From contig JBEBKH010000003.1 of NCBI GenBank assembly GCA_040079575.1, forward strand, positions 7,854 to 71,853: 64,000 nucleotides of DNA, read 5' to 3'. Shown one piece after another: positions 1-64,000 of the stretch. Within the stretch, counting starts at the first letter, position 1. Every line of letters begins with the position of its first letter. The notes under the pieces are model-generated. The model saw nothing but the letters and a program-made list of their open reading frames with translations, searched no databases and was not told the origin of the DNA. The DNA is from Chakrabartia sp. GTDB taxonomy: Bacteria; Pseudomonadota; Alphaproteobacteria; Sphingomonadales; Sphingomonadaceae. The translations under genes were made by a program, and so were the position numbers.

Positions 1-134
1 CGACAAACACGACGCACGCTACAAAGCGCCGCCGTGGTTACGGTGTTTCTGGATAGAGGCTGACTAACTCTGAGTCGGTTGACTGTCAAGCCGCGCGGAG
101 GCATGTCACAGCTTCAATATCAAAGGAACCTGCC

Positions 135-683
135 ATGCGCCCCATCATGATCGCGCTTTCAACTGCATGTCTGATCGCGGCAACACCCGCCGCAGCGGCG
201 CTTAAATCTGGGGAAAATGCGCCAGACTTTACAACGAAAGCCGCAATGGCGGGCAAAGCATTCCAGTTCAGCCTCGGCACTACATTAAAAAAAGGGCCGG
301 TGGTTTTGTATTTTTACCCCGCCGCTTTTACATCAGGCTGCACGATTGAGGCGAATCAGTTTGCCGATGCCACCGATGATTTCAAAAAAATGGGCGCGAC
401 GGTCATTGGCGTTTCAGCTGACAAGATTGAAACGCTTCAGAAATTTTCGACCACCGAGTGCCGGAGCAAATTTGCCGTCGCGGTGGCATCTCCGACTGTT
501 ATCAAGGCTTATGATGTCAAATTAAGCATCACGGGAAAGTCCAACCGCACATCCTATGTGATCGCACCAGATGGCAAGGTAATTTATGCTTATTCGTCGC
601 TTGATTACCGCGGCCATGTCACCAATGCGCTTGCCGCTGTACAACAATGGCATGATGCCAAGCATGCGAAAATGGGGCATTAA
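135..683 (+). CDS. Peroxiredoxin, Bcp/PrxQ family, with N-terminal signal peptide
   Basis: Peroxidatic motif [11 protein letters not shown] (PxxxTxxC); Ala-rich hydrophobic leader ending PAAAA; AAGGA ribosome-binding site upstream. Confidence 0.9.
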
Positions 684-1801
684 TCGCGCTGATAGTAGCG
701 CGTTCGGAACTGCTGTGCAAAATCAGTGAGTGTCCCTGCCGCAATCGCATCCCGCAATCCCGCCATCAGCTGCTGATAAAACCACAGATTATGTTCGGTC
801 ATCAACATTGCACCCAGCATTTCACCAGACCGGACCAGATGATGGAGATAGGCTTTGCTCCACGCCGCGGTTGGTGAATTTGGATCGAGCGGCGACAGAT
901 CATCGGCATATTTGGCATTGCGGATATTGAGCGGCCCATCCCACGTAAAGGCCTGCCCATTGCGGCCTGACCGCGTTGGCAGCACACAGTCAAACATGTC
1001 GATCCCGCGTTCAACGGCGCCAACAATGTCATCGGGCTTGCCCACCCCCATCAAATAACGAGGCTTGTCAGCGGGAAGCTGCCCAGGCGCATAATCAAGC
1101 ACGCCGAACATCGCTTCTTGGCCCTCCCCAACCGCAAGCCCACCAATCGCAAAGCCATCAAAACCAATGTCGATCAGCGCTTGGGCTGAACGCAGCCGCA
1201 AATCTTCGTCCAATGATCCCTGTTGTATCCCAAATAGGGCAGAGCGCGCGGCGTGTTCCGTACCCGTATCAAACCCGTCACGCGACCGTCTGGCCCAGCG
1301 CATCGATCGCTCCATCGATGCTGCGGCTTCATCCCGTGTCGCCCCGTTCTTGGTGCATTCGTCAAACGCCATGACGATATTGCTGTCGAGCAAACGCTGA
1401 ATTTCCATCGACCGTTCAGGCGTAATCAAATGCTTTGATCCATCAAGATGCGATGAAAACGCCACGCCCTCTTCGCTCAATTTGGTCAACGCGGACAAGC
1501 TCATTACCTGATAACCGCCACTGTCGGTCAGGATAGGACGGTCCCACTGCATGAAACTGTGCAACCCGCCAAGACGCGCCACCCGCTCTGCCGTGGGCCG
1601 CAGCATCAGGTGATATGTGTTGCCAAGGATGATGTCAGCCCCAATGCCGCGCACATCGGCTGGCTTCATCGCCTTGACAGTGGCCGCTGTCCCCACCGGC
1701 ATGAACGCAGGTGTGCGAATGGTGCCGCGCTGCATCTGAATGGTGCCCGTGCGGGCCTTGCCGTCTGTGGCAGCGATGGTGAAGGTAAAACGTGAAGGCA
1801 T
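680..1801 (-). CDS. tgt: Queuine tRNA-ribosyltransferase (tRNA-guanine transglycosylase)
   Basis: [45 protein letters not shown] motifs; start placed at MPSRF (1801) instead of the ORF-track 1864. Confidence 0.97.
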
Positions 1802-1844
1802 GGCGCGCCATAACCCGCAGACAGCGTCGCTGTCGAGAAGCTGC

Positions 1845-2624
1845 TTAGCCCTGCCGCCGGACACTTACCCGCTGTTCGAGCAGATCGGCAGTGCCAAAGA
1901 CCGTCATAAAGGCGATGTCGATCGCATCACGGCCAACCCCGATGCGGACAATTTCATCCGCCTGCGCCATTCCGGTGGCATCGATCAAATGCCACGCGCC
2001 CTCTAACCATACCTCAACCACCGCATGAAAATCAGGCGGGGTGACGCCGGGCGCATAGGCCGAGACCAGCCGCGCAGGAATGGTTGCCGCGCGCGACAAG
2101 CTCGCCAGCAAATGGGCATAATCGCGGCACACACCTTGGCGTTTTACAAATGTCTGCGCAGCGGTTGTCGTTCCGCTCGACGTGCCAGAGGCATAGACCA
2201 GATTTGCCTCCACCCAATCACGCATCGCCAAAATTTTCGCGCCGCCCTCAACGCCGGCAAATCTTTGGCTGACAAAGCCCTCAAATTGGTCGCTTTCACA
2301 GTAGCGGCTGGGCAGAAGATGCGGAATGACAGCGGCAGGCAAATCACGCGGATGGTCCGCGCGCAAAATCGAAAGATCAACATGCGGCCGTGTCACCTCA
2401 ACCACACAGTCATAATCAACACCAAAACTGCCCAGCCCAGACGCCCACGTCCGCTGCCCAATCAACTCTTCGCCGACCACCGCCACCAGTTCACACGCCG
2501 AACTGACCATCAAACGGCTGCTGATCAGACGCTGATCAGCCATCGCTGCGGCTTCAATCTGAAGCAGCACGTCATGACTTTGCGGCAAAAAATAATTAAG
2601 CCGAACGTTGATTTCGACGATCAT
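1845..2624 (-). CDS. Transglutaminase-like (Cys-His-Asp) protein
   Basis: [17 protein letters not shown] and HLIDATG catalytic triad motifs; start at MIVEIN. Confidence 0.9.
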
Positions 2625-2969
2625 AGGAGGCCTTGCTGAAAAATGAGAGGTGCAGTCACGAAACCACATTCCGCGCCTTACTGCGTGATGCTAATTTTCA
2701 CTAGGACTATACATCAAACTGAGATGACATTTGGTTGAACCGCGTTTTCCCCCTGCGCGTTCACGTAGGTAAGCTGCCAACACAAAGCCCATTTGCAATA
2801 TTGCGGCTGTTGAGCAATGCTGTGCGAAGAGAGACGGATACGGCCAAAATAATCTGGGGAGAGATCTGCACCGACCCCAGATGAAACTTCATTCCGAGCG
2901 CTTTACCGTGAGCTGATTGAAACCAACACGACGCTGTCCGTTGGCAGTTGCACCGTTGCAGCAGAGCGT

Positions 2970-4211
2970 ATGGCTGACCGGCTTAAAGCAGCAGGTATTC
3001 CTGCGAACGATCTCCACATGATCGTCGAACCCGCTCATCCCCGCGAAGGCAATCTGGTTGCGATCATGCCAGGGAGCGATCCCAAGGCAAAGCCATTGCT
3101 GCTGCTCGCCCATATTGATGTGGTAGAGGCCAACCGCGCCGATTGGGAACGCGATCCCTTCACCCTGATTGAAGAGGATGGCTATTTCTACGCGCGCGGC
3201 GCGCATGATGACAAGGCACAGGCAGCCGTTTGGGTCGACACACTGATCCGCTTTCGCCAAGCTGGGTTCAAGCCGCGCCGCACGATAAAGCTGGCGCTGA
3301 CCTGCGGTGAAGAAACCGCTGGCGCGTTTAACGGCGCTGAATATCTGGTGCGCGAACATCGCAAACTCATCGACGCTGGGTTTGCTCTTAATGAAGGTGC
3401 GTCCGCGCGGCTTGATGCTGATGGAAAGCCCATGGCGATCTACATTCAGGCGGGTGAAAAATTTCCGCAGAATTATCGTCTTGAGGTGACCAATCCTGGC
3501 GGACACAGTTCAGCCCCCGTCAAAGACAATGCCATCACACATTTGGCAGAAGGACTTGCCAAAATCGGTGCCTATGACTTTCCAGTGGAAAGCAACGCGG
3601 TGACGATAAATTATTTCAAATCAATGGCCCCGCTGACACCTGGTCCCGTGGGAAATGCTATGGCCGCATTTGCCGCTAATCCGGCCGATAAAGATGCTGC
3701 CGCGACGATTTCAGACGCGAACCCAGCATGGAACAGTTCACTGCGCACAACATGTGTTGCCACGATGATTGACGGCGGTCATGCTACCAATGCGCTGCCA
3801 CAGCGCGCGCGCGCCAACATCAATTGCCGTATCTTCCCTGGCACCAATGTTGAAACAATCCGCCAAGCGATCGCCAAAGTGGTCGACGATCCAAAAGTGA
3901 GCGTCACCACGCTAGAAACCCGCAGCGGCACCAGCCCGCCGCCACCGCTGAGCGAAGACATCATGCGTCCCGTTCGCGCCGCTGCTAAAGCCGTATTTCC
4001 GGGCGTGCCAGTCATTCCGATGATGGCAACAGGCGCAACAGACGGCGCATTCCTGACGCCAGCGGGCATCCCCACCTATGGGTTTCAGGGCTTTTTCGTA
4101 TCAGCGGAGGGCAGCCGGGCACATGGTCTAAACGAGCGTATCCGAGTCAAATCGCTTATGGACGGGCGTGAAATCCTGTACCGGTTGGTGAAAGATTTCG
4201 CATCGCGTTAG
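2970..4211 (+). CDS. M20/M25/M40 family metallopeptidase/amidohydrolase; N-terminus anomalous
   Basis: Metal ligands LAHIDVV, GAHDDK, GEE, AHGLNE; family-like frame extends upstream to ~2853 with no canonical start. Confidence 0.88.
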   Translation: MADRLKAAGIPANDLHMIVEPAHPREGNLVAIMPGSDPKAKPLLLLAHIDVVEANRADWERDPFTLIEEDGYFYARGAHDDKAQAAVWVDTLIRFRQAGFKPRRTIKLALTCGEETAGAFNGAEYLVREHRKLIDAGFALNEGASARLDADGKPMAIYIQAGEKFPQNYRLEVTNPGGHSSAPVKDNAITHLAEGLAKIGAYDFPVESNAVTINYFKSMAPLTPGPVGNAMAAFAANPADKDAAATISDANPAWNSSLRTTCVATMIDGGHATNALPQRARANINCRIFPGTNVETIRQAIAKVVDDPKVSVTTLETRSGTSPPPPLSEDIMRPVRAAAKAVFPGVPVIPMMATGATDGAFLTPAGIPTYGFQGFFVSAEGSRAHGLNERIRVKSLMDGREILYRLVKDFASR

Positions 4212-4250
4212 AATATCCGTGATGGTCAATCCATAGATTCATTCCTCATC

Positions 4251-4276
4251 CGGTTGGCTTTCAGCCAATCTCTTTT
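4251..4276 (+). terminator. Probable intrinsic terminator of the M20 gene
   Basis: Hairpin TTGGCT-TTC-AGCCAA followed by TCTCTTTT, about 40 nt after the stop. Confidence 0.55.
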
Positions 4277-4308
4277 CCATCCAAACGCCTCCCTTTGGGC
4301 AGTTAGCG

Positions 4309-4478
4309 AGTCTTGCAATGTAGGATTTGCTGTGGGAAATTTGGGGCGCTCTTTCTCATTTTGGATATATAGCGACACCCTGCTGGGTACCCCAGAGCAT
4401 AATGGCTGCTTAACTTCGCAGTGGAGCGCCCGTCCCTAAGAAGTTTGCGAAGCTAAGGGCAAAAAAGCGCAGTTTTAC
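4309..4478 (-). repeat. Dispersed structured intergenic repeat, copy 1
   Basis: Reverse complement aligns with 17864-18070; exact shared blocks TCCACTGCGAAGTTAAGC, CAAAATGAGAAAGAGC, AGCAAATCCTACATT. Confidence 0.9.
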
Positions 4479-4514
4479 GGCCCTTGCAATGATAGGCGGC
4501 CCTCAAGGCAGCAA

Positions 4515-4530
4515 CAAACGCGCGCGTTTG
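4515..4530. terminator. Perfect 16-bp palindrome just after the stop of the AceE-like gene; possible terminator hairpin
   Basis: CAAACGCGCGCGTTTG is self-complementary. Confidence 0.4.
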
Positions 4531-4545
4531 ACGTGTGTCGTGCCA

Positions 4546-6888
4546 TCAGTCGTGCAAATATAATTCCGCCATCGCATCGATAATCGCCGCTGCATCAAGC
4601 CGATATGTCCTGTAAAGATCTGGCAAATCCCCGGTCTGGCCAAAACGGTCAACCCCCAAGGGGCTGATCCGCATGCCCTTTACGCCGCCGATCCATGATA
4701 GTGCGCCGGGGGAACCGTCAATCACCGAAACGATCCCAGCATTTGGTGACAATAGCGACAATAAATTTTCGATATGGCAGGGCGCATCGCCTGCCCCGGC
4801 CCAGCGCCCCGCACGCCGCGCCGACCAATCGCGGTGAAGGACATCTGGCGAGGTAACATTGAGGAGACCAAGCCCTGGAATGTCGTCGAGAAGGGACTCA
4901 TAAGCCGACAGCGCTTCAGGGGCGATCGCGCCGGTAAAAGCGATGGCGGCTTCTGCGCCGCGTGCTGGTTGTCGCAGCCAATATCCCCCCTTAAGCGCAT
5001 CCCCTTCCCAATCATTGCTCTCCCGCTCGACTTGCGGGATGACGCGCGTGCTTAACCGCAAATAGACCGAACTCCCCTCCGGTTTTTGCAAATGTTCGAA
5101 CGCCCAACGCATGAAAAGCGCGACTTCATCGGCATAGGATGGTTCAAAATAGGCAAGGCTGGGTTGCCCCATACCAATAAGCGGCGTGTTGATGGATTGG
5201 TGCGCGCCCCCCTCAGGCCCCAAAGTGAGGCCAGACGGCGTTCCGACCAACAGAAAACGCGCGTCTGAATAACAGCCATAATTGAGGGCATCGAGTCCGC
5301 GCGCAATGAAGGGGTCGTAAACTGTCCCTACCGGGATCAGCCGTGTCCCAAAATGTTGGGCAGCAAGCCCTAAAGATGTGAGCAACAGGAAGAAGTTGTT
5401 TTCGGCAATGCCAAGTTCGATATGCTGGCCCGCCGCATGTGCCGCCCATTTTTGCGCAGAGGGTATATTGGCTTCACGAAAAACATCTGCGAGATCGGAC
5501 CGCCGAAACAAACCCCTCTGATTAACAAACCCGCCCAAATTCGTCGTCTGTGTCACATCGGGGGCCGTTGTAACAATGCGGTCAGCAAGCGGTTCTGAAG
5601 ATTTGGCAAGGTCAAGCAGAACATGCCCAAAGGCAGCCTGCGTTGATTGCGCTTCGCCTTGGGGTACAGGCAGCCGCACGGGTACGGGCACGGGTCCAGG
5701 CTGGGCTTCAGGCTTTTTCTGGGACAAGACACTGTTATCAACAAACGCCTTCAGTCGCGCCGCGATATTTCCGCCAAGCCCGCCAAAGGCTTCCCATTCA
5801 TTCCCCGCTTCAATCCCCATGCTGTTGCGGAACTGCTCCATTTGTGTCGGGTTCATCATCCCTGAATGATTGTCTTTATGCCCCGCCAATGGCAGGCCAT
5901 ATCCTTTCACCGTATACGCAATGAACAAGGTTGGCTGCGTGTCATTGGCGCTGTCAAACGCCTCCATCAGGGATGCAATACAGTGGCCGCCCAAGTTGGT
6001 CATCAATGCGGCCAGACCGTCATCGTCAAAACTATCAAGCAGCGTGGTCACGTCAGGGTGATCGCCAATGTCGGAGAGCAATCGCGCCCGCCATGCCGCG
6101 CCGCCCTGATAGGTTAATACGGCAAACTCTGCGTTGGGGCAGTTTTCGATCCATTCTTCCAAGGCTTTGCCACCGGGGCGGGCGAAAGCCGCACGCTGCA
6201 ATTTTCCGTGTTTGAGGGTGATAACACGCCAACCGCATGTTTCAAAAATATCATCAAAACGCCGAAACATCCGGTCTGCTGTAGTGTTATCAAGCGACTG
6301 GCGATTGTAATCGACCACCCACCAACAGTTCCGAATATCATGCTTATACCCTTCAATCAGGCATTCATAGATATTGCCTTCATCAAGCTCCGCATCGCCC
6401 ATCAACGAAATCATCCGGCCTGCATCGGCTTCTGCCATTGAACCATGGGCGATCACATAATCCTGAACCAGACTAGAAAAGGCCGTGATTGCGACTCCCA
6501 ACCCCACCGATCCCGTCGAAAAATCAACCGGGATTTTATCCTTCGTCCGCGAAGGATAACTTTGTGCTCCCCCCAAGGCGCGGAAGTGTTGCAATTGTTC
6601 GAGCGACTGGTTGCCCAGCAAATAATGGATTACCTGTAACACCGGCCCAGCATGGGGTTTGACCGCAACTTTGTCCTGCGGGCGCAAAGCATGAAAATAG
6701 AGCGCCGCCATAATCGCGGTCATCGATGCGCAGCTGGCTTGATGACCACCAACTTTTAATCCGTCGCGCTTTTGACGAATATGGTTGGCATTGTGAACAA
6801 TCCATGCCGAAAGCCAACGCAGCCGAGCATCCAATGCTTCAATAGTGGCAATTTTTTCGGCGCGTGCATCTGCGGTCATATTGGTCAT
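4546..6888 (-). CDS. Homodimeric-type 2-oxoacid dehydrogenase E1 (AceE/MdeB-like, transketolase fold, ThDP)
   Basis: GGHQASCAS, YPSRTKD, STGSVGLG, ThDP motif GDAELDEG...DYNRQSLD, HIELGIAE, EGGAHQS; start at MTNMTAD. Confidence 0.85.
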   Translation of the reverse strand: MTNMTADARAEKIATIEALDARLRWLSAWIVHNANHIRQKRDGLKVGGHQASCASMTAIMAALYFHALRPQDKVAVKPHAGPVLQVIHYLLGNQSLEQLQHFRALGGAQSYPSRTKDKIPVDFSTGSVGLGVAITAFSSLVQDYVIAHGSMAEADAGRMISLMGDAELDEGNIYECLIEGYKHDIRNCWWVVDYNRQSLDNTTADRMFRRFDDIFETCGWRVITLKHGKLQRAAFARPGGKALEEWIENCPNAEFAVLTYQGGAAWRARLLSDIGDHPDVTTLLDSFDDDGLAALMTNLGGHCIASLMEAFDSANDTQPTLFIAYTVKGYGLPLAGHKDNHSGMMNPTQMEQFRNSMGIEAGNEWEAFGGLGGNIAARLKAFVDNSVLSQKKPEAQPGPVPVPVRLPVPQGEAQSTQAAFGHVLLDLAKSSEPLADRIVTTAPDVTQTTNLGGFVNQRGLFRRSDLADVFREANIPSAQKWAAHAAGQHIELGIAENNFFLLLTSLGLAAQHFGTRLIPVGTVYDPFIARGLDALNYGCYSDARFLLVGTPSGLTLGPEGGAHQSINTPLIGMGQPSLAYFEPSYADEVALFMRWAFEHLQKPEGSSVYLRLSTRVIPQVERESNDWEGDALKGGYWLRQPARGAEAAIAFTGAIAPEALSAYESLLDDIPGLGLLNVTSPDVLHRDWSARRAGRWAGAGDAPCHIENLLSLLSPNAGIVSVIDGSPGALSWIGGVKGMRISPLGVDRFGQTGDLPDLYRTYRLDAAAIIDAMAELYLHD

Positions 6889-7014
6889 GCGGCTCTCTCT
6901 ATCCCTAATTGCAAGATAATAGGCCTCACTCAGCAGCATGTCCTTGCAAAATACCCTATGTTTCTGCAATAAATTGGCATATTTATCCAAAATATATTAA
7001 TAATAGGGTTTTAT

Positions 7015-7500
7015 ATGCCAATTCATAGTCCCGATGCGATAGACCTCAAAATTCTCGAACAACTGCAATCTGATGGACGGTTGACCAATCAGGATCTGGC
7101 CGACCGCATCGGTCTTTCACCAAGCCCATGTCTTAGACGGGTACGGCAGCTTGAGACGAGCGGCATGATCTCTCGCTATGTCGCATTGGTTGATCCTGCA
7201 GCAATCGGCCTTTGGGTCACGGCATTTGTGCGCGTGCGATTGGATCAACAAGATGACCGCCATCTGGCAGATTTCGAAACCGCAGTTTCTGAATTTCCAG
7301 AAGTCATGGAATGCTATCTCATGACCGGAGAATCCGACTATCAGTTGCGCGTTCTTGTCGGATCACTTGTCCAGTTTGAAGAATTTCTTCGCTACCGCCT
7401 TACACGCGTAAAGGGTGTTGCAAATGTCACCACGAGCTTTGCCTTGCGCCCCGTAATCTACAAAACTGCGCTACCGACGTCGGGTGCGAATGCCAAATAG
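7015..7500 (+). CDS. Lrp/AsnC family transcriptional regulator
   Basis: DLKILEQLQSDGRLTNQDLADRIGLSPSPCLRRV helix-turn-helix; ECYLMTGESDY effector domain; divergent from the E1 gene. Confidence 0.95.
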   Translation: MPIHSPDAIDLKILEQLQSDGRLTNQDLADRIGLSPSPCLRRVRQLETSGMISRYVALVDPAAIGLWVTAFVRVRLDQQDDRHLADFETAVSEFPEVMECYLMTGESDYQLRVLVGSLVQFEEFLRYRLTRVKGVANVTTSFALRPVIYKTALPTSGANAK

Positions 7501-7523
7501 ACTATTGGGGAACGGTCGCCTTT

Positions 7524-8174
7524 TTAGCGTTTTTGCAGACCTTTTTGCTGCATCCTCCATTTCAACTGGTCAAACCGGTCCTGACCAAAGAAAGGCTCGC
7601 CGTCGAAGACCATGAGGGGGACGCCGTAATGGCCGCCCTCACGCTGGGCGTCTTGAGACGCTTTGATTGCGCTGTCAAAATGGGTAGGGTCAGTTGCGAT
7701 TTCAGCGTCTAAATCAGCAAGGCTAAGACCTGCTCGTGCGGCCGCATTGGAAAGGTGATCGCCTTCGTTCCAGCCCTTCACCGCGCCGCCAAAGATGATT
7801 GCGCTAACTTCATCCAAAAAGGCGAGGCCCTTTCCCCTCTCCGCCGCTGCCTGTCCCAACTGCGTTAGGCGATAAATGTAAGGTTGTTCCTTTGGATAAG
7901 TGCGCGACGCCATGTCCATCACCACAGGGTCGGGGCTGGGCCAGGCAAAGGGGAGTTCAAGAAACTGGGCACAGCGAAAAATATCCCGCATGAAATATTG
8001 AACCCATAGCGGGTCATTATTATCGAAAAACGTCGGCTGACGAACCGCGATTGGATAAACCACGCGGACATTACACATCACATCATACTCACGTTCGAAC
8101 GCGACCAGCCGCTTGGTCACGAAATAACTATAGGGCGAACGGAATGACCAATAGAGATCATAGCTGAGTGTCAT
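7524..8174 (-). CDS. DsbA-like/HCCA isomerase (GST-kappa) family protein
   Basis: YWSFRSPYSY and YGVPLMVFDGEPFFGQDRF motifs. Confidence 0.88.
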   Translation of the reverse strand: MTLSYDLYWSFRSPYSYFVTKRLVAFEREYDVMCNVRVVYPIAVRQPTFFDNNDPLWVQYFMRDIFRCAQFLELPFAWPSPDPVVMDMASRTYPKEQPYIYRLTQLGQAAAERGKGLAFLDEVSAIIFGGAVKGWNEGDHLSNAAARAGLSLADLDAEIATDPTHFDSAIKASQDAQREGGHYGVPLMVFDGEPFFGQDRFDQLKWRMQQKGLQKR

Positions 8175-8183
8175 ATTTTACTC

Positions 8184-8597
8184 CTAAGCGCCAATCGGTT
8201 TCGTCCGGATATTAAGTTGCCCTGCAAGGCCCGCTTTGCGATGTTTTTCAATCGCTTGATATGCGGGTGATTGGACCATCTCCATCATCGCAGCGCGCGA
8301 TGGATATTCGGCAATGGCAACCATATCCCAAAGATCATCAACCTCCCCCAATAGCAATTCCGTCACCATACCTGAGAAACGCGCTTTGCCGCCAACGCTC
8401 GCAAGGCAGTCTTGCACCGCTGCGCCGTAGCGTAGATAAGCGTCTCGGCCTGAAAGATCTGGCTCAGACCCGTCTTCATATTCGGCCTTGTCCTTAAATT
8501 TTAGAAGGTTGACCATGCACATTGGGCCGTCCTCTTCTTCGCTGAAAAATGCGGCGACCTGATTTGCGGTGGGGAAAACGGCATTGGTAACGTTCAT
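8184..8597 (-). CDS. DUF1330 family protein
   Basis: MVNLLKF...SGRDAYLRYG...WDMVAIAEYPSRAAM pattern. Confidence 0.8.
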   Translation of the reverse strand: MNVTNAVFPTANQVAAFFSEEEDGPMCMVNLLKFKDKAEYEDGSEPDLSGRDAYLRYGAAVQDCLASVGGKARFSGMVTELLLGEVDDLWDMVAIAEYPSRAAMMEMVQSPAYQAIEKHRKAGLAGQLNIRTKPIGA

Positions 8598-8609
8598 ATT
8601 TTCATACTC

Positions 8610-8796
8610 TTATAAAATGCAGTCCACAAATCCGTTTGAATCATTTTTCAGGATGAAATGCCCGCCTTTAAGCGTGGTAGGGGGTTGTTCTGCCGTTCCG
8701 GGCACACGCCCGATAACTGAGCGTCGTCGCCACGCGTAATCGGATCACCGTCGCTAAAACAGCAAAGGCAGCATCTGGGGTGCGCAGAACTTTCAA
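8610..8796 (-). pseudogene. Internally deleted, frameshifted haloalkane dehalogenase-like (alpha/beta hydrolase) remnant
   Basis: GGAG then TTG start, MKVLRTPDAAFA, fused out of frame to CFSDGDPITRG and, after a second shift, RVPGTAEQPPTTLKGGHFIL...GFVDCIL-stop. Confidence 0.8.
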
Positions 8797-8918
8797 ATGA
8801 GGCTCCATACATGACAAACATATTGGCATGAATGATGTCATATCATGGGTGGATGGTCAACGCTGATGACGTCTGACATTGACTGCCAATTGGAATCTAA
8901 TACATAACATATGCATCA

Positions 8919-9539
8919 TCACGCATCCGGCAGCTGCGCCAAAGCATCGTCGAGCAGGCGGCGGACAACAGCCCGCGCCTCTTCGACAGGCAATTCCTGA
9001 TCATGGCGCAGCAGCCGCCATGTCTGGAAGCCAAGGATCACTTCAAGCCCACGAATGCCGAGCCTATCGTCGCACATGCTTGATGGCAGATTTGCCGCAA
9101 CCATCGCACACTCAAGTTTGAGCATACGCTTATAATCCTCCATCAAAAATGCGGACTGAAACCGTTTGATACTGGCCGAAATGCGATATGGGAGAATTGT
9201 TTCGAAAACCTTGGCGCGGCGGTCCGCTATGGTAAACATCCGCTCCTTCCAAGTGCATCCTTCGGGTGGCTCCATTATGATTGGCAACACGCGCGTTTCA
9301 ATCTCTTCGCCCATTTCGCGGTACAGCGCATCCATATCGTCAAAATGCCGAAACACGGAACGCAGCCCCACTCCGGCGAGTTCAGCCACGCGCGCTGCGC
9401 TGGGAGAGACATCGCCCTTGCCAACCAATTCAAGCATCGCCGCCACAATTTTAGCGCGGCTTGAACGGCTGCGCTCGCGACGGCCATCGACGAGGGGTTG
9501 AGGATTTGCAGGAGATAGAGCCAAAGGTGCAGCAGGCAT
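8919..9539 (-). CDS. TetR/AcrR family regulator
   Basis: RERSRSSRAKIVAAMLEL...AARVAELAGVGLRSVFRHF helix-turn-helix. Confidence 0.93.
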   Translation of the reverse strand: MPAAPLALSPANPQPLVDGRRERSRSSRAKIVAAMLELVGKGDVSPSAARVAELAGVGLRSVFRHFDDMDALYREMGEEIETRVLPIIMEPPEGCTWKERMFTIADRRAKVFETILPYRISASIKRFQSAFLMEDYKRMLKLECAMVAANLPSSMCDDRLGIRGLEVILGFQTWRLLRHDQELPVEEARAVVRRLLDDALAQLPDA

Positions 9540-9657
9540 ATTTAGAAACTTTGCTTGAGATGTGGTTCAAAGCAAGTTCCATTACGGCCCTGGCCCTAAC
9601 ATTCAAACATAGTAATACTCAATTTTCTGAATATATCTGGGATTGCTATCACGCAAC

Positions 9658-10731
9658 TTACGCAGACATTTCCAGTACAATCTTTCCTACATGCCGTTTG
9701 GTCGAAAATGCTTCCTGCGCTGCGACAATTTCGGACAGCGGGAATATGAGCGCGACCAGAGGTGTGATGTCTCCGCTTTCAATATAGCGGATGAGGTTGG
9801 GAAACACCTCTGGCTCAAGGATTGTACATCCGATAAGTTGCAAATCTTTAAGGTACAATGTCCTTAAATCAAGATCGACAACCGGACCCGAAATTGCGCC
9901 CGCAACCCCGTATCGTCCGCCACGTTTGAGGCCGTTCAGGATTGCGCCAAACTGTGCGCCGCCAACGACATCAACGACGGCGTCAAAATATTCTTTGCCA
10001 AAAAGCGCAACTATGTCGGCGTCCCTGGGGATTACCTTGGCCGCACCCAAAGCACGTACAGCCTCTGCTTTGTCTGCTCCCGCCATTGCAACAATTTCTG
10101 CGCCGCGCCTCCTGGCGAGTTGGACGGCAGCAGAACCAACCCCGCCCGACGCGCCTGTGATCAACACACGTTCGCCCGCTGCCAATCCAATGCGGGTAAG
10201 CATATTTTCTGCAGCGGAATAAGCGCAGGGAAAGCTTGCCAATTCGACATCGCTTAGACTGCTCTCAATCCGGTGCGCATGAACAGAAGGCACGCGGGCA
10301 TAGTCGGAAAACGCGCCGTCCACTTCGGAACCAAAGTAAATCGCGTCAAATCGACCTCGCCCCCTGAAAACCGGTTCAATCAGAACACGTTCGCCAATCC
10401 GCTTTGGATCAATCTGTGTCCCCACAGCAACAATCCTCCCGCACGCGTCCGCCCCCTGAATGCGGGGGAACTGGAACATCTTCCCCGACCAGCCGTCATT
10501 TTCTGCTCCCGCAATACCAGTGGCAGCGCCCACCTCCGTCGCCTCGGCCACCGCTTTCGAATACCAGCCGATCCGCGTGTTAATGTCTGTATTATTGACC
10601 CCTGCTGCACCGACACGGATCAGAACATCATCGGGACCAAGAGCGGGAACAGGCACATCATCGCGCACCTCCAGCTTTTCATAGCCGCCATTGCCCGTCA
10701 GCAACACTGCGCGCATCAGGGAAGGCGTCAT
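9658..10731 (-). CDS. MDR superfamily alcohol dehydrogenase/quinone oxidoreductase-like protein
   Basis: AAGVNNTD, QGADACGRI, ITGASGGVG Rossmann motif, HVGKIVL; start overlaps the Rieske stop (TGATG). Confidence 0.88.
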   Translation of the reverse strand: MTPSLMRAVLLTGNGGYEKLEVRDDVPVPALGPDDVLIRVGAAGVNNTDINTRIGWYSKAVAEATEVGAATGIAGAENDGWSGKMFQFPRIQGADACGRIVAVGTQIDPKRIGERVLIEPVFRGRGRFDAIYFGSEVDGAFSDYARVPSVHAHRIESSLSDVELASFPCAYSAAENMLTRIGLAAGERVLITGASGGVGSAAVQLARRRGAEIVAMAGADKAEAVRALGAAKVIPRDADIVALFGKEYFDAVVDVVGGAQFGAILNGLKRGGRYGVAGAISGPVVDLDLRTLYLKDLQLIGCTILEPEVFPNLIRYIESGDITPLVALIFPLSEIVAAQEAFSTKRHVGKIVLEMSA

Positions 10732-11984
10732 CAATTGGCGCGCTCCAACCCAAACTGGTTCAGATACCATTTTTGGAAACTAATCACACTGCCCTCCTGA
10801 TCAGAATAGCGTCCCGGACGATAGCGGCTGGACATGATCCCAGCCTGATTATTCTCGGTGATCACTTTGTCCTGTGTGGTCGTAGCATGATAACCCCAGA
10901 TCATTTTTTCGATATCTACCTCTGCCTCGCTGGCGCGGCCATCGACCAGCCAGATCATCTCGACGTCGGTAGCGAGCGCTGAGCGTGGAGTGAATTGGAA
11001 AAGAATGACAAAATGATCATCTGCAACAATCTGGCTGAACGGGCTGAAGCTCAAATGCATCCGCCCGCCGTCGGCATGTGTGCGTTTGCCCATGAGCGGA
11101 GCTGGCGCGGTGCCGTCTTGCGTTTCGGCGGCCCAGCCATCTTTATTCATACGTTGCATCATCAGCCGCAAGTGGCTGCTTTCTGGGGCGTCATCGATAT
11201 TGCCAATCGGACGCCCGACCGCAGCCGCACTTTCTTCCCATGCCTGCAGCTTAGGGGTGAAACTGGCAATGGCATCTGCCGGGCCCGAATTTGGTCCCGC
11301 CCCCACCGCAACAATCGATTCCGCCGCATGCATTGAACAGAATTCGGGGTGCGAAGGGACACAGTGATAGCATTCGAAGAAATTTTCAACGACCAGCTTC
11401 CAATTGGCATCCGTGGGATAGCTGCCAGCATGCGCAATCCGGGCGTCTGCAATCCCGTGATAATCAAGGATCGCTCCCATCTCGCCAAAAGTAGCATCGA
11501 AATCGACGGGCTCACCTTCAGTCATATTAATGAAGATCAGCCCGTGGAACACGCGGACATGGCAAGAAAACAGACTGTTTTCAGCCTTGTCAAAATCCTC
11601 CGGCATCAACCGCGCGGCGATCAACTTGCCATCAAGACCAAACGTCCAAGCGTGATAGGGGCAGACCAATCGCGGCGCATTTCCGCTTTCAGCAGAACAT
11701 AGCGTCGACCCGCGATGACGACAGACATTGAAAAAGGCACGGACGCTATCGGCATTTTCACGGATGATAATGATCTGTTCCTGGCCAATTTTGAACAGGA
11801 AATAGTCGCCCTTCTCTGGCACCCGCGAAACATGCCCGGCAAGGATCCATTTTTTACTGATCACTTGATCCATATCGGCCTTGAACACCTCGGCGCTGGT
11901 GTAAAATTCTTGGTCAAAGCTATACCCAACGCGCGTATTTGCGGCGAGGCGGTTCATCATTTCACTTTGGGTTTCGGTCATCAA
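10731..11984 (-). CDS. Rieske non-heme iron oxygenase alpha subunit (GbcA/Stc2-like), copy 1
   Basis: CRHRG...CPYHAW Rieske ligands; ENFFECYHC...SHPE and QD mononuclear iron ligands. Confidence 0.93.
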   Translation of the reverse strand: MMTETQSEMMNRLAANTRVGYSFDQEFYTSAEVFKADMDQVISKKWILAGHVSRVPEKGDYFLFKIGQEQIIIIRENADSVRAFFNVCRHRGSTLCSAESGNAPRLVCPYHAWTFGLDGKLIAARLMPEDFDKAENSLFSCHVRVFHGLIFINMTEGEPVDFDATFGEMGAILDYHGIADARIAHAGSYPTDANWKLVVENFFECYHCVPSHPEFCSMHAAESIVAVGAGPNSGPADAIASFTPKLQAWEESAAAVGRPIGNIDDAPESSHLRLMMQRMNKDGWAAETQDGTAPAPLMGKRTHADGGRMHLSFSPFSQIVADDHFVILFQFTPRSALATDVEMIWLVDGRASEAEVDIEKMIWGYHATTTQDKVITENNQAGIMSSRYRPGRYSDQEGSVISFQKWYLNQFGLERAN

Positions 11985-14425
11985 ATTTTAATCCGTGCGT
12001 TGGTGGGGTCATACATGGGTTTGAGCGATGCGGTGACGGGATAGCGCACACCCGCAATTTCGATTTCATAGTCATCCGCGCCTATCGGTCCGACCACCTC
12101 GTCATTTGCTGCTGTGACATAGCCAAGCCCGCAAGCTGCGCCGAGAGTATGGGCATACATGCCAGAACGAATGTAACCGGCGATGCGATCTCCCTGCCAG
12201 ATCGGTTCATTATGATAGAGCATCGGGTCGGGCGATTTTAGCAGAAACTGAACAAGACGCTGTTTGAGGCCATCCTGCTTTTGCTTGAGCAATGCATCAC
12301 GCCCGATAAAGCCACCCGCCTTGTCCATCCGTACTGCAAAGCCAAGTCCAGCCTCTAAAGGCGTGTCTTCATCGGTGATGTCGTGACCCCAGTGACGATA
12401 TCCCTTTTCCATACGCAACGCATTGAGCGCGTGATAACCACAATGTTTGAGGTCAAATGCCGCACCCGCCGCGACGATTTCATCGTACACACCGGTCATG
12501 AATTCAGATGCGATATAAAGCTCCCAGCCCAATTCACCGACATAGGTAATGCGTGAAGCGCGGACGATGGCATAGCCAAGTTCGATGTCCTGAGACGTGC
12601 CGAACGGGAAGGCTTCGTGCGATAGATCATTGGGGCAAATCGACTGAAGCAAGGCGCGCGCATTCGGCCCCATGATTGAAATCACACCCATAGCAGAGCT
12701 GACATTGGTCAGCACCGCATGCGCATCATCAGGCGTATGACGTTTCAACCAGTTGAAATCTTTAATTTCGGTCTCTGCCCCTGTGACGATCAAAAAGGCT
12801 GTGTCGGACAGGCGGGTGACGGTCAAATCCGCTTCGATCCCACCTTTTTCATTGAGCCACTGTGTATAGATCAGCTTGCCCGGCGCAACATCGACATCGT
12901 TCGCGCAGACACGGTTGAGCACGCTGCAAGCATCGCGTCCTTCCAACCGAAATTTTGCGAAGGATGACTGATCGAACAGGCCTACCCCCTCGCGCACCGC
13001 TTTGCACTCAGCCGCATTGGCTTCAAACCAATTCTGACGACCATAACTATATTCATATTTTGGCGCACTACCCGGGGCACCGTACCAATTAGGCCGCTCC
13101 CATCCGAACGCCTCACCGTGACACGCGCCCGCTGCTGCCACGCGGTCATGGATCGCAGAACGGCGAACGCCGCGCGCGGTTTCATATTGTTTGAACGGAT
13201 AATGGGTCGCGTAAAGCAGGCCGAGGCTTTCGGTTACCCGCTCACGCAGATATTTGCGATTGATCTGAAAAGGCATGTTGCGGCGAATATCGACAGTCCA
13301 CAAATCGGCTGGCGGGATACCGTCACGGATCCAGTCAGCCATCACCTTGCCAACACCGCCCGCCGATTGCAGGCCGATTGAGTTCAAACCCGCTGCAACA
13401 AAACAGCCTCTGAGTTCCGCACTTTCACCCAGATGATAGCGCACGTCGGGGGTAAAGCTTTCGGGCCCGCAGAAGAATTTCTGAATGCCCGCTTTCTCAA
13501 GTGCGGGCACCCGGCGCATCGCATCCATCAGCAACGGTTCGAAATGTTCGAAACTCCCCGCAATTTCATCAAAGCAGAAATCTTCGGATATGCCGTCCAT
13601 CCCCCAGGGCCGCGCATTGGGTTCAAACGCGCCAACGAGCAACTTGCCCGCGTCATATTTATAATATCCGCAATAATCATAGTCGCGCAGCACAGGGAGC
13701 GTTGAATCGATTCCCTCAACACCTTCGAACAGAACATAATAATGTTCACAGGCGTGCAACGGAGCGGCGACGCCGATACTCGCAGCCAAATCGCGCGTCC
13801 ACATGCCGCCGCAAATCACGACATAGTCAGCATCGATTGATCCTGTGTCGGTATCAACGCCAGTCACGCGGTCGCCGTTGTGGCGGATTTTGGTAACCTT
13901 GGTATTTTCAAATATCCGTGCGCCGCCAGTGCGCGCGCCCTTCGCCAACGCCTGTGTAATATCGACCGCATTGGCATATCCATCGCTCGGAATATGGATG
14001 CCGCCCACCACATCATCAACATTGACGATATGTGCGAGCGCCTTGATTTCTTCGGGCGTGACAACATGGACGGGCAGATCGAACACTTTGGCCATTGAGG
14101 CGCTTCGTTTGAGTTCCTCAAACCGTTCCATATTGGTCGCCATCGAAATTGAACCGCACTGGCGATATCCCGTCGCTTGACCGGTCTCAGCCTCAAGCCC
14201 GCGATAAAGTTCGCCGGTATATTTGGCCAGCTTGGTCATGTTGATGCTTGGGCGCAATTGCCCGACCAGCCCCGCCGCATGCCACGTCGTGCCACTGGTC
14301 AACTGCTTGCGTTCCAGCAAGACAACATCGTCCCAGCCGATCTTTGTCAGATGATAGGCAATCGAACAGCCGATCACGCCGCCGCCGACAATGACGACCT
14401 TTGCCTTTTTGGGGAGTTCAGCCAC
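11981..14425 (-). CDS. GcvT-family FAD-dependent N-methyl amine dehydrogenase (sarcosine/DMG dehydrogenase-like)
   Basis: GGGVIG, TTWHAAG (covalent FAD His), GPESFTPD, GWERPNW; C-terminal THF-binding GcvT domain. Confidence 0.93.
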   Translation of the reverse strand: MAELPKKAKVVIVGGGVIGCSIAYHLTKIGWDDVVLLERKQLTSGTTWHAAGLVGQLRPSINMTKLAKYTGELYRGLEAETGQATGYRQCGSISMATNMERFEELKRSASMAKVFDLPVHVVTPEEIKALAHIVNVDDVVGGIHIPSDGYANAVDITQALAKGARTGGARIFENTKVTKIRHNGDRVTGVDTDTGSIDADYVVICGGMWTRDLAASIGVAAPLHACEHYYVLFEGVEGIDSTLPVLRDYDYCGYYKYDAGKLLVGAFEPNARPWGMDGISEDFCFDEIAGSFEHFEPLLMDAMRRVPALEKAGIQKFFCGPESFTPDVRYHLGESAELRGCFVAAGLNSIGLQSAGGVGKVMADWIRDGIPPADLWTVDIRRNMPFQINRKYLRERVTESLGLLYATHYPFKQYETARGVRRSAIHDRVAAAGACHGEAFGWERPNWYGAPGSAPKYEYSYGRQNWFEANAAECKAVREGVGLFDQSSFAKFRLEGRDACSVLNRVCANDVDVAPGKLIYTQWLNEKGGIEADLTVTRLSDTAFLIVTGAETEIKDFNWLKRHTPDDAHAVLTNVSSAMGVISIMGPNARALLQSICPNDLSHEAFPFGTSQDIELGYAIVRASRITYVGELGWELYIASEFMTGVYDEIVAAGAAFDLKHCGYHALNALRMEKGYRHWGHDITDEDTPLEAGLGFAVRMDKAGGFIGRDALLKQKQDGLKQRLVQFLLKSPDPMLYHNEPIWQGDRIAGYIRSGMYAHTLGAACGLGYVTAANDEVVGPIGADDYEIEIAGVRYPVTASLKPMYDPTNARIKI

Positions 14426-14428
14426 CGG

Positions 14429-16846
14429 TCAAACCTTCATTTTCATATTGTCAGGATCATAAGCGGGATGCTCCAACACTGTGGCCACACACCGTTCACC
14501 TTGAAGATAGAGATCAAATGTTGATCCAGGGGCAGCATTTTCAATTGGTACACAGGCAAAGAACAAACTCTTCCCGACACGGTGGCCGTATCCGCCCGAT
14601 GTCGTCAAACCTATGCACGTGTCGCCGATCAGGCATGGCTCAGCACCGCGCACATCGACATTGGTCGCGCCCACTTCACCGTAAACAATCCGGAACCGGT
14701 CAGGCGCATCGAGCGTCGCTTGCTTGCCAACGAAATCGTCTTTCTTGAAATTGATAAAGCGTGGCATATCAGCCTCAATCATAGTCAATTCGTTGGTCAG
14801 TTCAGACCCCCACGCTTTATATCCCTTTTCCATCCGCATCGTATTGGCGGCATACAGGCCGTAATTGACGATGCCGAATTCCTGACCCGCTTCCCAAACA
14901 GCATCATACAATACCGCGAGATCTTCCATGGCTGGATGCAGTTCCCACCCCAACTCTCCAGCATAAGAAACACGAAGCGCCCGCATTTTGATGCCCGCGA
15001 TCACGATATCCTGACCACTCAACCAGCGAAAACCTTCATTGCCGAGGTCCGCATCGGTCAGCTTTGCCAGCACATCGCGCGAGTGCGGGCCGTTCATCAC
15101 CAGAACGCCCAAGTCCATCGTGAGGTTGCTGATGGTGACATCCTCGCCCGGCAATTTACTCTGTATCAACCAGTCCCAGTCGCGCTGTTCGGCAGCCGAG
15201 GCGGAGAGACAATAGAAATGGTCGTCGGCAAAACGCGTCACCGTCATCTCGCCGTAAATGCGTCCCTGCACCGACAAGGGATGGACAAGCCCAATTCCGC
15301 CAAGTTTCTTGGGCATGCGGTTTGCACAGATACGGTTGAGGAAGCCCTCTGCGTCCGGCCCCGTCACATCATATTTGGCAAAACCCGAAAGATCGAGCAC
15401 GCCGACGCGCTCTTCAACGGCCTTCACTTCCGCCGCAATCACCTCAAACGTGTTGGTGCGCTGATAGCCGCCTTCTTCCGGCGCGCCGTCAAGCGCGAAA
15501 TATTTGGGCCTTTCCCAACCATAAGTCTCACCAAAGACCGCACCGGCAGCCTTAAGTGGCGCATAAAGCGGGCTGGTTTTTTGCGGGCGGCCATCGGGTT
15601 CTTCTTCGCCGGGAAGCCGCGTGGTGAAGGTCATCCGGTAATCGAGGAACACCTTGTCGCGGCAATAATCTTCAGTGGCAAATGGTCCGTAACGGCGCGG
15701 ATCAAATTCGGTCATATTGATGTCTGCATCACCGAACACCATCCACTGCGCGAGATATTTGCCAGCGCCACCCCCCTGGGCGATGCCAAAGCTGGTGCCG
15801 CAACACTGCCAGAAATTCTTAAGGCCAACCGCAGGCCCCAGCAACGGCCCCCCATCGGGCGTGTGCGGAATCGCGCCATTGACGAAGCGCCGCAGGCCGA
15901 CTTCACCGAAAACCGGCATACGTTCGATTGCACGTTCAAGCCATGGCGCGATCCGTTCCAGATCCTCGGGGAACAGCTCGCTGGTTGAGTTCCATTCGGG
16001 ATGGCCACCGCGCGGAGCCCAGGCTTCGGCGAGGCCCGTGCTTTCGTAAACGCCGATCAGCCCGCTTTTCTGCTCCTGTCGAAAATAGCCGGAAACATGC
16101 GGGCAACGCATGACGGGGATTTCTTCCGATCGCTCCATAAAAGCCGGGATCGGGTCGGTCACAACATAATGATGCTCCATATTGGTCACCGGAATATCAA
16201 TGCCCGCCATCTGCGCCACCTGCCGCGCATAGCAGCCTGCCGCGTTCACAATGATTTCGGCGCGGACCGTGCCTTTTTCGGTCTCCACGTCCCATTCGCC
16301 TGATGGCAGCTGTGTGAGGCCGGTAACGCGGTTCTTACGCACAATCTTCGCGCCCATATTCTTGGCGCCAATGGCCAGTGCGTTGCAGATGCCCGACGGA
16401 TCAGCATGACCGTCTTCGGTCGTCCGCGCGCCTGCGATCACGCCTTCCAGCGTCATGAACGGATTATGGCGGAGGATTTCCGCGGGCGGAATGATCTCCA
16501 TCTCAAACCCGATGATCTTGGAAAAGCCCTGAATATAGCGCATCCACGCCAGCTCACGCTCATTGGTGGCAAGCCTTATACCGCCCGATTTGTGCCAGCT
16601 GACATATTGGCCCGTCAGGCCTTCCAGCTGCGGATAGAGCTCATTTGAATAAGCATGCATCTTGGCAAGATTGAAGCTGCCGGTGATATTGGGGCACTGG
16701 CCCGCCGCATGCCAGGTGGAGCCGGAGGTCAGTTCATCCTTTTCAATCAACAGGCAATCGGTCCAGCCGAGTTCGGCAAGGTGATAGAGCAAACTCGCCC
16801 CCATGATCCCGCCGCCGATAATCACAACCCGTGCCGATGTCTGCAT
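14429..16846 (-). CDS. GcvT-family dimethylglycine dehydrogenase-like protein
   Basis: GGGIMG, STWHAAG, NGAIPHTPDG, GWERPKYF, RMEKGYKAWG; AGGAG ribosome-binding site. Confidence 0.93.
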   Translation of the reverse strand: MQTSARVVIIGGGIMGASLLYHLAELGWTDCLLIEKDELTSGSTWHAAGQCPNITGSFNLAKMHAYSNELYPQLEGLTGQYVSWHKSGGIRLATNERELAWMRYIQGFSKIIGFEMEIIPPAEILRHNPFMTLEGVIAGARTTEDGHADPSGICNALAIGAKNMGAKIVRKNRVTGLTQLPSGEWDVETEKGTVRAEIIVNAAGCYARQVAQMAGIDIPVTNMEHHYVVTDPIPAFMERSEEIPVMRCPHVSGYFRQEQKSGLIGVYESTGLAEAWAPRGGHPEWNSTSELFPEDLERIAPWLERAIERMPVFGEVGLRRFVNGAIPHTPDGGPLLGPAVGLKNFWQCCGTSFGIAQGGGAGKYLAQWMVFGDADINMTEFDPRRYGPFATEDYCRDKVFLDYRMTFTTRLPGEEEPDGRPQKTSPLYAPLKAAGAVFGETYGWERPKYFALDGAPEEGGYQRTNTFEVIAAEVKAVEERVGVLDLSGFAKYDVTGPDAEGFLNRICANRMPKKLGGIGLVHPLSVQGRIYGEMTVTRFADDHFYCLSASAAEQRDWDWLIQSKLPGEDVTISNLTMDLGVLVMNGPHSRDVLAKLTDADLGNEGFRWLSGQDIVIAGIKMRALRVSYAGELGWELHPAMEDLAVLYDAVWEAGQEFGIVNYGLYAANTMRMEKGYKAWGSELTNELTMIEADMPRFINFKKDDFVGKQATLDAPDRFRIVYGEVGATNVDVRGAEPCLIGDTCIGLTTSGGYGHRVGKSLFFACVPIENAAPGSTFDLYLQGERCVATVLEHPAYDPDNMKMKV

Positions 16847-16853
16847 GAAAAGC

Positions 16854-16940
16854 CCGCTCCTGATGGGATATTTTGTCGCACAGCTTAAGGCGAGACAGGG
16901 GCAGGATACAAATGGGGATTATGGTTGGATTGGTTCAAAA
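16854..16940 (+). repeat. 87-bp direct repeat copy A; promoter/RBS region of module A
   Basis: Aligns with 18182-18268; the 32-nt block CAAATGGGGATTATGGTTGGATTGGTTCAAAA is identical at 16909 and 18237. Confidence 0.9.
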
Positions 16941-17053
16941 AATTTAAGGGTAAGGCAAAACAGGTTAGGGTCAGGACCGCGTCACGACAGCGTCACACAA
17001 GGCGTCTATTTTGGTATCTCTGATCAATAATGGTTGATATTGGGCGGATACAG

Positions 17054-17836
17054 ATGACGACACTTTCTCTTTCGATTCCCAAAGCAGAACCACAGGCGTA
17101 TCTGCTCTGCGCAATGCGTCTGCTGTGGATCGGTTTGCCGCTCATCATTATTTTGCCGCTTCACCTCCTCTGGCATGTGCTCAAATTGCCTTCGCCTTGG
17201 GCGATGATGTTCATGCGCATCACGTCCCGTGCATTGGGTGCGCGCGTAAAAGTGCACGGAAAACCGCTGCGTAAGGACGTCTTCTTTGTCGCCAACCATC
17301 TGTCATGGCATGATATTCCCATCCTCGGCGGGATCACGGGGACGGCGTTTGTCGCGCAGGACGGTGTCCGATCCTGGCCCATCATTGGCTGGCTTGCGAC
17401 CCTCAACCGCACCATTTTCATCAGCCGCAGCGACAAACAAAATGTCAGCGCCCAGGTTGCAGAGCTGCGTGACGCCATTTCAGAAAACTGGTCTGTCACC
17501 CTGTTCCCGGAAGGCACGACATCAGACGGACGGGGTTTGTTGCCCTTCAAACAATCATTGTTTGCAACGCTGGCCCCGCCGCCAAAACCGATGATGATCC
17601 AGCCGGTCTTGATTGATTTTGGAAAAGACGGGCCAGACATTGCGTGGCTGGGCGAAGAAACAGGTGGCGAGAGCGCGTGGCGCGCCTTCACCCGCAAAGG
17701 AAGTTACGCCGTCAACGTCCATTTTCTGGAACCATTTGACCCCGGCACCGTCGGCGACCGCAAACAAGTCTGCGCGCTCGCCCGCACACGTCTCAGCGCC
17801 GCACTGTCGCGCAGCCTTGGATATAGCGTTTCTTAA
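17054..17836 (+). CDS. Lysophospholipid acyltransferase (PlsC family)
   Basis: NHLSWHD (HX4D), FVAQ, FISR, LFPEGT motifs; N-terminal membrane segment. Confidence 0.9.
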   Translation: MTTLSLSIPKAEPQAYLLCAMRLLWIGLPLIIILPLHLLWHVLKLPSPWAMMFMRITSRALGARVKVHGKPLRKDVFFVANHLSWHDIPILGGITGTAFVAQDGVRSWPIIGWLATLNRTIFISRSDKQNVSAQVAELRDAISENWSVTLFPEGTTSDGRGLLPFKQSLFATLAPPPKPMMIQPVLIDFGKDGPDIAWLGEETGGESAWRAFTRKGSYAVNVHFLEPFDPGTVGDRKQVCALARTRLSAALSRSLGYSVS

Positions 17837-17863
17837 ACACGCTTTGGGCGATATTGGAACGAC

Positions 17864-18070
17864 GCAAAATAGCGCTTTTTGCCCCTTAGCTTCCCAAACT
17901 TCGCAGGGAGGGCCGTTCCACTGCGAAGTTAAGCGCTTGTGCCCATGGCAAAGCCCAATCAAGCACACCACTGCGGGAGACCCGAGAGGGGTCACCTTAT
18001 GCCATCAGGGATATTCAAAATGAGAAAGAGCAAGCCAAATTGCTCATAGCAAATCCTACATTACAAGGCT
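17864..18070 (+). repeat. Dispersed structured intergenic repeat, copy 2
   Basis: See copy 1; contains perfect stems AACTTCGCAG/CTGCGAAGTT, GCAAAA/TTTTGC, GACCC/GGGTC and GAGCAA/TTGCTC. Confidence 0.9.
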
Positions 18071-18181
18071 GAAGAGACAGCCAAAGATACTGCGCTTTCC
18101 GGTTCTGACGTCCGCTGTTGCTGCCATGCCGGGCGTCACACGGCGACACAGCGCGGATGCGTTGGCCAATGTGCAGTTTAA

Positions 18182-18268
18182 CCGCTCCTCCATGGGATAT
18201 TTATGGCATAGCTTAACGCGAGTCATGGGCAGGAGGCAAATGGGGATTATGGTTGGATTGGTTCAAAA
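18182..18268 (+). repeat. 87-bp direct repeat copy B, upstream of the SDR gene
   Basis: Offset 1328 nt from copy A; mostly substitutions plus small indels. Confidence 0.9.
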
Positions 18269-18337
18269 TATTCCTGGGGGAGGGCGTCATGTGCTACTCG
18301 TGGACCATATTTCTTCTCTTGTGAAAGACTGCGCGAA

Positions 18338-19102
18338 ATGAAAGTGGCCATAGTGACAGGCGCTGCACAAGGTGTTGGCTTCGCGACGACGCAATTGCTG
18401 ACCCAGAAGGGCTATCATGTCGTGATGACTGATGTGCAGCCGCTCGACGCGCAGCTCAGAAGCCTTACCAGAGATGGCGGCAGTGTTTCTGCATTGTGTG
18501 GTGACGTGGCATCCGAGGCATTTGCAAAAGAGCTTGCCGTCAAGATTGTCGCTGATCACGGTGCTGCAGATGTGCTTGTCAACAATGCGGGTATCAGCTT
18601 GATCTGCCCTGCAGAAGAGACAAGTCTTGAGCAATGGAATCGCATGATGGCGATCAATTTGGCTGGGCCGTTTCTGCTATGCAGGGAATTGGGGCGGGCG
18701 ATGCTGGACCGCGGCAGCGGCAGTATCGTCAATGTGGCCTCTATTGCAGGATTGCACGGGGTGATTCATCGCGCGGCCTATAACGCATCCAAACATGGTT
18801 TGATCGGATTGACCCGCACTTTAGCGGCGGAGTGGGGTGGCCGTGGAATTCGTGTGAACGCCGTATGTCCCGGCTGGATAAAAACCGAAATGGATGCTCG
18901 CGATATGGGTGCGGGAGCCTATAGCGACAAGGATATTGTTGATCGCGTTCCTTCGGCCCGTTTTGCCAAACCCGAAGAGGTCGCGCGCGCGATTCTGTTT
19001 CTTGCGCGCGATGATAATTTCATCAACGGTGCCAGTCTGCCCGTCGATGGTGGATGGACAGCAGATGCAAGTTGGGATGCTCTGCGTTTGCAAACGCGGT
19101 GA
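18338..19102 (+). CDS. Short-chain dehydrogenase/reductase
   Basis: TGAAQGVG, VNNAG, YNASK, PVDGGW. Confidence 0.95.
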   Translation: MKVAIVTGAAQGVGFATTQLLTQKGYHVVMTDVQPLDAQLRSLTRDGGSVSALCGDVASEAFAKELAVKIVADHGAADVLVNNAGISLICPAEETSLEQWNRMMAINLAGPFLLCRELGRAMLDRGSGSIVNVASIAGLHGVIHRAAYNASKHGLIGLTRTLAAEWGGRGIRVNAVCPGWIKTEMDARDMGAGAYSDKDIVDRVPSARFAKPEEVARAILFLARDDNFINGASLPVDGGWTADASWDALRLQTR

Positions 19103-19276
19103 AACAGCAAAAAAACGCAAAAAATTTGACCCCTTTCCCCAAATTTTTCAATTGTGGCCCGTGCCCCTCACAGGCTTAATCTTGACATTGAAAAAGGGGG
19201 AAGGCCGCCGCTTGCCTGCGTGGTGACGTTACGGCAAAGGCCCAAACCATAGACGGATGAATGGGTGCGCGCGCGT

Positions 19277-20230
19277 ATGAAAATTGGTTTTATTGGTCTT
19301 GGCAATGTCGGCGGCAAACTTGCGGGGAGTTTGATCCGCAACGGCCATGATGTGACGGTCCGTGATCTCGATGATGCATTGGTTGCAGACTTTGTCGCGC
19401 GCGGGGCAAAGGCGGCGGCATCTCCCAAAGAACTGGGTGAGAATGTCGACCTGATCGTAACGTGCCTGCCCTCCCCCGCTGCAAGCGCGGCGGTGGCAGA
19501 AGGCGAAGATGGTTTTCTGAACGTCATGCGTGCGGGCCAGGTCTGGCTCGAAATGAGCACCACGGATTATAGCGAAATCATCCGCCTTGGCGCACTGGTT
19601 GAGGCGCGCGGGGCACTGTTTATGGAATGCCCCGTTTCGGGCGGGTGTCACCGCGCTGATACGGGTAATATCGCTATCTTTGCCGGCGGGCCGCGCGCGG
19701 CATTTGAATTCGTCCTGCCAGTGCTGACCACGATGGGGCGGCGTATCCTCCACACGGGCGAATTGGGAACCGCATCACAATTGAAGGTGATGACCAATTA
19801 TCTGTGCACCACCCATCTGGTTGCCTTGGCTGAAGCTTTGACGGTGTGTAAAGCGGTTGGGCTGGATATGAACACGACCTATGAAGCGATCCGCATTTCT
19901 TCTGGCAACAGCTTTGTCCATGAAACCGAGAGTCAGGTGATCCTGAACGGCAGTCGCGACATCAATTTCACGATGGATCTGGTGAGCAAGGATGTTGGGC
20001 TGTTTGACAAGATCGCGCATGAAGCCGGGGTTCCGGTTGAACTCTCTCCGTTAATCGTGCGGCTGTTTAAGGAAGGGGAAGCGGCATATGGCCCGCGCGA
20101 ATTTTCCCCCAACATCATCCGCCGTTATGAAGAACCGTTGGGCATAAAGGTACTCGGCACTGGCTTTCCAGCGGACATGGTAGATGATGAACCCGAAGAA
20201 CCCGGTTATGAAGTTGTGCCCCGTCGTTAG
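19277..20230 (+). CDS. NAD(P)-dependent beta-hydroxyacid dehydrogenase (3-hydroxyisobutyrate/6PGDH family)
   Basis: MKIGFIGLGNVG, ECPVSGG, SQLKVMTN catalytic Lys, FTMDLVSKD. Confidence 0.9.
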   Translation: MKIGFIGLGNVGGKLAGSLIRNGHDVTVRDLDDALVADFVARGAKAAASPKELGENVDLIVTCLPSPAASAAVAEGEDGFLNVMRAGQVWLEMSTTDYSEIIRLGALVEARGALFMECPVSGGCHRADTGNIAIFAGGPRAAFEFVLPVLTTMGRRILHTGELGTASQLKVMTNYLCTTHLVALAEALTVCKAVGLDMNTTYEAIRISSGNSFVHETESQVILNGSRDINFTMDLVSKDVGLFDKIAHEAGVPVELSPLIVRLFKEGEAAYGPREFSPNIIRRYEEPLGIKVLGTGFPADMVDDEPEEPGYEVVPRR

Positions 20231-20234
20231 ACCC

Positions 20235-20260
20235 AGGACCTGACCCTAGGGTCCGGCCCT
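20235..20260. repeat. Imperfect 26-bp palindrome centred on TA between convergent stop codons
   Basis: AGGACCTGACCC-TA-GGGTCCGGCCCT, 11 of 13 pairs; related to TTAGGGYCAGGRCCG motifs elsewhere. Confidence 0.6.
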
Positions 20261-20261
20261 A

Positions 20262-21185
20262 CTAAGCTGGTCCCGCAACGTTCGCCACAATCCAATCCAT
20301 AAAGGTGCGGATGCGGAGATTTTCTTTCATATCCTTGCGGCAGATCAGCCCCCATGTGCCGGGGCAAACTGCCTTATGGTCGATGGGGCGGACAAGGCGT
20401 CCAGCGGCAATATCCTGATCCACAAACGGCCCGTTGACCAGTGCAATGCCTTCATCATTCAGCGCCATTTCAAGCGCAACTGCGAGCGTATCGACCATCA
20501 GATAAGGGACCGAACGATCAAAGCTAATCCCAGCGGACTCGAACCACGTATTCCAGTTTTGCACCTCAGTATAAATTGCAACCAACGGCTGGTGCATCAC
20601 GTTTTCAAACGTCACGTCATCGCCCATATTCTTCATAAAAGTTGGGCTGCACACAGGGTAAAGCGCATATTCGAACAGGGGCACCCAGTGATATTTGGAC
20701 GCGTCGGGTGTCGTTTCGCAATAGACCAAGCCGACATCAGCGTGGACATCATCAAATTCCCATTCGACCGCACAGGTGCTCAACGTGAGTTTGACTTGAG
20801 GATTGGCAGCCAAAAATTGCGGGACACGCCGCGCAAGCCAGCGGATAGAGGCCGTAACATAGGTTTGAACCCGCAGCGGTTTATCAAGCGCGTTCCGGTG
20901 GACGGCCTCCACACCTTCCAACAGCGATTCAAAGGCGGCACGCACATAAGGGTAAAGCACCCGGCCTTCCTCAGACGATACGATGTGACGCCCTTCTTGT
21001 TCAAACAAAGCCACGCCCAGCGCGTCTTCGATCAATTGAACCTGATGGCTGACCGCGGGATGGGTGAGGCAGAGTTCATCGGCCGCATCGCGGATACTTT
21101 GATGCCGTGTCGCCGCTTCAAAACCCTTGAGGGCTTTGAGCGGGGGAAGTGCCCGAAGGTCAATCTTTGCGTGCATCTGCGCCAA
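20262..21185 (-). CDS. LysR family regulator (GcvA-like)
   Basis: LPPLKALKGFEAATRHQSIRDAADELCLTHPAVSHQVQLIE helix-turn-helix. Confidence 0.95.
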   Translation of the reverse strand: MAQMHAKIDLRALPPLKALKGFEAATRHQSIRDAADELCLTHPAVSHQVQLIEDALGVALFEQEGRHIVSSEEGRVLYPYVRAAFESLLEGVEAVHRNALDKPLRVQTYVTASIRWLARRVPQFLAANPQVKLTLSTCAVEWEFDDVHADVGLVYCETTPDASKYHWVPLFEYALYPVCSPTFMKNMGDDVTFENVMHQPLVAIYTEVQNWNTWFESAGISFDRSVPYLMVDTLAVALEMALNDEGIALVNGPFVDQDIAAGRLVRPIDHKAVCPGTWGLICRKDMKENLRIRTFMDWIVANVAGPA

Positions 21186-21252
21186 TCCCTGCGTTTCTAT
21201 CGTGATATGTTGCTAGCAGAGATTGGCTGGATTGGTAAATAAATTTAACGGA

Positions 21253-22872
21253 TTAAACCTGCGCGTCCTCAAGGATCATGGCAGCGCCTTTTTCAGCCAC
21301 CATCACGGTCGGCGCGTTGGTGTTCCCTGACGTAATGGTCGGGAATACTGACGCATCAACGACGCGCAAACCCGTGACGCCGTGCACACGCAAGCGCGCA
21401 TCGACGACCGAAGTCATAGGGTCTGGCCCCATCATGCAGGTGCTTGTGGGGTGATAGACAGTGTCAGCGCGCGCGCGAAAGTCCGCGAGTAAGGCGTCAT
21501 CACCGTCAACCTGCGTCCCAGGCATGATTTCTTCAGTAATGATATCGGCCAACGGTCGGGTCCGCGCGATCTGACGGAGCAAGCGGTTGCCCGCAAGGAC
21601 ATCATTTATGTCCGATTGTGTTGCAAGATAATTGGGATGGATGATCGGGTAAACCGACGCATCGGCTGATGCGAGTTCGATATGCCCCCGGCTCGTCGGG
21701 CGGCAGGGATTGTGTGAGAGCAGGAAGGCTGAAAAGGGATCAGGATTCAAGAGTTTCCGTTCAGAAAGCGGTGTCTTCGTATAGCTGACTGGACTGAAAT
21801 AGAGCTGCAAATTCGCATGCTGCTGGGACGGATCACTGCGCACGAAGCCCCCGCTTTGATTGACGCTCAAGGACAAAGGCCCAGCGCGGTCTGCCGCATA
21901 ACGAAGCCCTGCTCGAATCTTACCAAGAAACGGATACAAAACATCATTCAAAGTCGCCGTGCGCACCTTATAGAAATATGAAACAGCAATATGATCCTGC
22001 ATATTTCGGCCAACAGCCTTGGCATCAACAAGTGGTTCGATTCCGACGCGTTTCAAATGATCAGCATCACCAATGCCGGACAGCATCAACAATTGCGGCG
22101 AATTGATCGCGCCGCCAGATAAGATCACCTCACGCCGCGCCTTAACCTGACAAATTTTCCCGCGACGCCTATATTCAATCCCCACCGCGCGCCGCCCCTC
22201 AAAAAGGATACGTGTAGCGAGCGCATGGGTTCGCAGCGCAAGCGTCTTGCGCTTGCGCACTGGGCGCAAAAAAGCATTCGCCGTTGATGCACGCCACCCG
22301 CCGCGCGTGTTGATCTGATAAAAGCCAACGCCTTCAGGATGTCCGCCGTTGAAATCGCTGCTGCCCGGAAAGCCCAGCGCCTGTGCGGTCTCTATAAAAC
22401 TATGGCAGACGGGATGAACATGAGGAGAAATGTCAGTGACATGCTGCAACCCGCCGCGCCCGTGATACGCACTATGCCAGTCAAAATCCTCTGACTTTTT
22501 GAAATATGGCAACACATCACTCCACCCCCACCCGGGGTTGCCTAATGCCTTCCAATCCTCAAAATCACGCGGCTGACCGCGCACATAGACCATCGCATTG
22601 ATAGAACCCGATCCGCCAACAACCTTTCCGCGCGGCCAATAGCTGCGCCGCCCGCCAAGCGATGCCACCGGCTCTGTATCGTACATCCAGTTGATGCGCT
22701 TATCGAAGAAGGTGCGGCCATAGCCAATCGGCATCTGAATCCAAATCGACAGATCACTGCCACCGGCTTCGAGCAAAAGGACCGTGCTTTTGCCATCCGC
22801 CGTCAGGCGATTGGCCAGCACACAGCCCGCCGTGCCTGCGCCAACGACAATATAATCAAATTCCTCAATCAC
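21253..22872 (-). CDS. GMC oxidoreductase (choline dehydrogenase-like)
   Basis: [35 protein letters not shown] (His/Asn catalytic pair). Confidence 0.93.
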
Positions 22873-24056
22873 CGAACGGGATATTGCGTCATATCAAGAT
22901 GCAACATCGTGCCCGTATACGGGTTGGCACGCGCCACATCTTCATTCAGTTCAATGCCGAGGCCCGGCGCTGTCGGCGGGATGACATGCCCGTCTTCGAA
23001 CTGGATGGGTTTTTTCAAAATCTCGCTGTGAAAGCCGCCCCATGTCTCAATACTTTCGAGGATCAGAAAATTGGGTGAGCACGTAGCGATTTGGATATTC
23101 GCCGCCCCGACAATCGGGCCGCAATAGAGGTGCGGTGCGATCTGAGCATGATAGACCTCGGCCATTCCCGCAATCTTTTTGGCTTCAAGAATACCGCCAA
23201 CGCGCCCAAGGTTCATTTGCAGGATGGCGGCGGCCCCAGCCTTCAGCAATCGTGCAAAATCATATTTGGTGGTCAGTCGCTCTCCCGTCGCAATCGGAAT
23301 GCTGGTCGCGCGCGCAACCTTTGCCATTTCATCAGGCGCATCGGGCGGCACAGGTTCTTCGAGCCACAAAGGGTCATAGGGTTCCAAGCGCTTGGCAAGA
23401 CGGATCGCGCTCGTCGCGGTCATTTGACCGTGCGTCCCAAAGAGGAGGTCCGCCTTGTTGCCTACCGCCTCTCGCAAAGATTTGGCAAAGCGTTCCGACA
23501 GATCGAGGGCATCGAGTGATAATTGCCGCCCGTCAAATGCCGAATAGGGACCCGCTGGATCAAATTTGAGCGCCGTAAACCCCTGGGCCAAATATTCAGC
23601 CGCGCGTTCCGCTGCTAGATCGGGATCATGATAAACATCGCTTTGGTCACCCGCGCGCGGATAAATATAAGTGTAAGCCCGCAAGCGTTCGTGCACTTGC
23701 CCACCAAGCAGTTTGTAAACCGGCTTATTGGCCTCCTTGCCGATAATATCCCAGCACGCCATTTCAAGCGCGGAGAGCACTCCCATCAATGTCAAATCAG
23801 GATGCTGTGTAAAGCCGCTTGAATAAACCCGCCGCCACAGTGTTTCTATGTCATGCGGGTCATTGCCGACACCATAACGCGCGAACACATCCTCAATCAT
23901 CTTGGCAACCAGATGCGGTTCGAACGGCACGCAATAGGCCTCACCGATACCAGACACGCCACAGTCCGTCGTTAACTTCACAAAAACGAAATAGCGGCCA
24001 CCAAAATGCGGCGGCGGATTGCCGACCACAAAGGTTTCGATGTCAGTCAGTTTCAT
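22869..24056 (-). CDS. Mandelate racemase/muconate lactonizing (enolase superfamily) enzyme
   Basis: GIGEA, EMACWDIIGK, ALKFD, WLEEP, TGER, APH motifs. Confidence 0.9.
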   Translation of the reverse strand: MKLTDIETFVVGNPPPHFGGRYFVFVKLTTDCGVSGIGEAYCVPFEPHLVAKMIEDVFARYGVGNDPHDIETLWRRVYSSGFTQHPDLTLMGVLSALEMACWDIIGKEANKPVYKLLGGQVHERLRAYTYIYPRAGDQSDVYHDPDLAAERAAEYLAQGFTALKFDPAGPYSAFDGRQLSLDALDLSERFAKSLREAVGNKADLLFGTHGQMTATSAIRLAKRLEPYDPLWLEEPVPPDAPDEMAKVARATSIPIATGERLTTKYDFARLLKAGAAAILQMNLGRVGGILEAKKIAGMAEVYHAQIAPHLYCGPIVGAANIQIATCSPNFLILESIETWGGFHSEILKKPIQFEDGHVIPPTAPGLGIELNEDVARANPYTGTMLHLDMTQYPVR

Positions 24057-25492
24057 CCTTCGAATCCGTTGATGACCTTGATCTCAAGGAAATCATGCAA
24101 GCCCCATTCACCCCATTCGCGGCCATTGCCCGACTGTTTGTAGCCCCCGAACGGAGATCCATAATCCTGTCCAGCGCCGTTGATGCTAACGCCGCCCGCG
24201 CGCAGTCGGCGTGAAACGCGGCGTGCACGCTCTAGATCACCACTTTGGACATAAGCAGCCAAGCCATAAGGCGAATCATTGGCGATTTCGATGGCATCCG
24301 CTTCATCTTTGAAGGGGATCATGACGAGGACTGGCCCGAAAACCTCTTCTTGCGCAATCGCCATATTGTTGTTGACGCCTGCAAAGATCGTCGGTTTCAC
24401 ATAATAGCCGCGATCAAAACCGTCCGCCCGTCCAGTCCCGCCCGCAATCACCTGTGCCCCTTCATCAATGCCAATTTGGATCAGGCGTTGGATCTTATCA
24501 AATTGTAATTTGCTGACGACGGGTCCAAAATGCGCGCCCTTTTCCATCGGATCACCCAACTTTGCGTCCGTCGCCGCGACCCGCGCGGCAATGGCAACCG
24601 CTTCGTCATAAACCGACGCTTCAACAAGCATACGGGTTGGCGCGTTGCAGGATTGCCCTGCATTTTCAAAGCAGTGCAGGACACCGCGTTTAACCGCAGC
24701 CTCCAAATCTGAATCAGCAAATACAATGTTGGCAGATTTGCCGCCCAATTCCTGCGACACACGTTTAACCGTGTCCGCTGCTGACTTTGCGACTTGAATG
24801 CCGGCGCGGGTTGATCCGGTGAAGGAGATCATATCGACTTCTGGATGGCTGGTCAGCGCGTCGCCAATTGCCGGCCCTGTGCCGTGGACCATGTTAAATA
24901 CGCCGGGCGGAAAACCTGCCTCATCAATGAATGCAGCAAAAAGCTGGGCTGAAAGAGGCGCGACTTCACTGGGTTTCAAAACCATCGTGCAACCAGCAAT
25001 AAGGGCGGGACCAACCTTTGCCGCCAGCTGGTTAATCGGCCAGTTCCACGGGGTGATCAGGACGCAGACACCAATGGGTTCACGGACAAGACGGGCATGG
25101 GCACCCATCTTGCGTTCCCACTCCATCTCACGCGCAGCCTTGATCGTTTCTTTGAGATGACCGGGGCCGCATTCGGCCTGCGCATTGAACGATAGATCAT
25201 AAGGTGCGCCCATTTCAGTTGAAATAGCAGTCACCATTTCAGCGTAGCGCCGTTCAAATATGGCGATCAGCTTTTCCGTCAGCGCGATACGGTCTTCAAG
25301 CGATGTCGCGGCATAGCCCTCAAACGCAGCCCGCGCTGCTTGGACAGCACGGTCGACGTCATCATGCCCACATACGGCAATTGTCGCACAGACCTCCTCC
25401 GTTGCAGGATTGATCGCAGTGACAGTTTCGGTCGAAGTGGCGGGAAGAACCCACGCACCGTTGATATAGGATTTGAATAGACCTTCAGACAT
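24053..25492 (-). CDS. Aldehyde dehydrogenase
   Basis: ITPWNWP, KPSE, FTGS, QELGGKS, GQSC catalytic Cys, EEVFGPV; start at MSEGLF overlapping the MFS stop. Confidence 0.95.
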   Translation of the reverse strand: MSEGLFKSYINGAWVLPATSTETVTAINPATEEVCATIAVCGHDDVDRAVQAARAAFEGYAATSLEDRIALTEKLIAIFERRYAEMVTAISTEMGAPYDLSFNAQAECGPGHLKETIKAAREMEWERKMGAHARLVREPIGVCVLITPWNWPINQLAAKVGPALIAGCTMVLKPSEVAPLSAQLFAAFIDEAGFPPGVFNMVHGTGPAIGDALTSHPEVDMISFTGSTRAGIQVAKSAADTVKRVSQELGGKSANIVFADSDLEAAVKRGVLHCFENAGQSCNAPTRMLVEASVYDEAVAIAARVAATDAKLGDPMEKGAHFGPVVSKLQFDKIQRLIQIGIDEGAQVIAGGTGRADGFDRGYYVKPTIFAGVNNNMAIAQEEVFGPVLVMIPFKDEADAIEIANDSPYGLAAYVQSGDLERARRVSRRLRAGGVSINGAGQDYGSPFGGYKQSGNGREWGEWGLHDFLEIKVINGFEG

Positions 25493-26801
25493 ACCCAACG
25501 GCTCTTTTCTGATCTTCAATCACATATTTTTCAGCGCGCCAATAATGCCACGCCGCCCAAAAACCAGTGGGGGCGAGAACGAGCAATGCCATGCGTAATG
25601 ATGCAGCATCCGCCCCAGCAGGCCCTGCGAAATAGTCGCTGAGAAAGCCAACGCCTTGCGGCGCAATGATCAGGTTGAAAACATTGGCTATCAACAGCGA
25701 AATTGCAATGAACATAGCCCGCATCTTTGGCGGCGCGAGATTTTGCGCCAACGAAAAGGCCGGGCCAATGTAGAAATAAATTGCAGGAATGAACAGCCAC
25801 CACATCGCTGTGGCCAGCGTCAAAGACTGCGTATAATAAGCGATAATCGATGGGATCGTCGCAAGCGCTGTCACAACACCCAGCAACCGTAATATCTTTC
25901 TCGGGTCTGTATAGGCAGGGCGGGCGACGAGCCAAGCCGTCAAAAGCGACGCCCCAATACCCATCACCAGATGGATTGGCCCAACGACAGCCCCCGCCTC
26001 TCCGACATCAAGATTATAAGTCCGCTGAATAAATGTTGGAGTAAACCACATCAGCCCCCAACCCCATAGCGCGGAAACACCGCTCCCCATCATAGCGTGA
26101 ACAGCCGCTTTTTGCGACCAAAGAAATTTAATCGTTTCCATTACCGGAGGCGCCGGTTCATCGGATACGGCGTCAAGCCGCCCGCGCGCAGGCTCTTTGA
26201 TCGTCAAGAAAATGAACAGTGCCAAAATAACTCCTGGTACGCCGAGCACATAGAAGGCCGCGCGCCAGCCATAGTCTGCCGCAACCGCGCCCGCCATATC
26301 AGCGCCTAGCCAAGCACCAATCGGCGCACCAAGTGCAAAAACGGTCATCGCCATAGCGCGGCGGCTGGCGGGGAAATAATCCGCAACAATCGCATTGCAT
26401 GATGGGGTTCCGCCAGCTTCGCCAATGCCGACACCAATCCGGGCGAGCAGCAGTTGCATATAACCCTGCGACATGCCGCACAGAGCGGTCATCGCCGACC
26501 AGATTGTCATTGAAATGGCGAGCAAATTCTTGCGGTTGTAGCGATCTGCAATCCAGGACAGGGGGATCCCCATTGTCACATAGAACAGCGCCAATGAAAC
26601 ACCGGTAAGAAACGCAACCCCGCCGTCAGTCAGTTTCAGTTCAAGCCGGATGGGTTCCAAAACCGTCGACATGACATAGCGATCCGCAATGTTGATCGTA
26701 TAGGCGAGCATCATGATGATAAGAACGTACCAGCGCTGCCCTAGCGTCGAGACTTGATCGGCATTGACTGTTCCGGTCGGCGCACTGCTCGCCATACTCA
26801 T
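25485..26801 (-). CDS. MFS transporter (Spinster-like)
   Basis: INIADR, WIADRYNRK, ARIGVGIGEAG motifs; about 12 hydrophobic segments. Confidence 0.92.
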   Translation of the reverse strand: MSMASSAPTGTVNADQVSTLGQRWYVLIIMMLAYTINIADRYVMSTVLEPIRLELKLTDGGVAFLTGVSLALFYVTMGIPLSWIADRYNRKNLLAISMTIWSAMTALCGMSQGYMQLLLARIGVGIGEAGGTPSCNAIVADYFPASRRAMAMTVFALGAPIGAWLGADMAGAVAADYGWRAAFYVLGVPGVILALFIFLTIKEPARGRLDAVSDEPAPPVMETIKFLWSQKAAVHAMMGSGVSALWGWGLMWFTPTFIQRTYNLDVGEAGAVVGPIHLVMGIGASLLTAWLVARPAYTDPRKILRLLGVVTALATIPSIIAYYTQSLTLATAMWWLFIPAIYFYIGPAFSLAQNLAPPKMRAMFIAISLLIANVFNLIIAPQGVGFLSDYFAGPAGADAASLRMALLVLAPTGFWAAWHYWRAEKYVIEDQKRAVGYV

Positions 26802-26806
26802 TCCCC

Positions 26807-28813
26807 TCAGGTTGCGGCCAATTCTGGCCCTAATATGTCGCGCAGTGGATCAAGATAGAGGGAGAAATTCTCCCATTGATCAACGCCGCTTTTGAATATT
26901 GGTTGTCGTACTTGTTCTGAACTGGCGGTGCGCACCGCGCGTTCGGTTTTGTGAAAATTGATACAGGCCTCTTCAAAAGGGAGGCCGCAGAAATCAAGCA
27001 GACGGCGCACTTGTGATTCAATGTCTGCAACGACATCTTCATAGTGCACACGCAGAACTTTTCCGGGCAGGAGTGTGTCCCAATGGTCCATCAGCGCAAC
27101 ATAGTCTTTGTAATAACGCCCAACTTCCTCCAGCCCATAAGTGAATTCTTGGCCCTCCGCGAACAATTGCTTGAAACCACTAAAACAGCATCCCATCGCC
27201 CCACGCCGCGCATCGATGATCTTGGCATTGGGTAATATCATGTGAATAAGGCCAATGTGCCGGAAGTTATTGGGCATCTTGTCGATGAAAAATGGTGTGC
27301 CCTGTTTACGCTGGATTTGGGTATCGCGAATGAAAGCTTCGCCAAAGGCCGTCAGTTCCTCATGGCGCAATTCACCCAAATTGGCAGGGTAACGCGCTTC
27401 TTCATCTATTCGCCTGCGGCCATCAAGTTTGTGCGCAAGCGCAAGGATGTTGGGCAACTCCATTGTCCCTTCCACCTGACTATGCGATGACAGTATCTGT
27501 TCAAGCAGCGTCGATCCTGCACGGGGAAGGCCAAGGATGAAGATCGGATCGGCGGCCTTGCAACCGGCTCCCGATGTTTTTGCAAATAATTCTGGTGTGC
27601 AATGTTCAATCTGGAGCGCGATTTCGTTTGAAATTCTGCGCCAATCATAACCGACCTCTTCGCGTTTCAAACGATTGCCGCGTTCATAATAGACGAAGGA
27701 TGCGCCATAATCTCCGCGATCCTCCAGCGCCTTACCAAGCGCAAAACACAGGTGATAACGGTCCGCAAGCTGGGTCGATTTGCTATCTTCATGTACACGC
27801 ATCGCCGCGATCTGAACGTCATCAAATTTATAGGTTTTGAGGTTGGCCAAGCTCCAATAGGCGTCACCATAATCAGGCTTTATGCTATACGCCTTCGTAT
27901 AGGCCGCTATTGCTTCTTTTTGTTGTCCCGTGGTTTTGAGGGCATGGCCAAGCGTGAGGTGAATGTTAGGGTTGTTGGGCACCTGCTCAGCCCGCGCGCG
28001 GTAAACGGCAAGCGCCTCATCAAAATTACCGACCGCCAAATTCTGATTGGCGTAGAGCATATCAAGCTGAGGATTTTCCGGCTCTTTCGCGCGCAGCAGC
28101 CGGGCCTGTTCCAAGGCCTCAGCAAACTTCTGCCGTTTCTGAAGCGTTTCGACATAGTCGAAATGCGCGCCGACATTATCCGGGTCAAGCTCTACCGCCG
28201 ATTCGAGCAGGAACTCTGCTTCGTCATGCACGTTGAAGCTCATGCCAATCTGCGCGAGGAAGCGCATCCCTTCGACATGGTGGCCCTGCGTCTGGAGGAA
28301 GTGTCGGCACAATTGTTCCGCCTTATACAACTTGCCTTCCTGGATCAGGCTGGCAACTGAGAGCAATTGCGGCGGAAGGGATGAAAGATAGTCAACCTGC
28401 GCTGCAGCAAAATCAACTGCCGTTTCACGACCAGCATCTGCGTGATAAGTTTCCAGCATCTGCCAGCTGCCGAGCAACGCATTATTGCGCGCAACTGCTT
28501 CCTGATAGGCAGCAAAAGCAGCCTCTGTATCGCCTTGATCGCGCAGGCAATGGGCAGATTCCTGATGGGCACGGCCATTGGCTGGATCGAGTGCGATCAG
28601 TCTTTGCGTTTGAACGAGCGCATCCGTGAAATTTTGTTGAAGGCGACGTGCGACCGCAAGCGTGTAGAGTGCCTCCGTCTGGTCTGGCGTCTCATCAAGC
28701 AGCGCTTGACAGGCAGAAGCCGCATCCGCGATCCGTCCAGACTGCAACAGCTGCCGCGCGCGGCGTAGCACTTCTTCGGGGTTTTCCACCTCAGTGGCCA
28801 GTTGCATTGTCAT
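26807..28813 (-). CDS. TPR-repeat protein fused to a C-terminal PAPS-dependent sulfotransferase domain
   Basis: Multiple TPR-like helical repeats, then PIFILGLPRAGSTLLEQIL (5'-PSB loop), FIDKMPNNF, IIDARR..MGCCFS; AGGGA RBS before MTMQL; the ORF-track extension to 29155 overlaps the TBDR. Confidence 0.9.
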   Translation of the reverse strand: MTMQLATEVENPEEVLRRARQLLQSGRIADAASACQALLDETPDQTEALYTLAVARRLQQNFTDALVQTQRLIALDPANGRAHQESAHCLRDQGDTEAAFAAYQEAVARNNALLGSWQMLETYHADAGRETAVDFAAAQVDYLSSLPPQLLSVASLIQEGKLYKAEQLCRHFLQTQGHHVEGMRFLAQIGMSFNVHDEAEFLLESAVELDPDNVGAHFDYVETLQKRQKFAEALEQARLLRAKEPENPQLDMLYANQNLAVGNFDEALAVYRARAEQVPNNPNIHLTLGHALKTTGQQKEAIAAYTKAYSIKPDYGDAYWSLANLKTYKFDDVQIAAMRVHEDSKSTQLADRYHLCFALGKALEDRGDYGASFVYYERGNRLKREEVGYDWRRISNEIALQIEHCTPELFAKTSGAGCKAADPIFILGLPRAGSTLLEQILSSHSQVEGTMELPNILALAHKLDGRRRIDEEARYPANLGELRHEELTAFGEAFIRDTQIQRKQGTPFFIDKMPNNFRHIGLIHMILPNAKIIDARRGAMGCCFSGFKQLFAEGQEFTYGLEEVGRYYKDYVALMDHWDTLLPGKVLRVHYEDVVADIESQVRRLLDFCGLPFEEACINFHKTERAVRTASSEQVRQPIFKSGVDQWENFSLYLDPLRDILGPELAAT

Positions 28814-28891
28814 GTTTTCATCCCTGGACCCTTGGTCTTTCGACATATCTGATCCAGAACGGGCACTGCGTGCAATGAAATTCGAGAAAGC

Positions 28892-28918
28892 GGGCGCCCT
28901 GGCCAAGCCAGAGCGCCC
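28892..28918 (-). terminator. GC-rich hairpin between the TBDR and sulfotransferase genes (possible terminator/mRNA stabiliser)
   Basis: GGGCGC-C-CTGGC / GCCAG-A-GCGCCC stem. Confidence 0.45.
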
Positions 28919-28928
28919 TTCCCAACTG

Positions 28929-31580
28929 TCAGATCTTGTACGAGAAGCGCAGGCCAATCGTACGCGGACGCGTCGTGGTAGTGCGGAGTTCCCCATCGTT
29001 ACCGCTCTTATAAAGCTCGGAACGCTTATCAGTGAGGTTGTCACCGAAGACTTCCATCCGCCAATCATCCTTGGCGACGCCAAAGGCCGCGCCGAACAAC
29101 TGGTAGGAATCGAGCTGCTGCGCGGCAGGGAGCGGCACAATGACGTCTCCTGCACGAACTGTTACACCATTATAGACTGCTGTCGCTCCCGAATAACGGA
29201 TGTCGACATTGTCGATCACGTCCGAAATGCTCTTGCCGACATGCTGGAAACGTACATTGGCAAACGGTCTCAAGCCATTGCTCAGCTCCTTTTCCCAAGC
29301 CAGCCGAACGTTGAATTGGAACTTTGGACTAAGCGCAAGCGGCCCACCAAGTGGACGCAGCACTCTGGTATTTTGACGGTAGCGCTTCATTTCAGAATCA
29401 TTAAACGAGAAAGCGCTGTTGATCGTGAACTCTTGCGATGCCCGGAAAGTCACATCGCCTTCCAGTCCCTTGATGCGTGCATCGAGCAGGTTGGACGTGA
29501 AGGTCTGGTTCGAAATGTTCTGGTCAAACACCGTGATCTGGATATTCTTCCAGTCGATCAAATAGGCAGCAAGGTTGATCTGCAAACGCCGATCTAGCAG
29601 CGAGAATTTGCCGCCCACTTCATAATTGGCCACCTTGTCAGGGACATAAGTGCCAAGCCGCACGAAATCGGCATTGGTTGGACAAATGGCGCTGGGCACC
29701 CGGCACGGACGACGGTTGAAACCGCCAGGCCGAAAACCGTCCGAATAAGTCGCATAGACCAGCGAGCCTTCATTGAATTTGTACGTCAGGTTGCCCTTGA
29801 ACAGCACACCGGTATATTTTGCCGGCGAGGCATCAGCATAGAGCTGGTTCAGGTTTGCGCTGACACCATAGAATAGTGGTGGCGTGGCAGACGGTGAATA
29901 GGTACCCGTCGCCGGATTATAGACACCACGAGAAACGCCGTCAAAGCTTGTATTCGACGACCCATTGATTGAAGCCTTTTCGTTGTAGTAGCGCAGGCCA
30001 CCCGTCAGGGTCAGCTTTTCAGGCACGATGTCGAACGAGGCTTCGCCGTAAGCCGCAAACTGCTTGTCTTTGCGCTGAACGTCATTGAAAAAGCCGACTT
30101 TGACTGGGCGAACGCCGGTGTCGTTAGCGTTCACGGACGGGTTTGGCGCGCGACGATAGATGAAGCCAGCCGCCTCGCTCAGATACGACCAATCGGTATT
30201 GTCAAACAATTTGTTGTCATCATAGAACAAACCGAACGTGCCGCGGATGCGCTTGTCGACAGGGGTCGTTACCCGGAATTCGTGCGTCATACGCTTGGTG
30301 CGGTTACGAACCTGATAGCTCTTGTTGGGCGCATAGCAGGTGCGGCCGAGCGCCGGATTGTTGTAATAAACGCCAGCATCACACTCATAATAGGGCAGAT
30401 AGAGGCCAATATTCGAATAACCAGCATAATCTGCGACTTGCGTCGCACGATGCTTGAGGAACGATCCCGTATAGATCATCTCCAGCGCGCCGAGGCGTCC
30501 GTTGATGCCCAAAGAGGTTAGAGCCACTTTGTCGCGCAGACTATTGTCATTGAACTTGGTAACCTGCAAATCACCCACACCGGGCTCAAAATCGAACACA
30601 CCATCCGTATCCAGCTCTTGGCGCAGATGCATCACATCGATCGACCAGTCGTCATTGATTTGATAATTAAGCGCAATACGACCGCCGCGATAGGTTGCGT
30701 CGTTGTAATTCTTCTCAACGAACGCGTCATTGTTGATCGTCTGGCGGATAGGAGGCGTGTAGCCGCTGCCAGTGCAGTTAGCGACGCCGGCACAGGACTG
30801 GATCGCCTGCCTCACTAAAAGCGGATTGCCCGTTGGCAGCCTTCCGGCCAGGCCAACATTACCGTTAAATGGCATCTGAAAGGTGCCCGCAACATTGTCG
30901 ATATAGCCGCCCTGGCTATCAGCATAGACGACAACCCGCAGCGCCAGCTTGTCCTTGATGATCGGAACGTTAATGAAGGCATCACCCGCGACGCTCTCGT
31001 CACCGCTCTTGGTGAAGGCGTAGCTCGCGTTCACGCCTGCATGGAAATCGGACGGATCAGCCTTGTTCGTGATGTAGCGAACGGCGCCGCCCATTGCGCT
31101 TGCGCCAAACAACGTCCCCTGCGGCCCCGCCAAAACTTCAACGCGTTGAAGATCGACTGTGTAGAGATCAAGGTTACGGCCAACCAAGGAAGCGGGTGAG
31201 TCGTTGACATAGAGTGCGACTGTGGGCTGCGCACCTGCAGTACCTGCAATCTGGAGACCAGGCGAGTCAGTGGAAAGTCCGCGAATGAAGATCGATGAAG
31301 CGCCGGGTCCGCGCGACGCCGCGCGAACGTTTGGCAGAACTTCCAGCAGCTTGTCGAACTTCGTGATCCCTAGGTCAGACAAGGTGTCTCCGCTCAAAGC
31401 CTGAATGGCGAGCGGGATTTTGTTCAGCGATTCTTCACGCCGCGTGGCCGTGACAACGATATCGGCAATAGCACGATCATCTTCAGCGGCAGTGGCATCT
31501 TGTGCAAAGGCCGGGGCCCCTCCTGCGCCAAGCGCCGTCAGAACGCATATAGCTGTCGATATCTTCCAGTTGGTTTTCAA
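28929..31580 (-). CDS. TonB-dependent outer membrane receptor
   Basis: Signal peptide (APAFA), TonB-box-like DIVVTATRRE, plug IFIRG, RVEVLAGPQGTLFGASAMGG, beta-barrel with NYEVGGK. Confidence 0.95.
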   Translation of the reverse strand: MKTNWKISTAICVLTALGAGGAPAFAQDATAAEDDRAIADIVVTATRREESLNKIPLAIQALSGDTLSDLGITKFDKLLEVLPNVRAASRGPGASSIFIRGLSTDSPGLQIAGTAGAQPTVALYVNDSPASLVGRNLDLYTVDLQRVEVLAGPQGTLFGASAMGGAVRYITNKADPSDFHAGVNASYAFTKSGDESVAGDAFINVPIIKDKLALRVVVYADSQGGYIDNVAGTFQMPFNGNVGLAGRLPTGNPLLVRQAIQSCAGVANCTGSGYTPPIRQTINNDAFVEKNYNDATYRGGRIALNYQINDDWSIDVMHLRQELDTDGVFDFEPGVGDLQVTKFNDNSLRDKVALTSLGINGRLGALEMIYTGSFLKHRATQVADYAGYSNIGLYLPYYECDAGVYYNNPALGRTCYAPNKSYQVRNRTKRMTHEFRVTTPVDKRIRGTFGLFYDDNKLFDNTDWSYLSEAAGFIYRRAPNPSVNANDTGVRPVKVGFFNDVQRKDKQFAAYGEASFDIVPEKLTLTGGLRYYNEKASINGSSNTSFDGVSRGVYNPATGTYSPSATPPLFYGVSANLNQLYADASPAKYTGVLFKGNLTYKFNEGSLVYATYSDGFRPGGFNRRPCRVPSAICPTNADFVRLGTYVPDKVANYEVGGKFSLLDRRLQINLAAYLIDWKNIQITVFDQNISNQTFTSNLLDARIKGLEGDVTFRASQEFTINSAFSFNDSEMKRYRQNTRVLRPLGGPLALSPKFQFNVRLAWEKELSNGLRPFANVRFQHVGKSISDVIDNVDIRYSGATAVYNGVTVRAGDVIVPLPAAQQLDSYQLFGAAFGVAKDDWRMEVFGDNLTDKRSELYKSGNDGELRTTTTRPRTIGLRFSYKI

Positions 31581-31680
31581 TGTCTTTCTCCCCTTGTGAT
31601 CCCCCGTTTTTCCGAGGAATAGTCGTAATTATCAATAATTATGATTGGAGACTGTATTTCGATCCCCCATCAGGCAACTG

Positions 31681-31710
31681 ACCAATTTTTCTGCATTGGT
31701 AAATTAAATT
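31681..31710. promoter_or_regulatory. Candidate regulator operator ACCAAT-N8-ATTGGT in the TBDR/purU divergent promoter
   Basis: Dyad seen directly; ATTGGTAAAT(T)AAATT also occurs at 21231 upstream of the LysR gene. Confidence 0.5.
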
Positions 31711-31832
31711 ACATACTCGATCATGACATCTAACTGTTTCAATAAGAAGACCTAATGTAGGCGCGATTTTATAGATCGGCCTGAACGACGAGACTAGGCA
31801 AATGCGCCATAACGATAGGGGAAGAGCCGCAC

Positions 31833-32690
31833 ATGCTGAAAGCTGCAGATTTTGTTTTGTTGATCGCGAGTGAAGACCGCAAGGGCATTGTCGCTGCGGT
31901 TGCCAATTCGATTGCCAGCCAAGATTGTAACATCGTTGAAAATGCGCAATTTGGCGATGCTAACACAGGGCGCTTCTTCATGCGGGTTGCTGTTTCGGGA
32001 CCGGACGGCATGACGAAGCAAAGCTTCACTGATGCATTCATGCCGGTGGCAACAGCATTTCGCCTGGAATGGAAAATTCATGATCTCAGGGAAAAACTGC
32101 GGGCAATGATCATGGTCAGTCAGGGCGGGCATTGCCTCAATGATTTGCTATACCGGACATCTGCCAAGCGGTTGCCGATGGAGGTGACGAGCATCGTTTC
32201 CAATCACACCACATGGCAACGCCGCGCTGAACATGAAGGTATCCCATTTTTTCACCTGCCGATCACGGCTGAAACCAAGCTTGACCAAGAGGCGAAATTG
32301 ATGGCGCTGGTTGAGGAACAGCAAGTCGATTTGATCATCCTCGCGCGCTATATGCAGGTCTTGTCAGATCAACTGTGCCGCAAGCTCGATGGCCGCGTGA
32401 TCAATATCCACCATAGCTTTTTGCCCGGCTTTAAGGGCGCTAAACCCTATCACCGCGCTTATGAGCGTGGGGTAAAGATGGTCGGGGCAACCGCCCATTA
32501 TGTGACACCCGACCTTGATGAAGGGCCAATTATCACACAGGATGTTTCAATCGTTGACCATGCCGACACGGTGGATGACCTGATCGCGCAAGGGCAAGAT
32601 ACCGAAAGCCGGGTTCTAGCAAGGGCGGTCAAACTTCATCTTGAACACCGAGTGCTGCTCAGTGGCAGCCGTACTGTCATTTTTAAGTGA
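31833..32690 (+). CDS. purU: Formyltetrahydrofolate deformylase
   Basis: N-terminal ACT domain, HCLNDL, LARYMQVLS, INIHHSFLPGFKGAKPY, GATAHYVT, LDEGPII. Confidence 0.97.
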   Translation: MLKAADFVLLIASEDRKGIVAAVANSIASQDCNIVENAQFGDANTGRFFMRVAVSGPDGMTKQSFTDAFMPVATAFRLEWKIHDLREKLRAMIMVSQGGHCLNDLLYRTSAKRLPMEVTSIVSNHTTWQRRAEHEGIPFFHLPITAETKLDQEAKLMALVEEQQVDLIILARYMQVLSDQLCRKLDGRVINIHHSFLPGFKGAKPYHRAYERGVKMVGATAHYVTPDLDEGPIITQDVSIVDHADTVDDLIAQGQDTESRVLARAVKLHLEHRVLLSGSRTVIFK

Positions 32691-32728
32691 AAATTGGCGC
32701 GGTGGCATTGTGATTGATTCCAGCCTTG

Positions 32729-32776
32729 CTGAATGTGCCTGTGTGAATGTAAATCCACTAACATTGTCACATTCAG
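32729..32776. promoter_or_regulatory. Nested inverted repeat upstream of frmA (operator or hairpin)
   Basis: CTGAATGTG...CACATTCAG with an inner AATGT/ACATT pair. Confidence 0.35.
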
Positions 32777-32898
32777 ACGAACTGGAACTGCGCTGATTTC
32801 AGCATCGATCTTATGGAATCATAAGTTTTGATCATTTCACTACCGACACCAGAATAAACACCTGATTTGCGTTTGAAAAAATTATTTGGAGAAAGAAT

Positions 32899-34008
32899 AT
32901 GAAGACGCGTGCGGCGGTCGCTTTTGAAGCAAAACGTCCTTTGGAAATTGTTGAACTCGATCTTGAAGGCCCGCGCGCGGGAGAGGTTCTTGTAGAGATT
33001 ATGGCGACGGGTATCTGCCATACCGACGCCTATACGCTGGACGGTTTTGACAGTGAGGGCTTATTTCCCAGCGTTCTGGGCCATGAAGGCGCAGGTATTG
33101 TTCGCGAGGTTGGCGCTGGCGTGACGAGTGTGAAACCGGGGGATCATGTGATCCCACTTTACACGCCGGAATGTCGCCAGTGTAAAAGCTGCCTGTCCGG
33201 CAAGACCAACCTCTGCACCGCAATCCGCGCGACGCAAGGCAAGGGTTTGATGCCGGACGGAACATCGCGCTTTAGCTATAAGGGCCAGACCATCTTTCAT
33301 TATATGGGCTGTTCCACCTTTTCGAATTTCACGGTTCTGCCCGAAATTGCTGTCGCTAAAATCCGTGAGGATGCCCCTTTTAACAGCGCATGTTATGTCG
33401 GGTGCGGCGTGACCACAGGCGTCGGCGCTGTGGTCAACACCGCCAAAGTCCAACCTGGCGATAATGTCATCATTTTCGGACTGGGCGGGATTGGCCTCAA
33501 CGTGCTTCAAGGCGCAAGGATGGCAGGTGCCAATATGATTGTGGGTGTCGACATCAACCCCGACCGCGAAGCATGGGGCAAGAAATTCGGCATGACCCAC
33601 TTCGTTAATCCCAAAGATGTTGAAGGAGATATCGTCGCGCATCTCGTCGCGCTGACCGATGGCGGCGCTGAATATACGTTCGATTGCACCGGCAATACGA
33701 CGGTGATGCGGCAGGCGCTTGAGGCCTGCCACCGCGGCTGGGGCACATCCATCATTATCGGCGTGGCAGAGGCGGGCAAAGAAATCAGCACGCGCCCCTT
33801 TCAGCTGGTCACCGGCCGCAACTGGCGCGGCACCGCGTTCGGCGGGGCAAAGGGCCGCACCGATGTGCCAAAGATTGTCGACCTGTATATGGACGGTACG
33901 ATCCAGATCGATCCGATGATCACCCATGTCCTGAGCCTTGAAGAGATCAACAAAGGCTTTGACCTGATGCACGCCGGTGAAAGCATCCGCAGTGTCGTGG
34001 TCTTCTAA
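32899..34008 (+). CDS. frmA: S-(hydroxymethyl)glutathione dehydrogenase/class III alcohol dehydrogenase
   Basis: [47 protein letters not shown]. Confidence 0.97.
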
Positions 34009-34419
34009 ATGACGACAATCGCTGACATATTGGCCGAACATGATGGACGGGAGGGGCCCCTCCTCCCCATCCTGCACGATGTGCAAAAGGCGTTTGGCCA
34101 TGTCAGCGAAGACGCGGTGCGCACCATTGCAAATGCGCTCAATTTGACCCGTGCCGAGGTTCACGGCGTGGTCAGTTTCTACCATGATTTCCGCAAAGAA
34201 CCCGAACATCGCCCCGTGATCAAACTGTGCCGCGCCGAAGCCTGCAAGGCACGCGGGGTCGAAGCATTGATTCCCCTGACCGCGGCGCAAAGCCGTGTGA
34301 AGGTGGAGGCAATCTATTGCCTTGGGCTGTGTTCGGTTGGTCCCGCTGCGATGATCGGGGATCAGGTTCATGCCCATATTGATACCGAACGCCTGACCGC
34401 ATTGTTGGCAAGCGCATGA
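34009..34419 (+). CDS. fdsG: NAD-dependent formate dehydrogenase gamma subunit (NuoE-like)
   Basis: LLPILH, AEVHGVVSFYHDF, CRAEAC and CLGLC 2Fe-2S ligands. Confidence 0.92.
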   Translation: MTTIADILAEHDGREGPLLPILHDVQKAFGHVSEDAVRTIANALNLTRAEVHGVVSFYHDFRKEPEHRPVIKLCRAEACKARGVEALIPLTAAQSRVKVEAIYCLGLCSVGPAAMIGDQVHAHIDTERLTALLASA

Positions 34420-35858
34420 AGGTGCGGATTTCAGATGACGCCGTCGCACTTGCGTGCGGCGCTGATGCTGTCGCTGCTGCATTTGAACAGGCCGGGGCTG
34501 AGGTTGAACGCGTTTCCAGCTGGGGGATGCATTGGCTCGAACCCTTGGTTGAAATTGACACTATTGGCTATGGGGCCGTGACTGCTGACCAGGTTCCGGC
34601 AATTATGGCCGGGAATGCTCAATCTATTGGTCGGATTGAAGACCATCCCTTCATTGCCAAACAAACCCGCCTCACCTTTGCCCGCGCGGGCAAAACGCGT
34701 CCGACGTCACTTGATGATTATTATGCGACCGGTGGCTGGATCAGCCTTGCAAAAGCGCGAGAATTGGGGGCGGAGGCCACAGTCGCTGCGGTGTCGGCTT
34801 CTGGATTGCGCGGGCGCGGGGGCGCTGGTTTTCCCGCTGGGATCAAATGGAAAACCGTTGCCAGCGCAGCGGCAGATCAAAAATATATCGTCTGCAATGC
34901 CGACGAAGGCGACAGCGCCACCTTTGCGGACCGGATGGTGATGGAGGGTGATCCCTTCATGCTGATTGAGGGCATGGCGATTGCCGGATTGGCGGTCGGC
35001 GCGAGCAGGGGTTATATCTATATACGTTCAGAATATCCCCATGCCATTGCCAAGACCCAGGCTGCGATTGTGGCATGCGCCCATCTGATCTCACCGTTCG
35101 TGGTTGAAGTGCGTGTCGGTGCAGGCGCTTATGTGTGCGGCGAAGAAACATCATTGCTGAACAGTATTGAAGGCAAGCGCGGCGAAGTGCGGGCCAAACC
35201 GCCGCTGCCTGCACTCGAGGGCCTGTTCGGCAAACCGACCGTGGTCAACAATGTCCTGACGCTTTCCGCTGTACCGTGGATTTTGGCCCACGGTGGCGAC
35301 GCTTATGCCGCATTTGGCATGGGGCGTTCGAAGGGCACGATGCCAATCCAGCTTGCAGGGAATGTCAAACATGGCGGCTTGTTCGAGGTCGCCTTTGGCA
35401 TCACGCTTGGCGAACTCATCGATGATATTGGCGGGGGTACTGCGTCGGGCCGTCCAGTCCGCTGCGTTCAGGTTGGCGGGCCGTTGGGGGCCTATATCCC
35501 GCCATCCCAATTTGACCTTCCTTTTGATTATGAGGCCTTTGCTGAGGCCGACGCGTTGATCGGGCATGCCGGGATCACTGTTTTTGATGACACGGTCGAT
35601 ATGGCGCAGATAGCGCGTTTTGCGATGGAATTTTGTGCGGTTGAAAGCTGCGGCAAATGTACGCCGTGCCGATTGGGCAGCACACGCGGCGTTGAAACAC
35701 TTGACCAGATCATCGCGGGCAAAAATGTTGAAGCCAATCTGGCGTTGATCGCCGACCTTTCCGAAACCATGAAATATGGCTCTCTTTGTGCCTTAGGAGG
35801 GTTCACGCCTTACCCCGTGATGAGTGCAATCAAGCATTTCCCAGAAGATTTCCGGTGA
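34416..35858 (+). CDS. fdsB: Formate dehydrogenase beta subunit (NuoF-like)
   Basis: GLRGRGGAGFP, CNADEGD, YVCGEETSL, ESCGKCTPCR, LCALG. Confidence 0.95.
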   Translation: MKVRISDDAVALACGADAVAAAFEQAGAEVERVSSWGMHWLEPLVEIDTIGYGAVTADQVPAIMAGNAQSIGRIEDHPFIAKQTRLTFARAGKTRPTSLDDYYATGGWISLAKARELGAEATVAAVSASGLRGRGGAGFPAGIKWKTVASAAADQKYIVCNADEGDSATFADRMVMEGDPFMLIEGMAIAGLAVGASRGYIYIRSEYPHAIAKTQAAIVACAHLISPFVVEVRVGAGAYVCGEETSLLNSIEGKRGEVRAKPPLPALEGLFGKPTVVNNVLTLSAVPWILAHGGDAYAAFGMGRSKGTMPIQLAGNVKHGGLFEVAFGITLGELIDDIGGGTASGRPVRCVQVGGPLGAYIPPSQFDLPFDYEAFAEADALIGHAGITVFDDTVDMAQIARFAMEFCAVESCGKCTPCRLGSTRGVETLDQIIAGKNVEANLALIADLSETMKYGSLCALGGFTPYPVMSAIKHFPEDFR

Positions 35859-36394
35859 AACGGCTTGGCGCGATCATTGCCGGTGGCAAAGCATCGCGCT
35901 TTGGCGGCGATAAGGGTTCTGCACTGTTGCAAGGGCGTCCGCTGATTGAACATGTTGCGCAGGGCTTGGAAAGTCAGGTCGACAAAATCATCATTTGCGG
36001 CGCGCAGTGGCCAGATATGGACTCAGTTGAAGACCGGCCACACGCACATTTGGGGCCGCTCGGAGGAATAAATGCTGCACTTTATTTTGCGCAGCAAAAT
36101 GGTTTTGATCTGGTGATGACAGCGGGATGTGATGTCCTGCCGGTCGCTCAATTTCCACAGGTTTTGCGCGACGAAAAGGCCGCCTATGTGGCCGATCACT
36201 ATTTGTTTGGCATGTGGCCCGCATCGCTTTGGCAAAGCCTAGATCATCATCTTGCGCAGCAAAGCGATCATTCAATGCGACACTGGATCGCTACAATCGG
36301 CGCGCGCGCATTGCCGCCTGTGACGGTCCACTACAATCTCAATACGCAGGTAGATTTGGAGCATTATGCTGCACAATTTGGGATTGCAGCATGA
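35855..36394 (+). CDS. mobA: Molybdenum cofactor guanylyltransferase
   Basis: GTG start overlapping the fdsB stop; IIAGGKASRFGGDK, GPLGGI, NLNT motifs. Confidence 0.88.
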   Translation: MKRLGAIIAGGKASRFGGDKGSALLQGRPLIEHVAQGLESQVDKIIICGAQWPDMDSVEDRPHAHLGPLGGINAALYFAQQNGFDLVMTAGCDVLPVAQFPQVLRDEKAAYVADHYLFGMWPASLWQSLDHHLAQQSDHSMRHWIATIGARALPPVTVHYNLNTQVDLEHYAAQFGIAA

Positions 36395-36438
36395 TGTTTT
36401 GCGCGCAGCATTTTTCATTTTTGGTGTAAGGTAGGGAT

Positions 36439-39297
36439 ATGACATATCAGCCACAAAGTGATTTTGGAACACCCGCCAGTCGCGCAGAAGAAACTGTAAC
36501 CTGCACCATTGATGGTCGCGCTGTGACTGTCCCAGCCGGCACGAGCGTCATGCGTGCCGCCGCCGAACAAGGCACTTCGATCCCAAAGCTATGCGCAACC
36601 GATAGTGTGAAAAGCTTTGGCTCATGCCGCTTGTGCCTTGTCGAAATCGACGGACGACGGGGCACGCCTGCCAGCTGCACGACCCCCGTTGAGCCTGGTA
36701 TGGTCGTCCGCACACAAACGCCCCATCTTGCCAAATTGCGCAAGGGCGTGATGGAACTCTATATCTCAGACCATCCTCTCGATTGTTTGACGTGCGCCGC
36801 CAACGGCGACTGCGAATTGCAGGATCAGGCAGGGGCCGTTGGGTTGCGCGACGTACGTTATAACGTGCAGGCGACACATTTGGGCCAGGGAAAAGACCAT
36901 TCCAACCCCTATTTTGATTTTGATCCTTCGAAATGCATCGCTTGTTCGCGCTGTATCCGTGCGTGCGATGAAGTGCAGGGCACACTCGCGCTAACGATGG
37001 AAGGACGCGGCTGGGAGTCCAAAATTTCGGCGGGCCTCGCCAGTGACAATTTTTTAGGCAGCGAGTGCGTTTCCTGCGGCGCCTGCGTGCAGGCCTGTCC
37101 CACAGCGACGCTGGTCGAGAAAAAGGTCGTCGAGATTGGAACACCAGAGCGCAGCGTCGTAACAACATGTGCCTATTGCGGCGTTGGTTGCACCTTCCGC
37201 GCCGAAATGCGCGGCGAGCAGCTTGTCCGTATGGTGCCTTACAAAGAAGGCAAAGCCAATCGCGGTCACAGCTGCGTGAAGGGCCGTTTTGCTTGGGGCT
37301 ATGCGCAGCATCAAGAGCGCATCTTGAAACCCATGATCCGCACATCAATCAATGATCCGTGGCGCGAGGTCGAATGGGATGAAGCCTTTGCTTATACCGC
37401 GTCAGAGTTAAAACGGATCAGCGACACTTACGGCAAACATGCTCTTGGCGGGATCACGTCGAGCCGCTGCACCAATGAAGAAACCTTCCTTGTTCAAAAA
37501 TTGGTGCGCGCAGGCTTTGGTAACAACAATGTCGACACCTGCGCCCGTGTTTGCCACTCCCCCACCGGATACGGCCTCAAAACAACATTTGGGACAAGTG
37601 CTGGAACGCAGGATTTTGACTCGGTTGAGGATAGCGATGTCATCCTGATCATCGGGGCGAACCCGACCGACGGCCATCCAGTCTTTGCAAGCCGGATGAA
37701 ACGACGTTTGCGCGGCCAAGATGATAAACCTGGCGCAAAACTGATCGTGATCGATCCGCGCCGAACCGATATTGTCCGCTCCCCCCATATCGAAGCGCAG
37801 CATCATCTACCGCTGCGCCCCGGCACTAATGTTGCGGTCCTGACTGCAATGGCGCATGTCATCGTGACCGAAGGCCTTGCGGATGAAACGTTCGTAAAAG
37901 AACGCTGCGACTGGGACGAATATCTGCACTGGGCCGAATTTGTTTCGCTGCCCCGCAACAGCCCCGAAAACTTGCAACCTGTTACTTTGGTCGACGCTGA
38001 AGAGCTACGTGCCGCAGCACGGCTTTATGCAACGGGTGGCAATGGCGCAATCTATTACGGCCTTGGTGTGACGGAACACAGCCAAGGCAGTTCAACCGTT
38101 ATGGCGATTGCCAATCTTGCCATGGCGACAGGCAATATCGGGCGGCGCGGTGTCGGCGTGAACCCGCTGCGCGGCCAAAATAACGTTCAGGGCGCATGCG
38201 ATATGGGCAGCTTCCCCCATGAACTTTCCGGTTACCGCCACATCAGCGATGGCGATACGCGGCGCTTATTTGAAAATGATTGGGGCGTGCCACTCGACCC
38301 TGAGCCAGGCCTGCGCATCCCCAATATGCTGGATGCCGCTGTCGACGGGGTGTTCAAGGCGCTTTATTGTCAAGGCGAGGATATTCTCCAATCCGATCCC
38401 AACACCGCGCATGTCTCGGCGGGTCTCGCGGCGATGGAATGCGTGATCGTGCATGACCTCTTCCTCAATGAAACCGCAAATTATGCGCATATCTTCTTGC
38501 CGGGATCGACCTTCTTGGAAAAGAACGGCACTTTCACCAATGCAGAGCGCCGTATCCAGCCGGTGCGCAAGGTGATGACACCGTTGAACGGGCTGGAAGA
38601 TTGGGAAGTGACCCAGCGCCTTGCCCAAGCGATGGGGCTCAACTGGAATTACAGCCACCCCAGCGAAATCATGGACGAAATCGCCCGGCTGACGCCGACT
38701 TTTGCGGGCGTCTCATTTGACCGCCTTGATGAAATGGGCTCTCTCCAATGGCCTGTGAATGATGCGGCTCCGGATGGATCACCGATCATGCATAGTGACG
38801 GGTTTGTGCGCGGCAAGGGCAAGTTCGTCGTGACCGATTACATCCCAACCGATGAAAAAACCGGCCCACGCTTTCCGCTGCTTCTCACCACCGGTCGCAT
38901 ATTGTCGCATTACAATGTCGGCGCGCAAACACGGCGGACTGAAAATATCGCGTGGCATCCTGAAGATTTGCTCGAAATCCATCCCGTCGATGCCGAAGAT
39001 CGCGGGGTCAAAACGGGGGACTGGATTAAGCTCGCCAGCCGTGCGGGCGAAACGACCTTGCGCGCGACCGTCACCGACCGGGTTGCGCCGGGTGTCGTTT
39101 ACACAACATTCCACCATGCTGTGACGCAAGCCAATGTTGTGACGACAGACTATAGCGACTGGGCGACAAATTGCCCCGAATATAAGGTAACGGCGGTGCA
39201 AATCAGCCCGTCCAATGGTCCAACGGATTGGCAAGAAGATTATGAAGCCCTCTCCGAACGGTCGCGGCGGATTGTGGCAAGGGTTCCTGCCGCATGA
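36439..39297 (+). CDS. fdsA: Mo-containing formate dehydrogenase alpha subunit
   Basis: GSCRLC, HPLDC, CIACSRC, CVSCGACVQAC, CAYCGVGC Fe-S motifs; DTCARVCH Mo-ligand Cys-His; LRGQNNVQG. Confidence 0.97.
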   Translation: MTYQPQSDFGTPASRAEETVTCTIDGRAVTVPAGTSVMRAAAEQGTSIPKLCATDSVKSFGSCRLCLVEIDGRRGTPASCTTPVEPGMVVRTQTPHLAKLRKGVMELYISDHPLDCLTCAANGDCELQDQAGAVGLRDVRYNVQATHLGQGKDHSNPYFDFDPSKCIACSRCIRACDEVQGTLALTMEGRGWESKISAGLASDNFLGSECVSCGACVQACPTATLVEKKVVEIGTPERSVVTTCAYCGVGCTFRAEMRGEQLVRMVPYKEGKANRGHSCVKGRFAWGYAQHQERILKPMIRTSINDPWREVEWDEAFAYTASELKRISDTYGKHALGGITSSRCTNEETFLVQKLVRAGFGNNNVDTCARVCHSPTGYGLKTTFGTSAGTQDFDSVEDSDVILIIGANPTDGHPVFASRMKRRLRGQDDKPGAKLIVIDPRRTDIVRSPHIEAQHHLPLRPGTNVAVLTAMAHVIVTEGLADETFVKERCDWDEYLHWAEFVSLPRNSPENLQPVTLVDAEELRAAARLYATGGNGAIYYGLGVTEHSQGSSTVMAIANLAMATGNIGRRGVGVNPLRGQNNVQGACDMGSFPHELSGYRHISDGDTRRLFENDWGVPLDPEPGLRIPNMLDAAVDGVFKALYCQGEDILQSDPNTAHVSAGLAAMECVIVHDLFLNETANYAHIFLPGSTFLEKNGTFTNAERRIQPVRKVMTPLNGLEDWEVTQRLAQAMGLNWNYSHPSEIMDEIARLTPTFAGVSFDRLDEMGSLQWPVNDAAPDGSPIMHSDGFVRGKGKFVVTDYIPTDEKTGPRFPLLLTTGRILSHYNVGAQTRRTENIAWHPEDLLEIHPVDAEDRGVKTGDWIKLASRAGETTLRATVTDRVAPGVVYTTFHHAVTQANVVTTDYSDWATNCPEYKVTAVQISPSNGPTDWQEDYEALSERSRRIVARVPAA

Positions 39298-39506
39298 ACA
39301 CGGTCGAACGCCTTGTTTACATGGCCAATCAGATTGCCACCAACCTTGCAACTGACGAAAATCCCGTTGGTGCAATCGCAGAACATATCCAGCTGTTTTG
39401 GGATCCGCGGATGAAACGGCTCATTTTTGAAAACGGGATTGCAGGCCTGTCGCCAACGGCTGCTGCTGCCATTACCCAGCTTGTCGAAACCAATGGGTCA
39501 CGCTGA
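39294..39506 (+). CDS. fdsD: Formate dehydrogenase delta subunit
   Basis: LVYMANQIA...IAEHIQLFWDPRM. Confidence 0.92.
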   Translation: MNTVERLVYMANQIATNLATDENPVGAIAEHIQLFWDPRMKRLIFENGIAGLSPTAAAAITQLVETNGSR

Positions 39507-40296
39507 AACAGGGACAAAGCGGTTTCGCTTTTCGGTGCTCAAACCTGAAGGCGGCGTCAACGAAGACATCGAACGGGCGATCATCATCGAAACGCCGATC
39601 GCCATCGAATTTAACGGCATCGGCTATGCCGTGATGATGGCAACGCCCATTGATCTGGATGATTTTGCCATAGGGTTTTGCCTGTCCGAAAAATTGATCG
39701 ACCATGCAGATCAGATATGCGCCATTGATGCACATGAAGCCGCAACAGGATGGATTTTGCGGATCCAGTTGCCGCCCGAAAAGGCCGAAAAAATTATCGC
39801 CCGCGCGCGTCAGCGTGTCTCCGAAAGCAGCTGTGGCCTCTGCGGCATGGACAATCTCGACGAAGTGATGCGCCCTCTCCCTGCGATTACGGCACGGATT
39901 GATGTTGCCGACGCCGCAATTTTTTCAGCATTGAAGGCGTTACGTGCGCATCAGACTTTGAACGCGCTCACCGGCGCATCGCACGCCGCAGCATTTTGTG
40001 CACCGGACGGATCAATCCTGATGACCCGCGAAGATGTCGGTCGCCACAATGCCCTCGACAAAGTGATCGGTGCGCTTGCCACCGCTGGGATAGAGGCTTC
40101 AACCGGGTTTTTGCTGCTCACTGCGCGGTGCAGCTTTGAACTGGCACAGAAAGCGATTTTGGCCAATTGCCCGTTGCTCGTCACAATATCAGCAGCAACC
40201 GATTTGGCGATTACCACAGCGGCAAAATATGACCTGCGTTTGGTCAGTCTTGCTCGCCACGACGGCGTTCTGGTCGCAAAACCGCAAAACGGTTGA
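39493..40296 (+). CDS. fdhD: Formate dehydrogenase sulfurtransferase FdhD/FdsC
   Basis: MMATP, SSCGLCG, HAAA, EDVGRHNALDK. Confidence 0.93.
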   Translation: MGHAETGTKRFRFSVLKPEGGVNEDIERAIIIETPIAIEFNGIGYAVMMATPIDLDDFAIGFCLSEKLIDHADQICAIDAHEAATGWILRIQLPPEKAEKIIARARQRVSESSCGLCGMDNLDEVMRPLPAITARIDVADAAIFSALKALRAHQTLNALTGASHAAAFCAPDGSILMTREDVGRHNALDKVIGALATAGIEASTGFLLLTARCSFELAQKAILANCPLLVTISAATDLAITTAAKYDLRLVSLARHDGVLVAKPQNG

Positions 40297-41173
40297 TCAA
40301 CCAGCTGCGAAACATCGCAATTGCCGGATCGGCCAAATCATCGGCATGCAGTTTCAAATAATAACCATAGCCATCGTCAATCACCGCATCATAGGGCATC
40401 ACCAACCGACCATCGGCTATTTCCTGAGCAAACATGTCGACATCACCCAGAAATACGCCGCTGGCCGTCATTGCATATTGTGCCGCAGCAATGGCAGTAT
40501 CAAACGCCAGCCCCTCATGCGTCGGGACACTGAATCCGCTTTGTCGCAGGTAGGCGGTCCACAGCAAATCACGCGGTTCGCCCTCAAGTTTGAGATGCAA
40601 CAATTCCTGGCTTTTCAGAAAAGATTCCAACGATTGACCTGCGCATGCGGCGGCGGTTTGGGGTGCACATAAAGGGGCAACGCGCACCAGCCACAGCAAG
40701 TCTGTTACGCGGTCATCAACATTGGGCCGGTCATACGCGATGGCCATGTCAAAATCGGTCGCTGGCAATCCCGTGACATGCGCACTGGAAACGTCGATCC
40801 GAATTTCAGGATGCTCGACGCGAAAATCACGCAGCATCGGTAAAAACAATTGCTGCAACAAAGACGGTGGCACATGCAACCGCAGCGACCGGCTTATAAC
40901 ATCGTCATCACGAATTGCATTCATCGTCTGCTCAAGCCGATCAAGGCATTTGCTGACCACAGGTAGAAGTTCTTCGCCGGCTGCTGTCAGTGCCAATCGC
41001 GGCGCATCCCGGTCAAACAATTGCTTGCCAAGCAATTCTTCTAACCCGCCAACATGTCGGCTCATCGCACTTTGAGACACCGATAATGCTGATGCACCGC
41101 CGGTAAAACTCAGATGTTGGCCAACCGCTTCAAACGCCCGCAACGCATTCAGTGGCAGCCAACGGCGATTGAT
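40244..41173 (-). CDS. LysR family regulator (GcvA-like); start codon non-canonical or uncertain
   Basis: NRRWLPLNALRAFEAVGQHLSFTGGASALSVSQSAMSRHV; no ATG or GTG between the upstream in-frame stop (41210) and the HTH. Confidence 0.9.
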   Translation of the reverse strand: MNRRWLPLNALRAFEAVGQHLSFTGGASALSVSQSAMSRHVGGLEELLGKQLFDRDAPRLALTAAGEELLPVVSKCLDRLEQTMNAIRDDDVISRSLRLHVPPSLLQQLFLPMLRDFRVEHPEIRIDVSSAHVTGLPATDFDMAIAYDRPNVDDRVTDLLWLVRVAPLCAPQTAAACAGQSLESFLKSQELLHLKLEGEPRDLLWTAYLRQSGFSVPTHEGLAFDTAIAAAQYAMTASGVFLGDVDMFAQEIADGRLVMPYDAVIDDGYGYYLKLHADDLADPAIAMFRSWLINRFAVLRPERRRGEQD

Positions 41174-41334
41174 CGTGCTTCGGTTTTGGATGGCCCGGAC
41201 CTTTCGATGTTATGCGCAATATCCTGATCCCCTAACTGCCCGACATTTTGACATAGGGCTATGCGAAAATGCGATTTTGAACTGTAACCGGGATGGTCCA
41301 ATCAACTGTCGAGAAAAAGCAGAGGGGCAATGAT

Positions 41335-42543
41335 ATGGATATGAAGCGAATGGATGCGCTTTTTAAGGAGCGGCGTGCCAATCACACACTTCCGCAACCA
41401 CTCTATATCAGTCAGGACGCCTTTGATTTCGACATGACCGCAATCTACGGTCAAAGTTGGTTGATGGCGGGTATGGCATGTGAACTGCCCAAAGCAGGCA
41501 GCTATGTCGCCATGATGGTTGGCAAATGGCCGGTTATCATCACCCGCGACCGACACGGCGAAATCCGCGCCTTTCACAACAGTTGCCGACACCGTGGATC
41601 CATGATCTGCGCACCCGGCAGTGGCACGGCACCAAAACTTGTTTGCCCCTATCACCGCTGGACCTATGATCTCGATGGGGCACTGTTTGCCGCAGGGCGG
41701 ATGCCCGATGATTTTGAAAAGAGCGAACATGGGTTGAAACCAGTGGCGATTGAATGCCGCGCCGGTGCGATCTTCATCTGCCTTTCAGAAAACCCACCCC
41801 CCTTCGATGACTTCGGTGACACACTGGCCGCTTTTTCTGCACCCCACCATTTCGAGGACGCGAAATTGGCGCACCAAAGTGTGCTCGTTGAACATGCCAA
41901 TTGGAAATTGGTGATGGAAAATGCCCGTGAATGCTATCACTGCGCAACGGGACATCCAGAGCTTTCAAAAACATTCCCCGTTGGTATGTCGAAGCATTTT
42001 GATGCCCATGAGGACGCCCGCGCCAGTGCCTTTGCCGCGACAATGGATGGCCTGGAATTTCCCCATACCCCCATCGAGGGTGATTGGTGGCAGGTGGCCC
42101 GTTTTGCCCTCAATGAAGGCTGCGTGTCCATTTCAGCCGATGGCCAGCCACTGGTTAAAAAGTTGATGTGCTCCGCAAATGGCGGAGACATTGGTTCGAT
42201 GCGCTGGGCAATTGACCCACATCTTTTTGCCCATGCCACTGCTGACCATGTTTTCATGTTTAGCGCAATGCCGGTGGGTCCAACCGAAACCCATGTTTAC
42301 AGCAAATGGTTTGTGCACAAAGATGCGGTTGAGGGCGTGGATTATGATGTCTCAGCATTGACCGATTTGTGGACGAAGACCAACGCGCAGGACAAAGAAC
42401 TGGCCGAAAACAACCATGCCGGTGTCAACAGCCCCGGCTATACCCCAGGGCCATATTCTCAAGATGCAGAAATGCTCGCCCAACGTTTTACCGACTGGTA
42501 TTGCGACAAGGCGCGCGCCTATATTGATGCCCATGTCGACTGA
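41335..42543 (+). CDS. Rieske non-heme iron oxygenase alpha subunit (GbcA/Stc2-like), copy 2
   Basis: CRHRG...CPYHRW; ENARECYHC...GHPE; QD ligand; AGAGGGG RBS before MDMKR. Confidence 0.93.
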   Translation: MDMKRMDALFKERRANHTLPQPLYISQDAFDFDMTAIYGQSWLMAGMACELPKAGSYVAMMVGKWPVIITRDRHGEIRAFHNSCRHRGSMICAPGSGTAPKLVCPYHRWTYDLDGALFAAGRMPDDFEKSEHGLKPVAIECRAGAIFICLSENPPPFDDFGDTLAAFSAPHHFEDAKLAHQSVLVEHANWKLVMENARECYHCATGHPELSKTFPVGMSKHFDAHEDARASAFAATMDGLEFPHTPIEGDWWQVARFALNEGCVSISADGQPLVKKLMCSANGGDIGSMRWAIDPHLFAHATADHVFMFSAMPVGPTETHVYSKWFVHKDAVEGVDYDVSALTDLWTKTNAQDKELAENNHAGVNSPGYTPGPYSQDAEMLAQRFTDWYCDKARAYIDAHVD

Positions 42544-43792
42544 TTATACAAAGGGCATGCGCCCAGAAACTCTGGCCGTTTCTTATGGCTATGAACCCGA
42601 AATGGGCATGGGATCGGTTAAACCTCCCATCTTCATGACCTCAACCTTCGTCTATCCTTCAGCGCAGCACGCCAAGGATGTGCACGAAGCCTATTTTGAT
42701 GGCAGCGGGCCGTTGGTTGGCCAAACCAATCATATCTATGCGCGGTTGGGCCATCCCGGTTTGGATTTTCTAGAAAAACGCCTTGCGGCGATTGACGGCG
42801 CAGAAGATGCCGTGGCCTTTTGCAGCGGCATGGCCGCGCATTCCAGCATAGCATTGGCCTATGTGCGCAGCGGCGACAGCGTCATCCACGGACGGCCGAT
42901 TTATGGCGGTGTCGATATGTTGTATAACAGCATCATGCCCCAATTCGGGTCACATGCTGCAGCCTATCTTGACGGTACAAACGAAAATGATGTGCGCGCT
43001 GCGGCCAAGGCGGCGATGGCAAAAGGGCCGTTAAAACTTATTATTGCTGAAACCCCTGCCAATCCGACAGCTGCCATCGTCGATCTTGCTCTGATGGTGC
43101 GGATTGCGAATGAGGTTGGCGCAGAGCAAGGGCATCGCCCCCTCGTTGTTGTTGACAACACCTTGCTTGGCCCCTTTGCCCAGCGCCCAATCGAACACGG
43201 CGTCGATTTGTGCATGACATCGCTCACCAAATATTGCGGCGGGCACAGCGACCTGTTGGCAGGCGGGATCAGCGGACAAAAAGATCTGATCGAACATTTG
43301 CGCATGTTACGGACAAGTTGGGGCAATCATCTTGATCCCTACACGGCCTGGTTGGTCCTGCGGTCTTTAGAATCGGTTGCGGTTCGGACCGAACGAGCAA
43401 TGAGCAATGCGCGCGGTGTTGCAGAATTTCTGCGCGATCATCCTAAAGTGGCAGGTGTAACCTATCTTGGTTTTCTTGAACCCGGCTCACCACAACGCAC
43501 TGTCTATGATCGCCAATGTAAAGCTGCGGGTTCAACCTTCTCTTTCCATCTTCACGGCGGAGAGGCCGAAGCGTTCCGCATGCTCGACGCGTTGCAATGG
43601 ATGAAATTGGCGGTCAGCCTTGGCGGCTCCGAAACGCTAATCTGCCATTCGGCGAGCACGACACATTATGCCGTGGCCCCCGAACAAAGGCTGGCAGGCG
43701 GCATTACCGATGGCACGGTCCGGCTGTCGGTTGGGCTAGAACATGTCGATGATCTGATCGCGGACCTCAATCAAGCATTGGAAGCGGTATAA
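42533..43792 (+). CDS. Cys/Met metabolism PLP enzyme (methionine gamma-lyase/cystathionine gamma-synthase family)
   Basis: KPPIFMTSTF, YARLGHP, SGMAA, IYGG, ETPANP, VDNT, SLTKYCGGHSD (PLP Lys), AVSLGGSETL, RLSVGLE. Confidence 0.92.
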   Translation: MSTDYTKGMRPETLAVSYGYEPEMGMGSVKPPIFMTSTFVYPSAQHAKDVHEAYFDGSGPLVGQTNHIYARLGHPGLDFLEKRLAAIDGAEDAVAFCSGMAAHSSIALAYVRSGDSVIHGRPIYGGVDMLYNSIMPQFGSHAAAYLDGTNENDVRAAAKAAMAKGPLKLIIAETPANPTAAIVDLALMVRIANEVGAEQGHRPLVVVDNTLLGPFAQRPIEHGVDLCMTSLTKYCGGHSDLLAGGISGQKDLIEHLRMLRTSWGNHLDPYTAWLVLRSLESVAVRTERAMSNARGVAEFLRDHPKVAGVTYLGFLEPGSPQRTVYDRQCKAAGSTFSFHLHGGEAEAFRMLDALQWMKLAVSLGGSETLICHSASTTHYAVAPEQRLAGGITDGTVRLSVGLEHVDDLIADLNQALEAV

Positions 43793-45255
43793 TGGAGTTG
43801 AATTTTTCTGGTACGGATGTGTGCGCGATCAATGGTACGCGTAGCCCCGCGGACTCACACTATGATGTCGTTGTGATTGGCGCTGGTACCAGCGGTACGG
43901 CCGCCGCAATCGAGGCTGCCAAAACCGGCAGCGTGGTTCTGTTGATCGATGAAAATCCGGTTTCGGGCGCGCTGATGGGCAATGATGTGCCGCTCTATTT
44001 CGGGGGACGGATGACCGCCGCGACACAGAATAGTGAACGCATGCTGGAAGCCATTTTCATGAACATGCCACATTTGGAACCGGCAATGGAGGCCGGGGTT
44101 GAGGTGCTGCTCGGAACGACAGCCTGGGGCGTTTATCGCAATGGTCCCGGCGTCGCGAGTTTGCCAGAACAGGTCGTGGGTCTCGCCAATGCAGAACGTT
44201 CCTGGCTGGTCGGTTTTAGCCAACTGGTGCTGGCCACAGGCGCGCGCGATTTGGCGATGGCTTTCCCTGGGTGGAACCAGCCGGGCGTGATGGGTGCTGC
44301 TGCCCTCCAAATGCTTCTTAGCCGCTATGACGCCTTCGCTGGGCGGCGCGTGCTTATGCTCGGCTCGCATGATCTGGCGCTTGAAACCGCACTTATCGCG
44401 CATGATCGTGGGATCGACGTGACAGGCTTGGTCGAAGTGCGCAGTAGCCCGCAAGGAAGCCCTGCGTTGATTGCCAAGGTTGAAGCCGCTGGGATCAGCA
44501 TTCGTTGCGGTCAGGCGATTGTGTCTGCCAAAGGCGGCATCGACGGCGTGGAAAGTGCAACACTTTCAACCGGTGAAGAGATTGCTTGCGATACGATTTG
44601 TGTCGCAATTGGCCTTATTCCCTCGATTGAACTGGTCGACGCGATGCACGGAGCCCGTTCCTTAAGTGCCGCGCGTGGTGGCTATATCCCCACAGGTGAA
44701 GCAAGTGTTTCTGCCGTTGGCGACTGTGCAGGCCTGCCCGATACCGGTTTTGACCATATCGCATACCGTATGGAATGGATGCGTGCCCTGTCCGCCGCTT
44801 GCGCCGATGACACGATCATCTGTCAGTGCGAAGAGGTGACGCGCGCAGACCTGATCGGGGTTCAGCCGCCACATTATCTCGCGCGGCCTGCACCAATGTG
44901 TGCGCGTTCCCTTAAGACGTTGCTTGATGATGGCCCCGCCAATCCGGACCAGATTAAACGCCTTACCCGTGCGGGCATGGGGGTGTGTCAGGGACGGCGC
45001 TGCCGCGATCAAGTGGCAATGTTACTTGCCATTGAAGCAGATCAGCCATTCGGCACCATTCCCCTTGCCACGCACAGGGCGCCTGTCCGGCCATTGCCGC
45101 TCAAAATTATGGCCGACTGGCAGGAAAGCGAAGCGATGACAGCCGCATGGGATGTCTGGTTCGGTATTCCAACACAGTGGGTGCCCGTGCAAGATATTGG
45201 CACAGTCCATGAGGATGAACACCGCGAGATGCTCTATACGGGGATGTACACATGA
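43792..45255 (+). CDS. FAD/NAD-dependent oxidoreductase with C-terminal BFD-like 2Fe-2S domain (OoxA/HcnB/proline dehydrogenase alpha-like)
   Basis: IGAGTSG, LATGA, PGWNQPGVM, ICQCEEVT, IKRLTRAGMGVCQGRRC. Confidence 0.85.
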   Translation: MELNFSGTDVCAINGTRSPADSHYDVVVIGAGTSGTAAAIEAAKTGSVVLLIDENPVSGALMGNDVPLYFGGRMTAATQNSERMLEAIFMNMPHLEPAMEAGVEVLLGTTAWGVYRNGPGVASLPEQVVGLANAERSWLVGFSQLVLATGARDLAMAFPGWNQPGVMGAAALQMLLSRYDAFAGRRVLMLGSHDLALETALIAHDRGIDVTGLVEVRSSPQGSPALIAKVEAAGISIRCGQAIVSAKGGIDGVESATLSTGEEIACDTICVAIGLIPSIELVDAMHGARSLSAARGGYIPTGEASVSAVGDCAGLPDTGFDHIAYRMEWMRALSAACADDTIICQCEEVTRADLIGVQPPHYLARPAPMCARSLKTLLDDGPANPDQIKRLTRAGMGVCQGRRCRDQVAMLLAIEADQPFGTIPLATHRAPVRPLPLKIMADWQESEAMTAAWDVWFGIPTQWVPVQDIGTVHEDEHREMLYTGMYT

Positions 45256-46388
45256 GTGGCTCAGATGTTGTCATCGTCGGCGGTGGTGTCACGGGACTTA
45301 GCGCCGCATGGTGGCTGGCGCGTTCTGGGGTCAAGGTCACTGTGATCGACAAGGGCATTGTCGGTTGGGAAGCATCGGGCCGCAACGGCGGCGGCGCATC
45401 GCATTATCAAAGCCCCTTGTTCGATGAAGAACACCGGCTTTGGCCGCAAATGGATGAACTGCTCGGCTACCCGACCGAGCACCAGAAAGATCGCATTCTG
45501 ATTGCGATGACCGAACGTCAGTGGGAACAATATCGCTTTGTTGCGCAGCGCCACAACCGGTTGGGCCACCCGGTCGATATTCTCGACGTGAAACAGGTAC
45601 AGGAGGCCGTGCCGCTGGCGGGTGACACATGTTTTGGCGGCGTTCACTACCGTTTTGGGGGGCATGCCAATCCGCAACGCAGTGTGCAGGCCTATGCTTG
45701 GGCATTCCAAGACCTTGGCGGCACGATCATTCAGCATTGTCCCGTGACCGGTTTTGAAATGACTGGCAGCAAGGTTACTGGTGTTAAAACCACCACGGCA
45801 ACCCACGGCTGTGACGCGGTGGTGGTCGCGGCCGGGCCACAAACATCGCGGCTGATGGCACAACTGGGCGTTGATGTTCCACTGGCCGCTGCGCGCGCTG
45901 AAATGATCATTACCGAACCAGCGCCGATGATGCCCATTGGCGGCGTCGACGGCCACAAGCTTTATGGCCGTCAGACGATGCGTGGAAACCTGGCCTACGG
46001 CGGCGGTCCGCACGAATGGATCGACATTGACGAGACTGGCCCCGTCGCGCGCCCGTCAACGCCGTTGATGCGCAACCTGGCCAGCCGCCTTGCAGAATTG
46101 CTACCCAAAGCGGCGCATTTGAACATTATTCGCAGCTGGGCTGGGGTGATTGAAAACTCCCCTGATGGCCGCCCAATTATCGACCGGCTGACCAGTCCGG
46201 ACAATGTTGTGGTCGCGTCAATGTCTGGCGTGGGTTTTGGATTATCCCCCGCATCTGGGCATGCAATCCGCGATCTGGTGATGGACGGCAGATGCTCCTT
46301 CGCAGACATCAGCATATTGGGCCTCTCACGCTTTGCAGGACTTGAAAGCGACTGGCGTGAAAAACGCGGGTGGATGCCGATTTCATGA
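45252..46388 (+). CDS. DAO-family FAD oxidoreductase (OoxB/HcnC/proline dehydrogenase beta-like)
   Basis: GGGVTG, EASGRNGG, RSWAG, PDGRPII, GFGLSPA. Confidence 0.88.
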   Translation: MSGSDVVIVGGGVTGLSAAWWLARSGVKVTVIDKGIVGWEASGRNGGGASHYQSPLFDEEHRLWPQMDELLGYPTEHQKDRILIAMTERQWEQYRFVAQRHNRLGHPVDILDVKQVQEAVPLAGDTCFGGVHYRFGGHANPQRSVQAYAWAFQDLGGTIIQHCPVTGFEMTGSKVTGVKTTTATHGCDAVVVAAGPQTSRLMAQLGVDVPLAAARAEMIITEPAPMMPIGGVDGHKLYGRQTMRGNLAYGGGPHEWIDIDETGPVARPSTPLMRNLASRLAELLPKAAHLNIIRSWAGVIENSPDGRPIIDRLTSPDNVVVASMSGVGFGLSPASGHAIRDLVMDGRCSFADISILGLSRFAGLESDWREKRGWMPIS

Positions 46389-47641
46389 GCCGCTATTCGG
46401 CGCTTTCTCTGCTGCGCGGTGCGTTGAACGGGCAAAAGCATTGGCAACCCGCGTGGCGTGACCCTGAACCAAAGGCCAATTACGATATCATCATCATTGG
46501 CGGTGGCGGACACGGTTTGGCAACGGCCTATTACCTCGCCAAGGTGCACGGCCTGCGCAATATTGCTGTGCTTGAAAAGGGCTGGATTGGCGGCGGAAAC
46601 ACTGGACGCAATACGACAATTGTGCGTTCCAACTACCGGTTGAAGCCGCTGCATGACCTGTTCGAATTCGGACTGAAAATGTGGGAGAATTTGAGCAACG
46701 AACTCAATTACAACGTCATGTTTTCCCCCCGCGGCGCGATGTTCCTCGGTCATAGTGATGCGGACATGACCATGCTTGCACAGCGCGGCGATGCCATGCG
46801 CTGTGACGGAATCGATGCTGATCTGATGACGCGCGATCAGGTCGCAAAACTTGAACCCCTGATCGACATGTCCCGCGACGCGCGCTTCCCGATTGAAGGC
46901 GGCCTGATCCAACGGCGCGGCGGCACTGCGCGTCATGATGCTGTTGCCTGGGGCTATGCGCGCGGGGCTGACAGTCTGGGTGTCGATATCATTCAGAAAT
47001 GTGAAGTCACAGGCTTTGTGCGTGACGGTGACGCTGTGATCGGCGTTGAAACGACGCGCGGGCGGATCGGTGCTGGGCGCATTGGCATTTGCGTTGCGGG
47101 CAATAGTGGCCATGTCGCGGGCCTTGCGGGCCTGAAACTGCCCATCGAATCGCAGACATTACAAGCGATGGTGACAGAGGGCGTAAAACCGATGATCAAC
47201 AGCGTGATCATGTCGCAATCTTTGCACTGTTACATCAGTCAATCGGACAAGGGCGGCATCGTATTTGGTGGCGATCCCGATAATTGGCCAAGTTATGCGC
47301 AGCGCGGGAACCCGATGGTGATGGAAGGTGCTGTGGCTCAGGGGCTGGCGCTCGTCCCCGCGCTTTCACGATTGCGGATGGTAAGGACGTGGAGCGGAGT
47401 GACCGATATGAGCTGTGACGGTGCGCCGATCATTGGCGAAACGCCCGTCAAAAATCTCTATCTCAATGGCGGCTGGTGCTACGGCGGGTTCAAAGCGACG
47501 CCAGCTTCTGGCTGGACCTATGCACATACGCTGGCAACTGGAAAACCACACCTCCTCAACGCGCCCTTCGCGCTAGACCGATTCAGCAGCGGCGCGACGA
47601 TTGATGAAACCGGCACCGGCCCGATGCCGAACAGCCGGTGA
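46385..47641 (+). CDS. soxB: Heterotetrameric sarcosine oxidase-type beta subunit, copy 1
   Basis: GGGGHGLATAYYL, GNTGRNTTIVRSNY, ARHDAVAW, GGFKATP. Confidence 0.92.
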   Translation: MSRYSALSLLRGALNGQKHWQPAWRDPEPKANYDIIIIGGGGHGLATAYYLAKVHGLRNIAVLEKGWIGGGNTGRNTTIVRSNYRLKPLHDLFEFGLKMWENLSNELNYNVMFSPRGAMFLGHSDADMTMLAQRGDAMRCDGIDADLMTRDQVAKLEPLIDMSRDARFPIEGGLIQRRGGTARHDAVAWGYARGADSLGVDIIQKCEVTGFVRDGDAVIGVETTRGRIGAGRIGICVAGNSGHVAGLAGLKLPIESQTLQAMVTEGVKPMINSVIMSQSLHCYISQSDKGGIVFGGDPDNWPSYAQRGNPMVMEGAVAQGLALVPALSRLRMVRTWSGVTDMSCDGAPIIGETPVKNLYLNGGWCYGGFKATPASGWTYAHTLATGKPHLLNAPFALDRFSSGATIDETGTGPMPNSR

Positions 47642-47657
47642 AGGGTTTTACACTGAC

Positions 47658-47921
47658 ATGATGCAGATCACATGCCCTCATTGCGGTCCACGCGCACAAA
47701 GCGAATTCGTTTTTGAACGTACCCTCGATTCAGTCGTGACGATTGAGGCTTTGCCCAAAGATGCGATGACGACACTTTTTACCCGCAACAACCCTCGTGG
47801 GATGGATGAGGAAATCTGGCGGCATACATTTGGGTGCCGCGCCTGGATGGTGATAACACGCCATAGGGTATCGCATGAAATCAGCAACGTCCGCGCGGTT
47901 GGACCGGAGGTCCTGCCATGA
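47658..47921 (+). CDS. soxD: Sarcosine oxidase delta subunit, copy 1
   Basis: ITCPHCG...RNNPRG...WRHTFGC zinc ligands. Confidence 0.9.
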   Translation: MMQITCPHCGPRAQSEFVFERTLDSVVTIEALPKDAMTTLFTRNNPRGMDEEIWRHTFGCRAWMVITRHRVSHEISNVRAVGPEVLP

Positions 47922-50686
47922 ACGGCCCTTCGCGCGACAACCACGGCGCAACCATCTCCTTCACCTTCGACGGAAAAAAACTCACAGCGCGGCAGGGCGA
48001 TACATTGGCCGCAGCACTGCTTGCCAACGGCATCGGCCTCGTCGGACGCAGTTTCAAATATCACCGGCCACGCGGGATCATGACAGCGGGTGTCGAAGAA
48101 CCCAACGCCCTTGTTACCGTTGGTGAAGGCGGACGCAGCGAACCCAATAGCCGCGCAACCGACGTGTTCGTTTATGAAGGCTTGGTCGCCAAAAGCCAGA
48201 ACCGCTGGCCAAATCTGCGCTTCGACGCTGGCGCGGTTTTTGGTTTTGCTGCACCCATTTTATCCGCCGGATTTTATTACAAAACCTTTTTCGGTTCGGC
48301 CAAGCGCTGGATATTTTACGAATATTTCATCCGCAAAGCGGCCGGGTTGGGCAACGCGCCGACGCAGGCCGACCCCGACCGTTTCAGCCAACGTGCGGCA
48401 TTTTGCGATCTGCTGGTGGTTGGCGCGGGACCAGCCGGACTGTCGGCAGCGCGCGACGCAGCTGAAGCAGGGCAAAGTGTTATTTTGGTTGAACAGGACC
48501 AAATCTTGGGGGCTTCCCTGATCCGCGATCCGCAGAATTTGGACGCAGCCTGGATCAACGATACCGGACAAAGCATCCGCAAAGCTGGTGGTCGTATCCT
48601 GACGCGGACAACGGCATCCGGATATTGGGAACATGACCTCGTCACATTGACGCAGCGCATTGCAGAACCCGGCCAAGCGCCTGCAAATGGTGTCGCACAG
48701 CGGCTTTGGCATGTGCGTGCGGGCCGCGTCATCCTTGCGACTGGTTCTATCGAACGTCCCATTGCATTTGCCCATAATGACCGCCCGGGGGTGATGCTGT
48801 CTCAAGCTGCGCGCACCTATGTGCAGCGTTTTGGTGTGTTACCAGGAAAGCGTGTGGTGATCGCAACAAACAATGATGATGCCTATAAAACGGCACAAGC
48901 ATTGAATGATGCCGGAGCAGACATCGTTGCAATCCTTGACGCGCGGCCTGCCCCAGCGGGTCAGGAGTGCGGCTTTCCTGTGTACAATGATGCCGTCCCG
49001 CACTCAACCAAAGGCGCTCGTCATTGCTTGAAAAGCGTCAGCGCGTTGGTCGATGGTTCAACCAAAAGCTGGAAAGCAGATTTGCTTGCCGTGTCGGGTG
49101 GCTTCACACCTGTCGTGCACCTCCACATGCAGGCGGGCGGTACACTTGACTGGAAAGAGGCGGCACAAGCCTTTGTTCCCGCCATGTCGCGCCAAAATGT
49201 GATAACCATCGGCGGCGCAAACAATCCCGAACCCGTTTTCACCCTGACACCTGTTTCGTCCCCAAAGAAGAGCTTCATCGATTTCCAGAATGATGTGACG
49301 CTGGCTGATGTCGATCTCGCTTGGGCAGAAGGTTATCGTTCGGTCGAACATTTGAAGCGTTACACCACGCTTGGGATGGCGACCGATCAGGGTAAACTCA
49401 GCAATATGGCAGCCCTTGGTCGTTTGGCTGAAAAGCAGGGCTTGGCCATTCCCGAGGCGGGTCTCACGACGTTCCGTCCGCCCTACACACCTGTCACAAT
49501 GGGGTTACTTGCGGGAGCGGGAGCGAAGGATGGCGGCGCACATGTCCGGCGTTTGGCACTTTATGATGTACATCAGGCAAAGAACCCGATCTGGCAACCA
49601 CTCGGTTATTGGTTTCGCCCACGTGCTTACCCGTTAACCGGTGAAACATTGGCGCAGGCAGCACTGCGTGAAGCGAGGGCCGTGCGGACCAGCGTCGGGA
49701 TGACTGACGTATCAACGCTTGCCAAGTTTGAAGTTAGCGGGCCAGATGCTGCAGCTTTTCTAGAAATCATCTGCGCGACCAGCGTCAGCAAGCTCGCGGT
49801 TGGGCGTGGACGTTACACCTTCATGCTCCGCGAAGATGGATTTGTGTTTGATGATGGCACGGTTTGGCGGTTGGATGAAAACCGCTATTTACTGACCAGT
49901 TCCACCGGCGGCGCAGACCGGATGGCGACACATATTTCCTATGTCCGACAATATTTATGCCCGCATTTGCGCGTTTCGGCGGTCAATGTGCAGGAACATT
50001 ATGCGGGAATTGCGATTGCGGGGCCAAACGCAAAAGCAGTGCTCACTACGCTGATCGGTGAAGCGCCGCCGCGCCATATGTCGACTGTCCCGGCTTCCAT
50101 CGCAGACATACCAGTGATCATCCTCGCCGCCAGCTACAGCGGTGAACGCGCGTTTGAAATCTATGTCGATGCGCAACACGCCGCTAAGGTATGGGCTGCC
50201 TCCGAAACCCAAGTCTCTGCGCAAGGCGGCTGCCTTTACGGAATGGAGGCGATGGAATTTCTCCGTATCGAAAAGGGCCATTTGGTTGTCGGGGGTGAAG
50301 TGGATGGGCGGATGACGCCGCATGATCTGGCGCTTGATAAAATGCTCAACAAATCCGGCGGCTATATTGGCGCGTCTGGGCTTTCACGACCGGCATTGTC
50401 GACGTCGGGGCGTCGTCAATTGATCGGGATGGAGGCGATTGAGGGCATGATCCCCGAAGGCGCAATGCTCATTACACGCGGCGGTGAATCCCCAGAAGGC
50501 CACGTCAGCGCCGCCGCGTTTCGCATTATAGAAGGCGGGGCGATTGCACTGGGGCAATTGGTCGACGGGTTCAGCCGCCACGGCGAAGAATTGATCGCGT
50601 CATCACCCACACGCGGACAAAGCGCGCGCGTCCGCATTGTCGCTCCGCATTTTTATGACACAGCAGGGGAACGCTACCGTGACTGA
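47918..50686 (+). CDS. soxA: Sarcosine oxidase alpha subunit, copy 1
   Basis: RSFKYHRPRG, GAGPAG, DFQNDV, KRYTTLGMATDQGK, TFRPPY; GcvT-like C-terminal half. Confidence 0.93.
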   Translation: MNGPSRDNHGATISFTFDGKKLTARQGDTLAAALLANGIGLVGRSFKYHRPRGIMTAGVEEPNALVTVGEGGRSEPNSRATDVFVYEGLVAKSQNRWPNLRFDAGAVFGFAAPILSAGFYYKTFFGSAKRWIFYEYFIRKAAGLGNAPTQADPDRFSQRAAFCDLLVVGAGPAGLSAARDAAEAGQSVILVEQDQILGASLIRDPQNLDAAWINDTGQSIRKAGGRILTRTTASGYWEHDLVTLTQRIAEPGQAPANGVAQRLWHVRAGRVILATGSIERPIAFAHNDRPGVMLSQAARTYVQRFGVLPGKRVVIATNNDDAYKTAQALNDAGADIVAILDARPAPAGQECGFPVYNDAVPHSTKGARHCLKSVSALVDGSTKSWKADLLAVSGGFTPVVHLHMQAGGTLDWKEAAQAFVPAMSRQNVITIGGANNPEPVFTLTPVSSPKKSFIDFQNDVTLADVDLAWAEGYRSVEHLKRYTTLGMATDQGKLSNMAALGRLAEKQGLAIPEAGLTTFRPPYTPVTMGLLAGAGAKDGGAHVRRLALYDVHQAKNPIWQPLGYWFRPRAYPLTGETLAQAALREARAVRTSVGMTDVSTLAKFEVSGPDAAAFLEIICATSVSKLAVGRGRYTFMLREDGFVFDDGTVWRLDENRYLLTSSTGGADRMATHISYVRQYLCPHLRVSAVNVQEHYAGIAIAGPNAKAVLTTLIGEAPPRHMSTVPASIADIPVIILAASYSGERAFEIYVDAQHAAKVWAASETQVSAQGGCLYGMEAMEFLRIEKGHLVVGGEVDGRMTPHDLALDKMLNKSGGYIGASGLSRPALSTSGRRQLIGMEAIEGMIPEGAMLITRGGESPEGHVSAAAFRIIEGGAIALGQLVDGFSRHGEELIASSPTRGQSARVRIVAPHFYDTAGERYRD

Positions 50687-51170
50687 CGTGACGATTACGA
50701 TCCTCCCCGCTGCGCTGCTCCATGCCTTTGAAATTTGGAGTCATCCAGCCGTCGCCGCCAAACGCTTCAAGGCCGCCACCGGTTTTGCGCTTCCGCCAAT
50801 GGGCCGTTCAGCAGGTAGCGATGCATTGCGCCTGATCCGGTTTGAACCCACCGTCTGGCTGGTCGAAGGTGATGCGTCGCCCTTACCGGCGATTTTGGAA
50901 GAAGACGGTGCACTCACCGCGATCGGCGGCGGCGTGGTGCGCGTGCGATTATCGGGTGACGGCTGGCGCACGCTGTTGATGGAGGGCGGCGTGTTTGATG
51001 CCGAAAGTCCGGATTTCGCTCCGGGATGCAGCGCTGCAACCATCATTGATCACGTTGCTGTGCGGCTGCACGTGGTCAGTGATGACATGTGTGACGCCTA
51101 TGTTCCGCGCAGCTTTAGCACAGGGTTGGTGCATTTTTGGGAACAGGCGACACGGAATCTGGCCGCTTAA
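50679..51170 (+). CDS. soxG: Sarcosine oxidase gamma subunit, copy 1 (divergent)
   Basis: Position after soxA (GTG overlap); GcvT-N-like fold features, VPRSFSTGLVHFW. Confidence 0.75.
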   Translation: MTDVTITILPAALLHAFEIWSHPAVAAKRFKAATGFALPPMGRSAGSDALRLIRFEPTVWLVEGDASPLPAILEEDGALTAIGGGVVRVRLSGDGWRTLLMEGGVFDAESPDFAPGCSAATIIDHVAVRLHVVSDDMCDAYVPRSFSTGLVHFWEQATRNLAA

Positions 51171-51172
51171 GG

Positions 51173-51346
51173 TCAGGGCCGCACCACACGCTTGCCCTTC
51201 GTGCGGCCGGTCAGATGATACTGCTGGCAACGATCACAGCGATATGGCCTGAGCGGATAGTCTGCACGCCGCGCGACCGAAAGCGCATCCTGTTCGGACA
51301 TAAAGCGTACTTTCTTGATGCAAATGCTCAGTTTTGTGCGCACCAT
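51173..51346 (-). CDS. 57-aa basic small protein with C-x27-CxxC-x3-H pattern (putative zinc finger); absent from the ORF track
   Basis: GAGGA RBS then ATG; MVRTKLSICIKKVRFMSEQDALSVARRADYPLRPYRCDRCQQYHLTGRTKGKRVVRP-stop. Confidence 0.75.
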   Translation of the reverse strand: MVRTKLSICIKKVRFMSEQDALSVARRADYPLRPYRCDRCQQYHLTGRTKGKRVVRP

Positions 51347-51387
51347 TATTCCTCGTCGCCAGATTAATGCTTTTCATATATTCCCTC

Positions 51388-51433
51388 TTGTAGCGATTGC
51401 TACAATCAGCTATTGATGTAGCAATCGCTACAA
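51388..51433. promoter_or_regulatory. Perfect 17-bp inverted repeat made of two TGTAGC-N4-GCTACA dyads; probable tandem repressor operator
   Basis: TTGTAGCGATTGCTACA-N12-TGTAGCAATCGCTACAA between divergent genes. Confidence 0.8.
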
Positions 51434-51449
51434 AATAAGGATAGCTGCC

Positions 51450-51851
51450 ATGACTCTTGTTCAAATATTACCCATTGTTGCCGCCGTCGGACTTGCTTTG
51501 ACAACCACTGTTATCGCGGCGCGGCCCTTCAGCGCACCCAGTAAGAACATATGGCTCTTCCCTGCATTTCTGTCCTTTTTGTTCTTGATTTGGTCGCTCT
51601 ATGCGGCCTTAACCGAGGGCGTGACTGGCTTTTGGCCGGAACATACGCGTAACCTTTGGGGCAACCAAATCTGGTTTGACCTGCTCTTTGCCGCAGGCAT
51701 CGGCTGGACACTCATCGTGCCGCGCGCCAAGGCGCAAGCAATGTCGCTATTTCCGTGGTTGACACTGATCCTTCTCACGGGCTGCATCGGGTTTCTGGCG
51801 ATGCTCTCGCGACTCTTCTATCTGGAAGAAAAATCCACAGCGGTTGCTTGA
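51450..51851 (+). CDS. Small integral membrane protein (DUF2834-like)
   Basis: Four hydrophobic segments, WGNQIWFDL motif; AAGGA RBS. Confidence 0.7.
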   Translation: MTLVQILPIVAAVGLALTTTVIAARPFSAPSKNIWLFPAFLSFLFLIWSLYAALTEGVTGFWPEHTRNLWGNQIWFDLLFAAGIGWTLIVPRAKAQAMSLFPWLTLILLTGCIGFLAMLSRLFYLEEKSTAVA

Positions 51852-51884
51852 CCATGAACACAGCTTTGCCATAGGCTTCATACC

Positions 51885-52313
51885 ATGTTTGGTTTGCTTG
51901 CTCTTGTTCTGGCTGCGATTTTTTTTGGCGCTGCAATATATATCAATATCGCTGAACATCCCGCGCGCCTTAAGCTCAGTGTTGGGGCCACACTTGAACA
52001 ATGGGGTCCTTCATATAAGCGCGGTTTTGCGATGCAGGCATCGCTCGCCATTGCATCAGGAGCATGCGGTTTTGTGGCATGGTGGGCCAGTGGCGACCTG
52101 ATCTGGGCCGTTGGATCAATACTGATCTTGTCCAATTGGCCATACACTTTGCTGGTGATTATGCCGGTCAATCATAAACTCGAAGCAACAAAGGTCGCCG
52201 ATGCATCCTCTGAGACTATGTCACTATTGATTCGTTGGGGTAACCTTCACGCGGTGCGCAGTGGATTAAGCCTGATCGCAACCTTGATCTTTCTGGTTGC
52301 AGCTTTACCCTAA
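51885..52313 (+). CDS. DUF1772/anthrone oxygenase-like membrane protein
   Basis: GAAIYINIAEHPAR...W..SYKRG..MQA...PYT..VIMPVN..L...W..LHAVR pattern. Confidence 0.8.
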   Translation: MFGLLALVLAAIFFGAAIYINIAEHPARLKLSVGATLEQWGPSYKRGFAMQASLAIASGACGFVAWWASGDLIWAVGSILILSNWPYTLLVIMPVNHKLEATKVADASSETMSLLIRWGNLHAVRSGLSLIATLIFLVAALP

Positions 52314-52321
52314 AAGCTCCT

Positions 52322-53629
52322 TCACTCTTTGGCCTGCGAATGATTGAGTATCATGCCCTGCGCATGGCGTCGCTGGAAACCTTTCCATAAGGTTACGCCC
52401 TCTCCGCTAGGGCTATATGCGCCCCAGCCGGTGCCTGCGGGGGCGTTCCAAATGCCATCGTCCGAATGCTCTACCTGCACATTGAGATAAGCCCTTTGGT
52501 CCAACTGCCCGCGCATGTTCAGCCCCAAAAACGCGGTGATAAAATGTAAGTTGATCGCATTGATACGGTCTTGTCGCCAGATCGGGTCTTCAAACCAATC
52601 AATATCCCAAACGGACCCGCGCATTTCGGGCGGCGCGGGATTGAGTGCCACAGAATGGCCAGCTTGCTGATATGTGAGCAAATAACGGTCAGCATGAACG
52701 GCCCCCTTAAACACAGCGAGTGCACCGCTTTTATAATCAACCACCGGATCCTTATCCCCCTGAATAAGGAGCAATGGGGCGGTGACCGCGGCGAGCCCTT
52801 CATCGCCCCAGGCGCTTTTGGGAAAACCGCCGCCCGGGGCAAGTGCAACGATTGCCCTGACGCCGGGAACAATGATTTCGCTCGCACCCGCCATCCCACG
52901 CGCATATTTTTTAAGCTGCCCACCCGCGACCAGCGCCATATTTGGTCCGGCGGGATCAAGGCTTGCGCCGCCAGAGGTTAGGACGCCGTATCCCCCTTGC
53001 GAATAACCGATCAGCGCAACATTATCAGGATCAATCTGCTTGCCTAGGCTCTTGCGAAGCTGCGCCGTGACAAAAGCAATGTCACGGGGGCGATTGAAAT
53101 TTGGGGCAGCGCGCTGCGCAGCTGTCACCACATAGGGGTTGGGGTCATTATGGTGAATGGCCGCCACGACATAGCCTTTTGACGCAAGGTTTTCAGTAAG
53201 CCATGTCATTGATGCCGGTGCGTTACTGTAACCGTGGGAGACGACGACCAATGGATGCCCGCGGCCAGCCGCTTGCGCATTCATAACCGCCAACCCCGGC
53301 ACAGTGAATGCAACGGGTAGTCGCGGCGGCTCCCCCCAAAAAGCCGCGCGATAGGTGACACGCTTGGCACTTTTTTTGACGATAGCCGGATACCAGATAT
53401 CAACCACAACTTCTCTGTCATGAACTAGAAGATGTCCTGTTGCCGGATCACCGTTTTGCACATCAACTTGTGCGCGGTGCAGCAAAGTCATCGTCTTAAA
53501 ACCAACGCCAGCCGGACCAAGGCTTGCCAATTCAGGCGCGTCTACACCCGGGACGCTTGGCAAGCCATTATGGGCTTGCAAAGGACCTGTCGCGATCAGG
53601 GTCATGCAGAGCGCGGTCATATATTTCAT
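52322..53629 (-). CDS. Secreted alpha/beta hydrolase (dienelactone hydrolase/PAF-AH-like)
   Basis: Signal peptide; VSHGY oxyanion hole, GYSQG nucleophile elbow, GDKD, AGH. Confidence 0.85.
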   Translation of the reverse strand: MKYMTALCMTLIATGPLQAHNGLPSVPGVDAPELASLGPAGVGFKTMTLLHRAQVDVQNGDPATGHLLVHDREVVVDIWYPAIVKKSAKRVTYRAAFWGEPPRLPVAFTVPGLAVMNAQAAGRGHPLVVVSHGYSNAPASMTWLTENLASKGYVVAAIHHNDPNPYVVTAAQRAAPNFNRPRDIAFVTAQLRKSLGKQIDPDNVALIGYSQGGYGVLTSGGASLDPAGPNMALVAGGQLKKYARGMAGASEIIVPGVRAIVALAPGGGFPKSAWGDEGLAAVTAPLLLIQGDKDPVVDYKSGALAVFKGAVHADRYLLTYQQAGHSVALNPAPPEMRGSVWDIDWFEDPIWRQDRINAINLHFITAFLGLNMRGQLDQRAYLNVQVEHSDDGIWNAPAGTGWGAYSPSGEGVTLWKGFQRRHAQGMILNHSQAKE

Positions 53630-54618
53630 ACACTATACTCTCGCCCTTCGCTGCTGGTCGCAGCGGGCCAAGCCAATTGCTGTTCCATCCAAGGATAGAC
53701 GGCAATAAGCGACGGAAACGTCACATCCCGCAAGAATGCACGACTCAAATCCGCCGTTTGTTTTGGAATATCGCTCAATTCCCCCATGCGCGAAACGACC
53801 TGAACTTGCCGCGCAAAACGACCTCGCGTCATCGGCTCAGCGCGCAATTGGGGTAAGAGTTCCTGTACTGCAGCAAGACAGACCGGCGTGGTGATCGTCC
53901 AGCCCAAACCCGCAGCGACAAGCGCCAATTGCTGGTGCGACGATTCAACCTCGATACACTGCGGCAGTTTCAACTTCATACGAACAATCTGCCGCTCAAT
54001 CTGTTGCCCCGTTCCAGTCAGATGCGAAAAGCGAATGAACGGGAGCGTTGTGGGTATGCCAGCGCGGTCCAACGGTTCGGAAAAATCTTTTGGGAAAACG
54101 TAGATGAAGCTTTCTTCAAACACGTGATGCAGTTCAACAGTATCTCGGTGTTCAAGGTTAAAGCTACCCGTCACCATCATATCGATATCGCGCGCCAGAA
54201 ATTCGCCCTGATGCTCCATCGAAATGCCCGACCGGATATTCCATCTGTCTGCTCGTCCGCCCAGCGCCGACAATATTGGCACTGTTAACTGATTGGCCAG
54301 GCTAAAAGACATCGCCACTGTCACGCTTGAAATCGGCAGATGCGCGCCGTCACGCACATCATCATAGGTGGAACGCGCCAATGCGATAAGCGTCTGGCCG
54401 CGCGCGAACAGCGATTTTCCACTGGCGGTCAATCCCAAAGGTCGCATCGTCCGGTCAAACAAGGGTGCGCCGATACCGGCCTCCAATTTGGCGATCGTTT
54501 GCGACACAGCAGACTGTGTGACCTGCAAATGGCCAGCGCATTGTGACATGCCACCAAGTTCAACCGTCATCACAAACACTTCAAGCGCGTGAAGATCAAA
54601 TTCTTGCGGCAGCTTCAC
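53626..54618 (-). CDS. LysR family regulator
   Basis: DLHALEVF...MSQCAGHLQVTQSAVSQTIAKLE...LFDR helix-turn-helix; GTG start. Confidence 0.93.
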   Translation of the reverse strand: MKLPQEFDLHALEVFVMTVELGGMSQCAGHLQVTQSAVSQTIAKLEAGIGAPLFDRTMRPLGLTASGKSLFARGQTLIALARSTYDDVRDGAHLPISSVTVAMSFSLANQLTVPILSALGGRADRWNIRSGISMEHQGEFLARDIDMMVTGSFNLEHRDTVELHHVFEESFIYVFPKDFSEPLDRAGIPTTLPFIRFSHLTGTGQQIERQIVRMKLKLPQCIEVESSHQQLALVAAGLGWTITTPVCLAAVQELLPQLRAEPMTRGRFARQVQVVSRMGELSDIPKQTADLSRAFLRDVTFPSLIAVYPWMEQQLAWPAATSSEGREYSV

Positions 54619-54728
54619 GGCGAGCGATCCCCTGTTCCAATCCGAAATGGCCAGTATTACTTACACTAATGGCTAACCCAGATGGATTGTAATGGCCGCA
54701 TGCATTTTCGGCATGGCCAAACTTCATC

Positions 54729-56324
54729 TCAACGCGCTTCATCCTTTACGGGGCTGTCTGCCCTATTCCGGTGCAATGCCAGCAAGCCTTTCAGCGTTCC
54801 GGCACACATCAACAGGAGAATCCCAGCCAGCGGCAGCCCCGTTGCAATCGCCCCAGCCTGCAATGATGTCAGGCCGCCGCTCAGCAACAGAACAACGCCA
54901 ATGCCACCAACAGCGAACAGCCAGATTGTCTTTTGTCGAAGCGGCGTATCTGTGCGCCCCCCGGCAGTCATTGTATCGATCACAAGCGTCCCCGAATCCC
55001 AACCCGTCACAAAGAAAATCAGGATGAGGCAGATGGCAACGAACGATGTCATCTGCGCCAAAGGCAGTGCACCGAGCAACACAAACAGCTGTGTATCAAG
55101 CGGTGCCTTTGCCAATTCTGCCCCGTTGCCCGCAACAATCTGTGCGATGCTGGCATCGCCAAAAATAGTGAGCCAGATAATACCGAGAAGACTGGGCGCG
55201 ATCATGGCCCCCGCGATGAATTCGCGCACTGTTCGTCCCAGTGAAATGCGGGCCATGAACATGCCGACAAAGGGTGCCCAGCTGATCCACCACGCCCAGT
55301 AATAAACCGACCAATCATTGTAAAAACCCGTGTCAGCGCGGCCGATAGGATTGGAGAGTGCGGGCAACAGCCGGACATAGTTGACGGTGTTAACGGCAAC
55401 GTCTCCCAACAATTGCAGTGCCGATCCTGTGGTCAAGACGAAGACCAGCAAGGCAAAGGCAACCCACAGATTGACCTCGCTCAAAATGCGAATGCCGCGA
55501 TCAATGCCGCCGCGCACCGACAGGAAAGTAACACCCGCCATGATTGCAATCAGCGCCATCAAGGCCAACGGCGTATTGGCAATACCATAAAGATAAGTAA
55601 TTCCGGCCATCGCCTGCTGCGCGCCCAGACCCAGCGATGTCGCCAAACCGAATATGGTTGCCAGTACCGCCAACACTTCAATCACATCGCCAGCCCCTCC
55701 CCAAACCGCTTTGCCGAACAACGGATAAAATGCCGACCGCATCGAAAGCGGCATGTTGAAATCATATGCAAACACAGCAAGAGCCAATCCCGTCACAGCA
55801 AAAATTGCCCAGGGGTGAAGAGACCAGTCAAAGATTGTTGCGGCCATCGCCAAGCTGCGCGCGCCATCGGCATCGCCTGCTGCCCCGCCCAAGGGCGCTG
55901 CAACGCTCCCTGCCATGGAGGATGTGAAATGCGTGACGGGTTCGCCGACCCCGTAGAAAACAAGCCCGATCCCCATACCTGCACCAAAGAGCATGGCGAA
56001 CCAAGACAGCCGCGAATAATCTGGCGTCGCGCCCTTGCCACCAAGCCTGATTTTTCCGAGCGGGGAAAGCGCAACACCAATACAGAATAGCAAAATCACA
56101 TTGCCAACCGACATGAAGAACCAGTCAAACTGTGACACAGCCCCGGCGCGAAGGGCCGAAAATATCTCTGCCGATACCTTTGGCGCAAATACGCTCAAAA
56201 GGATGATTGCCAGTGATATCAAAATAGTCGGGAAAAACACCGCTGGGTTGATCATCATCCCGCCCCAATCCCGGTTGGATTTTCCGTATGCGCCGAGATC
56301 AATCTTTTTCGTCCAGTCCACCAT
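54729..56324 (-). CDS. BCCT family betaine/carnitine/choline transporter
   Basis: WFAMLFGAGMGIG, WSLHPW, YYWAWWISWAPFVGMF aromatic box; start at MVDWT after GGGGGGAAG. Confidence 0.95.
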   Translation of the reverse strand: MVDWTKKIDLGAYGKSNRDWGGMMINPAVFFPTILISLAIILLSVFAPKVSAEIFSALRAGAVSQFDWFFMSVGNVILLFCIGVALSPLGKIRLGGKGATPDYSRLSWFAMLFGAGMGIGLVFYGVGEPVTHFTSSMAGSVAAPLGGAAGDADGARSLAMAATIFDWSLHPWAIFAVTGLALAVFAYDFNMPLSMRSAFYPLFGKAVWGGAGDVIEVLAVLATIFGLATSLGLGAQQAMAGITYLYGIANTPLALMALIAIMAGVTFLSVRGGIDRGIRILSEVNLWVAFALLVFVLTTGSALQLLGDVAVNTVNYVRLLPALSNPIGRADTGFYNDWSVYYWAWWISWAPFVGMFMARISLGRTVREFIAGAMIAPSLLGIIWLTIFGDASIAQIVAGNGAELAKAPLDTQLFVLLGALPLAQMTSFVAICLILIFFVTGWDSGTLVIDTMTAGGRTDTPLRQKTIWLFAVGGIGVVLLLSGGLTSLQAGAIATGLPLAGILLLMCAGTLKGLLALHRNRADSPVKDEAR

Positions 56325-56356
56325 ATCGCTTCCCCCCAATGGCCATTGTCGATAGT

Positions 56357-56863
56357 TCAATGGCTGGCAGCCACTGTGATCGCGTTCCAAAGCCAAGGTG
56401 CGAAACTGCGCCATACTTCAACATGAAAACAGTCATCACTTTCTCGGATCAGGATGATTTCAACTGTTTCATAAAGGGTGCGGCTGGCCCGCCCGGTCGC
56501 AAAAAAATCGAGATCGAGCGGACAGCCCGACATCAAAACCTCCGCCGCGCGCGGGCCCTCCACGTTGAAGCAGACGGCACGCTCGCTCACATCCGTAACC
56601 GCTATCGCCAAACCTTCTCCGGTGGGAATGACGTTATCCACCGGCCCTCGCTTAAGCCATTCATCGGGACCAAGGCAGGCAATGCCACCCATCGTCGCGC
56701 CAATCTTATCTGGCACTTTCGTTTTGAGCAGCGTTTCCAGCACCTGCGCTTCCCGTGCGCGCAAGGAATAGCGCGCCATTGCGGGAGCAAGACTGATCGT
56801 CACGCCGTTTGCCACAAAGGGCGCTGTCGGAACGGGTTCAGTGCGGATCAGCGGATCAGACAT
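56357..56863 (-). CDS. soxG: Sarcosine oxidase gamma subunit, copy 2
   Basis: LGPDEWL, DVSE, GCPLDL, EVWRSFAPWLW. Confidence 0.9.
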   Translation of the reverse strand: MSDPLIRTEPVPTAPFVANGVTISLAPAMARYSLRAREAQVLETLLKTKVPDKIGATMGGIACLGPDEWLKRGPVDNVIPTGEGLAIAVTDVSERAVCFNVEGPRAAEVLMSGCPLDLDFFATGRASRTLYETVEIILIRESDDCFHVEVWRSFAPWLWNAITVAASH

Positions 56864-59717
56864 TGAGGCGCGCTCCCGTGGGATCGTAAAATACCATGCC
56901 GCTAACCTTAGCGGCATGTGTTTTGCCGGGCATCGGAATATGTAACGTTTCGCCCATACGTCCCTGCCCGCCCGCGACTAGCGCCAGCGCAATCGACCGA
57001 CCGAGCGCCGCGCTCCAATAAGAGGAGGTAACGTGGCCGATCATTTTCATCGGTATAGATTGGTTCGGATCGCCGACAATTTGTGCGCCTCCTTCAAGCA
57101 CGATGTTTGGATCATCGGTCAGCAAGCCCACCAACTGCTTACGACCCGACGCTACAATATCTGGCCGCGCGAGTGACCGCCGCCCAACAAAATCGGGCTT
57201 CTTTTTGCCAACCGCCCAATCGAGTCCGGCATCATAGGGCGTTACCGTCCCGTCTGTATCCTGCCCGACAATGATAAAGCCTTTTTCCGCGCGCAGCACA
57301 TGCATCGCTTCGGTTCCGTACGGCGTGATGTTATAGGGCGCACCCTCAGCCATAATCCTTTCCCAGACTGCGCGACCAAAAGCTGCTGGGACGTTGATTT
57401 CGAAACCAAGTTCACCGGTAAAACTCACCCGGAACAGGCGCATGGGCACTCCGCAAATGGTGCCTTCTCGGATTGCCATATGCGGGAAAGCCACAGCAGA
57501 CAGATCAATGCCTGCGACCAGTGGCGCAAGAACATTGCGCGCATTGGGGCCTTGAAGCGCGATCACTCCGTACTGCTCAGTCGTGCTGGTCAGCCAAACG
57601 TTGAGGTCTGGCCATTCGGTCTGGAGATAATCCTCCATCATATTGAGCACCCGCGCTGCGCCGCCGGTCGTTGTGGTCAAATGAAAACGGTCAGGGGCCA
57701 GACGCGCAGAGACACCGTCATCGGTGATGAAGCCATCTTCCTTGAGCAGCAGACCGTAGCGGCAACGGCCAGGTTCGAGCGCCTTCCAGGGATTGGTGTA
57801 CATGCGGTTGAGGAATTCAGCAGCATCTGGGCCAACGACTTCAATCTTGCCAAGGGTTGATGCATCGAAAATACCCACGGAGGATCGCACTGCAACACAT
57901 TCGCGGTTCACTGCTGCGTGCATATCCTCGCCATCATGCGGAAAATAACGCGCGCGCCGCCACTGCGCGACAAGTTCAAACACGGCGCCGTTTTCTTCAG
58001 CCCAGCCATCAATCGGCGATTTGCGCAGCGGCTGAAACAATGCGCCCTTCGCATGCCCCGCGAGCGCCCCGAATGTCTGGGGCGTAAAGGGTGGGCGAAA
58101 GGTTGTCAGGCCAATATCAGTCACGGGCTTGGACAAGGCCGTTGACGCGATTTGCAGGCCATTAAGGTTGGACGTCTTGCCTTGATCGGTCGCCATGCCA
58201 TTGGTGGTGTAACGCTTGATATGTTCAATCGACCGAAAGCCCTCACGCACCGCAAGCTTGATGTCCTTCGCGGTCACATCATTTTGAAAATCAACAAAGG
58301 CTTTTATCTGGCTTTGGTCCTTGGGTGTTGGCAACATATCAATGACCGCGCCATTCCCGAAATTCCACGTCCCGGCACAAGCCCCGACACAGCGGACATT
58401 TTCATTGGGCTGATCGGGCACATAGGCCCCCAGATCATCGCGCCAGACGAGGCTGCCTTTGCTGTGCGACCAGAGGTGGACCGTTGGAGTCCAGCCGCCC
58501 GCCATGAGCAGCGCGTCACATATAATGGTCGTTTTCCCGCTGCCTTTGTTGGCCGCAACGTCAATGGATTTCACCCCGTGTCGTCCACTAACCCCGATGA
58601 CACTATGGCCCAGCTTGACCTTCAACCCAAGTTCCGCCGCTTGTTTGTGGAGGGCTTCATCAACCACATCGCGGACATCGATGATCGCAGCAATACCGAC
58701 GCCTGCCTTCAGCAACGCAAAGACATCATGCCAGCCGCTGTCATGCGACGCCATAAGCGCAACCGATGTGCCAACCGCGACGCCGTAGCGATTGGCATAG
58801 ATTTTGGCGGCGGAAGAAAGCATAACACCGGGCGTGTCATTGCCTTCAAATACCAGTGGCCGCTCAATAGCGCCTTGAGCGAGGATGACCTCTCCCGCCC
58901 TGATCCGCCACAGCCTTTCGCGCGGTCCATCGCCGCCATCTGCGCGGTGATCCGTAAGCCGCTGCACCGCGCCGATGAAGTTATCGTGATAATATCCAAA
59001 CGCTGTTGTGCGCGTTAAAATTTCGATGTTGGCTGCCGCTTTCAACGCCTTCGCACTGCGCGCGAGCCAAGGCCAAAGTGTGGGGTCAGCCAGCGCGCCA
59101 CCGCCCAGTTCATCTTGCTCATCGATCAGGATCACGCGCTTGTTCGTGGCGCTGGCTGCCAAGGCGGCATCAATTCCTGCCGGCCCTGCGCCAACAATCA
59201 ACAGATCGCAGTGCGCATAGGTTGATGCGTAAACGTCGGGATCTTCCTCGGTCGGCGTGTCCCCCAACCCCGCCATTTTGCGGATCGCGGGCTCATAAAG
59301 CTTATCCCAGAAGGAGCGCGGCCACATAAAGGTCTTGTTGTAAAAACCCGCTGGGAAAAACATACCGAGCCGGTCATTGATCGCACCAAAATCCGTCTTC
59401 AAAGAGGGCCAACGGTTCTGACTGCCCGCGTTCAAGCCTGCATAGACTTCAACGCTGGTCGCGCGGAGGTTGGGGGTAAAACGACCCGGACCGCGTGTCA
59501 CCGAAACAAGTGCGTTGGGTTCCTCACTTCCTGCGCCAAGCAGTCCGCGTGGCCGGTGATATTTGAATGAGCGCCCAAAAAGCATGACTCCGCTGGCGAG
59601 CAAGGCAGACGCCAATGTGTCGCCTGCATACCCCGTATAGCTTTGCCCATCAAAGCTGAAATGCACCGGTTCACTGCGATCAACACGGCCACCATTTGGC
59701 AAACGAAAACCACTCAT
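56856..59717 (-). CDS. soxA: Sarcosine oxidase alpha subunit, copy 2
   Basis: RLPNGGRVDR, RSFKYHRPRG, DFQNDV, KRYTTNGMATDQGK, DASTLGKI, RAEKG. Confidence 0.95.
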   Translation of the reverse strand: MSGFRLPNGGRVDRSEPVHFSFDGQSYTGYAGDTLASALLASGVMLFGRSFKYHRPRGLLGAGSEEPNALVSVTRGPGRFTPNLRATSVEVYAGLNAGSQNRWPSLKTDFGAINDRLGMFFPAGFYNKTFMWPRSFWDKLYEPAIRKMAGLGDTPTEEDPDVYASTYAHCDLLIVGAGPAGIDAALAASATNKRVILIDEQDELGGGALADPTLWPWLARSAKALKAAANIEILTRTTAFGYYHDNFIGAVQRLTDHRADGGDGPRERLWRIRAGEVILAQGAIERPLVFEGNDTPGVMLSSAAKIYANRYGVAVGTSVALMASHDSGWHDVFALLKAGVGIAAIIDVRDVVDEALHKQAAELGLKVKLGHSVIGVSGRHGVKSIDVAANKGSGKTTIICDALLMAGGWTPTVHLWSHSKGSLVWRDDLGAYVPDQPNENVRCVGACAGTWNFGNGAVIDMLPTPKDQSQIKAFVDFQNDVTAKDIKLAVREGFRSIEHIKRYTTNGMATDQGKTSNLNGLQIASTALSKPVTDIGLTTFRPPFTPQTFGALAGHAKGALFQPLRKSPIDGWAEENGAVFELVAQWRRARYFPHDGEDMHAAVNRECVAVRSSVGIFDASTLGKIEVVGPDAAEFLNRMYTNPWKALEPGRCRYGLLLKEDGFITDDGVSARLAPDRFHLTTTTGGAARVLNMMEDYLQTEWPDLNVWLTSTTEQYGVIALQGPNARNVLAPLVAGIDLSAVAFPHMAIREGTICGVPMRLFRVSFTGELGFEINVPAAFGRAVWERIMAEGAPYNITPYGTEAMHVLRAEKGFIIVGQDTDGTVTPYDAGLDWAVGKKKPDFVGRRSLARPDIVASGRKQLVGLLTDDPNIVLEGGAQIVGDPNQSIPMKMIGHVTSSYWSAALGRSIALALVAGGQGRMGETLHIPMPGKTHAAKVSGMVFYDPTGARLNV

Positions 59718-59986
59718 CGGCGGGGCTCCCCGGCTTTATAGGTGGTTTCGAATTTATCAGTTGCCGTGTCACGCACCGCGTTGAAGAACCGCCCACAGCC
59801 GTGGGTATGGCGCCACCGTTCATGATGCCGCCCGCGCGGATTGGCACGAATGAACAGATAGGCTTCCCATTCCTCATCGCTTTGTGTGGAAGGGTCGGCG
59901 GGACGCGCGATATGCGCTTGTCCGGCATAAGAAAATTCAATCTCCGCGCGCATTTCTTCGCAATAGGGACAGGGAATCAACATCAT
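59714..59986 (-). CDS. soxD: Sarcosine oxidase delta subunit, copy 2
   Basis: LIPCPYC...EFSYAGQAH...NPRG...WRHTHGC. Confidence 0.93.
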   Translation of the reverse strand: MMLIPCPYCEEMRAEIEFSYAGQAHIARPADPSTQSDEEWEAYLFIRANPRGRHHERWRHTHGCGRFFNAVRDTATDKFETTYKAGEPRR

Positions 59987-59987
59987 A

Positions 59988-61241
59988 TCAGTGTGCCACT
60001 GCCGCTGCTGCGGCCTCATCGATCAGTCGTCCACCGCGAAAGCGGTCAAGGTTATAGGGCGCATTGATCGGATGCGGCTCATCTTTCGCCATCGTATAGG
60101 CAAGCAAGTCCCCAGCGCCCGGTGTCGCCTTAAACCCACCAGTCCCCCAACCGCAATTGACATAGAGACCCTGCACAGGTGTTTTGCCAAGGATCGGCGA
60201 CCGATCCGGCGTCACATCGACGATACCCCCCCAGCTGCGCAGCATCCGCATCCGACGGTAAATTGGGAAAATTTCACAAATCGCTGCCAGAGTATGTTCA
60301 ATGATGTGGAGCGCGCCGCGCTGCGCATAGCTTACATATTGGTCGGTCCCCGCACCAATCACCAGCTCCCCCTTATCCGATTGGCTCATATAAGCATGGA
60401 CTGTGTTCGACATGACCACACAGGGAAATGTTGGCTTGATCGGTTCAGAAACGAGCGCCTGTAAGGGATAGCTCTCAAGCGGAAAATCAAGACCTGCCAT
60501 CTGCATGATCACCGACGTATTGCCCGCCGCTGAAACACCGACACGTTTGGAAGCAATGTAGCCGCGCGTGGTGTCCACACCTGCAATCGCACCGTCCGGC
60601 CCGCGCCGGATACCGGTCACCCCGCAGTTCTGGATGATATCAACACCCAAAGCGGCCGCCGCGCGCGCGTAACCCCACGCCACAGTATCATGCCGCGCGG
60701 TCCCGCCGCGCCGCTGTAACGCCGCACCGAGCACCGGATGGCGCGCATCAGGCGAAATGCTCAACGGCGGGCAATAGGCTTTTGCTTCTTGCGGAGTCAG
60801 CCATTCATTGTCGACGCCGTTCAGCCGGTTGGCGTTGATATGGCGTTGCAAGCTTTGCACATCATGAACATTATGTGCGAGCATCATCACCCCGCGCTTT
60901 GAATACATGGTGTTATAATTCAGCTCTTGGCTCAACCCGTCCCAAAGTTTGAGTGCATGATCGTAAAGATGTGCGCTTTCATCATAAAGATAGTTGGAAC
61001 GGATGATCGTGGTGTTGCGGCCCGTGTTGCCGCCGCCAATCCAGCCCTTTTCAAGCACGGCAACATTGGTGATCCCGTATTTTTTGGCGAGATAATAAGC
61101 AGCGCCAAGACCGTGTCCGCCGCCGCCAACGATAATCGCGTCATAAGCTGGTTTTGGCGCAGCATCGGGCCATTGTTCTGGCCAGCTTTGGTGGCCGCCC
61201 AATGCTTTGGCGAAGAGGTTATATCCGCTGAAACGCGTCAT
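59988..61241 (-). CDS. soxB: Sarcosine oxidase beta subunit, copy 2
   Basis: GGGGHG, GNTGRNTTIIRSNY, ARHDTVAW, QALVSEP, WGTGGFKATP. Confidence 0.95.
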   Translation of the reverse strand: MTRFSGYNLFAKALGGHQSWPEQWPDAAPKPAYDAIIVGGGGHGLGAAYYLAKKYGITNVAVLEKGWIGGGNTGRNTTIIRSNYLYDESAHLYDHALKLWDGLSQELNYNTMYSKRGVMMLAHNVHDVQSLQRHINANRLNGVDNEWLTPQEAKAYCPPLSISPDARHPVLGAALQRRGGTARHDTVAWGYARAAAALGVDIIQNCGVTGIRRGPDGAIAGVDTTRGYIASKRVGVSAAGNTSVIMQMAGLDFPLESYPLQALVSEPIKPTFPCVVMSNTVHAYMSQSDKGELVIGAGTDQYVSYAQRGALHIIEHTLAAICEIFPIYRRMRMLRSWGGIVDVTPDRSPILGKTPVQGLYVNCGWGTGGFKATPGAGDLLAYTMAKDEPHPINAPYNLDRFRGGRLIDEAAAAAVAH

Positions 61242-62440
61242 GCCAGTGCTGCTTTCGACGCTGCAACATAAAAATCCTTAAAGTCCTCAACGAACTTTTC
61301 TTCCAATGCATAGGGGCCTTGTCGATATCCGTCGCTGCTGATGCCCTGATGGTTGATCGTCGAAAAATGGCCGTCCTGCGTGTTGGTTGCGCGCCACAAT
61401 GCTGCGATATGATCGGGATCATAATCAACCCCCTCGACCGCATCGGCGTGCACCAACCAGCTTGTCCGCAGCAACGTTTTGTCAGCCGCAATCGGGGTGA
61501 GTGAAAAAGTCACGACATGATCACAGCAGAAATGGTGCCAGCTGTTGGGCTGCGTCCAGATTGACAGGCTGGATGTTTCGGGTTCCTTGAATGGCCCGAT
61601 CAGTTTCTGGCAGGCCAGTTTGCCATCAATTGATTGCGTGACGGCTCCATTTGCTAAAGCGAGGCGCGCAATGCGGTGCCACCAGCCCTCCGGAAATTCG
61701 ATCAGATCGCGGTCAATGCCCAGTGCGCGCCATTCTGCGCGTTTGGCGGCCGCGTGGTCATCTTTAGGCGCGTCTTTGCCAAAACCAGTGGTGCCCAGAA
61801 CGCGGATCAATTCAGGATGACCAACGTCACAGTGATAGCATTCGCGATTATTTTCCATCACGATCTTCCAATTGGCGTCTTCGATATAATTATCCTGCAC
61901 GACAACCTTGAGACGGTCGAGGTCATAGACCGCAATCTGGTCGGAAATATCCGCCTTCACTTGAGTGATCGGCGGTGGAGTATCGCTCATACAGATGAAA
62001 ATCAGCCCAGCGACATTTTCAAGCGCAACGGGCGACAGTCCGTGATCCGCTTTATCAAAATCCTCTGCCATGCTGCGTGCGGCGAGCAATTTTCCGTCCA
62101 GACCGTAGGTCCATTGATGATAGGGGCACATCAATCGCGGCGCGTGGCCGCTTTGTTCATGACAGATTTTCGCGCCCCGGTGGCGACAACTGTTCCAGAA
62201 AGCCCTGATTTCATTGTCACGCCCCCGCACAATGATGATCGAATTGCTCGCCAGTTCGAACAGGAAATAGTCACCAGGGTTTTTAACATGCGCAACCGTA
62301 CAGGCATAGAGCCAGACGGATTTTAGCATCACCTGCGTATCAAACTGAAACGCCTCTTCGCTCACATACAGCTCACGTGGCAGTGTATGTCCCTTTCGGT
62401 CCATATCCAGCCACGTCGAAATAGGGTCATCGTGCGGCAC
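61238..62440 (-). CDS. Rieske non-heme iron oxygenase alpha subunit (GbcA/Stc2-like), copy 3
   Basis: CRHRG...CPYHQW; ENNRECYHC...GHPE; QD ligand. Confidence 0.93.
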   Translation of the reverse strand: MPHDDPISTWLDMDRKGHTLPRELYVSEEAFQFDTQVMLKSVWLYACTVAHVKNPGDYFLFELASNSIIIVRGRDNEIRAFWNSCRHRGAKICHEQSGHAPRLMCPYHQWTYGLDGKLLAARSMAEDFDKADHGLSPVALENVAGLIFICMSDTPPPITQVKADISDQIAVYDLDRLKVVVQDNYIEDANWKIVMENNRECYHCDVGHPELIRVLGTTGFGKDAPKDDHAAAKRAEWRALGIDRDLIEFPEGWWHRIARLALANGAVTQSIDGKLACQKLIGPFKEPETSSLSIWTQPNSWHHFCCDHVVTFSLTPIAADKTLLRTSWLVHADAVEGVDYDPDHIAALWRATNTQDGHFSTINHQGISSDGYRQGPYALEEKFVEDFKDFYVAASKAALA

Positions 62441-62444
62441 TGTC

Positions 62445-64000
62445 TTACCCTCTCAACGCATTGTTTTCCGGATCGAAGGGCGAATCTTCTATGATCGTCG
62501 CCTTGTAACGCACGCCCAATATCGCGATTTCAAATGCGGCCCCGACGATCGCTACATCGGGTCGGATCATGGCCAGTGCGAGACTTTTTTTGACGCGCCA
62601 GCCGTAACCGCCCGACGTTGTTCGTCCGACAAGCTGATCACCCTGATAGATTGCCTCTGATCCGCGCGCATCAGCATCGCTAACCCCGTGCACTTCCAAG
62701 GTCACAAGCGTGTTGGAAAGCCCCTTTTCTTTCCATGAGAGCAAGGCATCACGCCCAAAAAAGGCCTGCTTCTTGAGGCTGATGAACCGGTCGAGGCCGC
62801 TTTCAAATGCGCTATATTCAATCGACAATTCACGTGGGATCAGTTTGTAACTTTTTTCGAGCGCCATCGACGTCATTGCGCGAATGCCGAACGGTTTAAT
62901 GTCAAACTCTGCGCCCGCCTCGAACAGTACGTCGAAGATATAATTCTGCATCTCAATTGGATGATGGATTTCCCAACCTAGCTCACCAATGAAATTGACC
63001 CGCAGCGCATCGACTTGTGCAAGGCCGATGCTCATTTTCTTGCCCGTCAGCCAAGGGAAGGACGCGCTCGATAGATCAGTGTCAGTCAGTTTCGCCAGCA
63101 CATCACGCGAACGTGGCCCTGCGAGCACAAGCACGCCCATTGATGTTGTCAGCCGTTCAAAACTGACGGATCCATCTGTTGGCATCGCTTTCTTGAGATA
63201 GTCATGATCGTGCCGTTCATAAGCGCCAGCCGATACCAGATAGTAACGTTGCGACGCCATTTTATAGACTGTGAATTCGCTGCGCACGCCGCCTTTGCTG
63301 GTCAACAGATAAGAAAGCGACACGCGGCCAACTTTTTTGGGGACGGCGTTGGTGAGCAATTGGTCAAGCCAAGCTTCGGCCCCTAGTCCCGAAATTTCGC
63401 ATTTGGCAAAGGCGCTCATATCCTGAAGGCCAACTTTCTCGCTCACATGGCGGCATTCATTGCCGACATGTTCAAAATAGTTGGAGCGGCGGAACGACCA
63501 TTTTTCCTGGATCAGTGCGTCATCGGCCGTCACGGGATGATTGTGATTGAGCAGGACATCGGGCTTATCGAGGTCCGCTTCGGTGAGGTGATAGCCCTCA
63601 GGCGCAAACCAATTGGGGCGTTCCCAGCCAAACACGCTGCCAAATACCGCGCCCTTTGCCTTCATCCGATCATAGCAAGGCGTGCGGCGCAGCGCGCGCG
63701 CGGCTTCACGTTCCTCATCTGGATAATGCACGGTGAAAACCTTGGCATAGGCTTCCTCATTCTTCGCGATCAAGAATCCTCGACCGGCATAGTCACCAAA
63801 GCGGCGCGGATCGACACCCATCATATCGATGGTGGGTTCACCGTCGACGATCCAATGGGCAAGCTGCCAACCCGCGCCCCCGGCCGCGGTGACCCCAAAA
63901 CTATGGCCTTCATTGAGCCAGAAGTTTTTGAGACCCCACGCTGGTCCGACGATTGGCGACCCGTCGGGCGTGTAAGCGATAGCGCCGTTATAGACTTTCT
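62445..64000 (-). CDS. GcvT-family dimethylglycine dehydrogenase-like protein, 5'-truncated by the window edge
   Basis: Frame stays open to 64000: YNGAIAYTPDG...NEGHSFGVTAAGGAG...GWERPNWF...LEKSY. Confidence 0.92.
   Translation of the reverse strand, partial: KVYNGAIAYTPDGSPIVGPAWGLKNFWLNEGHSFGVTAAGGAGWQLAHWIVDGEPTIDMMGVDPRRFGDYAGRGFLIAKNEEAYAKVFTVHYPDEEREAARALRRTPCYDRMKAKGAVFGSVFGWERPNWFAPEGYHLTEADLDKPDVLLNHNHPVTADDALIQEKWSFRRSNYFEHVGNECRHVSEKVGLQDMSAFAKCEISGLGAEAWLDQLLTNAVPKKVGRVSLSYLLTSKGGVRSEFTVYKMASQRYYLVSAGAYERHDHDYLKKAMPTDGSVSFERLTTSMGVLVLAGPRSRDVLAKLTDTDLSSASFPWLTGKKMSIGLAQVDALRVNFIGELGWEIHHPIEMQNYIFDVLFEAGAEFDIKPFGIRAMTSMALEKSYKLIPRELSIEYSAFESGLDRFISLKKQAFFGRDALLSWKEKGLSNTLVTLEVHGVSDADARGSEAIYQGDQLVGRTTSGGYGWRVKKSLALAMIRPDVAIVGAAFEIAILGVRYKATIIEDSPFDPENNALRG

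Follow-up and report, generated by a model that had tools for sequence, protein, structure and literature searches.

A conserved eight-gene operon with a proposed role in stepwise N-demethylation and PLP-dependent cleavage of a non-glycine betaine

Why would a vitamin-B6 (PLP) enzyme, which needs a free alpha-amine on its substrate, be encoded in a single operon with three N-demethylating systems? The question is raised by a locus of Chakrabartia sp., which we analysed within a contiguous stretch of 64,000 nucleotides (the window). The initial annotation had argued that a lyase co-transcribed with three such systems would act on an amine freed by demethylation, and this argument is now backed by a conserved coupling of the PLP gene, by a PLP clade of its own, by the exchange of SoxBDAG for an MTOX/MSOX-like oxidase in other lineages and by betaine-type transport. 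In our reading, the locus is a catabolic operon under LysR control that breaks down an imported betaine, the N-alpha-methylated form of an alpha-amino acid other than glycine; we assign this reading a probability of about 0.6. The general scheme of three N-demethylations followed by PLP-dependent cleavage we regard as likely.

The operon occupies positions 41335-51170 of the forward strand and comprises eight genes in the order Rieske, PLP enzyme, OoxA-like, OoxB-like, SoxB, SoxD, SoxA and SoxG-like (Table 1); coordinates and family models agree with the overlapping operon described initially. Neighbouring genes overlap or are separated by no more than 16 nt. As read from the sequence, the four junctions from Rieske to SoxB overlap by 11 nt, 1 nt, 4 nt (ATGA) and 4 nt (ATGA). 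A 16-nt gap between SoxB and SoxD is followed by overlaps of 4 nt (ATGA) between SoxD and SoxA and of about 8 nt between SoxA and SoxG, the start of which is uncertain (50637 TTG, 50655 ATG or 50679 GTG). Internal terminators gave no signal above the level of shuffled sequence within the operon. The public sequencing runs that contain the operon sequence are DNA runs only.

Table 1 Features of the operon and its surroundings in the window, with model scores in bits
Feature	Coordinates	Strand	Models and domains
HIBADH/tartronate-semialdehyde-reductase-like dehydrogenase	19265..20230	+	
LysR beside the HIBADH-like gene	20262-21185		
Probable accessory operon: TonB-dependent receptor, TPR-sulfotransferase-like, MFS transporter, BADH-like aldehyde dehydrogenase, enolase-superfamily acid-sugar-dehydratase-like, choline-dehydrogenase-like GMC oxidase	21253..31580	-	Pfam, NCBIfam
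One-carbon sink: PurU, glutathione-dependent formaldehyde dehydrogenase, formate dehydrogenase subunits, MobA, FdhD	31833..40296	+	
Divergent LysR-family regulator, GcvA-like	40244..41143	-	PF00126, PF03466; NF008352 172
Rieske non-haem-iron oxygenase, Stc2/GbcA N-demethylase type	41335..42543	+	PF00355, PF00848
Cys/Met-metabolism PLP enzyme, PRK07049 family	42533..43792	+	PF01053; NF005455
OoxA-like alpha subunit	43792..45255	+	Pyr_redox_2 (FAD/NAD fold), BFD-like 2Fe-2S, SO_alpha_A3 (SoxA A3); no GcvT folate domain
OoxB-like beta subunit, DAO-family flavoprotein	45252..46388	+	PF01266 225
SoxB-family beta subunit, divergent heterotetrameric N-methyl-amino-acid oxidase	46385..47641	+	TIGR01373 658, over cut-off 529
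SoxD-family delta subunit	47658..47921	+	PF04267 69; TIGR01374 71, under cut-off 116
SoxA-family alpha subunit with GcvT folate domain	47918..50686	+	PF13510, PF17806, PF01571, PF08669; TIGR01372 1007, under cut-off 1164
SoxG-like gamma subunit	~50679..51170	+	TIGR01375 44, under cut-off 144
Secreted alpha/beta-hydrolase (PAF-AH/PETase/cutinase-like serine esterase)	52322..53629	-	PF12740, PF03403, PF12146
Second LysR regulator (4-nt overlap with the hydrolase start)	53626..54618	-	
BCCT-family betaine/choline/carnitine transporter	54729..56414	-	NF047988 444, under 650; TIGR00842 403, under 407.55

We compared 80 species-level Sphingomonadales genomes or loci, 52 of which are long enough to show the full operon. 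The eight genes are colinear in 52/52 full-length loci, and in the remaining 28 genes are missing solely on the side where the available sequence ends; chance falls far short of explaining such an arrangement. These sphingomonads live in the plankton of fresh waters. With 84-89% identity the PLP enzyme is among the most conserved products, as compared with 67-81% for the Rieske protein, and 48 of the 52 full loci include the LysR gene, probably that of the operon's regulator. A shorter core (LysR, Rieske with a reductase or ferredoxin in some cases, PLP, OoxA, OoxB), which many other Alphaproteobacteria carry, was found in 10 further lineages from Hyphomicrobiales, Caulobacterales, Sphingomonadales and unassigned metagenome contigs. 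Cultured isolates have the operon as well, among them Sphingorhabdus contaminans KCTC 32445, S. profundilacus IMCC26285, Chakrabartia godavariana PRB40, Novosphingobium capsulatum HAMBI_0103 and Hartmannibacter diazotrophicus. LysR diverges from the Rieske gene in nine of the ten distant instances, and the contig of the other (L149) ends there. In every instance, comprising all sphingomonad loci that reach the junction and the 10 distant lineages, the PLP gene is translationally coupled and placed between Rieske and OoxA.

The distant lineages also bear on uptake and on the third demethylation. OpuAC ABC systems adjoin the core in L037, L137, L139, L140 and L141, and 7YLE, the structure of a betaine/proline binding protein, is matched by the binding protein of L137 with 243 bits. 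At the operon position of SoxBDAG, these lineages often encode an N-methyl-L-amino-acid oxidase of MTOX/MSOX-like type (NF008425, 170-176 bits) instead, the replacement expected if this step demethylates a secondary N-methyl amino acid. No third demethylase lies next to the core in L142, L143 and L147, which counts against our scheme.

The Rieske protein is an alpha-only oxygenase of about 400 aa with intact CxH..CxxH and ExxHxxxxH motifs (CRHRGSMICAPGSGTAPKLVCPYH at residue 84 for the Rieske cluster, ECYHCATGH at residue 199 for the mononuclear iron), as in the Stc2/GbcA type. At 436 bits it falls under the cut-off of 670 for the GbcA equivalog NF058607, and so do its counterparts in Module A (284 bits) and Module C (400 bits). 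Its best PDB matches, 3N0Q, 3VCA (Stc2) and 4QUP, extend over the full length at about 360 bits, and the stachydrine demethylase Stc2 is as near to it as any solved structure. Identity amounts to 51-58% with the Rieske proteins of the other modules versus 34-42% with those of Modules A and C. Neither an FNR-type nor a ferredoxin-type reductase partner was found in the window, and the whole genome (98% complete) contains no GbcB-type reductase, its sole NAD_binding_1 protein being a P450-BM3-like fusion; as the Rieske protein needs an electron supply, this is a further point against the scheme. Orthologous modules do carry an electron-transfer gene, a GbcB-like reductase in L037 and L141 and a ferredoxin in L137.

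For the flavoprotein pair, no curated OoxAB model gave a match, and what links it to this class is its domain architecture, together with a weak similarity to PDH1 and SoxAB. The OoxA-like protein matches TIGR01372 partially (132 bits), has weak PDB matches to SoxA and 1Y56_A, and contains the cysteines CQC...CQGRRC in its translation. The best PDB match of the OoxB-like protein is 1Y56_B, the Pyrococcus L-proline dehydrogenase beta subunit, followed by SoxB; with the OoxB of G042 it shares 62% identity. To our knowledge, OoxAB-type enzymes have never been shown to demethylate, the known ones oxidising opines, proline or glycine, and this weighs against the scheme as well. The SoxBDAG genes encode four subunits in B-D-A-G order, with a GcvT domain in alpha; SoxB alone exceeds its TIGR cut-off, and SoxA, SoxD and SoxG stay below theirs. 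Module C passes with both SoxB (698.4 vs 529.45) and SoxA (1411.3 vs 1164), and its identity to the operon is 51% for SoxB, 40% for SoxA and 33% for SoxD, with no match for SoxG. Across sphingomonad loci the SoxG-like protein is conserved at 63-79% identity.

The PLP enzyme is a member of PRK07049 (NF005455, 515.2 bits, cut-off 504) and not of the methionine gamma-lyase (MGL) family TIGR01328 (340.7 bits, cut-off 549.7). Its closest PDB structures, 5IJG and 7SWH, are PRK07049 proteins of uncharacterised function, and a characterised member of the family was not found; for this reason the reaction may be elimination or replacement, at the gamma or the beta position, which also counts against the scheme. 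The catalytic set of fold-type I enzymes is complete, with PLP-Lys233 (S-x-T-K), Asp208, the stacking Tyr124, the carboxylate Arg397 and Tyr69/Arg71 aligned with MGL residues. Y124-G125-G126 aligns with Y113-G114-residue 115 of Citrobacter MGL, Gly126 stands for MGL Cys116, and Arg260/Thr261 stand for the Lys240/Asp241 pair. The initial annotation had taken YGG in place of YGC as consistent with a non-methionine substrate. The residues are correct, but the substrate argument is weak: because 5IJG and 7SWH carry YGG too, the motif by itself says only that the enzyme is not a classical MGL. Operon-linked PLP enzymes form a clade of their own (support 100/100) with ten clade-specific residues (Y41, A47, H51, L72, D128, C227, T229, L242, L256 and Y379), and the T229/Y379 swap adjoins the PLP lysine and an active-site Thr. 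An independently regulated, methionine-specific housekeeping lyase, the possibility against which the initial annotation had set its proposal, does not describe the operon enzyme. A separate PRK07049 paralogue in a housekeeping-like context and a MetB/MetZ-like gene are encoded elsewhere in the genome.

The surroundings of the operon fit a catabolic role. One-carbon sink genes are found upstream in sphingomonad loci as well, and the BCCT transporter, which could serve the operon, Module C or both, places a betaine-uptake system beside the catabolic genes. The hydrolase probably has an accessory role, releasing the betaine from an ester conjugate; its translation contains a signal peptide (MKYMTALCMTLIATGPLQA, followed by HN) and a GYSQGG elbow, and its similarity to PDB structures is weak. 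Of the 52 full sphingomonad loci, 35 encode it, and homologues with 45-49% identity adjoin the LysR gene of the module in L138, L147 and L148. The minus-strand operon farther upstream is probably accessory to the pathway, too. Homologues of its MFS transporter (55%), TPR-sulfotransferase (44-52%) and TonB-dependent receptor (25-27%) are immediate neighbours of the hydrolase gene and the core in L147 and L148, and a Phenylobacterium MAG carries TPR-sulfotransferase, MFS, enolase (84%) and GMC (68%) homologues on a second contig. Homologues of the HIBADH-like gene and its neighbouring LysR adjoin the module in Phenylobacterium; in L138, the gene adjoining hydrolase and module is 76-77% identical to the HIBADH-like gene, and the LysR homologue reaches 72%. 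The occurrence of accessory homologues beside the core in other lineages hints at a conjugated substrate.

In the pathway that we propose, the Stc2/GbcA-type Rieske oxygenase would remove the first methyl group, converting the quaternary to a tertiary amine with release of formaldehyde. The OoxAB-like pair would remove the second as free formaldehyde to give a secondary amine, and the divergent SoxBDAG would move the third methyl carbon to tetrahydrofolate, a step that would fall to the MTOX/MSOX-like oxidase in other lineages. The primary alpha-amine freed in this way could form a Schiff base with the PRK07049-clade enzyme, which would act on a substituent at the gamma or beta position, by elimination or replacement, and yield a 2-oxo acid and ammonia; one-carbon units would exit via the adjacent PurU, FrmA and formate dehydrogenase genes. 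The analysis itself establishes which genes are present, that they are translationally coupled and conserved, that the catalytic motifs are intact and that the PLP enzymes form a separate clade; from this we infer the step order, a demethylase function for OoxAB and the chemistry of the lyase. Homoserine betaine, which forms the head group of algal betaine lipids such as DGTS, is the leading candidate substrate, if a tentative one, either free, released from the glyceryl ether of DGTS or still carrying it. Cystathionine gamma-lyase also dehydrates homoserine to 2-oxobutyrate. Several points count against this candidate: ThrB and ThrC can use free homoserine, for which a dedicated lyase is thus unnecessary; hydroxide and alkoxide are poor leaving groups; and the literature found places homoserine betaine mainly in marine settings, whereas the operon hosts live in fresh water and soil. 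DGTS itself has been reported from green algae as well as nonflowering plants (PMC8752610). The earlier interpretation is thus partly supported, in that its architecture and chemical logic are strengthened and its specific substrate is a best-fitting guess.

All demethylase families of the operon are those of glycine betaine catabolism, and some sister loci contain a PF02574 homocysteine S-methyltransferase inside the adjacent formate dehydrogenase cluster. The operon might accordingly be a second line for glycine betaine, dimethylglycine and sarcosine, in which the PLP enzyme does sulfur or methyl housekeeping, for instance on methionine or homocysteine when a betaine-homocysteine methyltransferase takes the first methyl. 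We consider this unlikely, since Module C, a canonical glycine betaine line (Rieske-DMGDH-SoxBDAG), lies 6 kb away, the PLP gene keeps its place in every lineage even without a methyltransferase nearby, its product is a specialised clade devoid of the MGL-type Cys, and the paralogue and MetB/MetZ-like gene exist elsewhere. A variant of our own explanation would let the PLP enzyme salvage the skeleton by gamma-replacement: a demethylated O-substituted homoserine and either sulfide or cysteine would be turned into homocysteine or cystathionine, feeding methionine synthesis. The models of O-succinylhomoserine sulfhydrylase and cystathionine gamma-synthase score nearly as high as the lyase models, and NCBI names the family 'cystathionine gamma-synthase family protein'; the catabolic setting with one-carbon oxidation genes and LysR control and the lack of sulfide-supplying genes nearby make this variant improbable.

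If OoxAB were a true opine-type oxidase, it would split a secondary-amine conjugate (a methionine or homoserine opine, a nicotianamine-like or an aminocarboxypropyl compound), the PLP enzyme would degrade the freed gamma-substituted amino acid, and Rieske and Sox enzymes would act on the methylated part. The domain make-up of OoxA/OoxB, which lacks a folate domain, is indeed nearer to opine oxidase, HcnBC and PDH1 than to SoxA/SoxB, and several hosts are rhizosphere bacteria. Transporters of quaternary-ammonium type (OpuAC, BCCT), a Stc2/GbcA-type Rieske protein, an MTOX-like or SoxBDAG N-methyl-amino-acid oxidase accompanying the core in most lineages, and planktonic freshwater sphingomonads as hosts render this very unlikely. 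Least likely is a sulfonium or sulfur betaine (S-methylmethionine or N-methylated methionine, named as alternatives initially), from which a methionine-type gamma-lyase would release dimethyl sulfide or methanethiol. BCCT and OpuAC systems also carry sulfonium compounds, and after PRK07049 the best curated models are methionine gamma-lyases; these models nevertheless score far under their cut-offs, both the Cys116 and Lys240/Asp241 positions are replaced, the only genes for handling thiols or sulfide in the 10 contexts are a CysIJ pair in L142 that probably has no connection with the module, and S-methylmethionine, which has a free amine, would leave three demethylases without a role.

Literature searches found no published pathway with such a gene set, in line with the initial annotation. 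Glycine betaine catabolism in Pseudomonas, Chromohalobacter and Alphaproteobacteria (GbcAB/BmoAB, then DgcAB or dimethylglycine dehydrogenase, then SoxBDAG) is alike in beginning with a Rieske enzyme, in its two flavoprotein demethylations, in SoxBDAG with a folate domain, and in having PurU, formaldehyde/formate oxidation genes and betaine transporters nearby. The operon differs in that its middle step is an OoxAB-type pair instead of DgcAB/DMGDH, its Rieske, SoxA, SoxD and SoxG proteins score under the respective cut-offs, a GbcB-type reductase is absent, and a Cys/Met-family PLP enzyme, for which glycine has no need, is inserted after the Rieske gene. Catabolism of stachydrine and hydroxyproline betaine in Sinorhizobium and Paracoccus (Stc2 or HpbB1C1 Rieske and a flavin N-methylproline demethylase) likewise demethylates a non-glycine betaine stepwise, and Stc2 (3VCA, 360 bits) is among the closest structures. 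Those substrates, however, carry two methyls, end as proline or hydroxyproline and need no PLP gamma-family enzyme, whereas the operon has up to three demethylases and a PLP enzyme. With OoxAB (octopine/nopaline oxidase), HcnBC and archaeal PDH1 the flavoprotein pair shares a DAO-type beta subunit and an alpha subunit with FAD/NAD fold, 2Fe-2S cluster and no folate domain; similarity is low (109 bits) and the context is one of betaine demethylation rather than of opine, proline or cyanide metabolism. We know of no member of this class that acts as an N,N-dimethyl-amino-acid demethylase. The PLP enzyme has in common with methionine and cystathionine gamma-lyases the fold, the PLP lysine, Asp, stacking Tyr, carboxylate Arg and partner-subunit Tyr/Arg, and differs in two family-specific insertions, in Gly for the MGL Cys, in Arg-Thr for Lys-Asp and in the clade-private Tyr379 and Thr229. 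Canavanine gamma-lyase of Pseudomonas canavaninivorans and Rhizobiales belongs to another subfamily (its closest structure is MGL 5DX5, versus 5IJG/7SWH for the operon enzyme), and its pathway has no N-demethylases and yields homoserine (PMC9533460). It too is a Cys/Met-family PLP enzyme within a dedicated catabolic cluster and cuts an O-substituted homoserine at C-gamma, and thus provides a mechanistic precedent for breakage of the gamma C-O bond (PMC9533460).

All eight genes of the operon could be assigned to families by Pfam, NCBIfam and PDB comparison (see table), which bears out the initial description of one overlapping operon. The genes are translationally coupled: read from the sequence, the seven junctions comprise, in order, overlaps of 11, 1, 4 and 4 nt, then a 16-nt gap and finally two further overlaps (4 and about 8 nt). 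A GcvA-like LysR gene diverges from the operon, and a scan of the operon for promoters and terminators yielded nothing above shuffled sequence. The closest structures of the Rieske oxygenase are 3N0Q, 3VCA and 4QUP (~360 bits), of which 3VCA is the stachydrine demethylase Stc2. The PLP enzyme stays below the cut-off of the methionine gamma-lyase (MGL) model (341 bits, cut-off 550), and its closest structures, 5IJG and 7SWH, are both functionally unnamed. SoxB, SoxA and SoxD of the operon share 51, 40 and 33% identity, respectively, with canonical copies 6 kb downstream.

Features of the operon and its surroundings, with positions in the window
Feature	Position	Strand	Assignment
HIBADH-like gene	19265-20230	+	
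Probable accessory operon	21253-31580	-	TonB receptor, TPR-sulfotransferase-like protein, MFS transporter, BADH-like aldehyde dehydrogenase, enolase-superfamily acid-sugar-dehydratase-like enzyme, choline-dehydrogenase-like GMC oxidase
Eight-gene operon	41335-51170	+	
Rieske non-haem-iron oxygenase	first gene of operon	+	NF058607 (GbcA) 436 bits, cut-off 670
Cys/Met-metabolism PLP enzyme	start 42533	+	419 aa; NF005455 (PRK07049) 515 bits, cut-off 504
OoxA-like subunit	in operon	+	FAD/NAD fold, BFD-like 2Fe-2S domain, SoxA A3 domain; folate domain missing
OoxB-like DAO flavoprotein	in operon	+	top PDB match Pyrococcus L-proline dehydrogenase beta chain, then SoxB
SoxB-D-A-G set	in operon	+	SoxB the sole subunit above its curated cut-off
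ORF between operon and convergent hydrolase gene	51450-51851	+	133 aa; no Pfam or NCBIfam match
Secreted alpha/beta-hydrolase	52322-53629	-	signal peptide, GYSQGG elbow
BCCT transporter	54729-56414	-	

The adjacent one-carbon oxidation genes upstream of the operon encode PurU, a glutathione-dependent formaldehyde dehydrogenase, and an NAD-linked formate dehydrogenase with its accessory genes. In the sister Sphingorhabdus loci L004, L005 and L006, the formate dehydrogenase cluster additionally contains, between fdsB-like and mobA-like genes, a 288-aa homocysteine S-methyltransferase gene (PF02574) that is absent from the window. Downstream and on the opposite strand follow the secreted alpha/beta-hydrolase, for which PDB comparison returned weak cutinase- and PETase-like matches that are uninformative on its substrate, then a second LysR gene and the BCCT gene for betaine-type transport. 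Past the latter lies an ordinary glycine-betaine line of a Rieske oxygenase, a DMGDH-like protein, and SoxB and SoxA above their cut-offs. A separate Rieske unit at 10731-16846 has its counterpart in a Phenylobacterium MAG locus (L138 1-2534), where a second Rieske oxygenase, 67% identical to that of the window unit, likewise adjoins an 812-aa DMGDH-like protein; this shared pairing marks the unit as a separate conserved one that travels with the operon. The host, a freshwater bacterium of the order Sphingomonadales, stands near Sphingorhabdus, and the public reads nearest to this sequence come from DNA metagenomes of drinking water, sediment and fresh water.

We scanned ~186,000 species genomes, one per species, with the peptide patterns FMTSTFVY and CMTSLTKY, which together hold three clade-specific residues of the PLP enzyme, and obtained 271 confirmed relatives as a rough count of carrier species. 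The 80 loci among the matches listed all belong to Sphingomonadales, with 84-97% identity of the PLP enzyme. The full set of eight genes, colinear and on one strand, is present at every one of the 52 sufficiently long loci among these 80, and at the other 28 genes are missing solely where the available sequence stops. Conservation in the sphingomonad loci is highest for the PLP enzyme (84-89% identity) and SoxB (85-94%) and lowest for the Rieske oxygenase (67-81%) and SoxG (63-79%).

More distant carriers came to light when homologues were searched a second time, now with the PLP protein from the distant carrier genome G042, and ten further lineages were inspected: G042 itself, Hartmannibacter diazotrophicus, Rhizobium oryzicola, the Phenylobacterium MAG, a Novosphingobium capsulatum plasmid (L143) and five metagenome or MAG contigs. 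Every one of the ten has the PLP-OoxA-OoxB unit, and in nine it is preceded by the Rieske gene with the divergent LysR gene, the tenth contig (L149) ending just upstream of the PLP gene. A GbcB-like reductase gene (L037, L141) or a ferredoxin gene (L137) can stand between the Rieske and PLP genes, and five lineages have an OpuAC-type betaine ABC transporter on the far side of the LysR gene. The position 3' of OoxB is occupied in five lineages by a monomeric flavoprotein whose best matches (170-176 bits) are N-methyl-L-tryptophan oxidase or monomeric sarcosine oxidase, and in two by SoxBDAG, as in the window; in three, no third demethylase adjoins the core. Since two kinds of enzyme for secondary N-methyl amino acids, unrelated to each other, occupy the same slot, the pathway appears to end in a primary alpha-amino acid, and we regard this as the strongest comparative argument. 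At L149 (1387-4020), which belongs to a MAG, the OoxA-like gene is shorter (385 aa) and a distinct ORF of 87 aa stands between it and OoxB, so that the C-terminal 2Fe-2S/A3 part of OoxA may have been split off. Directly 3' of OoxB on the Novosphingobium capsulatum plasmid, and on the same strand, lies a gene for a CocE/NonD hydrolase of the S15 peptidase type (L143 16100-18037), and TonB-dependent receptor genes flank the module on both sides.

The operon PLP enzyme is a specialised paralogue with an intact set of catalytic residues. When 28 PRK07049-family proteins were placed in a tree, the nine linked to the operon grouped in one clade with 100/100 support and a long stem; the remaining 19 are 43-54% identical to them and lie in gene contexts unrelated to one another, for which reason we rejected the idea that the family as a whole is tied to demethylases. 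One of the 19 is a second, 44% identical copy in the source genome (contig C48 11320-12546; L056 9304-10599), which comes after genes for a DASS-family Na+/sulfate or dicarboxylate symporter and a YfiH-like protein. By alignment, ten residues are invariant in the operon-linked clade and essentially absent outside it. T229, four residues N-terminal of the PLP lysine, replaces Tyr of the other clade and His of MGL, and Y379, two residues past the conserved active-site Thr, replaces Ser of both; judged from the alignment, the two would line the substrate pocket, and the exchange looks like a relocated tyrosine. The initial annotation had read YGG in place of the Tyr-Gly-Cys of MGL as consistent with a non-methionine substrate; the motif is present (Y124-G125-G126), but it is shared by the uncharacterised PRK07049-family structures 5IJG and 7SWH.

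These observations confirm the gene arrangement on which the original interpretation was built and support that interpretation in part. In the proposed pathway, the Rieske enzyme would remove the first methyl from a quaternary N-alpha, the second would leave through OoxAB as free formaldehyde, the third would be taken by either SoxBDAG or the MTOX-like oxidase, and the PLP enzyme would then eliminate or replace a gamma (or beta) substituent. Release of free formaldehyde by OoxAB fits both its missing folate domain and the nearby FrmA gene. The genome encodes three Stc2/GbcA-type Rieske oxygenases (window 10731-11984, 41335-42543 and 61238-62440), and a search with the G042 protein and PF00175 found no GbcB-like FNR-type reductase in this 98%-complete genome, whose sole NAD_binding_1 domain belongs to a P450-BM3-like fusion of 1079 aa encoded on contig C32. 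Because no GbcB-type reductase accompanies these oxygenases, the OoxAB dehydrogenase step may, as a side possibility, feed electrons to the Rieske oxygenase.

If an N-trimethyl amino acid bearing a gamma leaving group is sought among known natural betaines, homoserine betaine and its glyceryl ether in DGTS suggest themselves. We therefore retain this candidate as the best guess at the substrate, with a probability of roughly 0.3. The substrate is probably, if tentatively, external to the cell, since BtaA (PF11899) had no match in the source genome or in G042, a search that was equally silent in control genomes.

The accessory genes offer a lead towards a conjugated form of the substrate. Homologues of the secreted esterase (45-49% identity) adjoin the core in L138, L147 and L148; in the latter two, genes for a TonB-dependent receptor and a TPR-sulfotransferase-like protein come before the esterase gene, joined in L148 by an MFS transporter gene, and homologues of these receptor, sulfotransferase-like and MFS genes are found in the window at 25485-31580. 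In the Phenylobacterium MAG, esterase and core stand beside homologues of the window genes at 19265-21185, namely a LysR gene (72%) and a HIBADH-like dehydrogenase gene (76%), and beside an aldehyde dehydrogenase 40% identical to that at 24053-25519. A second contig of this MAG carries, in the window's order, the TPR-sulfotransferase, the MFS transporter, the enolase-superfamily enzyme (84%) and the GMC oxidase (68%); the 84% identity between a sphingomonad and a Phenylobacterium MAG suggests horizontal transfer of the enolase-family gene. In the window, LysR, HIBADH-like and SDR genes (18338-21185) lie beside the accessory operon. Parts of the accessory operon are found directly beside the Rieske-PLP-OoxAB core in L138, L147, L148 and L150, and because its homologues adjoin the core in other lineages, the minus-strand operon and the core probably form one system. 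In view of these genes, the natural substrate in sphingomonads and caulobacters is probably an esterified conjugate with an oxidisable alcohol or polyol part, which fits, without proving, a deacylated betaine lipid. Alternatively, the accessory genes may act on choline esters and supply the glycine-betaine line beyond the BCCT gene.

It is a more doubtful step to regard the eight genes as the cytoplasmic end of a wider system for consuming DGTS or its glyceryl-trimethylhomoserine head group. Such a system would take up the lipid or lyso-lipid through the TonB-dependent receptor, remove the acyl chains with the secreted PAF-AH-like esterase and import the head group by the MFS or BCCT transporter. 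The glyceryl ether, inert otherwise, would then be broken either by PLP-catalysed gamma-elimination after three N-demethylations, or by oxidation of the glycerol end by the GMC oxidase and aldehyde dehydrogenase, followed by beta-elimination of the alkoxide by the enolase-superfamily enzyme.

Betaines are major osmolytes and sources of nitrogen and carbon. Trichodesmium contains homoserine betaine as an abundant solute, and under phosphorus stress DGTS substitutes for phospholipids in algae, fungi and many bacteria. The earlier statement that no such pathway has been characterised held in a full-text literature search, which returned no described catabolism of homoserine betaine or trimethylhomoserine and none for this gene combination; nor did the literature yield a breakdown route for homoserine betaine or DGTS. 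If the DGTS reading is true, this would be the first catabolic route for betaine lipids. The module is present in named cultured strains, among them Sphingorhabdus contaminans KCTC 32445, S. profundilacus IMCC26285, Chakrabartia godavariana PRB40, Novosphingobium capsulatum HAMBI_0103, Hartmannibacter diazotrophicus and Rhizobium oryzicola, so the question is directly testable; testing would give the uncharacterised PRK07049 PLP family a function and would reveal whether flavoproteins of the OoxAB type are able to demethylate N,N-dimethyl amino acids.

The module is a widespread, uncharacterised variant of known betaine demethylation. Orthology of its PLP enzyme to canavanine gamma-lyase was considered and rejected, the closest structure of that lyase being MGL 5DX5 and not 5IJG. 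Canavanine gamma-lyase, which cleaves the gamma C-O bond of an O-substituted homoserine, belongs to the same superfamily as the operon PLP enzyme but to a different subfamily (PMC9533460).
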